Shown in pieces: positions 1 to 64,000 of a stretch of DNA of 64,000 nt. Below the pieces are notes generated by a model. The model saw only the letters and a program-made list of their open reading frames with translations, ran no database searches and was not told where the DNA came from. The DNA is taken from the NCBI GenBank assembly GCA_965205505.1, contig CBDBHB010000009.1, forward strand, positions 2,176,001 through 2,240,000, written 5' to 3'. Source of the stretch: Acidobacteriota bacterium. GTDB lineage: Bacteria > Acidobacteriota > UBA890 > WLXD01. The number at the start of each line of letters is the position of its first letter. Positions within the stretch are counted from its first letter, which is position 1. A program made the position numbers and the translations under genes.

Positions 1-195
1 TCGAAACTGTGGATCGTTCCCGTTGATGGGTCAGAGCCAGTCGCCACAGAGCTCGTGTATGAGCTTGCCAACGGCGGCTCGGCTCCGATTAAGTTCCACC
101 CCGATGGGACGCGCATCGTCTACGCGGCGGGCGGCTACTTCTCCCAGTTCTGGGCCTTGCACAATCTCGCGCTCGACTCGCCTGACTCGCCCTAG
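1..195 (+). CDS. 3' end of a TolB/PD40-like beta-propeller protein (partial, runs in from the window edge)
   Basis: Frame 1 is open from base 1 to TAG at 193-195: SKLWIVPVDGSEP...FHPDGTRIVY...QFWAL, typical PD40/WD40-like repeat text. Confidence 0.55.
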   Translation, partial: SKLWIVPVDGSEPVATELVYELANGGSAPIKFHPDGTRIVYAAGGYFSQFWALHNLALDSPDSP

Positions 196-235
196 TAGGT
201 GCCGAAGAAGCTCGCTCTCTAGAGAAGTCTCTCCG

Positions 236-1267
236 ATGGGGACGCGCATGCTGCGAGCAACGATGCTCGTCTTGCTGCAGACGATGCTGCTGCTAGCGGT
301 CGCTCAGACCGCCTGTGCCACGCGGTCAGCGCCGCGGACAGTCGGAGCGGAGTCCAGTCGGCCGCTCGGGCTGGATCTGTACCGGCCCGAGCCCGATGAC
401 AATCCGACCGTGCCCGCGACGGTCGCACTCGGCCGGCGCCTGTTTCATGAGCGACGGCTCGCGCGCGACCGCTCGCTCGCCTGTGTCGACTGCCATCGAC
501 CCGCGCTCGCCTTCACCGACGGCCGTGCCAAGGCCGTCGGCGTGTACGGGCGCCGTGGGCCGCGCAGCGTGCCGACGCTCGTGAATCGTGCCTGGGGCGA
601 ATCGTTCTTCTGGGACGGCCGCATCGACACTCTCGAAATGCTGGTCCTGGCCCCGATCGTGGCCGAGCTGGAGATGGACCTCACGATCGGCGAAGCCGTC
701 GACCGTCTCCGTGGCACAACCCCGTATCCCACGGCGTTTCGGGAGACCTTTGGTGGCGAAGTGAACGGCGCCGACCTCGCCCGCGCGCTCGCCGCCTACA
801 TTCGCACCATCCAAGCCGGCGGATCTCCTTACGATCGATATGTCTGGGGCGACCCGGCCGCGCTCTCCGCGGACGCCCAGGCGGGCCTCCACCTGTTTCG
901 TGGCCGAGCAAACTGCACTGTATGCCATGCCGGCGCCAACCTGACGGACGAACAGTTTCACAACACCGGTGTCTTCTGGGGTCAGCAACCCTACGATGCG
1001 GGGCGCGTCGTGGTCACCGGCGTCTCCGAGGACACCGGCAAGTTCAAGACACCTACGCTGCGAGAGATCGAGCACACCGCTCCCTACATGCATGACGGCA
1101 GCATCGCGACGCTCGAAGAGGTGGTCGATTTCTACGACCGGGGCGGAAACGCCAATCCGTACCGGGACCGGGAGCTGCGACCCCTGTCTCTCACTGGAGA
1201 GGAGAAAGAGGCGCTGCTGAACTTCTTGAGGAGCCTCAGTGGCGAGATTCGCGAGGGCCTGGAGTGA
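236..1267 (+). CDS. Di-haem cytochrome c peroxidase (CCP/MauG family), secreted
   Basis: Signal peptide; two CxxCH motifs (CVDCH, CTVCH); FWDGR, FKTPTLR and TAPYMHDGS motifs. Start may be 236 or 248. Confidence 0.9.
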   Translation: MGTRMLRATMLVLLQTMLLLAVAQTACATRSAPRTVGAESSRPLGLDLYRPEPDDNPTVPATVALGRRLFHERRLARDRSLACVDCHRPALAFTDGRAKAVGVYGRRGPRSVPTLVNRAWGESFFWDGRIDTLEMLVLAPIVAELEMDLTIGEAVDRLRGTTPYPTAFRETFGGEVNGADLARALAAYIRTIQAGGSPYDRYVWGDPAALSADAQAGLHLFRGRANCTVCHAGANLTDEQFHNTGVFWGQQPYDAGRVVVTGVSEDTGKFKTPTLREIEHTAPYMHDGSIATLEEVVDFYDRGGNANPYRDRELRPLSLTGEEKEALLNFLRSLSGEIREGLE

Positions 1268-1505
1268 CGCGCCGTCGATGAAGCACGGTTTCCACCCCGT
1301 GTCCGTTGTCGCCCGGTTCGGAGTTCAGTAAGGACACGGACCAGAACCGACTCGAACGTCCGCGGCCTCGGATACCGATTCGATACACGAATCGTACAGA
1401 ACCCTGACAGTCACGAGGCATCAAGCTGGACACTCCACTTCTAGGATCGGGACCTTCTGTAGGCGCGCGGCATCCGGCCACACGCCAAACCTGCGGGAGA
1501 CAAGC

Positions 1506-2889
1506 ATGCGTATTGGCAGACTAATGATAGGCGTGGTGGGACTCGTGGCGTTGACGATGCCGCCAGTAACCGTCGCAAGTGCCCAGGCCCAGGATGCCCC
1601 ACGGATTCTCAGCGTAAAGGAATCGCCGAACAGCAGGAGCCTACTGATCATGGGTGCTCGGCTGTCGAAGGGGGAAGAGCCAGTTGTGACCCTTGAAGGT
1701 GAGCAGCTGGAGGTTGTGCGGGTCACGCGCTCGCTGGTGAGAGTCAGGCTACCGGAAGACATCGAGAGCGGTACCTACCTGCTCACGCTGCAGAGCGGTG
1801 CGAATCAACCCACCCCGTTTCATGTAGCCCTTGGGGCGGCTGCGCCCATCGGCACCGTCTACACCGGCTGTTTGGCCAACAACGGCGATCTCCGGAACGT
1901 CGCGATCGGCCTGCACCCGTCAAGTATCTGCGATGCGGGTTGGACCCAGATCAGCTGGAACGAACAGGGACCGCCAGGACCACAGGGACCACCAGGAGAA
2001 GACGGTGCTGATGGAGAAGACGGTGCCGATGGAGAAGACGGTGCCGATGGAGAAGACGGTGCACCGGGTCCGTCAGGAGTAGACGGTGCCGATGGAACCG
2101 ACGGTTTGCCGGGAACGGACGGTGCTGATGGAGCAGACGGAGCGACCGGCGAGACCGGACCCCAGGGGCCTCCGGCGTCTACGCCATGGAGTCTCAATGG
2201 AAGCAACGTGGTCTATAACGCCGGCAACGTCGGCATCGGGACGACGACTCCAGGAGAAGCGTTAGACGTAGTCGGAGTAGTTAGAGTCATCAACCCGGCA
2301 GGTGGATTCGCGTTCGGTATTAATGGTCCTGCCCACGTGAGACGACTTCAAACGTTTCGACTCTGGTCCGAGTATTCGATTCCTAGGTGCAGATAATCAC
2401 TATGCAAATGTCGGTGTGAGAGGTTTGTCTGTTGGTTCAGATCATGCTCTGAGTGGAAATCTTGGATTCCCAACTTTTGTTCCGCCTCTGTACGGAATGA
2501 TAGTCGAAGGCAGCGTTGGAATCGGGACGCGCAGCCCAGCCGAAAAGCTGCATGTGATAGGCAACATTCGCGCCACCGGCAGTATCTCGCCCGGCTCATC
2601 TAGAGAGTTCAAGGACAACATCGCTCCGCTCACCGAAAGCGAAGCCTTGGACACTTTTGCGGCCCTTGAACCGATCAAGTTCACGTACAAGGCGGACACG
2701 TCCGGCGATCTTCAACTGGGCTTCATTGCGGAGGACGTGCCAGAGTTGGTGTCGATCCCCGGCCGGAAGGGCGTTGCGCCAATGGATCTCATTGCGGTGC
2801 TGACCAAGGTCGTGCAGACGCAGCAGGAAAGGATCGCCGACCTTGAGGAGCGGTTTCGAGAGCTAGAGGAATCCTCACGTCGTCGGTAG
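1506..2889 (+). pseudogene. Secreted collagen-like protein with C-terminal peptidase S74 (intramolecular chaperone) domain, split by a frameshift near 2335-2341
   Basis: ORF 1506-2396 has a signal peptide, GXY repeats and GNVGIGTTTP. The other frame is open from 2341 to 2889 with VGIGTRSPAEKLHV, SSREFKDNI, LGFIAEDVP and a coiled-coil tail. Confidence 0.75.
2001..2060 (+). repeat. 18-bp tandem repeat (gacggtgcYgatggagaa, about 3.3 copies) encoding GEDGAD collagen units
   Basis: Directly visible in the sequence. Confidence 0.85.
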
Positions 2890-3158
2890 TCGGCGGAGCT
2901 GAAGGTCGAACCGTGGCCAACGGCTTCGAGGATATCGACGGCGACGGCGACAGCGACTGGGTCGGGCACTTCCGCACGCGGGACACAGGGATTCTCTGCG
3001 GAGCAACCGATGCTCCTGTGACCGGCGAGACACTCGACGCGCAAGCGCTCGAAGGCAGCGACTCGGTCAACATCGTGAAATGCTGACGGGTTGATCTCTC
3101 AGCAGTTAGCGCCCCTGGGGTTGTATCCTGGGGGCGTTTCTGTTCGCGGGAATCGGCC

Positions 3159-5582
3159 TCAAGTCTTGCCCCGCTGCCGTGAACTGGCTTCGGGCGGGTG
3201 TAGCGTCAGCGTCGAGACGGTGTTGGCGGCGATCGCTGCTTCGCTCCAGTGCACCGGGTGCAAGACACCGGCCAGGTAGTCGGCCAGTTGGTCGTCGTAG
3301 TGGCGGTCGGCTGGGTGCCCCGACTGGCCGGCCGGCAAGACGGCGAGCGATCGGTCGGGATTATCGAGGTCGGCGACCCATCGCATCGATGGTCCGTACG
3401 ACACGTTCTGGTTACCGTCCGACCAGGAGCCGCCGAAGGCCGCGACGGTGGTAGCCGATCCGGGTAGCGGGATCGGTCCGCGATTGAACCAACGGCCGAT
3501 TACCGGCACCGATCCGGCGGGGTTGCGCAGCCACAGGTGGTGAAGCTCGGCGTAGTCCCAATCATCCATCTGTGCGCCCCAGCGGGTCGTGGCTTCATGC
3601 AAGGCGCGTTCGAGAGCGGCGGCAACAACGTTGCGACGCGTCTCGCGCTCGGGTGTGCCGACATCGTCGAACCACTCGGCCGACAGGTCACCACGCAACG
3701 CGCGCAGAAGCTCCTCCCGTCCGCCGATCCGCCGCAGCCGGTGCGCCCGCGCCTCATCGTCGAATGTTGCGATCGTTAGCTCGCGGTCCAGTATGAGAAA
3801 CAGCGCTCCGGCACCGCTCATCGCCATCGCGCCGTCCCAGGTGGCTAGCATGTCGTACGCGGTCGCGGCGGCGCCCGTGTACTCGTCTCCTAGCAGTTGC
3901 ACCAGCTCGAGGGCGTACCGCGAGCGGATATCTGCCTGCACCGACTGCATGTCGTCGGCGGTCCATCGATCGCGCCGCTCGAGCAGCTCGCGGATTCGCT
4001 CGGCGCGGTGTGGGGTATCGAAGTTGGCGGTAAACGGCGCGGCGCGCGACGGTTCGGTGCCGGCTCGTATGTCGTGGTTCGCGGTGACGATCACATCGGC
4101 GCTCGGTCGCAGCATCGTGGGGTTGTCGACTTGTGAGAACAGACCGCTCCAGCCGTAGTCGGCATCCCAGGCGGGGGCCGGCAGCCTCCCATCTCCGGTG
4201 CGTCGCACCGGAACCCGACCGATCGCCGTGTACAACAACCCGTTGTCGCGATCGGCGACGACCAGGTTCTGTGCCGGGGCGACGTAGCTATCCAGCTGGC
4301 CGATGAGATCGTCGACCGAGTCGGCGCGCGCCAACCGCAGAAAGGCGGCGGGCAGATCCGCCGGCGCGCCTCCGGTCCAGGCCATGCTGCGGGCCGGCAG
4401 GCCGCGCTCGGGATCAGATTCGAGCACGACGCCGATATCCGAGTACCGCACTGTCAATGTCACGGGGTCGGCGCCGGCGACCGCGATGCGCTCTTCGGTG
4501 GTCTCCAGTGGCACCCAGCCGTCGCCGCGCTGCACGGCCGATCCGTCGGCACTGAGACGCTCGAAGAAGATGTCGTGATCGTCGAGCATGACGTTGGTCA
4601 GGCCCCAGGCCAATCGGTGTCCGCGTCCGATGACCACGAACGGAAACCCGGGTAGCGTCATGCCAGCTGCCTCGTAGTCTGGCGCTCGCAGCACGACCTG
4701 GTACCAGAAACCCGGCAGGCTCAACGGCAAATGCGGATCGTTGGCCAGCAGCGGAAGCCCGGAGGCGGTGCGCGAGCCCCCCAGCGCCCAGCTATTGCTG
4801 CCCGGGCTGCCGAACAGCAAGGCGGCGGAGTCTTGTCGTTCGTCGACAGGCGCACGGATCTCGGACGCTACCGATTGTGGCGGTGTTTCGCGCGCCAGCG
4901 CGGCGATCGATTCGGCGACCTGGAGGTGCGGCTCGCCAAGCAGATCGGCGAGGCGCTCGCGACCGTATGCCCGCAGCCACTCGTAACGATCCTCCTCCGG
5001 GCGCCCCTGCCAGAACGAGAGCTCGTGCGCCATTTGCAGTTGGAAGAAGAAGCTGTGGATCGGCTCCCAGGGCTGCGGATCAATGCCGAGAAGTCGCAGC
5101 TCCGGAGGTAGGTCGGGCCCACGCTCGCCCAACCAGGCGTTGACGCCGCGCGAGTATGCTTCCAGCAGGGCCCGCGTCTCGGCAGATGCGGCCTCGAGCA
5201 TGGTAGCGGCATGGCGCGGCATGCCAAGGGATCGGAAGTAGCGATCCGAAGGCAGTGCCACCGGACCCACCACTTCGGCGAGCCGCCCGGCTGCGAGCCG
5301 ACGACCGAGCTCCAGCTGGACGAGTCGGTCGTTCGCATGCAGGTAGCCCACCGCAGTGGCCAAGTCGACGACGCTCGAGGCGGTGACGTGCGGTACGCCC
5401 CAATCATCAAAGCGAACCGTTACTGACGACGCGAGTCCCGACAGCGCCGCCTTGCCGGAGCGTCGCGGCATGCCGCCGCGTGAGATCCACCAGAAGGCGC
5501 TCATCGCAACGATGAGCAGCAGCGTGACAGCCACCAGCACGCCGAGCGCGATTCGACGAATCATTCCGCGAGCCTCTGACAC
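3159..5582 (-). CDS. Penicillin acylase family protein (peptidase S45, Ntn hydrolase)
   Basis: N-terminal TM; DDWGVPHV; GSNSW beta-subunit nucleophile Ser; ANDPHL; GQSGH. Confidence 0.92.
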   Translation of the reverse strand: MSEARGMIRRIALGVLVAVTLLLIVAMSAFWWISRGGMPRRSGKAALSGLASSVTVRFDDWGVPHVTASSVVDLATAVGYLHANDRLVQLELGRRLAAGRLAEVVGPVALPSDRYFRSLGMPRHAATMLEAASAETRALLEAYSRGVNAWLGERGPDLPPELRLLGIDPQPWEPIHSFFFQLQMAHELSFWQGRPEEDRYEWLRAYGRERLADLLGEPHLQVAESIAALARETPPQSVASEIRAPVDERQDSAALLFGSPGSNSWALGGSRTASGLPLLANDPHLPLSLPGFWYQVVLRAPDYEAAGMTLPGFPFVVIGRGHRLAWGLTNVMLDDHDIFFERLSADGSAVQRGDGWVPLETTEERIAVAGADPVTLTVRYSDIGVVLESDPERGLPARSMAWTGGAPADLPAAFLRLARADSVDDLIGQLDSYVAPAQNLVVADRDNGLLYTAIGRVPVRRTGDGRLPAPAWDADYGWSGLFSQVDNPTMLRPSADVIVTANHDIRAGTEPSRAAPFTANFDTPHRAERIRELLERRDRWTADDMQSVQADIRSRYALELVQLLGDEYTGAAATAYDMLATWDGAMAMSGAGALFLILDRELTIATFDDEARAHRLRRIGGREELLRALRGDLSAEWFDDVGTPERETRRNVVAAALERALHEATTRWGAQMDDWDYAELHHLWLRNPAGSVPVIGRWFNRGPIPLPGSATTVAAFGGSWSDGNQNVSYGPSMRWVADLDNPDRSLAVLPAGQSGHPADRHYDDQLADYLAGVLHPVHWSEAAIAANTVSTLTLHPPEASSRQRGKT

Positions 5583-5962
5583 ATGAGCCGGGGGCGCAAG
5601 CGCTCGACAGCTTCGGAAACCGCCAGGTCAGTCGGTATAGCGCAGGCTGCTGGCGCAGTGCTCTACCTGCGCGGCAATCGCCTCGTACTCATCGGCTGGA
5701 GCTCCCCAGCTGATCACGTACGGGATCCCTGCATGCAGGAAGAGCAAGCGGCGGACCTTGATCGGTCCGGCGACGCTCGGGCGCAAGCTCATGGAGTCGT
5801 GCACACGCAGGCCGTTGAGTCGCCAGAAGGTCGGGCGAGCGGAAGCGGCGGCCGGGGCACATAAATGTTCCGCACCCCACAGTAGGTGCGACTTTTGACG
5901 AGCCCGGCGGCTCTTACTAGGTACTCGAGTGATCGTTGTTCCCCAGCGACTGGAGGTCAGTG

Positions 5963-6964
5963 ATGTTTGCTGTGAACCTACGCTCCCGCATCGTAGTTGC
6001 GGTGGTGGGGCTGTGTGCCGTGGCGGGTCTGATGGCGGTGTCGGTAGGCGCCGTGCAGGCGGGTGCGGTGCAGACGGAAGAAGAAGCGAAGCAGGCTGAA
6101 GAGATGGCGCAAGCCAAGGAGGTCTACGCCCGGCACATGCAAAAGGCGGCGCAAGCGGCCAGGCGGGCCGCTGAGGCCGGCCGCCAGCGCCTGGCCAAGC
6201 ACCTGGTGCAGGCCAGGGGACATTGGACCGAGGCGCGGCGTCGCGGCGCCGAAGCCGTTCGCGAGGCGTTGCAGGACGGCCGCGGCCGGATGCGTGGCGC
6301 CCCGCGTATCGCGATCCGTCATCGTGGGCCGGGGGGCGGCGGCGGAATCGCCGAGCGAGTCTTGCGCCTGGCCGAGGATCTCGAGCTCACCGAGCAGCAG
6401 GAAAGCGAGATCCGCGACGCACGGCGGCAATATCGTCGAGCGTCGATCGAGCGCGAGGCAGCGATCGACGTCGCCCAGCTTGATCTCGAAGAGCTGATGG
6501 TGGATCCACACACCGCGGACCTGGGTGCCGTCGAGCAGCAGATGCAGGCGATTGGCATGTTGCGCGTCGAGAGCCGAGTCGCCGATCTGCGCCTGAATCA
6601 ACAGGCATGGGGAACGCTCACCGCCGAACAGCGCGACCAGCTCCAGGATGGGCGCCACAACGCCTTCTTCCTACGCGGCGATGGCCCGCGCGGTTGGTCC
6701 CTCTCGGGCGATGACTTCATGTTGAACTTCGATGCCGACGACTTCGTGCATGAAGAGTGGCTGAACGACTTCGATTTCGATTTCGACTTCGGGTCGGGCG
6801 AGGACACGCCGTTCGGCGGACTCTGGCGCTTGCACGAGTGGCAGGACGACGAGGGCTGGCACGAGCACGAGGGCGAAGACGAGGACGAAGACAAAGACGG
6901 CGAGGTGAAGACGAATGCTGGCGCTGCCGGCGCCCTGGGCGTCGGCGTTCGCGCGCTCTTCTGA
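5963..6964 (+). CDS. Periplasmic Spy/CpxP-like (LTXXQ) protein with acidic C-terminal tail
   Basis: Signal peptide; LELTEQQ and LTAEQ motifs; helical repeats. Confidence 0.65.
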   Translation: MFAVNLRSRIVVAVVGLCAVAGLMAVSVGAVQAGAVQTEEEAKQAEEMAQAKEVYARHMQKAAQAARRAAEAGRQRLAKHLVQARGHWTEARRRGAEAVREALQDGRGRMRGAPRIAIRHRGPGGGGGIAERVLRLAEDLELTEQQESEIRDARRQYRRASIEREAAIDVAQLDLEELMVDPHTADLGAVEQQMQAIGMLRVESRVADLRLNQQAWGTLTAEQRDQLQDGRHNAFFLRGDGPRGWSLSGDDFMLNFDADDFVHEEWLNDFDFDFDFGSGEDTPFGGLWRLHEWQDDEGWHEHEGEDEDEDKDGEVKTNAGAAGALGVGVRALF

Positions 6965-7042
6965 CCCCAACTCGCCTCAACCAGGCCCACAACACTTCCA
7001 CCACAGCCTGTTACAGGACACTAGGCGACGCTAAACGTCGCA

Positions 7043-7084
7043 GACGGCCCGGTCCGAAACCTTCCTCCCTCGGTCCGGGCCGTC
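7043..7084 (+). terminator. GC-rich hairpin downstream of the Spy-like gene (possible terminator)
   Basis: gacggcccggtccga ... tcggtccgggccgtc inverted repeat; no clear U-tract. Confidence 0.35.
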
Positions 7085-7162
7085 GCTCGTGCGGCGGTTG
7101 CCGACTGCCTGTCAACGCCGCGCCGGCGACGTTAGGGGGCGTCTCGGTGTATACGGGGTCGC

Positions 7163-8485
7163 ATGACGCCGTCGCCGATCTCGCTCCGCCGCCGCTTTTT
7201 TCGGCTGGCCATCCCCAACATCCTCTCCAACGTCACTGTCCCCCTGGTGGGTCTGGTCGATATGGCCTTCCTGGGACACCTGTCCAACATCGACTTCCTC
7301 GCCGGCGTGGCGCTTGGCGCGGTGATCTTCGACTATGCCTACTGGACCTTCGGGTTCTTGCGCATGGGCACCACCGGAACGACGGCGCAGGCGGTGGGTC
7401 GCGACGACCATCGCGAGGTGTGCCACATCCTGTATCGGTCGCTCGCGGTGGCGATTGCGGTGGCCGTCGTGCTGTTGTTGGCGCGCCACCTGATCCGCGA
7501 CGTCGGCTTTGCGATGCTGTCGGGCTCGTCTGGCGTGGAGCGGGCCGGGACAGACTATTTCAACGCCCGCATCTGGGGCGCCCCGGCGACGCTGAGCAAC
7601 TACGTGTTGCTGGGGTGGCTGTTGGGACGGGAGCGGGCGCGCGAGGCCCTGCTGATCACCGTCGCGGGCAACCTGGCGAACGTGGCGCTCGACTACCTGT
7701 TCATCGTCGAGCTCGGTTGGGCCGCCACGGGGGCCGGTGTGGCGACCGCCGTAAGCCAGTACCTGATGCTGCTGATCGCCTCGGTGTGCGTCTATCGTAC
7801 GGGTCCGCTGGCGCCCGTCACCGCCGCCGCGGTGTTCGATCGCGAGCGGTTGGCGGCGCTATTCCGGCTCAATCGCGACATCCTGCTGCGCACGCTCGCG
7901 CTGCTCACCACGTTCGCGCTGTTCACCAACTTCAGCGCCCTCATCAGCACCACCGTCCTGGCTGCCAACGCCATCCTGATCCGCCTCCATTTGGTGGCCG
8001 CTTACTTGATCGACGGCGCCGCGTTTGCCACCGAGAGCCTGGCGGGTATCTACTACGGGCAGCGGGATGTCGATAGGCTGCGGCGGGTCCTGCGGCTCGC
8101 CATGATGACTGGCTTGGCATTTGCGGCTCCCGTGCTCGTGGTGATGCTTCTGGCACCCGGAACCGTGTTCGGCATCATGACGTCGCACTCGGCCGTCACC
8201 GTGGCTGCCCAACGGTACGCGCCGTGGATGGTGCCAATGCTCACGGTCGGGTCGATCGCCTACATCTACGATGGCTTCTTCATCGGCATTACCGAGGGCA
8301 AGGTGCTGCGCAACCAGATGATCGTCAGTGCCCTGGTGTTCTTCTTGCCGGTCGCCTGGTTGGCGGTTCGCCGGGGCGACAACCACCTGCTATGGGTTGC
8401 GATCGTGCTCTTCATGATCGGTCGCGTCATTACCATGTGGATCGCAGAGCGCCGCGTGTTCGATCGATTGGAAGGCCAGCGGTGA
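7163..8485 (+). CDS. dinF: MATE family efflux transporter (DinF-like)
   Basis: LAIPNILSNVTVPLVGLVD and FLRMGTTG motifs; about 12 TM segments. Confidence 0.88.
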   Translation: MTPSPISLRRRFFRLAIPNILSNVTVPLVGLVDMAFLGHLSNIDFLAGVALGAVIFDYAYWTFGFLRMGTTGTTAQAVGRDDHREVCHILYRSLAVAIAVAVVLLLARHLIRDVGFAMLSGSSGVERAGTDYFNARIWGAPATLSNYVLLGWLLGRERAREALLITVAGNLANVALDYLFIVELGWAATGAGVATAVSQYLMLLIASVCVYRTGPLAPVTAAAVFDRERLAALFRLNRDILLRTLALLTTFALFTNFSALISTTVLAANAILIRLHLVAAYLIDGAAFATESLAGIYYGQRDVDRLRRVLRLAMMTGLAFAAPVLVVMLLAPGTVFGIMTSHSAVTVAAQRYAPWMVPMLTVGSIAYIYDGFFIGITEGKVLRNQMIVSALVFFLPVAWLAVRRGDNHLLWVAIVLFMIGRVITMWIAERRVFDRLEGQR

Positions 8486-8958
8486 AGACGACGCGCGACA
8501 ATTTGCAGGTGGTGCTCGTGGAGCCCGAGATCCATGGCAACACCGGCAACGCCGGGCGCACGTGCCTGGCGGTGGGCGCGCAACTGCATCTCGTCGCACC
8601 CCTCGGCTTCGAGCTCGACGACGCCAAGGTGCGGCGTGCGGGGCTAGATTACTGGCCGCGGGTCACGCCGCAAACGTGGAACAGCTGGTCCGACCTGGAG
8701 CCGCTCCTGCCGAGCTTGGGTACGGCGTATTTCTTTTCCGCCGAAGCCGAGCGCGAGTACTGGGACGCCGACTACCGTCGACCGGTGACGTTGGTCTTCG
8801 GCCGTGAGTCGGTCGGCCTGCCGTCGGCGATACGCAGCCGCTACCAAGATCGTCTCCTGCGATTCCCCATCGCCGACCCGGGCGTACGCTCGCTCAACCT
8901 TGCCAACTGCGTGGCGCTGGCGTGCTTCGAGGTGCTTCGTCAGCGCCGGCGCGAGTGA
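8482..8958 (+). CDS. trmL: tRNA (cytidine/uridine-2'-O)-methyltransferase (SPOUT family)
   Basis: VLVEPEIHGNTGNAGRTC, RRAGLDYW, FGRES, RSLNLAN; GTG start overlaps the MATE stop (GTGA). Confidence 0.9.
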   Translation: MKTTRDNLQVVLVEPEIHGNTGNAGRTCLAVGAQLHLVAPLGFELDDAKVRRAGLDYWPRVTPQTWNSWSDLEPLLPSLGTAYFFSAEAEREYWDADYRRPVTLVFGRESVGLPSAIRSRYQDRLLRFPIADPGVRSLNLANCVALACFEVLRQRRRE

Positions 8959-9015
8959 GCGAGGAGCAGCCACGCCATCGAGGAGCTGCTTCCCGCTCGG
9001 GGACCTACGCAACGA

Positions 9016-10182
9016 TCATCTGTTACAGGCCACTAGCGCCTGATCCAAGTCGGCGATCAGATCGTCGGCAGCCTCGATCCCCACCGACATGCGGATGAGG
9101 CTGTCGGTAACCCCGGCTGCGGCGCGCGCTTGCGGCGGCATGCCGGCGTGGGAGGTGGTCGAAGGGCGAGTGATCAGGGTCTCCACGCCGCCAAGGCTGG
9201 GTGCTTCAATCGGTAAGCGCACGCCCTTTACGACCTGTCGGGCAGCCTCCACGCCGCCATTCACCTCGAAGCTGAGCATGCCGCCGAAGTCGTCCAGAAA
9301 GCGCCCGGCGCGTTGGTGATCGCGGTTGCTCGCCAGTCCCGGGTAGTTGACCGACGCCACCGCTGCATGCCCTTCGAGAAACACGGCGATGCGTGCTGCA
9401 TTGTGGTTTTGCTGGCGCACCCGCACGGCGAGTGTCTTCACGCCCCGATGCAACAGGAAGCAAGCGTGAGCGTCCAGCGATCCCCCGAGGTGGTTGGTCG
9501 TACGGCGTACGGCCTCGACGAGCTTCGCGCTGCCGATCACCGCACCAGCGGCGAGGTCGGTGTGGCCGTTCAGATACTTGGTGGCCGAGTGCAGCGACAG
9601 ATCGAACCCCCATTCCGCCGGTCGGAAATTGAGCGGGCTGGCGAAGGTGTTGTCGATCATCGAAACGAGGCCGCGGTCCTTGGCGAACGCCGCGATGGCC
9701 TCCAGCTCGCCAACCTGGATCAGCGGGTTGGTGATTGTCTCGGCGTAGATCACCTTGGTCGAGGGGCGTACCAGGTTGCCCCACGAGTCAGGGTCGGTGG
9801 GGTCGAAGGTGTCGACGGCGATCCCCCAGCCGGGTAGGTCGTCGAACACGAACGAGTGCGTGCCGCCGTAGAGGCAGTTGTGCACGAGTAGGTGATCCCC
9901 CTGGCGCAGAACCGATAGCAGCGCGCTGGTGATCGCCGCCATCCCGCTGCTCGTCGCCAGCGCCGCCTCGGCGTTCTCGAGTGACGCTAGCTTGGCGTGG
10001 AGGATGTCGTGGGTCGGGGTGTTGCTCAGGCGAGCGTAGCGGAGGTCGTCATACGAGCCTGTGCCGGTGTACTCGAACGTCGAGGACTGGAAGATGGGCG
10101 GCACTACCGCGTCGCCGATGCGGGGCTCGGGCTCGCCGGCATGGATGAGCTTGGTGTCGATGCTGGAGGTGCGGTCGGCCAT
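9016..10182 (-). CDS. PLP-dependent Cys/Met metabolism enzyme (cystathionine gamma-synthase/lyase family)
   Basis: [31 protein letters not shown] (PLP lysine), SLGGVETL. Confidence 0.9.
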
Positions 10183-10430
10183 ACGGGTCTCCTGCTTGGC
10201 GTCGCTTGGGCACTGGTGGCGCCCACGCCTACTGTGCCCGATGGCTTGCCAGCACGCGAGCCGATCTCCGGGCTGCTAGCAGGCCGTGGTGGAAGTGTGG
10301 CGCGCTTGCTCTGACCGGCGCGTCTGGCATACGTGCTATTTTTACAGCACCTTCGGAACCCGCGGCCTTGCTCGTGCGTCCTAAAGACAGCGGGCTCTCG
10401 CCGAGAGCACAACTCCCCAAGTTGGTCGCC

Positions 10431-10574
10431 ATGCAAGATGTTCTGCAAGACCTCAAGTTCGCCGCACGCTCCCTCCTGCAGACGCCGGGCTTCGTGGTGG
10501 TGGCGGTATTGACGTTGGCGCTTGGCATCTCTGCCATCGTTCAGATCCGGTGCATTCCTGAGTTGACCTATTAG
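10431..10574 (+). pseudogene. N-terminal fragment of an ADOP/MacB-type ABC permease, truncated by the island's left end
   Basis: [33 protein letters not shown] is the typical N-terminus; the frame diverges right after LGI at about 10533. Confidence 0.8.
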
Positions 10575-10678
10575 TCCCTAAGCATCAGTAGAGTCAGACA
10601 GTTACGAGTATTCGTCCATCTTGCGTGTTCCCGGACAATCCGCTACATTCCCGCCTTTAATGGCGGAATGAGAGGGGG

Positions 10679-11716
10679 ATGCATAATATGTCCGATGCGC
10701 AGGCAACTGCACCGAAACCCAGCCCTCGGCGCAAGAGCGGCAAGCACCCGGAGCGGGCCCTGTCGGCGGCGTTCGTACGCACGGTAATGAAGCCGGGCCG
10801 GTACTGCGATGGACACGGCCTGTACCTGAACGTGATCCCGAGCGGAGCGCGCAGCTGGGTACAGCGGATCGTGATCCAGGGCCGTCGCCGGGAACTGGGT
10901 CTCGGAGGCTACCCCTTGGTGTCGCTGTCGGAGGCGCGCGAGGTGGCATTTGCCAACCGCAAGCTGGCCCGTGCCGGCGGTGACCCGCTGACAGACAAGC
11001 GCCGGGCCGAGGGCATGCCGACGTTCGCGCAAGCAGCGGCCAAGGTGTATGAGATGCACCGCCCCGGGTGGCGCAACGCCAAGTATGCGGCGCAATGGAA
11101 AACGGAGTTGCGCACCTATGCGTACGGGCGCATCGGTGAGATGCCGGTGTCGGAGGTGACGACGGCCGAGGTGTTGGAGGTACTGGGTCCGATCTGGCAT
11201 GACAAGGCCGAGACCGCACGGCGGGTGCGGGCGCGCATCGGTGCGGTGATGAAGTGGGCCATGGCGCAGGGGTACCGTGGCGACAACCCGGCTGGTGAGG
11301 CGATCACCCAGGCGCTGCCACGGCACCGCAAGCGGCGCCGGGTACCGCTATCGGGCCGGGCAATGGAGATCCTGCGCCAGGCGCGGGGGCTCAGGGATGG
11401 CGAGGGGCTGGTGTTTCCCGGCGCACGGGCCGGCAGGCCGCTGGCGGACGCAACGCTTTCCCGGGTGCTGCGGCAGCTGGGTATTGAAGCGGTACCGCAC
11501 GGGTTTCGCTCATCGTTCCGGGACTGGGCGGCGGAGTGCACCAACGCACCGCGGGCGGTCATGGAGGCGGCGCTGGCGCATGCGGTGCGCGACCCGACCG
11601 AGGCGGCCTATGCGCGCTCGGACCTGCTGGAGCGGCGCCGGAAGCTGATGGAAGACTGGGCCGCTTACCTGAGTGCTGAGGGCGGCAAGGTGGTGCCGAT
11701 GCTGCGCCCTGTCTAG
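10679..11716 (+). pseudogene. P4-family tyrosine integrase with arm-binding N-domain; internal deletion removes catalytic box I
   Basis: DGHGLYL and RELGLGGYP arm domain; HGFRSSFRDW...LAH...AY box II. ALPRHRK joins directly to RRVPLS with no R-x-G-E box I. Confidence 0.8.
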
Positions 11717-12020
11717 GGAGCAGTACCGGGTCGGTTCCCTGCCTGCTGAAGTGGGTTGGCACACGGCCACGCACGCTACCCTGAAGACGTGTCTACCCCA
11801 CCGCCCCCGTGCCTACGGAGAGATGATATGGACAGAGGTGAGCTCGGCAACGTGCGGATGGGCGATCTCCGCTCGCCCAGGATCAACCTTTCGGGCCGTG
11901 CACTGACGCTGATTCCGGCCGTCATCCTGGGCCTGATGCTGCTGTCCCCATCGATCAGTGGGCCCGGGCCGCACTCCAGGTTGCCCGCCCCGATCCAGAC
12001 CATCGTGCCGGTGCTGCCTC

Positions 12021-12680
12021 ATGGGTGAAAAAGAGCGCGCGAGGCAACCAGTGTTGCCTGTGCGTGCCGTCCTGGACAAATCCCGGAACGATGAGTTCGC
12101 CAAGCTGCACCATAAGCACCGGACACGATTCATTGAGCAGAAAGAGCGCATTTCCAACGACGATGCGCGCGCTCTCGTGGGCTTGTGGCTCGACCTGGAC
12201 CCGTCGTGGAGAAACCCAGAGATCGCCCACAACTACAACGTATGGATGTACGCTGCGTTGTTTCTTCGGGGCGAAGACAACACCCCGCGCGAGGATATCG
12301 AATCCACTACCGAAGGATCACGTACTAACCCCGTACATTGGGACGCACTGGCGTGGACGTTCGCGCGCACCGAAGGCAAACGTCCACTCGGGCAAGCCCT
12401 GCACCGTTGGGTGGGCGACGTGATGCATGGCCGGCGTGCGCCTCCGAAAGGCGGCAAAGGCAGCCAGGGGCCGGCCCCCAAGATGGCCGAGCGAAATAAC
12501 GTGCTCCGATGGGCGATCCACGTCCTGACAGAGTGTGGCATGCATGCGGAGCGCAATGAGGCTACCGACGCGATGGAGCGTCCGTCCGCCTGCGACATCG
12601 TGCTCGGGGTGCTCAAGGAGAGAAATCACAGTGTGAGCACGTACGACACCATGCGCGACATATGGCAGGGTAAACGGTAG
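12021..12680 (+). CDS. Hypothetical protein of the satellite
   Basis: Open frame between the integrase and alpA; no recognised motif. Confidence 0.5.
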   Translation: MGEKERARQPVLPVRAVLDKSRNDEFAKLHHKHRTRFIEQKERISNDDARALVGLWLDLDPSWRNPEIAHNYNVWMYAALFLRGEDNTPREDIESTTEGSRTNPVHWDALAWTFARTEGKRPLGQALHRWVGDVMHGRRAPPKGGKGSQGPAPKMAERNNVLRWAIHVLTECGMHAERNEATDAMERPSACDIVLGVLKERNHSVSTYDTMRDIWQGKR

Positions 12681-12794
12681 TCGGCTGCGCCACCCCCGGG
12701 CCGTGGGGGCGAGTTTTCGGAAACTCGCACCTCATGACAGGCCAGAGGTACCCCTGCACAGTGGGAGGAACCACCAAAACCAAGGAGGTTCCTC

Positions 12795-13019
12795 ATGGAG
12801 CAGCAAGTCCTCATCAAGCGTCCTGAAGTCGAGCGGATCACGCTACTTTCCAGGTCAGCGATCTACGCTGCGATGGATGCGGGGGAGTTTCCCCGTCCGG
12901 TGCGCATCGGCCGCCGTGCCGTAGCCTGGCGGATGGCGGACATCGAGGCGTGGTTAGCGAGCCGTCCGACCGCCCTGCCGGGGGGCGATCAACCTGCCCC
13001 TCCCCAGCAGTCAACGTGA
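12795..13019 (+). CDS. alpA: AlpA family phage regulatory protein
   Basis: LIKRPEVERITLLSRSAIY...GEFPRPVRIGRRAVAW; strong RBS aaggagg. Confidence 0.9.
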   Translation: MEQQVLIKRPEVERITLLSRSAIYAAMDAGEFPRPVRIGRRAVAWRMADIEAWLASRPTALPGGDQPAPPQQST

Positions 13020-13020
13020 C

Positions 13021-14679
13021 GTGGCCAGCCTGGAGCAGATCGTCCGCCCGCTCGAGGGTCGATCCAATGGACCTGGCATGGACCCCTGCCCGGCGCACGA
13101 GGACCGCAACCCGAGCCTGAGCGCGACAGAGCGCGACGGGCAGGTGCTGGTGCACTGTCACGCCGGATGCACGCAGGAGGCGGTTCTGGAGGCCCTAGGG
13201 GGCCGGGGTCTGGACATTCGACAGCCCAACGGACTCAAACGGTACCGTCGCCCGTGTCGGCGACCGAGGCGAGGTCGCGTAGTGGGGCGGCTGCGTCAAG
13301 TCCGGACACGGCACGAGGAGCGCGCGCTGCCGCACAACGTCGAGGTGGAGCGCTCGATCCTGGGCGCGGTGTTGCTCGACAACGAGGCGCTGAACGCGGC
13401 CGCCCAGGTGCTCACGGCCAACGACTTCTTCGGCGACGCCAATCGGCTGGTTTACGAGGCAATGGGCGCGATCTCGAGGCGCTCCGAGGCCATCGACACA
13501 GTGACCCTGCGCGAGGAGCTGACCCGACGCGACGCGCTCGAGCGCGCCGGCGGCGCGGCGTACATCTCCGGCCTCATCGACGGTATCCCAGTGGCGGCCA
13601 ACGTCGAGCAGTACGCGCGCAGCATCAAGGACAAAGCGATCCTGCGCGATGCCATCGCCGAGGCAGAGACTTTCCGCAACATGGCGATGGACCCGGGCGC
13701 GGATCCCGAGGTAGTCCTCGTGGAATCCCAGCAGGCCATCGCGGCAATCGCAAACCGTGCTAGCTGCGCCGCGGATCGTGTCCAGGTATACGGGCTTGCC
13801 GAGTATCTCGAACTCCGTCTACCGCCGCGACGGCCCCTCCTGTCGCCTTGGTTCAACGAGAAAGACCTGGCGATGCTGTACGCGAATCGCGGGGACGGCA
13901 AGACCTGGGTCGCGCTCAGTATCGCGCTCGGTGTCGCTACGGGGACGTCAGCCTTGGTCTGGGAGGCGCCTGCCGGGGCGCCCGTTCTTTTCGTGGATGG
14001 TGAGATGCCCGTGGAGACCCTCCAGTCGCGCACGAGCTCGCTACTCGCCGGGCTAGACCCGGACCTCGACATCTCAGAAATCCCCTTTCGAATCCTCGCC
14101 GCGGACGCCCAGGAAATCCCGGTGCCTGCGCTCGATAGCCCGGAGGGGGAGCGCCTCATCGACGCGATCCTTGGGGACGCCAAGCTCGTGGTCCTCGACA
14201 ACATTTCCACGCTGTTCGGTGCCGGTCCGGAGAACGAGGCCGAAGCATGGGGACCCGCTCAGGACCTTCTACTGGGGTTGAGGCGGCGAGGAGTCGCTGT
14301 CCTCCTCGTGCACCACGCCGGCAAGAGCGGTGCTCAGCGCGGTACCTCTCGCCGGGAGGACGTCCTCGACACGGTGATAAAGCTGAAGCGCCCGGGCGAG
14401 TACCGGGCTGAGGATGGCGCCCGGTTCGAGGTTCGCTTCGAGAAAGCTCGGGGACTCATTGGTGCTGACGTGGCCCCATTCGAAGCGCAACTCGCGACTG
14501 ACGAGAACGGCTGCGCGACCTGGATCGTAGCCAACGTCGAGGGCCGGACCCATCGGCAGGTCATCGATCTCCTGAACACCGGCATGACTCCGAGCGCTGT
14601 GGCATCCCAGCTGCGTATCCATCGATCGACCGTGTACCGGCACCGGAACGCAGCAATCGCCGAGGGGAAGCTTCGATGA
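13021..14679 (+). CDS. Primase Zn-binding fragment + DnaB N-terminal domain + AAA_25/RepA-like helicase + C-terminal HTH
   Basis: CPAHEDRNPSL..HCHAGC; LPHNVEVERSILGAVLLDN; ANRGDGKT Walker A; VVLDN Walker B; LVHHAGKSGAQRGTS. Confidence 0.8.
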   Translation: MASLEQIVRPLEGRSNGPGMDPCPAHEDRNPSLSATERDGQVLVHCHAGCTQEAVLEALGGRGLDIRQPNGLKRYRRPCRRPRRGRVVGRLRQVRTRHEERALPHNVEVERSILGAVLLDNEALNAAAQVLTANDFFGDANRLVYEAMGAISRRSEAIDTVTLREELTRRDALERAGGAAYISGLIDGIPVAANVEQYARSIKDKAILRDAIAEAETFRNMAMDPGADPEVVLVESQQAIAAIANRASCAADRVQVYGLAEYLELRLPPRRPLLSPWFNEKDLAMLYANRGDGKTWVALSIALGVATGTSALVWEAPAGAPVLFVDGEMPVETLQSRTSSLLAGLDPDLDISEIPFRILAADAQEIPVPALDSPEGERLIDAILGDAKLVVLDNISTLFGAGPENEAEAWGPAQDLLLGLRRRGVAVLLVHHAGKSGAQRGTSRREDVLDTVIKLKRPGEYRAEDGARFEVRFEKARGLIGADVAPFEAQLATDENGCATWIVANVEGRTHRQVIDLLNTGMTPSAVASQLRIHRSTVYRHRNAAIAEGKLR

Positions 14680-14710
14680 GGAATAGGGCATTCCGTCGCG
14701 CCGTTGCACG

Positions 14711-14890
14711 TGTCGCAGTCGGCACCCCCTTAGGGGGGTGCGACTGTGCGACAGACGGTGCGTGTCGATGCGACAAGCGATGCGACAACCCTGCGACAAG
14801 GGAAACAGCGGCGTGAGGGCGAAAGAGGCGGCACTGCGGGTGTTGCAGCGGAATTCCGCTGTCCCCGAGCCTGCGACAAATCCTGCGACA
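14711..14890. repeat. TGCGACA iteron cluster with a palindrome (putative satellite origin)
   Basis: Six direct TGCGACA copies plus one inverted copy directly after the helicase gene. Confidence 0.65.
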
Positions 14891-14906
14891 GGAGGGTGCA
14901 GCAGCC

Positions 14907-16177
14907 TGACCTGCCCGCCAATAATCGGGCCAGTTTGAGAGTTAGGAATTGAGGCTCTCAGGAAGGCTCGGGAAGGGGGAGAAATGGCCCGGAAGCGATA
15001 CACGGTAGAGCAGATCATCGCCAAGCTCAGGGAGGCAGAGATCGAGCTGGCGCAAGGAGCCAAGACGCCGGAAGCGTGCCGGAAGCTGGGCATCAGCGAG
15101 AACACGTAGTACCGGTGGCGTAAGGAGTACGGCGGGCTGAGGGTGGATCAGGCACGGCGACTCAAGGAGCTGGAGCGCGAGAACGGGCGGCTCAAGAAGC
15201 TGCTGGCGGAAACGATGCTCGACAACGCCATCCTCAAAGAGGTGTCGTCGGGAAACTTCTGAGCCCGGCGCGCCGGAGCCGGGCAGTGCGACACGCACAG
15301 CAGTCGCAGGGGGTGTCGGAGAGGCGAGCCTGCCGAGTGCTGGGCCAGGTGCGCTCGACGCAGCAATATCGGCCCAAGGCGCCTGGAGACGAAACACCGC
15401 TGGTGAAGCGAATGACCGAACTGGCGACGCAGTACGGACGCTACGGGTACCGTCGGATCACGGCTCTGATGGAATGCGAAGGGTGGCGGGTGAACCACAA
15501 GAGGATCGAACGGTTATGGCGTCGTGAAGGACTGAAGGTACCGAAAAAGCAGCCCAAGCGCGGACGCTTGTGGCTCAACGATGGATCGTGCGTGCGGCTG
15601 AGGCCGGAAAGGAAAGATCACGTGTGGGCCTATGACTTCGTGCACGAACGAACTCACGACGGGCGAGCGGTTCGTCTGCTGACGATCGTGGATGAGTACA
15701 CCAGGGAGTGCTTGGCCATCGATGTGGCGCGCAGGCTCAACTCCGAGAACGTGTTGGATCGACTCGCTGAGCTGTTCGTGAACCGTGGTGTTTCCGACCA
15801 CATCCGCTCCGACAACGGACCGGAGTTCACTTCTCGGGTAGTGCGTGGCTGGCTCGAGCGGGTCGGTGTGAAGACGTTGTTCATCGAGCCCGGCTCGCCG
15901 TGGGAAAACGGCTATGTGGAGAGCTTCAACGGCAAGCTACGCGACGAGCTGCTGAACGGGGAGATCTTCTACACGCTCAAGGAGGCGCAGAGCTTGGTGC
16001 AAGCCTGGCGCCGCAAATACAACCAGGTGCGGCCACACAGCTCGTTGGGCTATCGGCCGCCTGCACCGAAAGCGACGTTGTTAAAGCCGGCTACGCTCCG
16101 CTCCGCCGGCTGCAACAACCTCTTGCCAGCACCGATTCTATGAGTTACGAAGTGGCCTCAACACTTGGGGCAGGTCA
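14907..16177 (+). mobile_element. IS3-family element A, copy 1 (orfA has TAG at 15107; orfB DDE ends at 16143)
   Basis: TGACCTGCC...GGCAGGTCA ends; 1271 bp; GGGAAAC frameshift window; [22 protein letters not shown]. Confidence 0.93.
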
Positions 16178-16279
16178 CCTTCCGCTGGCCCCGGAACGAT
16201 AGGTGACCGTCGGACTCCCCTGCTGAAACGCAATCGGACAGAGACGACCTTGGAGGTACGGGTAGGGTACGGTCAAACC

Positions 16280-16729
16280 ATGCCCCGCATAGGCACCTGG
16301 AACACCAACTGGGCGAAACCGGGTACTGCGCGCGGCAACCGCGTCAGTACCGCCTTGGCCTAGCCCGATTGCGATGTCCTATGCGCAACGGAGGGGTACG
16401 TTGGCGTTTGCATTCCCTGGCGCGACGCCCACGTTCGCACCGGCCGCAAAGACCGCGATCCTTGGCAGGATCACAAGAGTTGGTTGGCAGCATTCGAGAC
16501 CTTGCCCTATCGGCGGGCTGCGGAGAGGATCGTCGTCTTGGGCGACTTCAATCAACGGATACCACGAAGGTGGCAGCCCAAACGGGTGTACGAGGCACCG
16601 TTGCGCGCATTTGATGGACTCACGTTTGCAACGACCGGTGAGTTGTCAGGGGCGCCAAGCCGGTCGATTGATCACATCGCTCATACGTGTGATTTAGCGC
16701 TGGTCGGCAACATCGAGCTCTGGCCCAAG
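16280..16729 (+). pseudogene. Endonuclease/exonuclease/phosphatase (EEP) family fragment
   Basis: RIGTWN..., in-frame stop, CATE, VLGDFNQ, IDHI; cut by the IS at 16730. Confidence 0.65.
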
Positions 16730-17192
16730 TGACCTGCCCCCTTTTCTGGTCCACTGGAAGTGAGAGTCTCGGACCGAACATAGGGGTGTTATCGGTTCGC
16801 CAACGGCGGGGCAACGGAAGCAGCCGGAGGCTGCTGGAGTTGCGCTGCCGCGGCGAACTCGTGTGGAGTCAGGTCGCCCAGTGAGCTGTGCAGCCTGACG
16901 TAGTTGTAGTCTCGACGCCAGTACTCGACCTTGCACCGGGCGTCCTCGAGATCCGTGAACCAGTGCTGGTTGAGGCACTCGTCTCGGAACGAGCCATTGA
17001 AGCTCTCGATGAAGGCGTTGTCCACGGGCTTGCCAGGCCGGATGAAGCGTTGGTAGCGGCAGACTGAAAAGGGACCCCGTGGCGGGTTGAAAAGGGACCC
17101 CCTGAGAAGCGCTGGACTGGCCCCCCCTGGTGGGGTAGCGAGACGGAAGCAATAGAGCGTTTCGGATACCCGATCCAGGAGGACCCGAGGAG

Positions 17193-17821
17193 GTGATCAG
17201 AGTGTCTCAGTGGGCCGAGATTCGGCACATGCACGTCGTGGATGGGATCGCCAAGAAGGAGATAGCCCGACGGCTGGAGGTAAACATCAAGACCGTGCGT
17301 CGGGCGCTGGACAAAGACGAGGCGCCGCTGCTGCGGGCAACGCCCCGGCGTGGGCGGCGGCTGGATCCGTGGCGGGAGCAGATCGAGGGCTGGTTGAAAG
17401 CCGATACGCCCGTTCGTTCCGACAGGGAGCCAAGGTGCTGGAGCCGCTACACGTGCTGCCGTTGCTGGAGCGCAAGCACCGGGCGGTGGGCGAGGCGACG
17501 GCGCTGCAGGGCTGGGAGCTGCCCGAGGCGTTCGGCGAGCTCAGAAGACAGCTCCACCAGTGCACCCGCAAACCGGACCGGGAATGGGTGAAGGTGCTGC
17601 GGCTGTTGGAGGAGCACGAGCAGCCCGAGGTGGAAGCCGCGGTCCAGGAGGCGCTACGGAGCGGATCGCCCCGCTACGAGACCGTGCGCTTGTTGCTACG
17701 TCGAGCACAGCGGGCGGGGATGCCCCAGGTACGCCCGGTGCCGGTACGCGCTGAGCTGGCGGCGATGAGGGTCCCAGAGCCGGTGCTGGAGGCGTACGAC
17801 GTGCTCTGGAGGACAAGCTGA
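17193..17821 (+). pseudogene. istA: IS21 transposase: N-terminal HTH joined out of frame to the C-terminus, DDE core deleted
   Basis: EIARRLEVNIKTVRRAL, then HVLPLLERKHRA...GWELP in another frame. Confidence 0.8.
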
Positions 17822-18600
17822 TGGCGGTGGCCAAGATCCAGGAGCCACCGCATCTGCTGGAGGATCTGCGGACCCTGTACCTGACGAGCATGGCCTCACA
17901 GTGGCGAACGGTGGCGGAGCAGGCACGCAGCCACCGGCAACCCTATGCGGAGTTCTTGGCCGATCTGGCGAGGCTCGAGGTAACGGGTCGGCGAGAGCGA
18001 CGCATCCAGCGGCGCGTGAAGGAGGCGCGCTTCCCGATGCTCAAGACGCTGGATGCCTTCCAGTTCGAGGCGCAGCCGACGCTGGATCGGGACGAGGTGC
18101 TGGAGTTGTTCCGCTGCGAGTGGGTCCGAGAGGCGGCCAATGTGGTGTTCGTCGGCTCCGTCGGTACCGGCAAGACCCACCTGGCGATCGCGCTCGGGAT
18201 GGCCTGCTGCCAGCAGGACTACCGGGTGAAGTTCACCACCGCTGCCGAGCTCACCAACATACTCGTGGAGGCCAAGCAGGACGGCCGGCTGTCCAGAAAG
18301 CTCGAGCAGATGGCGCGCTACGACGTGGTCATCCTCGATGAGCTCGGCTACGTGCCGTTCGACAAGCAAGGAGCCGATCTACTGTTCCGCTTCATCACCC
18401 GGGTGTACGAGCGCCGCTCCGTGGTGGTGACCACGAACCTGCCGTTCGCCAAGTGGTCCGAGGTGTTCTTGGATGCCACGGCGGCCGCTGCGGTGATCGA
18501 CCGGATCGTGCACCACGCTACCGTGCTCAAGACCGAAGGCAACAGCTACCGACTCAGGGCCGCTAAGGACAGAGGCCGACGTCGAAAGGGAGGACCATAA
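17821..18600 (+). CDS. istB: IS21 helper AAA+ ATPase
   Basis: GSVGTGKTHLA, ILDELGY, VTTNLPF, AVIDRIVHH, GNSYR. Confidence 0.95.
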   Translation: MAVAKIQEPPHLLEDLRTLYLTSMASQWRTVAEQARSHRQPYAEFLADLARLEVTGRRERRIQRRVKEARFPMLKTLDAFQFEAQPTLDRDEVLELFRCEWVREAANVVFVGSVGTGKTHLAIALGMACCQQDYRVKFTTAAELTNILVEAKQDGRLSRKLEQMARYDVVILDELGYVPFDKQGADLLFRFITRVYERRSVVVTTNLPFAKWSEVFLDATAAAAVIDRIVHHATVLKTEGNSYRLRAAKDRGRRRKGGP

Positions 18601-19670
18601 CGCTGCAGGACCCCGCGGCCGTGGAAACTGCCGTGTCCGTGGAAACCGCAAGGCGGTTCCCACCGCCTCTTGGACAACGCTTCACGTTGCCCACAGTTCC
18701 ACCGCCTCTACGACTACATAGGGGGTCCCTTTTTAACCCGCCGCAAAGGTCCCTTTACGACTTGCCATTACCAAGCGTAGCTCTACGCCCATCTCGTAGG
18801 CCCACGCGTCCAACGCCCGGCTCGTGAACTCGGGACCGTTGTCGATCAGGATCTCCTTGGGTTTACCGCGTTGCTCGACGACCCGGCCCAACACCCGCGC
18901 GACGCGGGCGCCCGTCAACGACGTGTCGACCTCGATCGCCAGGCACTCGCGACTGTACTCATCCAGCACGTTGAGCGTTCGGAACGACCTGCCGGTGGCC
19001 AGCGAGTCGCTCATGAAGTCCATCGACCACCGGTCGGTGGCTGCCTGTGGCGTGATCATCGGCACCCGCTGCATCGATGCCACGCGCTTACGCTTGCGGC
19101 GCCGCACAGCCCCCTTCTCGTTGATACAGCCGGTACAAGCGCTTGTGGTTCACCTGCCAGCCTTCGCGGCGCAGCATCACGTGCAGTCGGCGATAGCCGA
19201 ACCGTGGCCTCTCGGCCGCCAGCTCACGCATCCGCTCGAGCAACGGTCCGGCTTGTTGCCGTCGAGCTCGATACCGGCACGTCGATCGGTTCACACCCAC
19301 GATCCGGCACGCCCGGCGCTCGCTCAGCCCCAAGCGCTGCTGCAGCCATGCCGCTGCTTGCCGCCGCATCGCGGGCGCCACCATTTTCGCGACACAACTT
19401 CCTTGCGCGCCTGGTTGTCCAGCGTCAGATCCGCCACGGCATTCTTGAGCCGCCGGTTTGTCACGCTCCAGCTCCTTGAGCCGGCGCGCCTCACTGATAT
19501 CCAGCCCCCCGTACTTCGCCTTCCACCGATAGTAAGTGCCCTCGCTGAAGCCATGCTCCCGGCACACGTCCTTGACCGCCTCGCAGGCCTCCACCTGGCG
19601 CAGGATCTTGATGATCTGCTCTTCGCTGTACCGCCTCTTCCTCATGTAGCCCTCCCGGCCCTAATCTAGC

Positions 19671-21964
19671 TGACCTGCCCCTGGAAACTGGACGCATCGA
19701 AGCGAGAAAATCTCCGTAATCGAAAGAGGAGGAGAAACTCGTGAAGAGGTCCCGATTCAGCGACGCGCAGATCGTCACGGCGATCAAGCAGGTGGAGCTC
19801 GGCGTACCGATTCCGGAGTTGTGCCGCAAGTACGGGGTCAGCCAGCAGACGTTTTATCGGTGGCGCAGCAAGTACGGGGGGTTAGCGCCGAGCGAGCTGC
19901 GACGGCTCAAAGAGCTGGAGCGGGAGAACGGTCAACTCAAGAAGCTGGTAGCCGATCTGAGATTGGACAAGCAGATCCTCCAGGATGTGCTGGCAAGAAA
20001 AGTCTGAGGCCCGCGCGCAAGCGCCAGCTGGTGCGTCGAACCCGACAGCGGTACCAGATCGGGACACGCCGCGCGTGCGGGCTGATGCAACTTCAGCGCA
20101 GCAGTTTCTACTATCGGCACCGAAAAGATCCGCAGGAGGCACTGCGACTCAGAATCCGCGACCTGGCGGCGGCCCGGCCGCGTTACGGATATCGACGATT
20201 GCATGTGCTGTTGTGCCGGGAGGGCTGGAAGATCAACGCCAAGCGAGTGCTGCGGCTCTACCAGCAGGAGAGACTGCAGTTACGAACGCGACCCCGTCGG
20301 CGAAAGGTCGCGGCGCGGCCGCGGGCTCATCTGCCGGCCCCGTCGGCACCCAACGAGCGGTGGAGTCTGGACTTCGTCAGCGATGCTCTGGCCAACGGCC
20401 GGAGGTTCCGCGTGCTCACGGTGATCGACATCCACAGCCGCGAATGCCTAGCGCTGGAGGCGGACGTGTCGCTGCCCTCCAGGCGAGTCACGGACGTGCT
20501 CGAGAAGGTCGTGGCGCAACGAGGTGCGCCGATCGCCTTGACGCTCGACAACGGCACGGAGTTCACTTCCAACCACTTCACCAAGGCCCTCGAGTACCGC
20601 CTGTACACCGAAGGCTCGGCCGCATACCAGATGGCTTCTCGCGCCCCCGTCCGCAGCCTGCTGCTGTGAGGTGGTGCAAACTCCACGGGGGTGACCCAAA
20701 CCCCGAAAACGGTGCCAGGTTGATGTTTAGGAAATCGGTGTACCGTCGTCCTCCAAGCAGGAGGACAGATGAAGCGGAAGAGGTACACGGACGAGCAGAT
20801 CGCCTACGCGCTGCGGCAGGCTGAGGCGGGCACGCCGATCAAGGAGGTGTGTCGCAAGCTGGGCGTCAGCGAGCAGACGTTGTACACGTGGCGCCGCAAG
20901 TTCGCCGGGATGGGCGTGGCCGAACTTCGGGAGCTACGACAACTCCGCCATGAGAACCGGAAGTTGAAGCAGCTGGTGGCAGATCTGAGCTTGGACAAGC
21001 ACATGCTCCAGGAGGTGCTGTCAAAAAAGGTGTGAAGCCGGCGCGCAAGCGCGAGGTGGTGCGGTACCTGCAGGACGGGTTCCGTGTCAGTGAGCGTCGA
21101 GCGTGTCGGCTGATCGAGTTGTCGCGCACCAGCCATCGGTATCAGAGCACAAGGACGGACGACCCCGTGCTGCGGCGTCGTCTTGGCGAGCTCGCCGCGG
21201 CGCGTCCGCGGTTCGGGTATCGGAGGTTGTGCGTGTTGCTACGCCGCGAGGGATGGGTAGTGAACCAGAAGCGCGTGTATCGGATCTATCGAGAGGAGGG
21301 GCTGGAGGTACGGACCAAAAAGCGACGGCGCAAGCGGGCGAGTCACATACGGCTTGTGCTGCCGCCCGCAGAGCGGCCCAACGAGCGCTGGAGCATGGAC
21401 TTCGTGACCGATCGGCTCGAGAGTGGCCGGCCGTTTCGGGTGCTGACGGTGGTCGATCAGTTTAGCCGTGAATGTCCGTTACTTGAGCCGGGCGTGTCGA
21501 TGACCGGCAAGGCGGTGGCTGGAGCACTCGAGCGGCTGTCGTTTGCCGGGCCGTTGCCACGGGTCATCACCGTCGACAATGGCTCAGAATTCTACTCCCA
21601 GGCGATGGACTCCTGGGCGTACCGAAGAGGCGTGCAGTTGGAGTTCATTCGGCCGGGAAAGCCCGTGGAGAATGCGTTCATCGAGAGTTTCAACGGACGG
21701 CTTCGCGACGAATGCCTCAACGCCAACCTGTTCTTCTCGATCGATGACGCGCGCCGAAAACTGGAGGCTTGGAGGCTTGATTACAATACCCACAGACCAC
21801 ACAGCTCACTGAACGATCGAACTCCTACGGAGTTCGCCAGGGGCTGGCAACCGGAGGCTTCGGAACACCGAATCCTAAACCTCTGACTGGTACTGATTTC
21901 GGGGTGGGGTCAATAGCCCGGAGAACTCACACTCGCACTGGCTCAGTTTTCGGGGAGCACGTCA
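19671..21964 (+). mobile_element. IS3-family element C: orfA 19741-20007; orfB truncated at about 20580; right IR at 21941-21964; contains IS D
   Basis: IRL tgacctgcccctggaaactg pairs with IRR cagttttcggggagcacgtca; orfB stops after DNGTEFTSNHF. Confidence 0.8.
20692..21912 (+). mobile_element. IS3-family element D, copy 1 (orfA 20769-21035, orfB 21032-21886)
   Basis: TGACCC...GGGTCA ends; AAAAAAG frameshift site; intact DDE; near-identical copy at 48176. Confidence 0.93.
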
Positions 21965-21979
21965 ATCTCATCGTGCCGT

Positions 21980-22267
21980 ATGAAGACAGGCCAGCTGGCT
22001 CTGTGCCGCATGGCGGGTGGGCGCGCCGCATTGCTGCGTGTGCTGTCCGTGACCGACCAGGCAGTGGAGCTCACCGCTGCTGGAGGGCCACAGGCCTGGT
22101 ACCGGCGCACAGACGTGTTCCGAATGGATAGTGCGCTCCTGTCGGCGTTGGTACGCGCCCGCGCTGCCGGCGACACCGCAGCCCTGGAGGCGCTATGGGA
22201 CCAGGCAGTGCCCTGGGCACCTGGAGGAGCAGGACGGTTGAAGGGTACGGCTCGGGCGCGCCCGTGA
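21980..22267 (+). CDS. Small hypothetical protein (95 aa); paralogue at 30443-30730
   Basis: The ORF is conserved in both diverged copies of the duplicated element end. Confidence 0.55.
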   Translation: MKTGQLALCRMAGGRAALLRVLSVTDQAVELTAAGGPQAWYRRTDVFRMDSALLSALVRARAAGDTAALEALWDQAVPWAPGGAGRLKGTARARP

Positions 22268-22452
22268 AGGTCGGCTCCCTGTGCTAGCGACCCGAAGATG
22301 GGGCAATCAGAGGCAGCAGCGATGCGTGGTGTAGTTGCAGCCCCGGGTGCGATTGCGGCCCCGGCGCTCGGTGTGTTCAGGGCTCCCCAGAGGTCCGGAG
22401 AAGTTCGCTTTATTCCCCGATTTAATGGTGGGAATAGTGAGGTGATAGTCTA

Positions 22453-23637
22453 CTAGTGTCCTGAGTCAGAAGTTCGCATACAAAATCGGGCGATGGAATC
22501 TAGGATCTGGTCGGCAGTCTTGGTCCAGATGAACGGCTGGGACTGAGCATTGGTGGAGTCGACAAAGCGTTCGATGGCAAGTTCAAGATCGCGGGTAGAG
22601 CGATGCACACGGCGCCGGAGTTGCTTCTCGGTCAGAGCGGCGAACCAGCGTTCGATCATGTTGCGCCAGGAGGAATAGGTGGGAGTGAAGTGCAGATGGA
22701 AACGTGGGCGCTTCACCAACCATTGATGGATCATCGGGCTCTTGTGGGTGGCGTAATTGTCCAAGATCAAGTGCACGTCCAGATCCTCGGGCACGGCCTG
22801 GTCGATGCACCGGAGGAACTTCCTGAACTCCACGGCACGATGCCGACGATGGCACTGGGCAAGGATCTCTCCTGTCTTTGCATCCAGGGCGGCGAATAGG
22901 GACGTGGTGCCGTGCCGGACGTAGTCATGGGTGCGGCGCTCGATCTGGCCGGGACGCATGGGCAACAGCGGCTGGCTGCGGTCCAGCGGCTGGCTGCGGT
23001 CCAGCGCCTGGATCTGAGACTTCTCGTCGACACACAGGACCACGGCCCTTTCGGGAGGACTCAGGTACAGTCCGACGATGTCACGGACCTTGTCGATGAA
23101 CAACGGGTCGTTAGACAGCTTGAAGGTCTCGGACCGATGTGGCTGCAGTGCAAAAGCTCTCCAGATCCGGCTGACGGCACTCTCGCTCAGACCGCACCGC
23201 TGGGCCATGGAACGAGTGGACCAGTGGGTGGCGGCCTGCGGCTGGCTCTCCAGGGTCAGGGTCAGGACTCGTTCGACGTCCTGGTCGGTGATGGTGCGCT
23301 GGACCCCAGGACGCGGCGCGTCCAGCAACCCGTCCACACCTTGGTCTTGAAACCGCTTGCGCCACTTGCCGACCGTCTGGATGGTGATGCCGAGTTGCTC
23401 GGCAGCCGTGGTGTTGGAGGAGCCCTCGGCCACGGTGAGGATGATCCGGGCCCTCAAAGCGAGCGCTTGCGCGCTCTTGGGTCTGCGAACCCAGCGCTGG
23501 AGAATGTCGCGATCCTGGTCGTTGAGATCGACCGGCGCGATAGGGCGGCCTCTGGGCATGAGGTCTCCTGCAGTGTCGGTAACAGGAAGATGAACCATGC
23601 CTTTATTATTAAATGAATTTATAACTCAGGACACTAG
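22453..23637 (-). mobile_element. IS630-family element; transposase 22453-23559
   Basis: CTAGTGTCCTGAGT...ACTCAGGACACTAG IRs; [21 protein letters not shown]. The empty site CTACTAGAAG is visible in the paralogous copy at about 30910. Confidence 0.93.
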
Positions 23638-23688
23638 AAGTTCCTGTAACATATTGTTATAAAATACTTTAGTTACATTACTATGGCG

Positions 23689-23772
23689 GATGCGGACATG
23701 CTGGCACGCTACGCCCGTGGCGAACTCGCCGTTCGCGATGCGATGGCGACCCTGCGCTACGGCCGCCGCTAG
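23689..23772 (+). pseudogene. C-terminal relic of a Cre-like recombinase
   Basis: MLARYARGELAVRDAMATLRYGRR* aligns with MPARYARGQLATRGAVARLRFGQ* of 45540-46544. Confidence 0.7.
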
Positions 23773-23846
23773 GGGCCTCGCGCTCGGCGCGCGACGTCCA
23801 GCTCCAGCGGTACGCCGGTGAGCAACCGCCCTGCGGAAGAATAAGG

Positions 23847-24179
23847 TTAGGCGGAGGGCATGATTCTGACCTTGACCTCCATCAGTACGTACGCGACGGC
23901 CATACCCTGCAGGGCGGTCGCAACCCCGTCAAGCACTGAATTGACCCATGCACCGACGACTGGGATGACGTCCAGACTGTCGGAGAAGATGGGCAGTGCC
24001 ACGGCCACCACTTAGACCCCAATCCGTTGGGTGACATCAGCACTCGTGTCCATCACACCGGCAACCAAGCCGAGGATGACGAGGGCGAGGCCCGCGTACA
24101 GGACCGCTTCGGCAACGGCCGGGATGATTGCCAGGATCGCCACGACTACGACCAGGGCCGAGAGGATACGTTCGGACAT
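23847..24179 (-). pseudogene. Small multi-TM membrane protein with an internal stop
   Basis: Hydrophobic frame continues past TAA at 24012-24014 to TAA at 23847; RBS aaggag. Confidence 0.55.
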
Positions 24180-24739
24180 TCCGATGCTCCTTGCACCCGT
24201 GCTTCCGCGACCAACGCGAAAACGCGGACTCCGAAAGCCACCAGCGAGCCACGGGGAGCTGGCGACACAGGTGCACTGAAACGAAGCACAGGGTCTATTG
24301 CAACCGTATCGGGGTCGATAGTCGTCCCCCGTGACTGTCGATGGGCTATCGGGCGCCGACGAGCTTGTTCTTGTGCCAGCTGATGAAGCCCCTCGGGGCA
24401 CCCTCGCTGCAGGCGTACCGCCCAGCCTTCTCGCCGCACACCAGCACTGCGTCATAGACTATCGACATCCGCCGCGGGGCTATCGCCGCGCTGCGACCGT
24501 GCTCGAGCAGATCCTGGTCGTGGGTAACCCTCATCGGCTTCTGCCCGACTAGCCGGCCTTGCGTGACGGTTAGGGCGGCGAGCGCATCGGCCAGTGTGTG
24601 CTGCATCTGCACTGCCACGGCCGGTCGTGACAGCCCCACCGGAACGCCAGACAGGGGGTCCCCAAGGGCAATCAGAATTGTACATAACCCTGTATATGTG
24701 GCCAGCTATATGATCTATAACTTACTGAATATAAATTTG

Positions 24740-25027
24740 TTATCTGATTCTATTAGTGGAGGCCGCGACCACGCGGACCTGGAACTGGATCGACGCGGTA
24801 TCGTCGTCGTCGGTGACGGTATAGATGTAGCCGGTCATCGGCAGAACGGCGGTCGGCGTGCCGGTGACGGTCCGCGCGCTGGCATCGAACGTGAGTCCGG
24901 CGGGGAGCTCCGGCGAGAGGCCGTAGGACAGCGGCGGGTTTCCCTCGCTCGCAGCCGGCAGCGACAGGTGGACGGAGGTGCCGACCGTCCAGACGGCGAG
25001 CTGACCTACGACCGGGTAACGGACCAC
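24740..25027 (-). pseudogene. Putative Ig (He_PIG-like) domain fragment
   Basis: LPAASEGNPPLSYGLSPELPAGLTFDASARTVTGTPT...YTVTDDD. Confidence 0.65.
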
Positions 25028-25352
25028 CTCACGGAGCTAGAAGCCGAGCAGCACGACCAGCGCCGCAGCCGGACCGTGGAGCTGCGCCGCTTGGAGCACG
25101 CCACACGGAGCGAGCTGGAGACGATCAGCGAAGCTCGCGGGCGCCTCGATACGAGCGGGGAGCCGTGGTGACGCCATGAGCGAGGATAGCCTCCGCTCAC
25201 GGCGGCCCTGTGTCAAGGCGCTACGCGCCTCCCTCCTCCGCTTCGCTCCGGCCCTTCGAGGGTGACACGAGCCTTCCGCTAGGCCCACGCCGCGGGCCGA
25301 CAGGTCCTGCACGCCGGTGTTCTGGATCTAGGGGCTCAGTAGCGGGCTGCGT

Positions 25353-26228
25353 TCACCGCACGCTCACCCTCGCGACGCCCTGCGCACTCACCACCACGTG
25401 GTCATTGTCATGCGTGATGTGCGTCACGTCGGGGAACGCCTTTTGCACGCGCTGGCGGAAGGTGTCGATCGCCGCGCGAAGCGCGTCTTCTGAATACAGC
25501 CGAAAGGTCGAATAATGATAGTGGGTGGCTTGTTCGACGAGGCGTGCCAACGAGATGGTGACCCGCCACACAACCGTCTGCGCGCGCACCGTCCTGAAGG
25601 CACCGGTGGCGTCCAGGGCGGCTCGCATCTCGTTGACTGTATGGAGTCTCGTTTCCCGCGTGGCGAACTCGGGAAAGTGGCGGCCCCAGATCGTGCGGCG
25701 GTTCTGCGCCGGGGTGCGCGTGTAGACGACGAGCTGGCCGGCGGGGGTGAGCACCCGCGCCGCCTCGCCAGCAAACCGGGCGAGGTCGAAGTGGTGCACG
25801 GCATTGAAGCAGGTCATCACGTCACAGCTGGCGGCCCGGAACGGGAGCGTTTCGACGGCCCCGACCAGATGCCCCGCGTGTCCGGCGCGGCGGCGCGCTT
25901 GCCGGAGCATGGGCAGACTCCGATCCAGGCCGATGGCCACGACCTCCCGGGCGTGCGATGCGCCGACGCCCTGCATGACCGCGTCCAGGTAACGCCCCGA
26001 GCCCGTGGCGATGTCCATGAGCCGCACGGGTCTTCCCGGGTCCGCGGCGCGAGCCACGACGTCGCTGATGAGGCGCACGGCACCGACATCCAGCTCGCGC
26101 AGTGTCCGATACCGTGCCGACACCTTGGCGAAGTGGTCGCTCAACCGCGCCGTGCGCCCGCGCTCCTCCCCGTCGTGCGTCCCAGAAGCGATCTCGACAG
26201 TCAATCCCGGCGTGTCTCCCGTGGTCAT
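25353..26228 (-). CDS. Class I SAM-dependent methyltransferase
   Basis: MDIATGSG motif I; GLDRSLPML; LPFRAASCD; AVHHF; RVLTPAG. Confidence 0.8.
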   Translation of the reverse strand: MTTGDTPGLTVEIASGTHDGEERGRTARLSDHFAKVSARYRTLRELDVGAVRLISDVVARAADPGRPVRLMDIATGSGRYLDAVMQGVGASHAREVVAIGLDRSLPMLRQARRRAGHAGHLVGAVETLPFRAASCDVMTCFNAVHHFDLARFAGEAARVLTPAGQLVVYTRTPAQNRRTIWGRHFPEFATRETRLHTVNEMRAALDATGAFRTVRAQTVVWRVTISLARLVEQATHYHYSTFRLYSEDALRAAIDTFRQRVQKAFPDVTHITHDNDHVVVSAQGVARVSVR

Positions 26229-26425
26229 CCGTATACTGTGGAGCGCCGGACCCCGCAGCGACGGCGATGCAGGTGACGCGACGACAAGAAGCCTTGCAAG
26301 TCTGCCACGATTCCCGCCATCTGTGAACCGCCTGTATTGAAACCGTGCGATGCACGCGGCGACGGGGAGCAGCGCAAAACAATACCGCGGAGACGACACC
26401 GGCGCTCGGTCCAGCGCGCTCCGGT

Positions 26426-26537
26426 TCAATGGGCGAGGACCTTCTCGCCTTGCTCGCGCAACTGGCCCTGCGGCCCGACGTTCCGGTAGAGCGTCACGGG
26501 GTTGATCCCGAGTTCTCGGCAGAGCGCGGACACGCCG
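26426..26537 (-). pseudogene. C-terminal HTH fragment of a serine resolvase
   Basis: VSALCRELGINPVTLYRNVGPQGQLREQGEKVLAH*. Confidence 0.6.
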
Positions 26538-26910
26538 GAGAATGGTGGGGAAAGTGAGGGGGAGAGCGGCGAGTCTCTCTATTTTACTAATGTTTCCTAA
26601 AAAACGGTTGCCGGTATGCAACCGCCACAGAAAAACAGCCCGGATAGCCTCCACCGTCCAGGCGCGTCCACGGCTCACGCCGTCCTCCGCTCCGGCCCCT
26701 CCGGGTAACCCGCCTGGCCCGCTGCCGCTCAAGCAGCCACACCCAGCCATCCCATAAGGTTCAGGTCAGGCTTCGGTGGAGGCCGCGTCTACCACTTCAC
26801 CAAGGCCCTCGAGTACCGCCTGTACACCGAAGGCTCGGCCGCATACCAGATGGCTTCTCGCGCCCCCGTCCGCAGCCTGCTGCTGTGAGGTGGTGCAAAC
26901 TCCACGGGGG

Positions 26911-28181
26911 TGACCTGCCCCCCAATAATCGGGCCAGTTTGAGAGTTAGGAATTGAGGCTCTCAGGAAGGCTCGGGAAGGGGGAGAAATGGCCCGGAAGC
27001 GATACACGGTAGAGCAGATCATCGCCAAGCTCAGGGAGGCAGAGATCGAGCTGGCGCAAGGAGCCAAGACGCCACAGGCGTGCCGGAAGCTGGGCATCAG
27101 CGAGAACACGTACTACCGGTGGCGTAAGGAGTACGGCGGGCTGAGGGTGGATCAGGCACGGCGACTCAAGGAGCTGGAGCGCGAGAACGGGCGGCTCAAG
27201 AAGCTGCTGGCGGAGACGATGCTCGACAACGCCATCCTCAAAGAGGTGTCGTCGGGAAACTTCTGAGCCCGGCGCGCCGGAGCCGGGCAGTGCGACACGC
27301 ACAGCAGTCGCAGGGGGTGTCGGAGAGGCGAGCCTGCCGAGTGCTGGGCCAGGTGCGCTCGACGCAGCAATATCGGCCCAAGGCGCCTGGAGACGAGACA
27401 CCGCTGGTGAAGCGAATGACCGAACTGGCGACGCAGTACGGACGCTACGGGTACCGTCGGATCACGGCTCTGATGGAACGCGAAGGGTGGCGAGTGAACC
27501 ACAAGAGGATCGAACGGTTATGGCGTCGTGAAGGACTGAAGGTACCGAAAAAGCAGCCCAAGCGCGGACGCTTGTGGCTCAACGATGGATCGTGCGTGCG
27601 GCTGAGGCCGGAAAGGAAAGATCACGTGTGGGCCTATGACTTCGTGCACGAACGAACTCACGACGGGCGAGCGGTTCGTCTGCTGACGATCGTGGATGAG
27701 TACACCAGGGAGTGCTTGGCCATCGATGTGGCGCGCAGGCTCAACTCCGAGAACGTGTTGGATCGACTCGCTGAGCTGTTCGTGAACCGTGGTGTTTCCG
27801 ACCACATCCGCTCCGACAACGGACCGGAGTTCACTTCTCGGGTAGTGCGTGGCTGGCTCGAGCGGGTCGGTGTGAAGACGTTGTTCATCGAGCCCGGCTC
27901 GCCGTGGGAAAACGGCTATGTGGAGAGCTTCAACGGCAAGCTACGCGACGAGCTGCTGAACGGGGAGATCTTCTACACGCTCAAGGAGGCGCAGAGCTTG
28001 GTGCAAGCCTGGCGCCGCAAATACAACCAGGTGCGGCCACACAGCTCGTTGGGCTATCGGCCGCCTGCACCGAAAGCGACGTTGTTAAAGCCGGCTACGC
28101 TCCGCTCCGCCGGCTGCAACAACCTCTTGCCAGCACCGATTCTATGAGTTACGAAGTGGCCTCAACACTTGGGGCAGGTCA
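26911..28181 (+). mobile_element. IS3-family element A, copy 2 (orfA 26988-27266 intact)
   Basis: Near-identical to 14907-16177; TAC where the other copies have TAG. Confidence 0.93.
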
Positions 28182-28737
28182 CGACCGTGCCGCGGACGCC
28201 TCATCGGCGATCTTCGTGCGACCCTTCTCAGTGATCGACCACCGGTCCTTCTTCTGAATGCGCTCGGCCTTCACCAGGTCATCGACCCGGAGCCGAGCAA
28301 GGGCCGAACGGGTATCGTCATGAGTGAGAGTCACGCGTTCGTTGCCGCCGACCTCAATCTGATTGAGTTTGCCGACAGATTCCCCGCGTTCGTCCTCTGA
28401 CCCCCTGAGGTTCAGTAATACAACGTTGTCTATCACCGTTTGACGAATCGGCTGCGTCTCGGGCGAAAATTGAAGCCTGTATCCGAAGACTGCAAGCCGC
28501 CCTCGACCAGCGTCGGTATCAGACATGAGTCTCGATCATGTTGAGCGCGATTACGCCTTGTCCGCCCGATGGTGAGCCTCCTGGGTTCATCAGCTCTGCT
28601 GGTTTGTGGATGACGTGTCCACGGCAAACGGTGCGGAACCGCGGTAGGTTGTCGGTATGGAGAGCCGGTTTTTCGAGAGTCCGATCCGACCCCCGAGGGT
28701 TGTCCATAATCCTCTCATTCTATTCATTTTGCACATG

Positions 28738-28811
28738 TCGGGGTGAGAGGATTGGAACCTCCGGACCCCTGCTCCCAAAGCAGGTTCACTTCCAAGCTGC
28801 GCCACACCCAG
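28738..28811 (-). tRNA. Degenerate tRNA-Pro(TGG), probable pseudo-tRNA
   Basis: Minus strand reads CTGGGTGTGGCGCAGCTTGGAAGTGAACCTGCTTTGGGAGCAGGGGTCCGGAGGTTCCAATCCTCTCACCCCGA. Anticodon and T arms pair; acceptor and D stems have mismatches. Confidence 0.7.
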
Positions 28812-28861
28812 CGATGCGCGCTCAGGATACAACGTCGGTCGGCGGGCCCACGACGTCGCTG

Positions 28862-29191
28862 CTAATAAAGCCAATCGCGCTGCGGCGCGATGGGGCTGGC
28901 GAGGTCGACGTGGCCGGTGAGCGTGTCGATGCCGTTGCCGTCGTCTAGAAACTGAACTGTGTGGATCTGTCGAAACGACGACATCAGCGTGCCGACGCCG
29001 CCGTACACGGCATAAAGCTCGGCCAAGCTGCCTTTCGACATCGCCAACGGCAACTCGGCCCCGAAGTCGACGTAGGCTACACTCGGGTTCGACACCCAAA
29101 CCTCGCGTACGGTCGTTCCGGGTGGCAGCGGCGAGTTCACCGTGGCGACCAGCCGCTCGATGACCATCTGTGTCTTGGCCGCGAGCGTCAT
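28862..29191 (-). pseudogene. GerMN domain fragment
   Basis: PPGTTVREV..AYVDF..ELYAVY..VQFL.DG..TLTGHVDL. Confidence 0.65.
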
Positions 29192-29259
29192 TGGCGCCTC
29201 GGTCCGCTGCTTGATGAAACCGCGCGCAACCGGTAGCGCCGCGTTGCACCAGAATGCTG

Positions 29260-29408
29260 GTCGTCGTAGGGGTATATGTTGATGTGACGCTCGTCGAATC
29301 GGCGCACCAGTAAGTGTTCCAGAGCGAGGTGCTCAGATTGTCGTCCATCGAGTTGACTTGGACGGCCTCTCGGGGCGCTTTCGCTCGGATGCGCTCGGAG
29401 AATCTCAT
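29260..29408 (-). pseudogene. N-terminal fragment resembling AbiJ N-terminal domain 4
   Basis: MRFSERI...VQVNSMDDNLSTSLWN resembles the recalled F-S-E-R...MD..L...LWN start of this family. Confidence 0.45.
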
Positions 29409-29551
29409 CCGGCCTCAGCACTGTAGACAGCGGACCAGCGCCGAAATGTTAGATGGATGTTAGATCGCTGAACGTTCAGCTTGGAACGTGAGTGTCGAGA
29501 TCCGGCCTTTTGTCGGTTGGATCTCCCTTGTACAGAGCAGCTTACAAGTAG

Positions 29552-29607
29552 TGCCCAAGGAGGGACTTGAACCCCCACGGGCCGAAGCCCGCTAGGTCCT
29601 GAACCTA
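29552..29607 (-). other. tRNA-Leu(CAG) 3' half (att-site core), copy 1
   Basis: TAGGTTCAGGACCTAG anticodon arm, long variable arm, GGTTCAAGTCC T arm; no D arm. Confidence 0.8.
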
Positions 29608-29860
29608 AGGCCGGCTTCTCGTCGCGGACTTCGAGCAGATGCGTGGACGCGGCCACCGGTCTCGGCGGCGCACAGTTCCGGGGTAACTTCGGAACCGCCA
29701 TCGGCGTCGAGGAAGTGAAAGGAAAGATCGAGCGGCGTCGTGCCGCCGTCGTGAAAGACAAACGCCACCGGACCCTGAGCGCCGCCGAAGGGGCTAAGGT
29801 CCATCACCCGGCAGTGACGGCTCGAATGGAGTGGAACTCACCGGCACCACCTCAAGACCG

Positions 29861-30373
29861 TCAACTCGATGCTCCTGACCCTTCTGCCTCGGTACCGCTG
29901 TCCGCACCTGTTGCGCCGGCTGATTCGTTCCGGACAACGGCTGAGGCATCCTCATCGGAGCTGGGCGGCGGTGGCGCAGCCGTGTTCGGTTCGTCTTGTT
30001 CCTCACCGGGCAAGAAGTACTCTCCAGCGGAGTTCTTGCTCAACGTGCCCGACTTGGCCATTGCCCAAAGCTCCTGCCCGACACGCGCACCCGGCTTCGT
30101 CTTTCCTTTGAACTGATAGCCACGATCGCGCAGACTCCGCGTGACCTGCGCAGGCTTCAGCGCCCCAGCCTCCTTGAGTACCGCTCGGGCTGCATCACGA
30201 ACACCGAGTTGGCGCAGTCCGGCGTCCGGTGCGGTTTCTTGGTCCAGGATTAAGCGAAGGGCGTCCTGTCGTGTCTTGAGCCACTGCAGCCGTGCCTCAA
30301 GTTGAGCCATCTCATCCGCAACGTCTGCTTGTTCTGCTTGGAGTCCGTAACGAACTGCCTTGCTGATAGCCAT
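29861..30373 (-). CDS. Hypothetical protein (coiled coil plus probable winged HTH)
   Basis: GVRDAARAVLKEAGALKPAQVTRSLRDRGY pattern. Confidence 0.5.
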   Translation of the reverse strand: MAISKAVRYGLQAEQADVADEMAQLEARLQWLKTRQDALRLILDQETAPDAGLRQLGVRDAARAVLKEAGALKPAQVTRSLRDRGYQFKGKTKPGARVGQELWAMAKSGTLSKNSAGEYFLPGEEQDEPNTAAPPPPSSDEDASAVVRNESAGATGADSGTEAEGSGASS

Positions 30374-30427
30374 TACCTTGTCTCTCGTCAGTAGGTTAGG
30401 GTTTCATTTGGGATTTCCTAGCTTAAG

Positions 30428-30967
30428 CTCTTATCGTGCTGCATGAAGAGAGGCCAGCTGGTTCTGTGCCGCATGGCGGATGGGCGCGCCACATTGCTGC
30501 GTGTGCTGTCCGTGACCGATCAAACAGTGGAACTCACCACTGCTGCAGGGCCGCCCGCCTGGTACCGGCGCACAGAGGTGTTCCGGATGGATGGGGCACT
30601 CCTGGCGGCGCTGGTACGCGCCCGCGCTGCCGGCGACACCGAAGCCCTGGAGGCGCTATGGGACCAGGCAGTGCCCTGGGCACCTGGAGGAGCAGGACGG
30701 GTGAAGGGTACGGCACGGGCGCGCCGGTGAAGGTCGGCTCCCTGTGCTAGCGACCCGAAGATAGGGCAATCAGAGGCAGCGATGCGTGGTGTAGTTGCAG
30801 CCCCGGGTGCGATTGTGGCCTCGGCGCTCGGTGTGTTCAGGGCTCCCCAGAGGTCCGGAGAAGTTCGCTTCATTCCCAGATTTAATGGTGGGAATAGTGA
30901 GGTGATAGCCTACTAGAAGTTCCTGTAATGTATTGTGAACAAATACTTTAGTTGCATTACTATGGCG
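30428..30967 (+). repeat. Second copy of the satellite right end (matches 21965-23688 minus IS630)
   Basis: Similarity ends exactly at ACTATGGCG, which abuts the truncated hsdM. Confidence 0.85.
30443..30730 (+). CDS. Small hypothetical protein; paralogue of 21980-22267
   Basis: Direct sequence similarity. Confidence 0.55.
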   Translation: MKRGQLVLCRMADGRATLLRVLSVTDQTVELTTAAGPPAWYRRTEVFRMDGALLAALVRARAAGDTEALEALWDQAVPWAPGGAGRVKGTARARR

Positions 30968-32027
30968 TCGAGCTTCTGATCCTCGACAAGGATCTTGCGC
31001 AGGGCCTTGTGCGCCTTGCTCGATCCAAAGAGCACGCCGTCGGGCACGATCACGGCAGCGCGGCCGCCTGTCTGTAGCAGGCGCAGGAAGAGCACGAGGA
31101 AGAGTAGCTCGGTCTTCTTGGTCTTGACGATCTGCTGCAGGTCCTTCGCCGTGGACTCGTAGTCGAGGCTGCCGGCGAAGGGGGGATTGGCGAGGATCAG
31201 AGAGTACTTCTCTGCATCGTCCTCGTCAGACTCCGCGAGCGAGTCCCGGTAGCGGATGTCCGGGTTCTCCACGCCATGCAGCAGCATGTTCATGCTGCCG
31301 ATGCGCAGCATGGTGTTGTCGAAGTCGTAGCCGTGGAACGTGCCCTCGTTGAAGCGGCGACGGGCGGCGGTGTCCTTGTAGATCGTGTCGCTGTGGTGCT
31401 CGACGAGGTACTTGGAGGTAGCGATGAGGAAGCCCGCCGTGCCGCACGCCGGATCGCAGATCACGTCCTTCGGCGCGGGCGCGGTCATGTCCACCATCAG
31501 CCTGATGATGTGGCGCGGGGTGCGGAACTGCCGTTCTGCCCGGCGGTGGCGATCTTGCCGAGCATGTACTCGTACAGGTCGCCCTTGGTGTCGCTGTCGG
31601 CCATGCCAATGCCGTCGAGCTGGTCGACCACGTTGGCAAGCACCCGGGCCGTGGGCATCATGAAGAGGGCGTCCTTCATATGGTGGGTGTAGGTGCTGCC
31701 GCCCTCACCGTCGGTCCCTCCCCGTTGCCCGAGGGTCTTGATGAAGGGAAACACGCCGTCACGGACTGCCTCGAACATCTGCTCCGGGGCGGCCTCCTTG
31801 AAGCGCGACCAGCGGATCTTGTCGTGGCCGGCGGCGAAGATCGGCCTTTCGATGGGCTCGCCGATGCGGGCGGCCTTGGCTTCCTTGAGCGTCTGCAGCT
31901 CGTCGAGGCGCTTGATGAAGAGCAGGTAGGTGAGCTGCTCGATGACCGAGAGAGGGTTGGAGATGCCCCCGGACCACATCGTGTCCCAGATGCGGTCGAT
32001 CTTGGATTTGAGTTCGCCGGTGATCAT
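30960..32027 (-). pseudogene. hsdM: Type I restriction-modification M subunit, frameshifted (about 31530) and 3'-truncated
   Basis: MITGELKSKIDRIWD, GQNG/QFRTPRHII frameshift, DPACGTAGFL, NPPF, PDGVLFG. Confidence 0.88.
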
Positions 32028-32667
32028 CGCTCCCTCTCACGGTCTGGAGTCGCGTCGTTGCGTTCGACGGCCTCCCCCCGACACAATAGCCCGAAGATGT
32101 ACTCCTTGAACTCGGAGGCATCTATCTCGCCGCGGAGGGTGGCCCGCAGCGGGCCCACCAGGCTCAGCGCTATGCTGCCGCGCAGCGTGTCGGCCATGCG
32201 CCCCAGGTCCGCTTCGTACCCGATCGTGGCAGCCTGATCGGCCGGCTTCGCATCCTGATCGGATTGCCGTTTCTTGGGTCTTCCTCACGCCATGCCTGCA
32301 TGCGTCCGCCGTGGCGGATGGCCTGGATCGCGCCGTCGATCATCCGTTCCAGACGTCCCTCCTGCCACCGTGGCGGCCGGAGAACGGCGACTATTGCGCC
32401 AGGTATCGCGCCATTTAAGACATGGCGCAAAGAACGCGGCCACCGTGCCGCGGCGGGTGATCCTCGCCTTGTCGCATTGGCCAGCGCCGGCTGATCGATA
32501 GATTGGCATCTCCTTGATGCCCGAGCGCCGAGCGGGGGCAATCTCGACGTTCGCGACCGTTTTGTTAACTATTTGTTAACTTTCGCCGTCGAAACGGCGA
32601 AAGGGGACCGAGACTAAATGCCCTGGTCCCTCGATATCTTCTTGTTTTATAAGAGGTTAAACCGAAG

Positions 32668-32722
32668 TTCCCAAGGAGAAACTTGAACCCCCACGGGCTT
32701 GTGCCCACTAGTCCTGAACCTA
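32668..32722 (-). other. tRNA-Leu(CAG) 3' half (att-site core), copy 2, degenerate
   Basis: Similar to 29552-29607 with a different variable arm. Confidence 0.7.
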
Positions 32723-32929
32723 AGGCCGACTTCTCGTCGCGGACTTCGAGCAGATGCATGGACGCGGCCACCGGTCTCGGCGGCGCACAGTTCCAGGGTA
32801 ACTTCGGAACCGCCATCGGCGTCGAGGAAGTGAAAGGAAAGATCGAGCGGCGTCGTGCCGCCGTCGTGAAAGACAAACGCCATCGGACCCTGAGCGCCGC
32901 CGAAGGGGCTAAGGTCCATCATCCGGCAG

Positions 32930-34302
32930 TGGGCCTCCCCCGATTTCCCGGACACCTTTGGAAGCCCGATAATGGGCTCGGAGGTGAAGCATGGGGTCAC
33001 GACGGCGGTACAGTCGCGAGTTCAAGATTGAGGCAGTGAGGATGGTGACGCAGCTGGGCCATCCGGTGTCTGAGGTGGCCCGGGATCTGGGTGTTGGCCG
33101 CGGCATGTTGACCAAGTGGCGCAAACAGCTCCAGGAGCAGGGGGTCACGGCGTTTCCGGGCGCGGGGAAGATGCCCGACCAGGACCTGGACGGGCAACAG
33201 CTACGGCGGGACGTGCGGCGAGTACGGCAGGTGCGCGACATTCTAAAAAAAGCGTTGGCGATCTTCTCGGAACGCCCGCGATGAAGTACCCGATCATCAA
33301 GCAACTGTCCGGCAAGTTCCCGGTGCGGCGGTTGTGCAAGATGCTCGAGGTGTCTCACGGCGGTTACTACGAGTGGCGAGGAAGGGGGCCGAGCCCGAGA
33401 GCGCGAGAAGATCGCCGTCTACGTGTGCAGATCAGAGCTGCATTCCGAGAGAGCCGCGACCGTTACGGAAGTCCGCGCATCCACAAGCAACTTCGGCAAC
33501 GAGGGATCCGCTGCTCTCGCAAGCGGGTAGCTCGGCTGATGCGCCAGGAAGGACTTCGAGCTCGCCAACCCCGTCGGTTCCGGGTGACAACACGGCCCAC
33601 ACCTGGCCGGTCAGCGGCGCCCAACGTGCTGGCACGGCGCTTCACGGTGGATGCCGTGGACAGCGTCTGGGTGGGCGACCTGACATACCTGTGGACGCAG
33701 GAAGGATGGCTATACCTGGCCGTGGTGATGGATCTGTGCTCGCGACGGATCATCGGCTGGGCGGTGAGCGAGACGATGACGGACGATTTGACGCTGGCGG
33801 TCCTGGATCAGGCCTTGGAGCAACGCCGTCCCGGTTCCGGAGTGCTCCATCACAGCGACCGCGGCAGCCAGTACAGCAGCGACGATTACCTAGACAAGCT
33901 GCGTGACCGTGGCTTCACCATCAGCATGAGCAGGAAAGGAGACTGCTGGGATAACGCGCCGATGGAGAGTTTCTTCTCTACCCTGAAGTTCCAACTCGGT
34001 GGCTGCTTCAGTTCCCGGGCGGCGGCCCGAGCCGAGTTGTTCCATTACATCGAAGTGTTCTACAACCGGGCTCGCATGCACACCTCGATCGGAGACCAGA
34101 GTCCGGCTCAGTTCGAGGCGGCAATGCGGCGGCCATGCCAGAGCGGCCAATCAGCTGTGGAAGCTGACGCGCCCGTGGAAATCGACTCCCGATTTCCACC
34201 GTCGCTTGGACAACGCTCCGCGTTGCCAACAGCTCCCACAGCCGCTAATACGACTACGACAATGGATCTTAACTAAGTGTCCGGGAAAGCGGGGCAAGGT
34301 CA
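32930..34302 (+). mobile_element. IS3-family element G (orfA 32991-33284, orfB 33281-34276)
   Basis: IRs tttcccggacac / gtgtccgggaaag; WVGDLTY, HSDRGSQY, DNAPMESFF. Confidence 0.9.
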
Positions 34303-34775
34303 CCAACCACGGTGTCCCCTGGGTCGTGCTTACGAACGGGCTTCGGTGGGAGATCCACCGTGTGCTATTCGAGCGCCCAATCGACCATGAGCTTGTGTGT
34401 GAAATCGACTTCCTTGAGCTGCGCCCTAGGAACGCTGAAGACCAACAGAAGCTGTTCCTGCTCTGCCGCGAGGGTCTGGCTAAGGCGGCGATCGAGAAAT
34501 TTCACAAGCACGTGCAGGTAATCAACCGCTTCATGGTGGCGGCGATCGTCCGATCCGAGCCGTCGTTGAAGCTTATCCGCCGAGAGCTCCGCCGCGTGGC
34601 ACCGGACACCAAGACGACAATCACCGAGCTCGCCGACCTGTTGCCGGAGGTCCTCAAGCGCGACGTGCTAGACGGCGACGAGGCCAAGGCGGCCGCCCGC
34701 AAGCTCAAGCGCGCCGCATCGCGCACACTGAGGAAGGCGACTCAATCTACTACAGTTAGTGAGACTGGCGACTAA
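34303..34775 (+). pseudogene. C-terminal part of a restriction-endonuclease-like (HsdR N-terminal-like) protein, cut by the IS
   Basis: GVPWVVLTNGLRWEIHRV motif. Confidence 0.55.
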
Positions 34776-34823
34776 GCGGCGTTGGCCCAGCATCACTGCA
34801 CCTCCCCGCCCTCCACTAGCCGG

Positions 34824-35435
34824 CTACGCGTCTCTCGACAGTCCCGACGCGATCAGACCGGTAGGAACGGCGACAACGCCAATCCCGAGCAGGACGACGA
34901 TTCCCGTGAGCACCCGTCCTGCCGGTGTTACTGGGGTCACGTCTCCGTATCCGACCGTCGTCAAAGTGATAACGGACCACCACAGCGCGGCCGGGATGGG
35001 GCTGAAGGTGTCTGGTTGCACGTCGCGTTCGGCGTAGTACAGAGCGACAGCTGAGACGTAGAGCAGCATGCCAGTACCGACCGCGGCGGCAGCGAGTTCG
35101 TGGCGCACTGCGAAGACACCTCGTTTCAATCGGTTGAGCGCTGTTGCCCTCGACGTGAGCTTCAGCAGGCGCAGCAGCTTCAGCACCCCTGCGTCGAGCA
35201 CCACGGCAAGAAGATCTGCCACGCCAGCTACGCTCACTACGTAGCGCCACTTCCTACTGCTCATCACGATGCGCAGCGCGTACTCGATCACGAACCAAAC
35301 CCGCAACACAGCAGCCGTCATGCGTAATAGCGGTGCCGATTCTCCGACTGGCATCGTGCTCACCGTGAACTCGATCACAGATGCGGAGACGGCGAAAATC
35401 ACAACTCGTTCGAACCAGATAATCCAACCACTCAC
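34824..35435 (-). CDS. Potassium channel / ion transporter
   Basis: WWSVITLTTVGYGD selectivity filter; S4-like LKLLRLLKL. Confidence 0.88.
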   Translation of the reverse strand: MSGWIIWFERVVIFAVSASVIEFTVSTMPVGESAPLLRMTAAVLRVWFVIEYALRIVMSSRKWRYVVSVAGVADLLAVVLDAGVLKLLRLLKLTSRATALNRLKRGVFAVRHELAAAAVGTGMLLYVSAVALYYAERDVQPDTFSPIPAALWWSVITLTTVGYGDVTPVTPAGRVLTGIVVLLGIGVVAVPTGLIASGLSRDA

Positions 35436-35505
35436 CGCTCCACCCTCTCGTCCTCCGTGGCCGGGTCCTCGTGCACGCAGGTCGCGGTCGTCGCCCGTCA
35501 TGGCG

Positions 35506-36759
35506 TCAAGAATCTTGGAAGCCGATCTCTTCTCGCATTGTCGTGCGAGAGGCAGCCGCCCTGCCCACTCGTTGAATCGCCAATGCAAAAGCAGCCGTTC
35601 GCAGGTCGACATTCTTTTTCTGTGCAAGACTCCTGACCGCCCGGTAGGCTCGCCGCATGACCTTCTCAAGTTCCTTAACCACTCGGTCGTATTCCCAGCT
35701 GAATCGCTGGACGTTCTGAGCCCATTCGAAGTAACTGACGGTAACGCCACCGCCGTTGGCGAGGATGTCCGGCACTACCGTGACGCCACGTTCCAAAAGA
35801 ATCTCGTGGGCCTGGGGAGTAGTGGGGCCATTGGCTCCCTCGATCACGATCCTGGCCTGAACGTCCTTGGCGTTGTCCGCTGTGATCATGTTCTCGAGAG
35901 CCGCAGGGATCAGGATCTCCGCCGGCCAGGTGATGATCTCGGTGCCGTCGAAGGCATCGCCACGCGGAAAGCCGTGAACGGTCCCATGCTCCTTGACCCA
36001 ATCCGCCAGAGCCGACACGTCGAGCCCATCGACATTGTGGACGGCTCCAGCATGGTCGGCTACTGCCACGATCCTCCCCCCTTTTTCGGCAATGAGCCGG
36101 GCTGCGTTACTGCCCACGTTTCCAAATCCCTGTAGCGCGATGGTTCGACCTGCTAGTGGCAGGTCGTGATCGCCGAGTGCCTCCTCCAGGACGTACAACA
36201 CGCCACGTCCGGTAGCTTCCTCCCGGCCTGCCGATCCGAACAGATGAACCGGCTTCCCCGTGACCACCCCAGGTGAGAAACCCTCGTATTTCGAATACTC
36301 GTCCATGATCCACGCCATCACTTCAGCATTTGTGTTGACGTCAGGCGCGGGGACATCCAAGTTCGGGCCAATTACCTCCTTGATCTGACCCACGAAGGCA
36401 CGAGTGACGCGATCAAGTTCGGACTTCGAAAGCTGCGCCGGGTCGCAGTCGATACCCCCCTTAGCACCCCCGAATGGCACATTGGCGATGGCGGTCTTCC
36501 AGGTCATCAGATTGGCCAGAGCCGCCGCATGGTTCTCGTCCAGCGCGGGGTGGTACCGCAAGCCCCCCTTATAGGGCCCGCGAGTGTTGCTGTGTTGCAC
36601 CCGAAACCCGAGGAAGTGGAGTAGTTGGCCGCCGTCACTTTCGATTACGATCTCTACCTTGACCACCCGGCGTGGAGTAATCAGGATCTTGCGGACCCTT
36701 TCGGAGAGGCCGAGCAAATCGGCCGCCTTGTTGAAGTAGTGGTGACTCTCTTCAAGCAT
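35506..36759 (-). CDS. gdhA: Glu/Leu/Phe/Val dehydrogenase (glutamate dehydrogenase)
   Basis: GPYKGGLRYHP, GGAKGG, PAPDVNT, QGFGNVG, EGANGP, PDILANGGGV. Confidence 0.92.
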   Translation of the reverse strand: MLEESHHYFNKAADLLGLSERVRKILITPRRVVKVEIVIESDGGQLLHFLGFRVQHSNTRGPYKGGLRYHPALDENHAAALANLMTWKTAIANVPFGGAKGGIDCDPAQLSKSELDRVTRAFVGQIKEVIGPNLDVPAPDVNTNAEVMAWIMDEYSKYEGFSPGVVTGKPVHLFGSAGREEATGRGVLYVLEEALGDHDLPLAGRTIALQGFGNVGSNAARLIAEKGGRIVAVADHAGAVHNVDGLDVSALADWVKEHGTVHGFPRGDAFDGTEIITWPAEILIPAALENMITADNAKDVQARIVIEGANGPTTPQAHEILLERGVTVVPDILANGGGVTVSYFEWAQNVQRFSWEYDRVVKELEKVMRRAYRAVRSLAQKKNVDLRTAAFALAIQRVGRAAASRTTMREEIGFQDS

Positions 36760-36895
36760 GGGCTCTCCTGAAGTTCACGGACCTGTGTCGTCGTCGCGAA
36801 AGAGCCATCCATCATAACCCCCGAGCTCAAGCCCACCGGCCCCTAAGGCGCTGTTGTTGAACCCGGCTCCGCTACGCTCCGCCGGCTTCAACAAC

Positions 36896-38054
36896 AGCGC
36901 CTCCGGGGCCGGTGGTCGGTAGCCCAACGAGCTGTGCGGTCGCATGCGGTTGTACTGCTGCCTCCATCTCTCGATCAGAACCTTTGCCTCCTTGAGCGTG
37001 TAGAAGATCTCGCCGTTGAGCAGCTCGTCTCGGAGCTTGCCGTTGAAGCTCTCCACGTAGCCGTTCTCCCACGGCGAGCCCGGCTCGATGAACAGCGTGC
37101 CCACACCGAGCCTACCGAGCCAGTCGCGAACCGCCTCGGCGGTGAACTCCGGTCCGTTATCGGACCGGATGTGCTCAGGTATGCCCCGGTGCACGAACAA
37201 CCACCCGAGCCGCTCGAGCACGTCCTCACAGTTGAGCTTCCGTGCCACGTCGATCGCCAGGCTTTCTCGTGTGTACTCATCGACGATCGTCAGCAGCCTC
37301 ATAGCCCGACCCTCGTGCGTCCGGTGATGAACGAAGTCATACGCCCAGACGTGATCTTTGCGCTGTGGTCGCAGCCGGATGCACGAGCCATCGCTGAGCC
37401 ACAGCCGGGCTCGTTTGGGCTGCTTTGTCGGTACTTTCAGCCCCTCACGCCTCCAGATACGCTGCACTCGTTTGTGGTTCACCCACCAGCCCTCCATACG
37501 CAACAACGCCGTCACTCGCCGATACCCGTAGCGCCCGTATTGTCGGGCTAGATCCACGATCCGCTCCGTCAACATCTGCTCATCGCCCGGTTCTCTTGGC
37601 ATGTACCTGTGTGTCGTGCGTGGTTGTTTCAGTACCCGGCACGCCCGCCTCTCGGAGACGCCCAGCCGCCCCTGTACATGCGCCACCGCCTCGCGCCGTC
37701 GAGCTGGGCTCAGAAGTTTCCCTCCGCGACTTCCTTCAGGATCGACAGGTCGAGCTCTTTCTCCGCCACCAGTTTCTTGAGCCGGGCGTTTTCTTTCTCC
37801 AGCTGCTTGAGCCTTCTGGCCTGGTTGACCTTCAGCCCCCCGTACTCCCGCCGCCACCGATAGTAGGTGTGCTCGGTGATCGCTAGCTTGCGGCAGGCAT
37901 CCTTGACCGTCCCGCCTTGCGCCTGCTCCACTTCAGCCTCCCGGAGCTTGCGTACGATCTGCTCGGCGCTGTGCCTCTTCGTCGGCATTCTGACCTCCCC
38001 TTTTCGACCCAGATCGTGAGATTACCTCTGGATCCGTTTTGGGGGGTCAGGTCA
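36896..38054 (-). mobile_element. IS3-family element E, copy 1 (orfA 37710-37988; right end lost), nested in a remnant of IS F
   Basis: DDE motifs; left IR at 38031-38054. Flanks 36833-36895 and 38055-38104 match the IS F remnant at 53031-53145 in inverted orientation. Confidence 0.85.
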
Positions 38055-38129
38055 GGCACCGTGTTACTGAGATAAGACGTGGTACTAACCGCGGGGTCAG
38101 GTCAGCCTCTCTCGCGGCGGCGCCGCTCT

Positions 38130-38439
38130 TGTTACCTCAGTGTTACCTAACGAGCCATTTGGCCTCCGAACAAACGGGCAGGGGGATTCGGCTTCGTTCG
38201 CCGAATCCCCCTTCATATCAACGGCTTGCACCAAAATGCCCAAGGAGGGACTTGCCCCCCACGAGCTTGCACCCACTAGGTCCTGAAAACAATCCAGCAG
38301 TTTACCGCCCTGTGGCGTCCCTTACCGCTCCTTAGCCCAACATACGTGTTGTCAACCACTTATTATGTGACCGTCGTTCATGCTCTTGGTGTCGCTCATT
38401 GACGCTCGTTGACGGTACGTTTGTTAACCGGCTGTTAAC
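38130..38439. other. attP-like site: tRNA-Leu 3' core (38237-38287), IHF consensus and paired arm repeats on both sides
   Basis: TGTTACC x2 (38130, 38141); TATCAACGGCTTG = WATCAANNNNTTR (38216); TGTTAAC x2 (38422, 38433); abuts the integrase 3' end. Confidence 0.65.
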
Positions 38440-39619
38440 TCGCACCGCCCTCAACAACGGTGAAGCGTCGGCGCTTGGCGGCGCGGATCGTCTCGTCAAG
38501 ACGGCTCATCGCCCGTTCGCGCTGAGAGATCATCACGTGGCCGTAGAGGTCGCCGGTGATCTGCACGCTGCTGTGGCCGAGTTGCTCGCTCGTGTACTTG
38601 AGGCCTTCGCCCTGGCGTAGCAGCAGGCTGGCGAAGGTGTGACGCAGGCTGTGCAGTGTGATGCCCTCACGCAGGCCAGCGCGCTCGCGCAGAGGCCTGA
38701 AGACGCGTCGGTACCAGGAGTTGGGATCGTGCGGTTTACCGGTGGAAGTGCGAAAGACGAAGTCGCTGTGCATCGGCGGGTTCGCCTTCCGGTGTCGTCT
38801 CAGCGCGTCGATTACTGAGGCGGGAGCGTCGACGGTTCGTTCCGAGCTCGAGGTCTTCGTCTCCGTGACCCTTCCGTTGTAGACCGAGCGTCGTACGTGG
38901 ACCCGAGCACCGTGGTCCTGATGAGCCTCAACGTCATGCCACTTCAAGCCGAACGCCTCGCCTCGACGAAGCCCGAGAAACAACATGACATGGATGAGGG
39001 CGTTCGCTTCGCAATCCTCTGAGGTGGCCGCGAGCAACACCGCCATGTCGTCTTCTTCGAGGAACTCGGCTTCCCTCTTTCGCACTTTGAGCCTCTGTTG
39101 TCCGACAAGGGGATCGCCGGCAAGGTAGGCGCGGGCAGGGTGCCGAGCCCACTTGAAGATCTGCCGCGCGAGCGTTAAGACGTTGTTGAAGCTCTTCCGC
39201 GCCATATCGCCCGCATCGACCTTCTCGGCAAGACCAGCTCGCCACTCCGCCATGACCGTCGGCGTAAGTCGATCGCTTCGGTACCGGCCCAGGCCTCCGG
39301 CGTACTCAACGTCGTCAACCTCTGGGGCGAGGTGGACCCTGACAAGGCAGGTTGCCGTCGCCGCCGTGCTGGCTCGGACTTCACCCAGCTTGACGCGCGT
39401 ATCGAGGTCCTCGACCCACGCAGCGAAGACATCCTTCATGAGCTCTGGCTGCACTTTTTGAAAGGTCCCGTCCTTGACCTTCTTCTGAGCCTCCACGAGG
39501 AATGCGTCGGCGTCCTTTCGGCGTTTGAAGCACTTGCCGTGCTGTTTGCCAGCCTGGTCTCGCCAGTACGCATACCAGCGCGGTCCGGAAATCGTCAGTC
39601 GCTTGTGGATGCTCGCCAT
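38435..39619 (-). CDS. Tyrosine integrase (probably tRNA-Leu targeting)
   Basis: GLRRGE, TKT, HSLRHTFASLL, LGHSS..T.DLYGH: full catalytic set. Confidence 0.92.
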   Translation of the reverse strand: MASIHKRLTISGPRWYAYWRDQAGKQHGKCFKRRKDADAFLVEAQKKVKDGTFQKVQPELMKDVFAAWVEDLDTRVKLGEVRASTAATATCLVRVHLAPEVDDVEYAGGLGRYRSDRLTPTVMAEWRAGLAEKVDAGDMARKSFNNVLTLARQIFKWARHPARAYLAGDPLVGQQRLKVRKREAEFLEEDDMAVLLAATSEDCEANALIHVMLFLGLRRGEAFGLKWHDVEAHQDHGARVHVRRSVYNGRVTETKTSSSERTVDAPASVIDALRRHRKANPPMHSDFVFRTSTGKPHDPNSWYRRVFRPLRERAGLREGITLHSLRHTFASLLLRQGEGLKYTSEQLGHSSVQITGDLYGHVMISQRERAMSRLDETIRAAKRRRFTVVEGGAS

Positions 39620-39660
39620 CTACCTTTCCCCTCCCTCTGTCGGGTCCTTCGGCGGTGCGA

Positions 39661-40062
39661 TCACTTCTCTTGGGTTTCCTCGATCCCGGCCTTCCTTAGC
39701 CAGCGACGTATGGTTTCGACATCCGAGCCGATATCGGCAGCGATGGCCTTCACGGACTCTCCGGCTGCCGCCCGGCGTCTCGCCTTCTCCTGCCGATCCC
39801 GGTATGCCTTCATGCGACATGTCGTGGAGCAATGCTTGGCCTCGGGCCGTTTTGCCCGCGGCGACCGCTCGAACCACCGGTGGCAAACCACGCACCGCGC
39901 ATAGTCCTTGTTACCGTCCACGGCTTGTCCGAACTGAAGCCACATCGCGCCGAGAAGGTTGTCAGGGATCAGACATAGCTCTAGAGCGCCCCTGGGAGGG
40001 GCGTACAGGAGCCGTGGCGACGCGTGTTCGTCGAGTCGTTTGTTGATGGCGTCGTGTGCCAA
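39661..40062 (-). CDS. Zn-finger (CxxC..CxxxC) plus HTH protein, possibly 5'-truncated
   Basis: CVVCHRWF...HCSTTCRMKAYR; VKAIAADIGSDVETIRRW. Confidence 0.55.
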   Translation of the reverse strand: MAHDAINKRLDEHASPRLLYAPPRGALELCLIPDNLLGAMWLQFGQAVDGNKDYARCVVCHRWFERSPRAKRPEAKHCSTTCRMKAYRDRQEKARRRAAAGESVKAIAADIGSDVETIRRWLRKAGIEETQEK

Positions 40063-40262
40063 TGATCAGCCTTCCGGAGCCACTGTTTGACGTTGCGGCT
40101 GTGGCCGAGATCTTCGGGGTGAGGCCGCGATGGGTGTACGAGCACTTGGACGAGCTGCCGCATGTGCGTGTCGGGCGCTATGTCCGCTTCGAGACGGCTG
40201 CCATCCGCGAGTACCTCGACCGGCAGCCCCGGGAACCGGAAAGTAACCCCTTTGGCCAATGA
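40062..40262 (+). CDS. Excisionase-like HTH protein
   Basis: LFDVAAVAEIFGVRPRWVY..LPHVRVGRYVRF. Confidence 0.8.
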   Translation: MISLPEPLFDVAAVAEIFGVRPRWVYEHLDELPHVRVGRYVRFETAAIREYLDRQPREPESNPFGQ

Positions 40263-40551
40263 TGCCCCACTCGTTGCCGACAAGAGCGGCATTGCCGACT
40301 CCATTGTGCAGTTCGTTACCGGGCGTCTGCTGCCGCCGGGTAGCAAGCCGCCGAGGCACGCGTGGACGGAGGAGCTGGATGGGGTCAGGCGTGGGGGCCC
40401 GGGGCTAGTGCCCAAGCAGGACGCTATCGACTGGCCCGAGGACGAGGTGGATCACCTCGACCGGTACCTCTACAGCAAGCGAATCCGGGCAGCAGGGATG
40501 GCCCGCGCTCAAACGCCGTCCCGGGAACGACTTTGACCTGAGCTAGGCAAC

Positions 40552-42954
40552 ATGGGAAATCCTGGCACCGCCGCAGCGATCGACAACCCCGCGGCGGGTT
40601 TGTCTCCGCGCTGGCCATCGCGGCTGCCGACGCGCTACCGGCGCCTACGCAACCTAGAGCACCAGCACCCGAAGCTCACCGGCGGCCTGTGCGACGTGCT
40701 GCCGCGGGCGGTGCTGGCGCGGCTGCCGAGCTTTCCGCACCCGTGGCCGGAGGATCTCGCCGCGGAGCTGACGCCAGAGCTGGTAGCCGAAGCGCTACTC
40801 CAGCTGGTGCCGCACGTCGGCGACGACACCTCCTCGGGCTCGAGGTTCTTTCAGACGATCCGCGACAGCCGCGGCCAATGGAACAAGGAAGTGTCCTGGC
40901 ACCGTGGGCTGGTGATCCTGCCGCCGCTCGGCGCGGCTCACTGGTTGAACCAGCTGGTGCTCGGCTCCCCGTTGCAAGATGCGCGTGGGCGTGTTCGTCA
41001 CCTGGTGATCGACTACGACGGGCCACAGCACCTCTGCGACCCTGAGACACGACACGAAGCGCTGCGCGAGATCCGCGCCGCTGGCGTGCCCGTCTGGTTC
41101 GCCACGCGGCCGAGTTGCAACCGCGAGCACTCGATGCACGTGTACGTGCTGCTGAATCGGCCGATGCCGGCGAAGGAGGCGGCCGAGCATGTGCGTCGTC
41201 TGTTGCGCACCAAGCCGGGCGCGCCGCCAGGGCAGTGGTGCGAGATCCTGGTGCGTGCTTGTCGTCTGCCGGCCGGCCTCGACGCCGCCCGGCTCCACCC
41301 CGCCACGGGTGCCGAGCTTAAGGAATCGCCGGGTGAGCAGCTGCGCGCGATTCTGCAGCTGCGCGGCACCTGTGACCGGTTCCGGGTGTGCGGGCCTCGA
41401 ATTCGTATCTCGGGGATCGGGCAGAACACTCGTGTAGGCCTCGCCGCAGGTCCGGGTTCGGATACGTGCCCCAATCGGTCAACGTTGCCGCTCGAGGCGA
41501 TCGCAGCCGCAGCCGAGGCACGAACCGAGCGCTACGAGTCCGCGGAAGCCGCGGGCGGTGAGCGGCCGCGCTTCGGATCCGTCGGGCCACTACCGTGGGA
41601 CGAGCCGTGCGAGATCGCACAGCTGTTGCGCTCCGGATCGGTGTACCCTGGCTACCGCAATGGAACCGCCCGCGCCATCGGGCACTTCGCGCACGCTGCG
41701 GGCCTCGACCTGGATGCGACGCTCACCGCCTTCGACGCGATCACGTTCCAGGGCGCCACGTGCACCGAGCTGCGCGGCTGGCGAGCCGACTGTACGAGAT
41801 CCTACGCACGCGGTGCCGAGCTGCTGCGCAACCCCGCCGCGACCGAGGCCTCGATGCCGATGCCTGACAAGCTCCGGGAGATCGCCGCAGCCGAGCTCGA
41901 GCAGCTGCCCGACGACGTGCGCTCCCGCCTCGAGGCCGACGTGGCCGAGATCCCACACCGGGCATTGCGGCGCGCGTTCCTGCGCCTCGTCGGTTATACG
42001 CTTGCCCGGTGCCGGCAAGGGCGGCCCGATGTGCCGGCCTCGACGTTGCGCACTTTGGTCGGTACGCTGCGCTGGTGCAAACCAGCGATCGAACGCGCCG
42101 TGCTCCTCGGCTGGCTCCGGATCGAACGCGAGGCCGATCGCCTCAAGCACCGCTGCCGGCGCTTTGCACCAGGTCCTCAAGCTAACGCTCCGGCTCCCGA
42201 TCCCGTGCCCGGGTGCATCATCGAGTTCCCCATGCAGCACAGGAGGTTTTTGGGTACACCTAAAGACCCGAAGGGGCACGGACTGAGGATTACTACCCCA
42301 GAGGATGTGACCCTGGCGAGAATGCGACCCTGGCAAGGGGACGAGGGGATCGGGGGCCGCTGGGCGCCGCCCGAGCGGCGAGGGCGACGACGACGGGTAT
42401 TACGAGAACCGCTGCCGCCACCGCCTACAGTCGCTGGCGAGTCCACTGTTGCCGAGCTCGGGAAGCTCGCCGCTGGCCCATGTCACCGGCCGCGAGCGAC
42501 TGCCTGCGCCCGTAGGAGAGCTCGGATGAGCATGCGGGTGCGAATGCGCCGCGCCGTGTCTCGCGCTTCACTTCGGGTGGCCGTTCGATCCAGACACACC
42601 AGCGGCGCCAGCGGCCGCAATGGCGGTTCCGGTTCGGCCTGCGCCGCCCGCTGGCTCGCGCGGCGACACCTCAAGGTCCCGGTGGAATCTGAGCACACGG
42701 TGCGCGCGGAGACGACCCCGGCGACTACTTCGTCTACCCGTTCGGTTGTGCCGAGAGCGTCATCATCGTGCGCAACCCGGCAGGTGAGATCAAAGCGTGC
42801 CCACAGCGTCTGCCGCCACCGCGGCTTGCGCCCTTGTCGTCACGATGCCGACGCGATCCCCGACGATCAGCGCCGCGCATCTGTACCGATCCGTCACCCC
42901 GTCGAACTCCAAGATCGGCTAGCACGCGCCGACGGCGCGGGAAACCGACACTGA
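40552..42954 (+). CDS. Putative AEP-type primase/replication protein with PriCT-like region; C-terminal part probably read-through
   Basis: VIDYDG (DxD), MHVY, RLP motifs; GYRNGT; low-complexity Arg-rich tail after about 42300. Confidence 0.5.
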   Translation: MGNPGTAAAIDNPAAGLSPRWPSRLPTRYRRLRNLEHQHPKLTGGLCDVLPRAVLARLPSFPHPWPEDLAAELTPELVAEALLQLVPHVGDDTSSGSRFFQTIRDSRGQWNKEVSWHRGLVILPPLGAAHWLNQLVLGSPLQDARGRVRHLVIDYDGPQHLCDPETRHEALREIRAAGVPVWFATRPSCNREHSMHVYVLLNRPMPAKEAAEHVRRLLRTKPGAPPGQWCEILVRACRLPAGLDAARLHPATGAELKESPGEQLRAILQLRGTCDRFRVCGPRIRISGIGQNTRVGLAAGPGSDTCPNRSTLPLEAIAAAAEARTERYESAEAAGGERPRFGSVGPLPWDEPCEIAQLLRSGSVYPGYRNGTARAIGHFAHAAGLDLDATLTAFDAITFQGATCTELRGWRADCTRSYARGAELLRNPAATEASMPMPDKLREIAAAELEQLPDDVRSRLEADVAEIPHRALRRAFLRLVGYTLARCRQGRPDVPASTLRTLVGTLRWCKPAIERAVLLGWLRIEREADRLKHRCRRFAPGPQANAPAPDPVPGCIIEFPMQHRRFLGTPKDPKGHGLRITTPEDVTLARMRPWQGDEGIGGRWAPPERRGRRRRVLREPLPPPPTVAGESTVAELGKLAAGPCHRPRATACARRRARMSMRVRMRRAVSRASLRVAVRSRHTSGASGRNGGSGSACAARWLARRHLKVPVESEHTVRAETTPATTSSTRSVVPRASSSCATRQVRSKRAHSVCRHRGLRPCRHDADAIPDDQRRASVPIRHPVELQDRLARADGAGNRH

Positions 42955-42955
42955 C

Positions 42956-43543
42956 ATGTCGATCATGCCAACCTTCGCCGCACCCCGTACTCGAGAAGGG
43001 ACACCTTGTTGCCGGTGTGTGGCTGCAGGGGCGCTGTGCTACCAGCATCGCCACCGGCAAAAGACGCAAAAGACGCAGCTTAAAAAGAGCCAGAAGCGCC
43101 GGGCGAGAGCTGCCAGGAAGACGACGAAGTTCACCGCGCGCCGGAGAGCTCGTTACCTGGAACTGCTGGCGAGCGGTGCGCTGCGCGGTGCAGCCGCGAA
43201 GGCCGTTGGCGTTGGCCGCAGCACCCCGCTGCGGGCAATGCGCGACGAGCCCGACTTTGCTGCCGCGGTCGAAGAAGCCGAGATGCAGGCAGACTCGGAG
43301 GTTCAGCGAGCACTGTTCCTAGCGGCCACGGAAGACCGGAATGTCACCGCGATGCAGGTGTGGCTGTACAACCGCGTACCGGGCGCGTGGGTGAATTCGC
43401 AGCGACGCGAAGTACACCACAAGATCTCGGACTCTGAACGTGTGCGTTTTGCGCAGGCGGCGGCCACGGCGGGGCTCAATGAGTCTCAGATCGAGACGCT
43501 TGCGCGGGCTCTTGAAGGTGCCGACGAGGACACGGAGCAGTGA
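42956..43543 (+). CDS. Putative terminase small subunit (HTH)
   Basis: RYLELLASG..AAKAVGVGRST...DFAAAVEEAE..NVTAMQVWLYNR; lies directly upstream of TerL. Confidence 0.6.
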   Translation: MSIMPTFAAPRTREGTPCCRCVAAGALCYQHRHRQKTQKTQLKKSQKRRARAARKTTKFTARRRARYLELLASGALRGAAAKAVGVGRSTPLRAMRDEPDFAAAVEEAEMQADSEVQRALFLAATEDRNVTAMQVWLYNRVPGAWVNSQRREVHHKISDSERVRFAQAAATAGLNESQIETLARALEGADEDTEQ

Positions 43544-44982
43544 CGATGACCACGGCTCCCGCGCACACGGCACGGCTGCTGCGCGAGATCGGGGCCGCGC
43601 GCGGCGACGGCACGCTGGGCCAGTTCGTGCGCCGCGCCTGGCGCATCGTGGAACCGCACACGGACTACGTTCATAGCTGGCACATCGAGGCGTTGTGCGA
43701 GGTGCTGGAATCCGTGAGCGCTGGCGACATCCCGCGCCTGATCGTCAACGTGCCGCCGGGCACCATGAAATTGCTGCTGGTGTCAGTGTTCTGGCCGGCG
43801 TGAGAGTGGGCCGAGAGGCCGGGCCTGCGCTACCTCGCCGCGTCCTACGGCTCGGACCTGTCGCGGCGTGACAACTTGCGGCTGCGCGGGGTGATCGCGT
43901 CGCCGTGGTATCGGGACTACTGCGGCCTCCGGCTCGTCGAGGATCAGAACACGAAGACGCGCATGAACACCACAGCCGGCGGCTGGCGCATCGCCACGTC
44001 GGTAGGCGGTGTGGGAACCGGCGAGCACCCTGACCGGATCATCATCGACGACCCGATCACAGCCGCTAACGCGCGATCCTTAACCGAGCGGCAGGCGGTA
44101 CTGGACTGGTTCACGCAAACAGTGAGTACGCGCGGCGTCGCACGCGACAGCCGCACCGTGGTCGTAATGCAACGGTTCCACGAGCAGGATTTGGCCGGGC
44201 ACCTGCTGAATATGGGGAGCTGGCGGCATGTGTGCTTTCCCATGCGGTTCGAGCCTGAACGTTCCGATCCTTACGACGTGCGCACCGAGGCCGGCGAGCT
44301 GTTGTGGCCGGCGCTGTTTCCCGAGGCGGCCGTGCGTCAACTCGAACGCGATCTCGGGCCGTATGGAACCGCCGGGCAGTTGCAACAGCGGCCAGCGCCG
44401 CAAGGTGGCGGGCTGTTCAAGCGCGATTGGTTCGAGATCGTTGACGCGGCGCCGATTGATGCGCGGCGCTGTCGTGCATGGGACACCGCGAGCACCGAGG
44501 CCGGCGGTGACTACACCGCCGAAGTTCGCATGGCGAAGACGGCCACCGGGCTGTACTTCATCGAGCACGTCTACCGTGCCCAGAAGTCAGCGCATGGCGT
44601 GGACGTGGCGATTCGCTCGCTCGCCAGCAGTGACGGCACCGCGTGCCTGATCCGCGAAGAGCAAGAGCCCGGCTCCAGCGGCAAGGCTGTGATCGAGGCG
44701 CGACGGCGGGTTCTCGCGGGACACGATTACGGCGGCGATCGGGCGACGGGTGACAAGGTTGTGAGGGCGGGTCCGCTGCGCTCGCAAGCCGAAGGCGGCA
44801 ACGTGAAGCTCGTGCGCGGCGACTGGAACGAAGAGCTTCTGCAAGAGCTGGAGAGCTTTCCGTATGGCGCCCACGATGACCAGGTGGACGCGGCCGCGCT
44901 CGCCTTCAACACGCTGGCCGAGCCGCCGAAGAAGGTGAAGCGAGGCGGGACGTTTGGCCGGGCTTATCGGCGGGACTGGTGA
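43540..44982 (+). pseudogene. Terminase large subunit with a nonsense codon (TGA at 43801)
   Basis: RLIVNVPPGTMK, WPA*EW, IIIDDP, VMQRFHEQDLAG, QLQQRP, AWDTA..GDYTA, HDDQVDA. Confidence 0.88.
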
Positions 44983-44999
44983 GTACGAAAGGCAGGGAC

Positions 45000-45197
45000 A
45001 TGTAGGGACCCCGGAAGATCGACCCGGACGATACGTACCTCACCGTCACGGAGGCGGCGACGAAGTACCGCCTTCACCCGAAGACGATCCGCAAGTGGAT
45101 CCGGTGCCATGTCGTGTACGTCGGGCCACTCCGCACCATCCGGATCCGGGATTCGGACATGATCGACATCCAGACACCGACTCGAGGCGAAGAGTGA
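45000..45197 (+). pseudogene. Excisionase-like HTH fragment
   Basis: YLTVTEAATKYRLHPKTIRKWI; stop directly after the ATG. Confidence 0.55.
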
Positions 45198-45493
45198 CGC
45201 TCCGTGAACTCCACCGGCTGGTCGGCACCGAATGGCTGGGCAGCCGCGAGTACGGCGGCCAGCTGCATCTGCACGAGGCCGGGAGCGTGTCGGTGGTGGT
45301 CGTTTGCCGGCCGGTGTAATAGTCCGCACGGCAATCCCGTCGCACGACTACTGGAGGCGCACATGGCCGACCGGCGTCGTCTTGGGGGTACTGCGAAGAC
45401 TGCTGGTAGGCATTTTAGGGTGCCGGTTGCCTGCTGTCAGCACCGGATGCCGGTGATCGTCGGGGGGCGGGTGGACCTGCTGGACGTGGGGTG

Positions 45494-45522
45494 TTGACAT
45501 ACGATAAATTACTTATGATAAT
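45494..45522 (+). promoter_or_regulatory. Sigma70-like promoter of the Cre-like gene
   Basis: TTGACA (45494-45499), 17-nt spacer, GATAAT (45517-45522). Confidence 0.65.
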
Positions 45523-45541
45523 TAATCTTATCATAAGTAAT
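45508..45541. other. lox-like recombination site ATTACTTATGATA-ATTAATCT-TATCATAAGTAAT
   Basis: Perfect 13-bp inverted arms around an 8-bp spacer (34 bp), AT-rich, adjacent to the Cre-like gene. Confidence 0.75.
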
Positions 45542-46544
45542 GACCCTCGAGATGAGCCCCATGACAACCCCCTCCAACAGTCGGGTTCCGAGCCTCCGGC
45601 CGGCCCCGGAGTCGGGCTCCGTTCCGGCCCGTGCCGCCCGCGATGCCGCCGCAACCCTGGCGGCCGCCTCGATGTCCGACAACACGCGCCGCGCCTACAC
45701 CGGCGCGCTGCGCCGCCTCGAGGCCTGGCTCGATGGCACCCCGCTCACCGACAATTCCCTCGCCGTCTATCTGGGCTCGCTGTTCGAGGCCGGCCGCTCG
45801 CCGGCGACGGCCTCAATGATCGTTGCGGCCGTACGGGCGCAGTACCGCCTCAGTGGAGAGCCCTCGCCCGTAGGCGAGGCCACGGCACGGGTTCTGGCCG
45901 GGTTCCGCCGCACTGGAGCTGAACGCTCGCGCGGACCGGCCACCGGCGTGCAATGGGGCCAGGCCGACGCTGCGGCCGCCGTTGCCGCCAACGGCTCCAA
46001 GAGCAACCACGGCTTGCGCGACGGGGCCATCGTCGCGGTCGGCTCGGCGGCGATGCTCCGGGTCTCGGAGCTGTCCGCGCTGCGCTGGAGCGACATCGAG
46101 GCCGACGGCGATCACACGATCACACTGCGCCGCTCCAAGACGGATCAAGAGGGGGCCGGAGTGACGCTCTACATCGGCGAGCCAACGGTGGCACGCCTGG
46201 AGGCCTGGCATGAGGCGCTGGGGGGGATCGGTGGTGACACCGGGCCCGACGCACCGGTGTTCGTGCGGTTGCACAAGGGCGGGCAGCGTGCGGGCTCCGA
46301 GCCGATCTCGGCCACGGCGCTGCGCGCCATTATCGCCCGGCGCTGCGCCAACGCGGGCGTGGAAGGCCGGGTGTCGGGCCACTCGCTGCGCATCGGTGCC
46401 GCACAGGACCTCGCCGCCGCGGGCGCTTCCCTGGTTGAGATGCAGCAGGCAGGCCGCTGGCTCTCGCCCACCATGCCGGCACGCTACGCTCGCGGACAGC
46501 TCGCCACCCGGGGTGCTGTGGCGCGGCTGCGCTTCGGCCAGTAG
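45540..46544 (+). CDS. Cre-family tyrosine recombinase
   Basis: SDNTRRAY; RDGAI...LRVSEL; RSKTD; SGHSLRIGAAQDL; GRW; ARY (R-K-H-R-W-Y pattern as in Cre). No arm-binding domain. True start may be 45552 or 45560-45672. Confidence 0.88.
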   Translation: MTLEMSPMTTPSNSRVPSLRPAPESGSVPARAARDAAATLAAASMSDNTRRAYTGALRRLEAWLDGTPLTDNSLAVYLGSLFEAGRSPATASMIVAAVRAQYRLSGEPSPVGEATARVLAGFRRTGAERSRGPATGVQWGQADAAAAVAANGSKSNHGLRDGAIVAVGSAAMLRVSELSALRWSDIEADGDHTITLRRSKTDQEGAGVTLYIGEPTVARLEAWHEALGGIGGDTGPDAPVFVRLHKGGQRAGSEPISATALRAIIARRCANAGVEGRVSGHSLRIGAAQDLAAAGASLVEMQQAGRWLSPTMPARYARGQLATRGAVARLRFGQ

Positions 46545-46687
46545 CGTGGCCGCCCACAATCCGCTCTCTCTGGCACCCAGTGCTCATCCGGGCAGCACGT
46601 GGTTGCGATTTGCGCGGGGGCGCAAGTACCTTCCGGGCTACGAGCGAAATCTCCCACCACCAGCCATCGCAAAGCTTGCGTGACCGC

Positions 46688-47215
46688 ATGGCCCGTCTCG
46701 AGGGTAAAGTCGAAACGCTGATCGCGGCGTTCACGAAACCCGGTACAAGAGCCGCAGCTGCGGTGGTGTTTCTGGCGGCCGGCAGCCTGGCCGTCGCTGC
46801 GCAGGAACGAGGTCCGGACCGCGAGCCGCAGATCGCTGCGCAGTACCGCGAGGAGCTGCAGCCGGACGTTATGCTCGTTGACAAGCTCGGCCGGCAGCGG
46901 CCAGGCAATCGCTGCGGTACGCCGCCGTATACGGGGCCGCTGGACCCGGTTGCTTATCTATCGGACGACCGCGCCGCACCCACCGAGGTGCCAGTGTGGT
47001 TTCACGTGCTGTACCACAGAAAGAAGGGCGCGGACGTTGGCCGCGTTTCGGAGGCGGCAATCGAGGAGCAGATGGACGTGCTGAACGCATCCCTCAAGCG
47101 GCACGGGCTCACCTTCATGCTCGCCGGCATCACGTACACGAACAAGAAGTTCTGGTCGCGGCGGTGCTCCAAGCACGGGGCGGAGCTCCACGATTCGCTT
47201 CCACTGCCATTCTAG
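46688..47215 (+). pseudogene. N-terminal fragment of an M43 (ulilysin/pappalysin-like) metalloprotease
   Basis: RCGT cysteine switch; VPVWFHVLY; IEEQMDVLN; no HEXXH, truncated. Confidence 0.6.
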
Positions 47216-47263
47216 GGAGGCACACACACGTTTCTATCCGCGCCCCCGTGCGGGGGGCGACAC

Positions 47264-49447
47264 TTAGCCATAGCGCCTCCAGCCCAGCCAGTCGCGAACG
47301 GCCGCGGCAGTGAACTCAGGTCCGTTATCCGACCTGATGTGATCGGGTATTGCCCGGTGCACGAACAGCCACCCGAGCCGCTCGAGCACTTGCTCGGAGT
47401 TGAGCTTGCGCGCCACGTCGATCGCCAGGCTCTCGCGGGTGTACTCGTCCACGATCGTCAACATCCTCATGGACCGGCCATCGTGCGTCCGGTCATGGAT
47501 GAAGTCATACGCCCACACGTGGTTCTTGCGCTCCGGTCGCAGCCGGATACACGAGCCATCGTTGAACCAGAGCCGGGCTCGTTTGGGCTGCCTCTTCGGC
47601 ACTTTCAGGCCTTCGCTACGCCAGATCCGCTGCACTCGTTTGTGGTTCACGAGCCAGCCCTCCATGCGCATCAACGCCGTCACCCTCCGGTACCCATAAC
47701 GTCCATACTCCCGAGCTAACTCCACGATCCTGTCCCTCACCAGTTGCTCGTCGTCCGCCGGCCTCGGCACGTATCGCGGTGTCGTCCTGGGCTGCCTGAG
47801 CACCCGGCAGGATCGTCTTTCGGTTACGCCCAGCTGCCGTCGTACGTGAGCTACCGCCTCGCGCCGACGTGCTGGGCTCAGAAGTTTCCCTCCGCGACCT
47901 CCTTGAGGATCGCCAGGTCGAGCTCCTTGTCCGCCACCAGCTTCTTGAGCCGGGAGTTGTCCTTCTCGAGCTGTTTGAGCTTCCGCGCCTGGTTCAGCTT
48001 CAGCCCGCCGTACTCGCGCCGCCACCGGTAGTAGGTGTGCTCGGTTATCGCTAGCTTGCGACAGGCATCCTTGACCGTCGCGCCTCGCGCCAGCTCCACT
48101 TAACCCTCCCGGAGCTTGCGCACGATCTGCTCGGCGCTGTGCCTCTTGACCGGCATTCTGACCTCCCTTTCTGGTTGACCCAAACCCCGAAAACGGTGCC
48201 AGGTTGATGTTTAGGAAATCGGTGTACCGTCGTCCTCCAAGCAGGAGGACAGATGAAGCGGAAGAGGTACACGGACGAGCAGATCGCCTACGCGCTGCGG
48301 CAGGCTGAGGCGGGCACGCCGATCAAGGAGGTGTGTCGCAAGCTGGGCGTCAGCGAGCAGACGTTCTACACGTGGCGCCGCAAGTTCGCCGGGATGGGCG
48401 TGGCCGAACTTCGGGAGCTACGACAACTCCGCCATGAGAACCGGAAGTTGAAGCAGCTGGTGGCAGATCTGAGCTTGGACAAGCACATGCTCCAGGAGGT
48501 GCTGTCAAAAAAGGTGTGAAGCCGGCGCGCAAGCGCGAGGTGGTGCGGTACCTGCAGGACGGGTTCCGTGTCAGTGAGCGTCGAGCGTGTCGGCTGATCG
48601 AGTTGTCGCGCACCAGCCATCGGTATCAGAGCACAAGGACGGACGACCCCGTGCTGCGGCGTCGTCTTGGCGAGCTCGCCGCGGCGCGTCCGCGGTTCGG
48701 GTATCGGAGGTTGTGCGTGTTGCTACGCCGCGAGGGATGGGTAGTGAACCAGAAGCGCGTGTATCGGATCTATCGAGAGGAGGGGCTGGAGGTACGGACC
48801 AAAAAGCGACGGCGCAAGCGGGCGAGTCACATACGGCTTGTGCTGCCGCCCGCAGAGCGGCCCAACGAGCGCTGGAGCATGGACTTCGTGACCGATCGGC
48901 TCGAGAGTGGCCGGCCGTTTCGGGTGCTGACGGTGGTCGATCAGTTTAGCCGTGAATGTCCGTTACTTGAGCCGGGCGTGTCGATGACCGGCAAGGCGGT
49001 GGCTGGAGCACTCGAGCGGCTGTCGTTTGCCGGGCCGTTGCCACGGGTCATCACCGTCGACAATGGCTCAGAATTCTACTCCCAGGCGATGGACTCCTGG
49101 GCGTACCGGAGAGGCGTGCAGTTGGAGTTCATTCGGCCGGGAAAGCCCGTGGAGAATGCGTTCATCGAGAGTTTCAACGGACGGCTTCGCGACGAATGCC
49201 TCAACGCCAACCTGTTCTTCTCGATCGATGACGCGCGCCGAAAACTGGAGGCTTGGAGGCTTGATTACAATACCCACAGACCACACAGCTCACTGAACGA
49301 TCGAACTCCTACGGAGTTCGCCAGGGGCTGGCAACCGGAGGCTTCGGAACACCGAATCCTAAACCTCTGACTGGTACTGATTTCGGGGTGGGGTCATGGT
49401 CCCAGATCGTGTGATTACATCTGGACCCGTTTTCGGGGGTCAGGTCA
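47264..49447 (-). mobile_element. IS3-family element E-like, copy 2 (truncated; orfA has a stop), interrupted by IS D
   Basis: Similar to 36896-38054; left IR at 49424-49447. Confidence 0.85.
48176..49396 (+). mobile_element. IS3-family element D, copy 2 (orfA 48253-48519, orfB 48516-49370)
   Basis: Near-identical to 20692-21912; 4-bp target duplication TGGT. Confidence 0.95.
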
Positions 49448-49544
49448 AGATCGCTCGGCAGCTGTCGGTACCGCGATCCACCGAGTCCCAAACTGGGCGT
49501 CGCTACGGAGCCCCTATGCAGGGACAACGACGCGCCGGTTGGGA

Positions 49545-49652
49545 TGAACTGCCCCAGGTAAGTGGGCCATTTCGTAACTCATAGAATCGGAGCTGGCGAC
49601 GTCGTTTCGGGTGCGGGTGCTCGATAGCCCAGCGAGCTATGGGGCCGCACCT
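49545..49652 (-). mobile_element. IS3 right-end remnant
   Basis: [10 protein letters not shown] coding remnant plus terminal CCTGGGGCAGTTCA. Confidence 0.75.
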
Positions 49653-52267
49653 CCACCGATCTTCCAATTCCAGTTGTAGCTGAAGCGGACGTAGAAGAAC
49701 GCACCGTTGTAATTGAACGGCGTATATCGGCTGTACCGATTGCCGATGGCAGTGGCGTTGGGGTTTTCATCCGGGTGGGTGTTGAGTATGTTGCGGCCGC
49801 CGATGGTGAGCCTGACGGGCTCGCTGATAGAAAAGGCGACCTCAAGGTCAATGAGATGTTTACCGCCGTAGACTCGAACGTCTCTGGAGTCGTACCAGTC
49901 ATCGTAGTAGCTCAGGCGACCGAGGAGACGCCAGGGGCCGAAGCTGTGATCGGTCGTGAAGTTCCAGCGCGTTTTGGGAATCGCTTCTTGCAATTGGCGG
50001 ATCCGACCGGCATCTAGAATCTGAGGATTATATTGTTTGACTCGAGTATCAGTGTGGTTGAAGGCGACTCTGACCGTTGTGTTGCCGCCGAGCGCCGATG
50101 GTGTATAAGCGGCAACCAGGTCGATGCCTTGTGTTCGCGTTTCGAAATCGTTGGTGAAGAAACGGAAGTTCGATAGGTTACGAGCGCTAGTGATGCCCTC
50201 AGCGATGAGGCTGTCGACTTCTTCGGGATCTAGGGTGAACAACTGTGTCAACGCGAGTCGATCAGACAGGTCGATGCGAAAGTAGTCAGTGGTAAATTTG
50301 AACGGTCCCGTATCGATCACCATGCCTAAGCCGTAGTTGATTGACCTTTCAGGTTCGAGCGGTGTACCACCTCGAAGTTGAGCGACCCTCGAGGTCGAGG
50401 GAATGGTGCCGTTATTGACCAAGTCCATGAGCTGGAGATCGTACTCGGTTGACACGTTGAAGGCATTCTGCTGGCCGGGTGTGGGCGCGCGGAAACCGGT
50501 GCTCACGCTGCCGCGCACGGCGAGGTCTTCGGTGAACTCATAGCGTCCCGCGAGCTTGCCGTTCAGCGTGGGGCCGAAATCTTGGAAGTCCTCGATTCGG
50601 ACCGCCGTGCCGATTATCCATTTGTCTTCGCTGCCCCGCAGTTCGACATCGCCGTAGAGTGCATAGTTGCTACGGCTCCATTGTCCGGCGGCGATCGGGC
50701 TGAAACCAGGAAAGCCATTCGAAGCGGCGCTGAAACCCTGGGGGCCGAAGGGGCCAATCACCCACGACTCCTCTTGGCCGAGGCCAATCTCGAAGCTCTC
50801 CCTGCGCCATTCGGCGCCACCAGCTACGTTGATGTGTTGGTTGAGGGCGTAGTTGAGGTCGAGATTAGCGCCGAGATCCTGTTGCTTGTAGAAACCGGGA
50901 TCGAACTCGGTGGGTGTCACCGGCCCGAGTGAAGCGTTGACCGTGTCGAAGATGAAGAAATCCACCATGTTGGAGCCAAGGCTGAGACTGGCATCCCAAA
51001 CGACGCCGCCGGATATCTGACCGCGCAGACCGGCCACCACCGCAGCGTCGGTTGCTTCGCCACCGAACTGCGGCGTGAAGCCGCCGGGAAAAAGTTCCTG
51101 GAAGGAAAAGCAGTTCGGATTGGCGAAAACACTGGAAAGGGCATCCGGATCGGGCACTCCGTTGGTGATGCTGACCTCGGGGCAGTTAGCCGAGCCATCG
51201 AGAACGCCATCCTGTGCGTCGAGCTCATCGCCGATGAGGAGAGTCTGGCCTCCATCAGCACTGTAAACTGCTGCCCGGGTGTTGGGATTACGGAAGAAAA
51301 AACCGCCGGTCACTTTCTTGCGCGCGTAATTCGTGTGGCCGTACAACTGGATGTTCTTGAACACGTGGCCGAAATTGCCCAAGAACTTGAAATCGTCATC
51401 AATGTCCGGAGAGCCTGAGATCTGCGCCGGATCGGCAACGTGCGTATTGCCGCCCGCAATCAGAAAAGCAGCGTCACTGCGCTGCACACTGCGGCTTGTA
51501 GGGTCGGTATTGCTGTACTCGATACTGAGGTTGGCGAAGCCCTTGTCGCCGAACGGCAGACCGACGTTACCGGAAACGGTGTTCGTGTAACCGTCACCGG
51601 CACTGAAGCCACCGGTGCGGACCTCCAGACTTCCGCCGGAAGAGTCATCCTTGAGCTGTAGGTTCAATACGCCGGCGATGGCATCCGAGCCGTACTGCGC
51701 CGAGGCACCGTCACGCAACACTTCCACCTGCCGCAACGCGATTGCCGGAATCGTCGAAATATCTGGCCCCTGTGCGCCATCGGCAACACCGTTACCCAAC
51801 CAGGTTATGACCGCCGACCGGTGGCGGCGCTTCCCGTTGACCAAGACCAGCGTATGATCGGGCGCCAGGCCGCGGAGATTCGCCGGACGAATGATCCGGG
51901 CCGCATCGCCGACCGGCTGTGCGTTGACGTTGTAAGACGGCAGAACGGTTCTCAGCTGATCGGCGATGTCGGTATCGCCCTGACTCACTAGGTCAGCGAA
52001 CGAGATGACGTCAATGGGTACGGCCGACTTGGTCACTGTCCGTGGCTGCGCCCGGGTGCCGACAACGACGATTACCTCATCTACCTGCGGAGTTGGGTCT
52101 TCGGCCTCCTCCTGTTCGACTCGTTCCTCTTGCTGCTGCTGTGTCTGCGGAGGTTGTCCCGCCTCTGTGTCTTGCTCCTGGGCTGCCGCCCGGACGAATG
52201 AGCAAAAGGTCAGGATCGAGACCAAACACCACGTCAACGATGCACGTCCAACTGGATTGTCGTTCAT
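49637..52267 (-). CDS. TonB-dependent receptor
   Basis: Signal peptide; EVIVVVGTR TonB-box region; LRGLAPDHTLVLVNGKR; VEVLRDGASAQYGSDAIAGV; terminal beta-strand FYVRFSYNW. Confidence 0.93.
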   Translation of the reverse strand: MNDNPVGRASLTWCLVSILTFCSFVRAAAQEQDTEAGQPPQTQQQQEERVEQEEAEDPTPQVDEVIVVVGTRAQPRTVTKSAVPIDVISFADLVSQGDTDIADQLRTVLPSYNVNAQPVGDAARIIRPANLRGLAPDHTLVLVNGKRRHRSAVITWLGNGVADGAQGPDISTIPAIALRQVEVLRDGASAQYGSDAIAGVLNLQLKDDSSGGSLEVRTGGFSAGDGYTNTVSGNVGLPFGDKGFANLSIEYSNTDPTSRSVQRSDAAFLIAGGNTHVADPAQISGSPDIDDDFKFLGNFGHVFKNIQLYGHTNYARKKVTGGFFFRNPNTRAAVYSADGGQTLLIGDELDAQDGVLDGSANCPEVSITNGVPDPDALSSVFANPNCFSFQELFPGGFTPQFGGEATDAAVVAGLRGQISGGVVWDASLSLGSNMVDFFIFDTVNASLGPVTPTEFDPGFYKQQDLGANLDLNYALNQHINVAGGAEWRRESFEIGLGQEESWVIGPFGPQGFSAASNGFPGFSPIAAGQWSRSNYALYGDVELRGSEDKWIIGTAVRIEDFQDFGPTLNGKLAGRYEFTEDLAVRGSVSTGFRAPTPGQQNAFNVSTEYDLQLMDLVNNGTIPSTSRVAQLRGGTPLEPERSINYGLGMVIDTGPFKFTTDYFRIDLSDRLALTQLFTLDPEEVDSLIAEGITSARNLSNFRFFTNDFETRTQGIDLVAAYTPSALGGNTTVRVAFNHTDTRVKQYNPQILDAGRIRQLQEAIPKTRWNFTTDHSFGPWRLLGRLSYYDDWYDSRDVRVYGGKHLIDLEVAFSISEPVRLTIGGRNILNTHPDENPNATAIGNRYSRYTPFNYNGAFFYVRFSYNWNWKIGGGAAP

Positions 52268-52296
52268 CTATGGCCACGTCCCCTAGGGGTTAGGGC

Positions 52297-52453
52297 AACC
52301 AGGTGCAGCCCATAGCTCGCTGGGCTATCGGCCATCCACACCCGAAGCGATGTTGTTGGAGCCGCCTACGCTTCGCTTCGCCGGCTCCAGCAATCTCTTG
52401 CCAGCTCCAATTCCCTGAGTCAAGAATTGGCTCAAATTACCTGGGGCAGGTCA
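52297..52453 (+). mobile_element. IS3 right-end remnant
   Basis: HSSLGYR coding remnant, hairpin, terminal CCTGGGGCAGGTCA. Confidence 0.75.
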
Positions 52454-52869
52454 CAACCCGCGGAGCGCCGCCGTGGCTCACTCCGACTAGGAACCACCGG
52501 CGGCACCCACGACCACCTTCAGCCTGAAGGTCGCGTTAGGAACCCCGGTGGCGTTGGTTCCCACATAGGTCTGCGTCGCCATGCCGCGCGCCTTGCGCAA
52601 TCGCCCTCCGGTGCCGCCGGTAATCGCGCGGCTGAACGGTATGTCAACGGCTGAGGGCCTTTTCTCTTGCGCCTCTTGGCCTTGCCCGCATCTACGAGCT
52701 TCTCCAGCCCGTACACGATCTTCTGGTGGGCGGAACTCCTGACCCTGTTTGAGTTGCGAGGGCTGCGCGATTGCTCGCTGTTGGCGGAGGGCCACCACTC
52801 GACAGGTATCATAGGCTGGCTGGCCCGTTAGCTAGCCAACCGCTGAAAGGGTGTTAGGAGGGCGGCGCC

Positions 52870-53000
52870 TCCGTCCATTCAACGCGCGACCTCAATCTCT
52901 GCTGCCAACGCAGATAGACGCCGCCCCCAGCGACGAGCAGAATCGCCAGGAGGAGCTGGGCGAGCGGCGGAGCGAGCGGCATCGGGACCGGGGGGATAGA
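52870..53000 (-). pseudogene. C-terminal sorting-signal-like fragment (Pro-rich motif, TM helix, basic tail)
   Basis: PVPMPLAPPLAQLLLAILLVAGGGVYLRWQQRLR. Confidence 0.4.
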
Positions 53001-53030
53001 AACCGGAAGCGATGATGAACCTGTCGCCCC

Positions 53031-53310
53031 GACCCCGCGGTTAGTACCACGTCTTATCTCAGTAACACGGTGCCGACAAGGGGTTGTTGAAGCCGGCGGA
53101 GCGTAGCGGAGCCGGGTTCAACAACAGCGCCTTAGGGGCCGGTGGTCGATAGCCCAGCGAGCTGTGCGGTCGAACTCGGTTGTACTGCTGCCGCCACCTC
53201 TCGATCAGAACCCGTGCCTGCTTGAGCGTGTAGAAGATCTCCCGGTCCAGCAGCTCGTCGCGGAGCTTGCCGTTGAAGCTCTCCACGTAACCATTGTCCC
53301 ACGGCGAGCC
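53031..53310 (-). mobile_element. IS3-family element F, 3' remnant
   Basis: [21 protein letters not shown]...RPHSSLGY; cut by IS A. Confidence 0.85.
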
Positions 53311-54581
53311 TGACCTGCCCCCCAATAATCGGGCCAGTTTGAGAGTTAGGAATTGAGGCTCTCAGGAAGGCTCGGGAAGGGGGAGAAATGGCCCGGAAGC
53401 GATACACGGTAGAGCAGATCATCGCCAAGCTCAGGGAGGCAGAGATCGAGCTGGCGCAAGGAGCCAAGACGCCGGAAGCGTGCCGGAAGCTGGGCATCAG
53501 CGAGAACACGTAGTACCGGTGGCGTAAGGAGTACGGCGGGCTGAGGGTGGATCAGGCACGGCGACTCAAGGAGCTGGAGCGCGAGAACGGGCGGCTCAAG
53601 AAGCTGCTGGCGGAAACGATGCTCGACAACGCCATCCTCAAAGAGGTGTCGTCGGGAAACTTCTGAGCCCGGCGCGCCGGAGCCGGGCAGTGCGACACGC
53701 ACAGCAGTCGCAGGGGGTGTCGGAGAGGCGAGCCTGCCGAGTGCTGGGCCAGGTGCGCTCGACGCAGCAATATCGGCCCAAGGCGCCTGGAGACGAAACA
53801 CCGCTGGTGAAGCGAATGACCGAACTGGCGACGCAGTACGGACGCTACGGGTACCGTCGGATCACGGCTCTGATGGAACGCGAAGGGTGGCGGGTGAACC
53901 ACAAGAGGATCGAACGGTTATGGCGTCGTGAAGGACTGAAGGTACCGAAAAAGCAGCCCAAGCGCGGACGCTTGTGGCTCAACGATGGATCGTGCGTGCG
54001 GCTGAGGCCGGAAAGGAAAGATCACGTGTGGGCCTATGACTTCGTGCACGAACGAACTCACGACGGGCGAGCGGTTCGTCTGCTGACGATCGTGGATGAG
54101 TACACCAGGGAGTGCTTGGCCATCGATGTGGCGCGCAGGCTCAACTCCGAGAACGTGTTGGATCGACTCGCTGAGCTGTTCGTGAACCGTGGTGTTTCCG
54201 ACCACATCCGCTCCGACAACGGACCGGAGTTCACTTCTCGGGTAGTGCGTGGCTGGCTCGAGCGGGTCGGTGTGAAGACGTTGTTCATCGAGCCCGGCTC
54301 GCCGTGGGAAAACGGCTATGTGGAGAGCTTCAACGGCAAGCTACGCGACGAGCTGCTGAACGGGGAGATCTTCTACACGCTCAAGGAGGCGCAGAGCTTG
54401 GTGCAAGCCTGGCGCCGCAAATACAACCAGGTGCGGCCACACAGCTCGTTGGGCTATCGGCCGCCTGCACCGAAAGCGACGTTGTTAAAGCCGGCTACGC
54501 TCCGCTCCGCCGGCTGCAACAACCTCTTGCCAGCACCGATTCTATGAGTTACGAAGTGGCCTCAACACTTGGGGCAGGTCA
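53311..54581 (+). mobile_element. IS3-family element A, copy 3 (orfA has TAG at 53511)
   Basis: Near-identical to copy 1, including the nonsense allele. Confidence 0.93.
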
Positions 54582-54807
54582 ACTCCGCCAGCTGAGGGAG
54601 TGCTGGACCGAGGTTGGCGATCTCGCACTGGTAAACGGGCGCGCGGAGCGTCTTCTGGCGGTGCATCCGCTACGTGCTGCGGACGCGCTGCAGTTGGCAG
54701 CGGCGCTGGTGGTATGCGAGGAACGTCCGGTGGGACAGAGATTTGTCTGTCTGGACGCCAACCTTGCCAGTGCCGCGAGAAGAGAGGGGTTCACCACGCC
54801 GTTCTGA
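54582..54807 (+). pseudogene. C-terminal half of a PIN-domain (VapC-like) toxin
   Basis: HPLRAADALQLAAAL...FVCLDANLASAARREGF. Confidence 0.75.
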
Positions 54808-54963
54808 GGTGATCTCGCGTCCGCTGATCCGACGATGACTCCGATTCAGCTGCAATGCTCGCCGCCCATGCACGGACAGCGTAGGCGTGGTTCTCAAGTT
54901 TGCATATTATCTGTGTGATGGAGCGACGATCGGTGGTCGTGACCATCGTGCTTGGGGGAGCAC

Positions 54964-57141
54964 ATGCCGGAGATCGGGGAGCTTATCGGCGCCTATCGAA
55001 TAGAGCGCAAGCTCGGCGAAGGCCGCATGGGCGAGGTCTACCGCGCGCTCGATACGCGGTTGGAGCGGTCGGTGGCGCTGAAGTTCTTGGCAGAGCGCAT
55101 TGCCGGCTCGGCCGAAGACGTCGATCGGGTCGGCCGTGAGGCGCGCGCGCTGGCGGCGATCAACCATCCGAACATCGTCACTATTTACGCGGTTGAGCAG
55201 GCGGGCGAGGTGCACTTCCTGGCCATGGAGCTGGTGGAAGGCGACAGCCTCGATCATCTGATCTCCGATCGTGGCATGCCCGTGCAGGAGTTCCTGCAGA
55301 TTGCCATCCCGCTAGCGGACGGCCTTGCGGCGGCGCATGCGGCCGGGCTCGTACATCGCGACCTGAAGTCGGCACACGTGATGGTCAGTCGCGCCGGACG
55401 CGTGAAGCTGCTCGACCTCGGGTTGGCTGTGCACCATGGCGCGACGCCGCTCGTGTGGGACGACCGGAGCGTCGAGTCAACCGTCGATACGACGGCGCTC
55501 GCCGAGCTCACCACAAACGACGGAGCGGTCGCCGGCACCCCCGCGTATATGTCGCCGGAGCAGGTACGTGGCGAGACGGTTGACCATCGCTCCGACATAT
55601 TCTCTCTCGGCGTGGTGTTTTACGAGATGCTCACTGGAGCAAGGCCGTTTCAGGGTGCGACGCTGCGCGAGCTTGCGGCCTCGATCACGGCGCAGCAGCC
55701 GCAGGCGGTGTCGGTGCGCAAACCGCTGGTACCGCGAGTGCTTTCCGACCTAGTGGCCCGCTGTCTCGACAAAGACCCGACCGCTCGGCCCCAGCAGGTT
55801 GCCGAGGTTGCCGCTACGCTGGCGCGTTTGCGGCGCGGCGAGCGCTCCGGCCGGTCGGTGGCCGTGTTGCCTTTCGTCGATTTGAGCCCTGACGGCGACC
55901 AGAGACATTTCTCCGAGGGCATCGCCGAAGGGATTCTCGACGGTCTGTCGGAAGTGGCCGATTTGCGGGTGGCGTCGCGCACCTCCACGTTCCGCTATCG
56001 CGGCGCCAATCGCGACGTTGGCGACATCGGCCGCCGTCTGGACGTGGAGACCGTGCTCGAGGGCTCGGTGCGCCGGGCGAAGGACCGGTTGCGAATTGCC
56101 ACGCGTCTGATCGACGTGGCCGACGACCGAGATCTGTGGTCGCAGCGGTTCGAAGGCGACGTCGAGGACGTCTTCGCCTTGGAGGACGAGATCACCACCA
56201 GCGTCATCGACGCGCTGCAAGGAGTCTTGGGAACCCGCCCGCGGCCGAGCCAGCCGACGGCTTTCGAAGCCTACGACTACTACCTGCGGGGGCGTAGCCT
56301 GCTTTACCGCGACACCCCGCGCGAGATCGCGCTGGCGCGCGATATGTTCACCCGTGCCGTTGCGCACGACCCGGACTATGCTCTGGCCCACAGCGGGCTT
56401 GCTGATGCCGCCTCGTATCTCTACATGCACGCGGGCGGCGACCCCAGCGCCCTGGACGAAGCGATCTCGGCGGCGGAGCACGCGGTGCAGGCCGGGCCGA
56501 AGCTTGCCGAGGGACACGCCGCGCTCGGCCTGGCACTGTCCCTGTCGAACCGGCACGAGGAGGCCGATCGAGCGTTTGCTGCGGCCATCGAGCTCGCCCC
56601 GGATTCCTTCGAGGCGCGCTATTCCCGCGGCCGCAGCGCCTTCGCTCAAGGTCAGATGGAGCTCGCAGCGCGTGAGTTTGAGGTGGCGAGCATCGTGCGC
56701 TCAGAGGACTATCAAGCTCCTGCGCTGCTCAGCCAAGTTTATCGTGATCTTCAGGACCCGACCCGAGAGGTCGCCAGCGCGCGCCGCGCCGTGCGTCGCG
56801 TAGAACGACACCTGGCGCTGCAGCCGGGCGACGGCCGGGCGTACTCGATCGGGGCTCGTTGTCTGTTCCAGCTGGGCGAACGTCAGGCGGCGTTGGAGTG
56901 GGCCGACCGTGCGTTGGAGCTGGGGGCGGGAGACGCCACGACCCACTACACGGTTGCCTGCCTGCTCGCCCAGGCCGGCCAGCTCGGTGCGGCGCTGTCG
57001 CGTTTGGAGCAAGCGGTCGACTTGGGGTATGCACATCGGGCCTGGATCGAGCACGACGGTGATCTGGCCCCGATTCGTGACGACCCACGGTTCGGGGTGA
57101 TCTTGGAGTCGATCGAGCGCCACGCGCCGGTGCGCAGTTGA
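54964..57141 (+). CDS. Ser/Thr protein kinase with TolB-N-like domain and TPR repeats
   Basis: LGEGRMGEVY, VALK, HPNIV, HRDLK, GTPAYMSPEQ, SDIFSLG; SVAVLPF; TPR helices. Confidence 0.9.
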   Translation: MPEIGELIGAYRIERKLGEGRMGEVYRALDTRLERSVALKFLAERIAGSAEDVDRVGREARALAAINHPNIVTIYAVEQAGEVHFLAMELVEGDSLDHLISDRGMPVQEFLQIAIPLADGLAAAHAAGLVHRDLKSAHVMVSRAGRVKLLDLGLAVHHGATPLVWDDRSVESTVDTTALAELTTNDGAVAGTPAYMSPEQVRGETVDHRSDIFSLGVVFYEMLTGARPFQGATLRELAASITAQQPQAVSVRKPLVPRVLSDLVARCLDKDPTARPQQVAEVAATLARLRRGERSGRSVAVLPFVDLSPDGDQRHFSEGIAEGILDGLSEVADLRVASRTSTFRYRGANRDVGDIGRRLDVETVLEGSVRRAKDRLRIATRLIDVADDRDLWSQRFEGDVEDVFALEDEITTSVIDALQGVLGTRPRPSQPTAFEAYDYYLRGRSLLYRDTPREIALARDMFTRAVAHDPDYALAHSGLADAASYLYMHAGGDPSALDEAISAAEHAVQAGPKLAEGHAALGLALSLSNRHEEADRAFAAAIELAPDSFEARYSRGRSAFAQGQMELAAREFEVASIVRSEDYQAPALLSQVYRDLQDPTREVASARRAVRRVERHLALQPGDGRAYSIGARCLFQLGERQAALEWADRALELGAGDATTHYTVACLLAQAGQLGAALSRLEQAVDLGYAHRAWIEHDGDLAPIRDDPRFGVILESIERHAPVRS

Positions 57142-57264
57142 GTCAGGCTGGCATGGCGCCCTCGCTAGCACCGCGAAAGTGCCGGTGCGATAATTCCGAG
57201 CACCCACCCTCGCAACTGGCCCCGACTCGCCGCAACCAGGCCCACACTCTAGTCCTCGGGATAC

Positions 57265-59694
57265 GTGCGCAGAACTCCGCTTGCCATCTGTCTGGTCGCC
57301 GGCTCGACACTCGCGCTCGAGTTGCTGCTGACGCGCATCTTCGATGTGATCCTGTACCCGAACCTGGCGTACATGATCATCACCGGCGCGGTGTTCTCGT
57401 TCGGTCTGGCGGGGATCTACACCACGCTGCGACCGCTGCCGGCAGGCGCTGACCCGTCTGCTCAGCTGGCCCGCCTGACGGCGCTGATGGCCGCCTCGTT
57501 GTTGCTGATCCGCCCGCTGCTCAACATCATCCCGTTTCGCTTCGAGGCGATCGCTTCGGATCCGCTGGGACAAGGCATCTGGTTCCTGGCGATGTACGCC
57601 GTCATCACTATTCCGTTCGTGCTCTGTGGCCTGGTGCTCGCGCGCGTGTTCTCTGCTTGGGCCGAGGCCATTCAGCGGCTGTATTTCTGGGATCTGGCTG
57701 GTGCCGCCGTCGGCTGCGTGGCGATCATCCCGCTGATTCCGATCCTCGGGCCGGCCGGGCTGCTCCTGGTGGTTTCCGGAGTTCTGGCATTGGCCGCCGC
57801 GGTGTTTGCCGGTACGAGTCGAGCGCTGGCCATCGCCGCAGTGTATGCGGTGGTGATGTTGGCAATTCCGCTGCTGTCGCCTGGCTACCTGTCGTTCGAG
57901 GAGCACAAGGTCGACCGCGGGCTGGCCGACGCGCGAGCCATGGGCAACAACGAATACGTGCGTTGGGATCCGGTGTCGAAGGTCGAGGTAATTCACTTTC
58001 GCGGCGTGAAGAACATCATCTACGACGGCGGCAGCCAGAGTAGCTTCTTGTACCCGTTCGACGGCAACTGGGAGCTCTTCCGGCGCCGCCTCGATCGCGG
58101 CGTTCAGGCAAACGCCGAGGGCTTCTTCAAGACCCACTTCTGGACCCGATCGGTGCTGCTGGCGCACTACATGAAGCGCGACACCGACCAGCAGGTTCTG
58201 GTGATCGGCAGCGCCGCCGGGCAAGAGGTCAAGGGCGCGCTGGCGTACGGCGCGGGGCACGTCGATGCCATCGAGATGGTCGGTGCGGTGGTCGAGCTAG
58301 GCAAGCACGACTATGCCGGCTTCAACGGTGGAATCTTCAATGATCCGCGCGTCAACAGCGTGCGCGGCGAGGGGCGTGGCTTCATCCGTTCGCGCGACCG
58401 TGTCTACGACATCATCCAGATCTTCAGCAACCATTCGTCGTCATCGGTTGCCGCCGGGGCCGGCGCGCTCGACCCGACGTACTTGCTCACCGCCGACGCG
58501 TTCGTCGACTACTTCCAGCACCTGTCCGAAGACGGCATGTTGCAGATCAACCACCATACCTACCCGCGCATCATCTCGACCGCTGCGCTGGCCTGGAAGT
58601 GGATGGGACGCGACGATTTCAGGAGCCACGTGCTGGTGACGTCGCGCACCATGCAGGACGACGATACATTGCCGATGGTGCTCATCAAGATGAGCCCCTT
58701 CACGCGCGACGACCTGGTGGAGGCGCGTCGCTTCCTCGGCCTGCGTGAGGGCGTGGAGGTACAGATCTTCAAGCTCGAAGAGAACCCGCTACGGCCGCGC
58801 ACCGGCTTTCTGTCGCCGGAGTTCTTCAGCGGCGAGCTGCCCGACGAGATCATCGAGCGGGTGCCGTATCGGGTAACGCCGACCACCGACAACAGGCCTT
58901 ATTTCAAGTTTCTGCGCCGCGGATGGGAGGAGCTGCAACCGGACCCCGAGCGTTTCGTACCCGTTGCTGTGGCCTGGTTCCTCAACGTTGCCCGCGAGCA
59001 GGGCGGCGGCGTGCCCCTCGACATCATCCACCTGTGGGTCACCGGCTTCGTGTCGTTGGTGTTTGCTGGCGTGTTCGTCGTTACGCCGTTGGCGCTGTCG
59101 CCGGTGGCGCGGCGACGGTGGCCCGGCTGGGGTGCTTCGCTGATCTATTTCGCCAGTCTCGGCGCCGGCTTCATCCTGGTGGAATTGGTGTTGATCCAGC
59201 TGCTGATGCACTTCGTTGGATACCCGCTATATACCTACTCGGTAGTGCTGTTCACGGTGCTGCTCGGAGCCGGGCTCGGCAGCCTGGCGTCGGATCGGTT
59301 GAGGATCACGCCGGCGGCGGCGAATTGGTGGTGGCCGTATGCCGGAGTGCTGCTCGCAGGCACGATGTTCCTGCTCGTCCATGGCCCTGTTACTGGTGCG
59401 CTGCTGGCGCTGCCGCTCGGCGCTCGCCTGGTGGCGGCGGTTATCCTGGTGTTTCCGATCGCATTCTTCATGGGTATGCCGTTCCCGCTCGGCGTGCTGG
59501 CCGTACAGGATCTCTCGCGAGCAGCCGTCGCCTGGGGATGGGGGATGAACGGGCTGTTCACGGTGATCGGCGGCCTCGGCAGCGTCGTGGTTTCGGTGAA
59601 CTACGGGTTCCGCGCGGCGCTCATCGTCGGGTTGATGATCTACGCGATCGCCTGGCTGTCGTTTGCGCGCATGCGGCGTCAGAGGTCGGTCTGA
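57265..59694 (+). CDS. Membrane protein with a spermidine-synthase-like SAM-binding domain
   Basis: Multiple TMs at both ends; VLVIGSAAGQE; EGRGFIR..YDII; FFMGMPFP; WGMNG. Confidence 0.75.
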   Translation: MRRTPLAICLVAGSTLALELLLTRIFDVILYPNLAYMIITGAVFSFGLAGIYTTLRPLPAGADPSAQLARLTALMAASLLLIRPLLNIIPFRFEAIASDPLGQGIWFLAMYAVITIPFVLCGLVLARVFSAWAEAIQRLYFWDLAGAAVGCVAIIPLIPILGPAGLLLVVSGVLALAAAVFAGTSRALAIAAVYAVVMLAIPLLSPGYLSFEEHKVDRGLADARAMGNNEYVRWDPVSKVEVIHFRGVKNIIYDGGSQSSFLYPFDGNWELFRRRLDRGVQANAEGFFKTHFWTRSVLLAHYMKRDTDQQVLVIGSAAGQEVKGALAYGAGHVDAIEMVGAVVELGKHDYAGFNGGIFNDPRVNSVRGEGRGFIRSRDRVYDIIQIFSNHSSSSVAAGAGALDPTYLLTADAFVDYFQHLSEDGMLQINHHTYPRIISTAALAWKWMGRDDFRSHVLVTSRTMQDDDTLPMVLIKMSPFTRDDLVEARRFLGLREGVEVQIFKLEENPLRPRTGFLSPEFFSGELPDEIIERVPYRVTPTTDNRPYFKFLRRGWEELQPDPERFVPVAVAWFLNVAREQGGGVPLDIIHLWVTGFVSLVFAGVFVVTPLALSPVARRRWPGWGASLIYFASLGAGFILVELVLIQLLMHFVGYPLYTYSVVLFTVLLGAGLGSLASDRLRITPAAANWWWPYAGVLLAGTMFLLVHGPVTGALLALPLGARLVAAVILVFPIAFFMGMPFPLGVLAVQDLSRAAVAWGWGMNGLFTVIGGLGSVVVSVNYGFRAALIVGLMIYAIAWLSFARMRRQRSV

Positions 59695-59929
59695 GCATCG
59701 ATTGTCCGGTCACGCGACTTGTGTCGCTCGGCGAAACTTACATCGCACCGATCGCCCCGAAGCGTGCCGTGTTCCCTGATCTCGCCAGCAAGAGCCACGC
59801 GTCAGACGCGCCAGAGTTTTCAAGCACCCTGCTAATCACTAGACCCCCCGTGTCCGGTAGTCGATCATGTATGGGTACGCTCCCGCGAACATGTGCCTGT
59901 GCTCCCGAAACGACAGAGGAAGCTCGCTC

Positions 59930-62800
59930 GTGAAACCGACTCGCTCGAATCTCTGGCTATCTGCCGCGGCCCTCCTGGTCGTGTCGATTCCGCTTCCTGC
60001 GCTGGCGCAGGGCCCGATCCCGCTTACGCCGCCGCCGGTGATCGCCGACCCCGAAGACGGCGCCACTGCGCCGCTCGAGGCGCCGATGCCTCTCGACCCG
60101 TTGATTACCGTCGGCGAGCTCGAGAACGGACTGCGGTACTGGATCCGCGAAAACAGCTACCCGGAAAAGCGCGCCGAACTGCGACTGGTGGTGCGCGTGG
60201 GCTCGATGCAAGAGGACGACGACCAGCTCGGCTTGGCCCATTTCGTCGAGCACATGGCATTCAACGGCACGAAGAACTTCCCGAAGATGGAGCTGGTGAA
60301 GGCCCTCGAGTCGTTCGGCATGCGTTTCGGTGCCCATGTGAACGCTTCGACATCGTTCGACGAGACGATCTATTTCTTGCGGATCCCCACCGATCGCCAG
60401 GACATCATCGATACTGCGTTCCAGATTCTCGAGGATTGGTCGCACAGCCTTGCCTTCGACGACGAGGAGATCGACAAAGAACGCGGTGTCGTAATCGAGG
60501 AATGGCGCCTGGGGCTAGGGGCCGGCTCGCGAGTCCGCGACCGCCAGCTGCCGGTGCTGTTTGCCGACTCTCGCTACACGGAGCGTCTGCCGATTGGCAA
60601 GGTCGAGGTGCTCGAGAGCTTTCCGTACGACGCGGCGCGGCGCTTCTACCGCGACTGGTACCGCCCCGACCTCATGGGAGTGATCGTCGTCGGTGACATC
60701 GATACCGAGACCGTCAAGGCGAAGATCGAGCAGCACTTCAGCGGCATCCCCCGAGTCGAGGCCGGCCGCGAGCGCGCCTATACGACGCTGTCCGACCACG
60801 ATGGAACGCAGTTTTCTATCGTCACCGATAAGGAGGCGACGAACTCGATCGTCGAGTTCTTCCAGCTGCAACCGCTCCGTCGCCAGGCGTACCATGGCTC
60901 TTATCGCCGCAGCATGGTGGAAGGGCTGTTCAGCCGCATGTTCAATCGCCGACTCACCGAACAGGCGCAGCAACCCAACCCGCCGTACCTGGGCGCCCGC
61001 GCCAGCCAGGACATCTTCATCCCCACCGCCGAAGCTTTCGTCATAAGCGCTGCCACGCCCGATGGTGGTGTGGCCGAGGGGCTGGGGGCGGCGTTCCGGG
61101 AGCTCGAGCGCGTCGCTCGCTACGGATTCGCGGAATCGGAGCTGGATCGCGAAAAGGCGCAGTTGCTGCGCATGTTCGAGCGCATCTACACCGAGCGCGA
61201 GGATCAGGAGTCCACACAGTTTGCCGAGGAGTTCACGCGCGCCTTCCTGGAAGGTGAGTCGACACCTGGAATCGACTACGAGTGGGCGTTGTACCAGCGC
61301 TTCATGCCCGGCATCACACTCGAGGACGTGAACGCCGTCGGTGAGCGCTGGATGCGCGAGAACAACCGCGTCGTGCTGGTGACGACACCCGAGAAGGAAG
61401 GTCTCGAGCTACCCACAGAAGAGGATTTGCTTGCGGCGATCGATCGAGCCGACCGCGGCCGCATCCGACGCTACGTCGACACCACCACCGACCGCCCGTT
61501 GCTCGCCGATATTCCAGACGCGGGCGAGATCGTCGAGGAGTCGACGGTGCCGGAGCTCGACCTGACCGTTTGGGAGCTTTCCAACGGTGCTCGTGTGGTG
61601 CTCAAGCCTACTGACTTCCGGCAGGATCAGATCCTGTTCCGCGGTTTCAGTCCTGGGGGAACCTCGCTCGCCGACGATGACGATTGGGTGGCCGCCTCGA
61701 GCGCCGTCCAGGTTGTGGCGGCCAGCGGCTTCGGTGGGCTGAGCGCACGCCAAATCACCAACATGATGTCCGACAAAGTGGTCAACGTGCGGCCGTTCGT
61801 TGGCCCGCTCGAAGAGGGCGTTGGAGGGTCGGCGTCGCCTCGCGACATCGAGTCGCTGCTACAGCTCGCCTACCTGACCTTTACGGAGCCACGCGCCGAC
61901 GACGGCATCTTCGACTTGATCCAGCAGCAGATGCGCGCCTCGCTGGCCAACCGCGACGTCAGCCCCGAGGTTGCTTTTCAGGAGACCTTGCAACGCACGC
62001 TCAGTCGCGACCACCCGCGCCGCCGGCCGATCTCTGTCGAGTTGCTGAACGAGATGGACCTTGGCAAGTCCTTCGACTTCTATATGGACCGGTTTGCCGA
62101 TGCCAGCGACTTCACGTTCGTGTTTGTTGGCAACATCGACATCGAGGCGCTGCGCCCGCTGGTGGCCACGTACCTGGCGAGCCTGCCGGACATCGACCGT
62201 GACGAGACCTGGCGAGACGAAGGTGTCGTCCCACCCGAGGGCGTGATTCGCAAGGAAGTGCGTCGCGGTGTCGAGCCCAAGAGCCTGACCTCGGTGGTGT
62301 TCTCCGGCGGCCTGGAATACGAAAGCCCCGAGGAGAACGCGCTCGGCGCCATGGCCGAGGTGCTGCAGACACGCCTGCGCGAGGTGATGCGCGAGGAGCT
62401 CGGCGGTACCTACGGCGTACGCGTCGAGGCTTCGGCGGACAATCGTCCGACCGAGCAGTACTCGATCTCGATCACCTTCGGATCGGACCCGGATCGTGCC
62501 GCGGAGCTCACCGGCGTCCTCTTCGAGCAGATCGAACGCCTGCGTACTACCGCGCCCGAGGAGCAGGAGCTCCGCAACGTGCTCGAGGGCTTCCGTCGCC
62601 AGTATGAGCTGTCGCTCAAAGAGAACGGGTTCTGGCTCGGGCAGCTGGTGAACTCCTATCGACACGCCAAGGACCCGCTGGAGATCCTCGAGTACGAGGA
62701 GACCCTCGAGAAGATCACGCCGGAGACCGTTCGGAACTCGGCGGCGCTCTACTTCGATCTCGACAACTATGTGCAGGTGTCGCTCCTCCCGGTAGAGTAA
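59930..62800 (+). CDS. M16 family zinc protease (PqqL-like)
   Basis: GLAHFVEHMAFNGT (HXXEH); NASTSFDET; ERGVVIEE; LSNG; LREVMREELGGTY. Confidence 0.92.
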   Translation: MKPTRSNLWLSAAALLVVSIPLPALAQGPIPLTPPPVIADPEDGATAPLEAPMPLDPLITVGELENGLRYWIRENSYPEKRAELRLVVRVGSMQEDDDQLGLAHFVEHMAFNGTKNFPKMELVKALESFGMRFGAHVNASTSFDETIYFLRIPTDRQDIIDTAFQILEDWSHSLAFDDEEIDKERGVVIEEWRLGLGAGSRVRDRQLPVLFADSRYTERLPIGKVEVLESFPYDAARRFYRDWYRPDLMGVIVVGDIDTETVKAKIEQHFSGIPRVEAGRERAYTTLSDHDGTQFSIVTDKEATNSIVEFFQLQPLRRQAYHGSYRRSMVEGLFSRMFNRRLTEQAQQPNPPYLGARASQDIFIPTAEAFVISAATPDGGVAEGLGAAFRELERVARYGFAESELDREKAQLLRMFERIYTEREDQESTQFAEEFTRAFLEGESTPGIDYEWALYQRFMPGITLEDVNAVGERWMRENNRVVLVTTPEKEGLELPTEEDLLAAIDRADRGRIRRYVDTTTDRPLLADIPDAGEIVEESTVPELDLTVWELSNGARVVLKPTDFRQDQILFRGFSPGGTSLADDDDWVAASSAVQVVAASGFGGLSARQITNMMSDKVVNVRPFVGPLEEGVGGSASPRDIESLLQLAYLTFTEPRADDGIFDLIQQQMRASLANRDVSPEVAFQETLQRTLSRDHPRRRPISVELLNEMDLGKSFDFYMDRFADASDFTFVFVGNIDIEALRPLVATYLASLPDIDRDETWRDEGVVPPEGVIRKEVRRGVEPKSLTSVVFSGGLEYESPEENALGAMAEVLQTRLREVMREELGGTYGVRVEASADNRPTEQYSISITFGSDPDRAAELTGVLFEQIERLRTTAPEEQELRNVLEGFRRQYELSLKENGFWLGQLVNSYRHAKDPLEILEYEETLEKITPETVRNSAALYFDLDNYVQVSLLPVE

Positions 62801-63111
62801 TCTTCGGCTCGCGGTCGTCGCACTGGGGTGAGAGTTACCCTGGACGCCCCCGCCCCAGGAGCGTCTTTGGCTGCTGATCGATCGCAGTGGCGTGCGGCGT
62901 TTTCGGCAGGCCGTTCGGCGGACGCTGCGCTTGCTTGTTCGGTGTCGAGTGCACTTTTTTGAATACTAAAAGTCACTAATTATTATCAGTACTGGTTAAT
63001 AAATGCATAAACAGTTTATTTATTATCCAGACATCTTGGAAATCTCTTATAATCCTCATTAAGCTTCCCGGAACCCTACTTCCCATGAAAGCCTTTCAGG
63101 AGGCTGCTCGA

Positions 63112-64000
63112 ATGCCGAGCGCGACTTGTCGTGTTCCAGCCGTCTTCCTTGGCCTACTGCTCGTGGTGATCGCAGTAGCGCCCGCCGGCGCGGCGCGCCC
63201 CGGCCCACCGCCCACAGTGGTGACCCGCGTTGTCGAGCTGGGCCCCCTGAAGATCGATGGCATCTATCACTCGATGGAGGGAGTGTTCCAGCGCGCCATC
63301 CTCGACACCGCCGATATCGGCTGGATCACTGCCTTTCGTACCGAGGTCGTCGACGCGGCGACCGGTGTTCTGCTCGGCGATAAGTATTTCTGTCATTCAC
63401 AGATCCAGCTCGCCACCGGGGCACGACTGATGGTCGCGGCGTCGGGGATTCCGGCGCTGCAGCTACCGAGCGGATTCGGCATCCCATTGCAGCAGATCCT
63501 CGGTGACCTCGAAGAGCCGTGGCGTGGCGTCTCGCTGCTGGGGATGGTGCTCAACAACCACAATCGCGACCTCGACGTCGACGTGAACGTCCGCTTCCTG
63601 GTGGACTACGTTGCCGCCAGCGAACCGAATGCTGCCGAGAACATCCAAAAGCTGTACCGGGCCAGCGTCACCGTGCTCCCTGATCGAGGGGTGACGGTGC
63701 TTGCCGGCGATCCGCTCGCGCCGAGTGAGATTCCCGCCAACGCTCACGGCAAGACCGGGCACTGGATGGTGCCGCCGGGTGAGCAGGTCATTCGCCAGCA
63801 GCACACCAAGCTGGTACCAGGGCCGACGCGTGTGCACTACGGTGTGGCGCACATGCACAACTACGGCAGCTCGTTGAAGCTCACCGACGTTACAGAGGGG
63901 CGCGTGCTCTGGGAGACGCGAGTGGCGTACGACCCCGATGCCGAGTACGCGCGTATCGCCCGGATCCCGGTGTATTCCAGCGACGCAGGGTTCGTGATGT
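63112..64000 (+). CDS. Secreted protein with a His/Met motif set resembling copper monooxygenase domains (partial)
   Basis: RBS aggagg; signal peptide; YHSMEG, FCHS, GHWMVPPG, HYGVAHMHNYG; open to the window end. Confidence 0.55.
   Translation, partial: MPSATCRVPAVFLGLLLVVIAVAPAGAARPGPPPTVVTRVVELGPLKIDGIYHSMEGVFQRAILDTADIGWITAFRTEVVDAATGVLLGDKYFCHSQIQLATGARLMVAASGIPALQLPSGFGIPLQQILGDLEEPWRGVSLLGMVLNNHNRDLDVDVNVRFLVDYVAASEPNAAENIQKLYRASVTVLPDRGVTVLAGDPLAPSEIPANAHGKTGHWMVPPGEQVIRQQHTKLVPGPTRVHYGVAHMHNYGSSLKLTDVTEGRVLWETRVAYDPDAEYARIARIPVYSSDAGFVM

Follow-up and report, generated by a model that had tools for sequence, protein, structure and literature searches.

The window, a stretch of 64,000 nucleotides analysed as a whole, probably holds at 45494-46544 a three-part module of the Cre type, in which a near-consensus promoter, a perfect lox-type site and an intact recombinase gene are packed together. 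As judged from sequence comparison, the enzyme and the 34-bp site very likely form a cognate pair. The earlier note on this DNA had proposed the site as the enzyme's target, and related loci, with lox-like sites beside the gene and natural inversions between them, give this proposal good support. The role that the note had thought probable, dimer resolution or circularisation, fares worse: there is no partner site, the neighbourhood varies among relatives, and the relatives that can be read are invertases.

The recombinase and its lox-like site

The recombinase gene (P0001, plus strand, 45540-46544) is intact and encodes 334 aa from the candidate start at 45540, with further in-frame ATGs at 45552 and 45561 as alternative starts; residues 1-30 are unconserved in the family alignment and score low in the structure model. 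It lies directly after the site and contains all five motifs that had been read from the sequence (LRVSE at residues 173-177, RSKT at 198-201, GHSLR at 280-284, GRW at 305-307 and ARY at 314-316). Residues R174, K200, H281, R284, W307 and Y316 are invariant in an alignment of 25 sequences and align with the catalytic set of Cre, given as R173, K201, H289, R292, W315 and Y324 (PMC10250229). Searches against the sequences of solved structures returned Cre or its variant Tre as the best matches throughout (all 17 distinct sequences, with E values between 1e-15 and 5e-14, spanning residues 75-330). With an AlphaFold model of the protein (pLDDT 82.7) as the query, Foldseek placed Cre or Tre chains at ranks 1 to ~30 (E 1e-12 to 1e-9, alignments of ~300-325 columns), ahead of XerA (3e-8), integron integrase and lambda Int; the TM-scores are moderate (~0.5-0.56), probably because the domain angle differs without DNA. 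Pfam reported Phage_integrase above its cut-off and a SAM-like N domain just under it (20.3 vs 22.3 bits), with no further family and no arm-binding domain. Sequence, catalytic residues and fold all mark the enzyme as Cre-type, as first assigned. It resembles Cre of phage P1 (NC_005856) in its size (~340 aa in P1) and in the Trp that replaces the second His, although the two proteins share no more than 27% identity over 270 aa. Identity to Dre, the Cre-type enzyme of D6 (AY753669), is 34% and confined to the C-terminal 184 aa.

The site (45508-45541, plus strand) consists of a left arm ATTACTTATGATA (45508-45520), an asymmetric 8-bp spacer ATTAATCT (45521-45528), presumably the region of strand exchange, and a right arm TATCATAAGTAAT (45529-45541). 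The 13-bp arms match perfectly as reverse complements, which bears out the original description, and the right arm overlaps the open reading frame by 2 nt at its first ATG. Perfect 13-8-13 inverted repeats occur five times in the 5.98-Mb genome, and one of these abuts this recombinase gene; a further 32 repeats have one mismatch and 228 have two. The site is ~85% A+T, compared to a G+C content of 66.8% in the surrounding kilobase. No T run follows the palindrome 3′, which makes it unlike an intrinsic terminator; the sole terminator-like call nearby (45558-45542, minus strand) is weak.

Contrary to the earlier statement that the arms do not resemble loxP, ATTACTTATGATA matches the loxP arm at 9/13 positions (sharing ATnACTT...ATA) and the rox arm, taken in a 34-bp frame, also at 9/13. 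The chance rate of a 9/13 match to either is 0.008 to 0.015, and loxP and rox, whose arms we took from the P1 and D6 records, match each other at 10/13. Like loxP, the site has 34 bp, perfect 13-bp arms and an asymmetric 8-bp spacer; it departs from loxP at four arm positions and in the spacer. The rox site, annotated as 32 bp and located ~150 bp upstream of its gene, has a spacer of the form AT.....T in the gene's orientation.

Cre-type genes have been paired systematically with 13-15 bp palindromes that enclose an 8-bp spacer within 1 kb; Jelicic et al. (2023) drew their candidates from records of cultured organisms in the NCBI nucleotide collection, listed ~500 pairs and found 8 of the 17 tested to be active (PMC10250229). 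Their active sites share G(T)-A-T(G)-A beside the spacer and a T at arm position 7 (PMC10250229), and ATTACTTATGATA has both features, with GATA at positions 10-13 beside the spacer. The YR9 site among their candidates YR1-YR17, CGTCTGTCCGATA ATCTTTCT TATCGGACATACT, contains the same GATA-AT...CT-TATC core (PMC10250229). Neither the arm nor the site occurs in the 482 rows of Table S2 of that paper (PMC10250229). The claim of a new Cre/lox-type system therefore stands for this particular site and falls short for the kind of system, given that a pipeline for such pairings, with its ~500 pairs, is already in print (PMC10250229). What the locus offers is one more candidate Cre-type enzyme/target pair. 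Since its arms differ from loxP at 4/13 positions and its spacer is different, the pair might be usable alongside Cre, and the orthogonality suggested earlier is plausible from the sequences. The practical gain would be small, as the published success rate is about one in two and hundreds of candidates exist (PMC10250229).

A predicted promoter built into the site

A sigma-70-type promoter match, TTGACA-17-GATAAT, is predicted at 45494-45522 on the plus strand, with the -35 hexamer at 45494-45499 and the -10 hexamer at 45517-45522. It agrees with the consensus at 11/12 positions and overlaps the left arm, as had been noted; the -10 hexamer spans the arm-spacer junction, with four bases from the end of that arm and two from the start of the spacer. 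The region 44800-46800 contains two promoter-like sites against 0.1 expected, where a call is a match to a consensus that may not be this organism's own. There is a promoter-like match on the minus strand at 45440-45412. We also considered a divergent helper gene, the minus-strand open reading frame 45074-45364 (96 aa), and rejected it on its implausible sequence and lack of a PHROG match; a plus-strand frame at 44954-45319 had no match either.

Among relatives, a strict promoter pattern lies upstream on the gene's strand in 16 of 78 loci, compared to 0-2 of 68-80 in control windows. Seven relatives (L026, L027, L038, L053, L080, L083 and L094) have the promoter in the same register over the site, and in L094 it reads TTGACA-18-GATAAT on a single site. 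The recurrence of the promoter-in-site design makes autorepression a reasonable inference, and we lean somewhat towards the view that the recombinase represses its own gene by binding the site. By analogy with Cre, two recombinase monomers would bind the two arms; the occupied site would then cover the -10 hexamer and the likely transcription start, which may shut off the enzyme's own promoter, a design that is conserved. In P1, too, the gene is preceded by its site, which is read through from a promoter; however, ~430 bp separate loxP from cre and hold cra and additional promoters, whereas the present site abuts the start and holds the -10. No embedded promoter is described for the YR candidates in the sections of the paper covered (PMC10250229). 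With its -10 hexamer formed by arm and spacer together, the locus is a clear case in which one could test directly whether a Cre-type enzyme is autoregulated through its own target.

Sites and inversion among related loci

Palindromes upstream of homologues had been named as a check on the pairing. Inverted repeats of 13-8-13 geometry with ≤2 mismatches occur between -300 and +60 in 11 of the 79 loci scanned out of 80 related ones, compared to 1/71 and 1/68 in upstream control windows; in about half of the 80, the scans recognised no site. Just behind the gene the count is 8/79, with 4/78 in a window further away, so that the enrichment before the gene is not clean; second sites behind the gene explain part of these repeats, and others may be terminators.

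Two-site arrangements were found in ~30 of the 80 relatives. Nine related loci have paired sites with exactly reverse-complementary spacers, and six different spacer sequences occur across these loci. The 171-nt segment between the spacers of L011 matches its counterpart in L014 at 159/171 positions when inverted and at 99/171 in direct orientation; L024 gives 123 inverted against 90 direct, and six further loci match in the direct sense. Spacers that co-vary as reverse complements, together with a segment present in both orientations, indicate that the family recombines such sites in nature. The spacers of related sites are often AT.....T in the gene's orientation.

The unit flipped in these relatives is either a promoter-bearing segment of ~145-270 bp or the whole gene between inverted sites, and in three loci a lipoprotein gene is the promoter's other target. 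The arms of such switch sites differ from each other, unlike the identical arms at 45508-45541. Invertible promoter switches are familiar from fimS with FimB/FimE and from Hin/hix. The relatives of the present enzyme likewise flip a promoter segment or a whole gene between inverted sites, but they belong with a Cre-type enzyme that has a full 34-bp site rather than with the short repeats of the Fim type or a serine invertase.

The closest relative examined at the DNA level, L094, is from the same taxonomic family and is 60-64% identical (60% over 323 tree columns). At the protein level, the close homologues P0002-P0012 share 61-89% identity. In a quick tree supported by SH-aLRT values only, the 45540-46544 recombinase falls beside clades of single-site and promoter-switch loci, and 12 of the 18 rows in its sister group are promoter switches. 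The most likely history makes the module a one-site member of a lineage with a sister clade of two-site invertible promoter switches. Two loci of the same order (L093 and L095) have 5′-truncated genes and no site. The metagenome-assembled genomes of relatives include Poribacteria, Poriferisodalis, Poriferihabitaceae, Latescibacterota and Dadabacteria, names typical of sponge symbionts.

The biological interest lies more in this family than in the present copy: Cre-type enzymes in metagenome-assembled genomes of many phyla flip promoters or their own gene, using sites that carry the promoter. The literature searched contained no description of a large family of such Cre-type modules. To it, the present locus adds a one-site form with perfect arms.

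The single site and its possible roles

The site is very probably solo in this assembly. Within the window, a search allowing up to three mismatches found the arm nowhere else at ≤2 mismatches, and across the genome the full site is unique at ≤3 mismatches. Genome scans for both arms in 13-8-13 geometry (≤9/26 mismatches) and for the inner core in both orientations (≤5/16 mismatches) returned the site itself and nothing else. Eight other exact copies of the spacer occur in the genome, counting both orientations, none with TA flanks or arm similarity. A 12/13 match to the right arm at C6:280839 was set aside as probable chance; the sequence around it is rich in A+T, and nothing similar to a recombinase is close by. 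Scans for the exact arm gave no match in metagenome contigs or in viral contigs, and blastn of the site region against phages yielded weak chance matches only (best E 0.7). Contigs from 4 runs of 4 studies span the site with few differences and show no joint at the spacer, in a type of data that drops rare variants. With 9 contigs and 96% completeness, the assembly leaves room for a partner on unassembled DNA such as a plasmid.

A search for the arrangement of an invertible switch, an inverted pair of sites with reverse-complementary spacers within ~0.1-1.5 kb, turned up no further site, either in the window or elsewhere in the genome; with one site, the locus is not a switch as it stands and leaves no natural recombination product to observe. 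Alone in the genome, the site would allow the enzyme in cis only to bind and repress. Strand exchange between two site copies, expected within the 8-bp spacer and supported at the family level by the natural inversions in relatives, could occur here only between two DNA molecules that each have the site, be they sister chromosomes or the chromosome and a circle with the same site.

The module appears to sit now inside a prophage remnant riddled with insertion sequences. The remnant (42956-44982, plus strand) lies upstream and comprises a small terminase gene (42956-43543) and a large terminase gene that is split (43540-43803 and 43876-44982); a phage-type integrase gene is found at 38435-39619 on the minus strand. 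To the right are nested IS3-family insertion sequences (47264-49447), and a related copy ends near 38054, which places 38.1-47.26 kb between IS copies.

The first alternative to an intact one-site module is a remnant, either of a two-site promoter switch or of an invertible cassette, that lost its partner in IS-driven scrambling and left an enzyme with nothing to flip. The many switches in the sister group and the frequency of two-site arrangements among relatives speak for it, as do the IS-riddled region and the several truncated versions of this recombinase gene that the genome contains. The gene is intact, however, and the arms are identical where those of switch sites differ. Moreover, L094 and L037 are likewise single-site with the same promoter register, and in three Latescibacterota loci a module with one site is retained between leuS and mutL. 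A contig of run X7 becomes similar to the window at 45488, just 5′ of the -35 hexamer, as expected of a unit that is compact and not torn. We consider decay unlikely.

Slightly less likely still is a housekeeping role for the prophage or plasmid of the upstream remnant, by dimer resolution or circularisation as Cre/loxP provides for P1. Small and large terminase genes stand directly upstream, reminiscent of the P1 order pacB, c1, coi, imcBA, lox, cra, cre, with the promoter P4cre just before lox, and a homologue on a Methylobacterium plasmid (34% identity) has a single 13-8-13 site ~65 bp before the gene, beside a VapBC pair. Yet the neighbourhood differs from relative to relative: L094 is flanked by RelB, an IS and a helicase-HNH gene, and other modules are found between leuS and mutL or next to an amylase gene. 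The prophage itself is fragmentary, with its large terminase split and IS copies on its flanks. No close homologue was found among 50,697 phage records (best match Dre, 34% over half the length) or 72,556 plasmid records (best 37% identity). P1 is a phage-plasmid, whereas the present site is on a chromosome of 64% G+C with no evident partner site or replicon context.

Resolution of chromosome dimers by an Xer/dif system was rejected. In the single-recombinase Xer modules XerS/difSL and XerH/difH, dif is next to the gene, and the present locus is similar in having one tyrosine recombinase and one palindrome directly upstream on a chromosome. The protein scores 16-44 bits with the XerC, XerD and XerS models, however, against NCBIfam cut-offs of 267-335, and the genome encodes a true XerD (349 bits, over its cut-off) and an XerC-like gene. 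The site, at 2.22 Mb of contig C9, is ~0.65 Mb away from the GC-skew switch at ~2.85-2.9 Mb. A phage integrase with attP does not fit: there is no arm-binding domain, no direct repeat of the site and no tRNA at the site, the sole tRNA of the window being at 28737-28811.

We regard as improbable a minimal mobile element, in which the promoter-site-gene unit moves as a small circle and integrates at look-alike sites. The module does occur in unrelated contexts and its distribution is patchy, with a match in 3 genomes out of 26 from the order, the source genome included, and in none of 4 other genomes of the genus; relatives have several recombinase copies per genome, and the source genome has its truncated ones. 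Integration of the lox type should leave two hybrid sites, and the absence of a flanking direct repeat of the site or half-site here and in L026, L038, L045, L071, L037 and L094 counts against this idea. A palindrome that is a mere operator, for the recombinase or another regulator, or a chance hairpin, never recombined, would suit the promoter overlap and the missing partner, but is very improbable given the recombination of equivalent sites in relatives, the 9/13 match to the loxP and rox arms, the 8-bp spacer geometry of Cre-type targets and the lack of a terminator-like T run.

A broader interpretation of the one-site module is also conceivable, though we hold it only tentatively and think it rather doubtful. 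The solo promoter-site-recombinase unit might be the smallest self-repressing unit from which a large Cre-type family is built, a family that spread horizontally through many bacterial phyla and turns into a phase-variation switch wherever it gains a second site in inverted orientation; the present copy would then be active and no relic, kept for recombination in trans that, for instance, captures or releases circles with the same site.

Between the module and the nested insertion sequences, and outside the system, lies the 5′ portion of a gene (46580-47215, plus strand) that encodes a secreted, metallopeptidase-like protein of the HEXXH type with no Pfam match. Its similarity to a full-length copy elsewhere on contig C9, which carries HEVGH, stops at 47190, beside the IS.

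Cre-type recombinase and its adjoining palindrome

The ORF at 45540-46544 (+) encodes a 334-aa protein. Its first ATG shares bases with the right arm of the lox-like site, but translation may also begin at one of the in-frame ATGs at 45552 and 45561, since residues 1-30 are neither conserved in the alignment nor confidently modelled. All of the motifs that the earlier note had read in this protein (LRVSE, RSKT, GHSLR, GRW and ARY) are present. In an alignment of 25 family members, R174, K200, H281, R284, W307 and Y316 never vary, and they align with the catalytic residues of Cre, including the Trp that, as in Cre, takes the place of the second His. Pfam searches returned Phage_integrase (E 3e-14), with the SAM-like N domain slightly under the cut-off, and the 17 distinct sequences matched among solved structures all belong to Cre or to Tre, which was engineered from it (E 1e-15 to 5e-14, residues 75-330). 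BLASTP identity is 27% with P1 Cre (270 aa) and 34% with D6 Dre (184 aa). In a Foldseek search with an AlphaFold model built on the 25-member alignment (pLDDT 82.7, pTM 0.60), ranks 1 to ~30 were taken by chains of Cre or Tre (E 1e-12 to 1e-9), followed by XerA (3e-8) and then integron integrase, lambda Int and XerD, and the XerC, XerD and XerS models scored 16-44 bits against cut-offs of 267-335. The recombinase is of the Cre type.

The adjoining site (45508-45541) reads ATTACTTATGATA-ATTAATCT-TATCATAAGTAAT, an asymmetric 8-bp spacer between perfect 13-bp inverted arms, in agreement with the 34-bp palindrome described earlier. It is ~85% A+T in a surrounding kilobase of 66.8% G+C. Only 5 perfect 13-8-13 inverted repeats occur in the 5.98-Mb genome, one of which abuts the recombinase gene, alongside 32 with one mismatch and 228 with two; the full site occurs once at up to 3 mismatches. 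A 12/13 match to the right arm on another contig of this genome (C6:280839-280872), in A+T-rich surroundings with no recombinase nearby, is probably due to chance.

The arms had been said not to resemble loxP. This is wrong, since 9/13 positions agree with the loxP arm, a match reached by 0.8% of arm shuffles and by 1.5% of the genome's A+T-rich 13-mers. Agreement with the rox arm is also 9/13, and that between loxP and rox 10/13 (loxP taken from the P1 record, rox from the D6 record); the window and loxP arms have in common an outer ATnACTT and an inner ATA. Jelicic et al. 2023 (PMC10250229) sought palindromes of 13-15 bp with an 8-bp gap within 1 kb of Cre-type genes, listing ~500 pairs, of which 8 of 17 tested were active. 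The authors noted two features common to their active sites, G(T)-A-T(G)-A adjoining the spacer and a T at position 7, and both are present in the window arm. This type of system and the approach to finding it are already published, while the exact pair is missing from that list, the arm being absent from the paper's supplement file, including the 482 rows of Table S2. A homologue with 34% identity on Methylobacterium indicum plasmid pVL1_3 (L104; L numbers denote loci of related recombinases in other genomes) has a single 13-8-13 site, ATTATAACCGATA-ATAGGGCC-TATCGGTCGCAAT, ~65 bp before the gene and adjoined by a VapBC pair; it resembles the sites predicted for YR13, YR14 and YR16 in PMC10250229.

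Site arrangements and natural inversion among relatives

At least 661 relatives are present in the protein database (8000 candidates scored), and the best 120, which are 50-92% identical, come nearly all from metagenome assemblies. Among plasmid records the highest identity was 37% (851 records, each below 60%), and phage records gave 5 weak matches, Dre among them. With one genome taken per species, 304 stretches encode a relative, and the best 80 of these were kept for locus comparison. These 80 loci belong to MAGs spread over many phyla: Poribacteria, Latescibacterota, Dadabacteria and other Thermodesulfobacteriota, Binatia, Acidobacteriota, Gammaproteobacteria, Chloroflexota, Nitrospinota, Spirochaetota and Actinomycetota. 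MAG names such as Poriferisodalis and Poriferihabitaceae suggest sponge symbionts; no paper on Cre-type invertible switches or on this recombinase family in sponge symbionts was found among open-access and bioRxiv titles and abstracts. Several relatives' genomes hold 3-4 copies. At E 1e-40 or better, matches occur in 3/26 genomes of the window's order, its own included, and in 0/4 other genomes of its genus. Besides its one full copy, the window's own genome carries a pseudogene and several scattered 3'-end pieces of this recombinase gene or related ones (C9:2965944-2966779, C9:2999993-3000136, C9:1660094-1660222, C9:60113-60232, C9:62294-62389, C9:258236-258505, C9:3148515-3148701 and C7:417436-417705), and none of these remnants has a 5' part or a site.

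Comparison of the homologues' upstream regions showed an enrichment of lox-like palindromes: 13-8-13 repeats with up to 2 mismatches lie at -300..+60 in 11/79 loci, versus 1/71 and 1/68 in upstream control windows and 2/80 within the gene. They also lie directly behind the gene in 8/79 loci and in one more control window in 4/78. The enrichment is real, yet extends beyond the upstream side, which the sites themselves explain at least in part: three arrangements occur, one with sites flanking the whole gene.

The first arrangement, two inverted sites upstream of the gene (roughly -370 to -100), makes promoter switches of L010, L011, L012, L013, L014, L018, L024, L050 and L068; the two spacers of each of these nine loci are exact reverse complements, with six spacer sequences across loci. 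L016, L017 and L080 share the arrangement with an exact spacer match, L083 and L027 with one mismatch. The intersite segment of ~145 bp bears TTGACA-17-TATATT aimed at the recombinase gene, and it is flipped in L011 and L024 against a direct-sense match in six other loci (L014 vs L011, 159/171 identities inverted and 99/171 direct; L024, 123 inverted vs 90 direct). On its far side, the product of the leftward gene in L012, L013 and L050 bears a lipoprotein signal (...LAGC). The co-varying spacer pairs and the two natural orientations show that such sites are recombined in vivo by this family. This offers the strongest support for the window palindrome as the putative target of its recombinase.

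The second arrangement, inverted sites ~1.3 kb apart around the whole gene, was found by a 16-nt inverted-repeat scan in 14 loci (L047, L049, L052, L057, L058, L060, L063, L066, L067, L075, L078, L079, L081 and L084), and similarity between the Pseudomonadales copies stops at the sites. L047 and L049 have additional long inverted flanks of ~180 bp. The third, one site directly upstream, is that of the window, L026, L038, L045, L071, L037 and L094. In the Latescibacterota loci L026 and L038, a module of promoter, site and recombinase lies between leuS and mutL, with leuS flanks only ~70% identical, and L045, also of Latescibacterota, is ~92% identical to L038 over the whole locus; this suggests that the single-site module has been kept long-term at one chromosomal place. 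The left arm of L045 matches the loxP arm at 12/13 positions. Behind the L059 gene (~5070-5540) lies a tandem array of period ~117 bp, in which one 13-mer matched repeatedly.

A predicted promoter within the site

A promoter scan of 44800-46800 found 2 promoter-like sites where 0.1 were expected, and recovered the TTGACA-17-GATAAT that the earlier note had placed over the left arm, at 45494-45522 (+) with 11/12 consensus positions. Its -10 hexamer straddles the junction of arm and spacer, with four bases from the end of the left arm and two from the start of the spacer. A strict pattern, in which 16-18 nt separate TTGAC[AT] from a -10-like hexamer, occurs at -450..+30 on the gene's strand in 16/78 relatives, versus 0-2 of 68-80 in five control windows, and on the opposite strand in 0/78. 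A -10 built in this way, from the four arm bases next to the spacer and the spacer's AT, recurs in L026, L027, L038, L053, L080 and L083. L094, the closest relative among loci with DNA, which shares its taxonomic family with the window's genome (64% protein identity by genome search, 60% over 323 tree columns), has TTGACA-18-GATAAT in the same register on its single site, ATTGCATCCGATA-ATAGCTCT-TAACGGACATTAA. A quick maximum-likelihood tree pairs the two (SH-aLRT 95) and places the window beside single-site L037, adjoining the clade of promoter switches. Because this design is conserved and a recombinase dimer bound to the site would mask the -10 and the start point, autorepression of the gene is a sound inference from sequence. 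A divergent promoter-like match, CTGACA-17-TAAAAT at 45440-45412 (-), is separated by 55 bp from the recombinase promoter to its right and has no convincing gene after it.

Possible roles of the single-site copy

Searches with the arm, full site, core and spacer found no second site in the assembly (96% complete, 9 contigs), and public collections gave no exact copy of the arms. With no partner in the assembly, the recombinase can only bind its site in cis; recombination would need a second DNA molecule with the same site. In four sequencing runs of four studies, contigs span the site, differ little from it and have no joint within the spacer, although contigs conceal rare variants. One X7 contig resembles the window only from 45488 onwards, six bases ahead of the -35, and is unlike it upstream of that point, a break in keeping with a compact module. 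Runs X4 and X5 each have one contig that connects 45297 with 46516 on opposite strands, away from the site; this may come from another copy or organism. The window copy is notable for its one-site form with perfect arms and clear promoter-in-site design.

The terminase genes immediately upstream (small terminase and split large terminase, 42956-44982) and the P1 gene order suggest a role as in phage P1, but this prophage is a fragment between IS3 copies and each of the relatives examined has different neighbours: RelB, an IS and a helicase-HNH gene at L094, leuS and mutL at L026 and L038, an amylase gene at L071. The copy is possibly a decayed switch, although its perfect arms, intact gene and single-site relatives favour a stable one-site form. 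A self-mobile mini-circle should leave two hybrid sites, and none was seen. Chromosome dimer resolution is unlikely: the genome has an XerD above cut-off and an XerC-like gene, and the site, at 2.22 Mb, lies off the contig's GC-skew switch (~2.85-2.9 Mb).

The one-site copy sits in an IS-rich island (~10600-49450) with, besides the prophage fragment, an IS21 helper, a DDE_3 transposase, two phage-type integrases (10679-11716 and 38435-39619) and a split type I methylase (30913-32027); IS3-family copies in the window include 15286-16143, 20769-21886, 27290-28147, 48253-49370 and 53690-54547. Behind the recombinase, the ORF at 46580-47215 is the 5' portion of a gene whose product is a secreted, metallopeptidase-like protein of the HEXXH type (HEVGH). 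Its similarity to a full-length second copy (C9 ~2998829-2999953 (-)) stops at 47190, beside an IS, and of a recombinase gene only the final 140 bp stand before that second copy.
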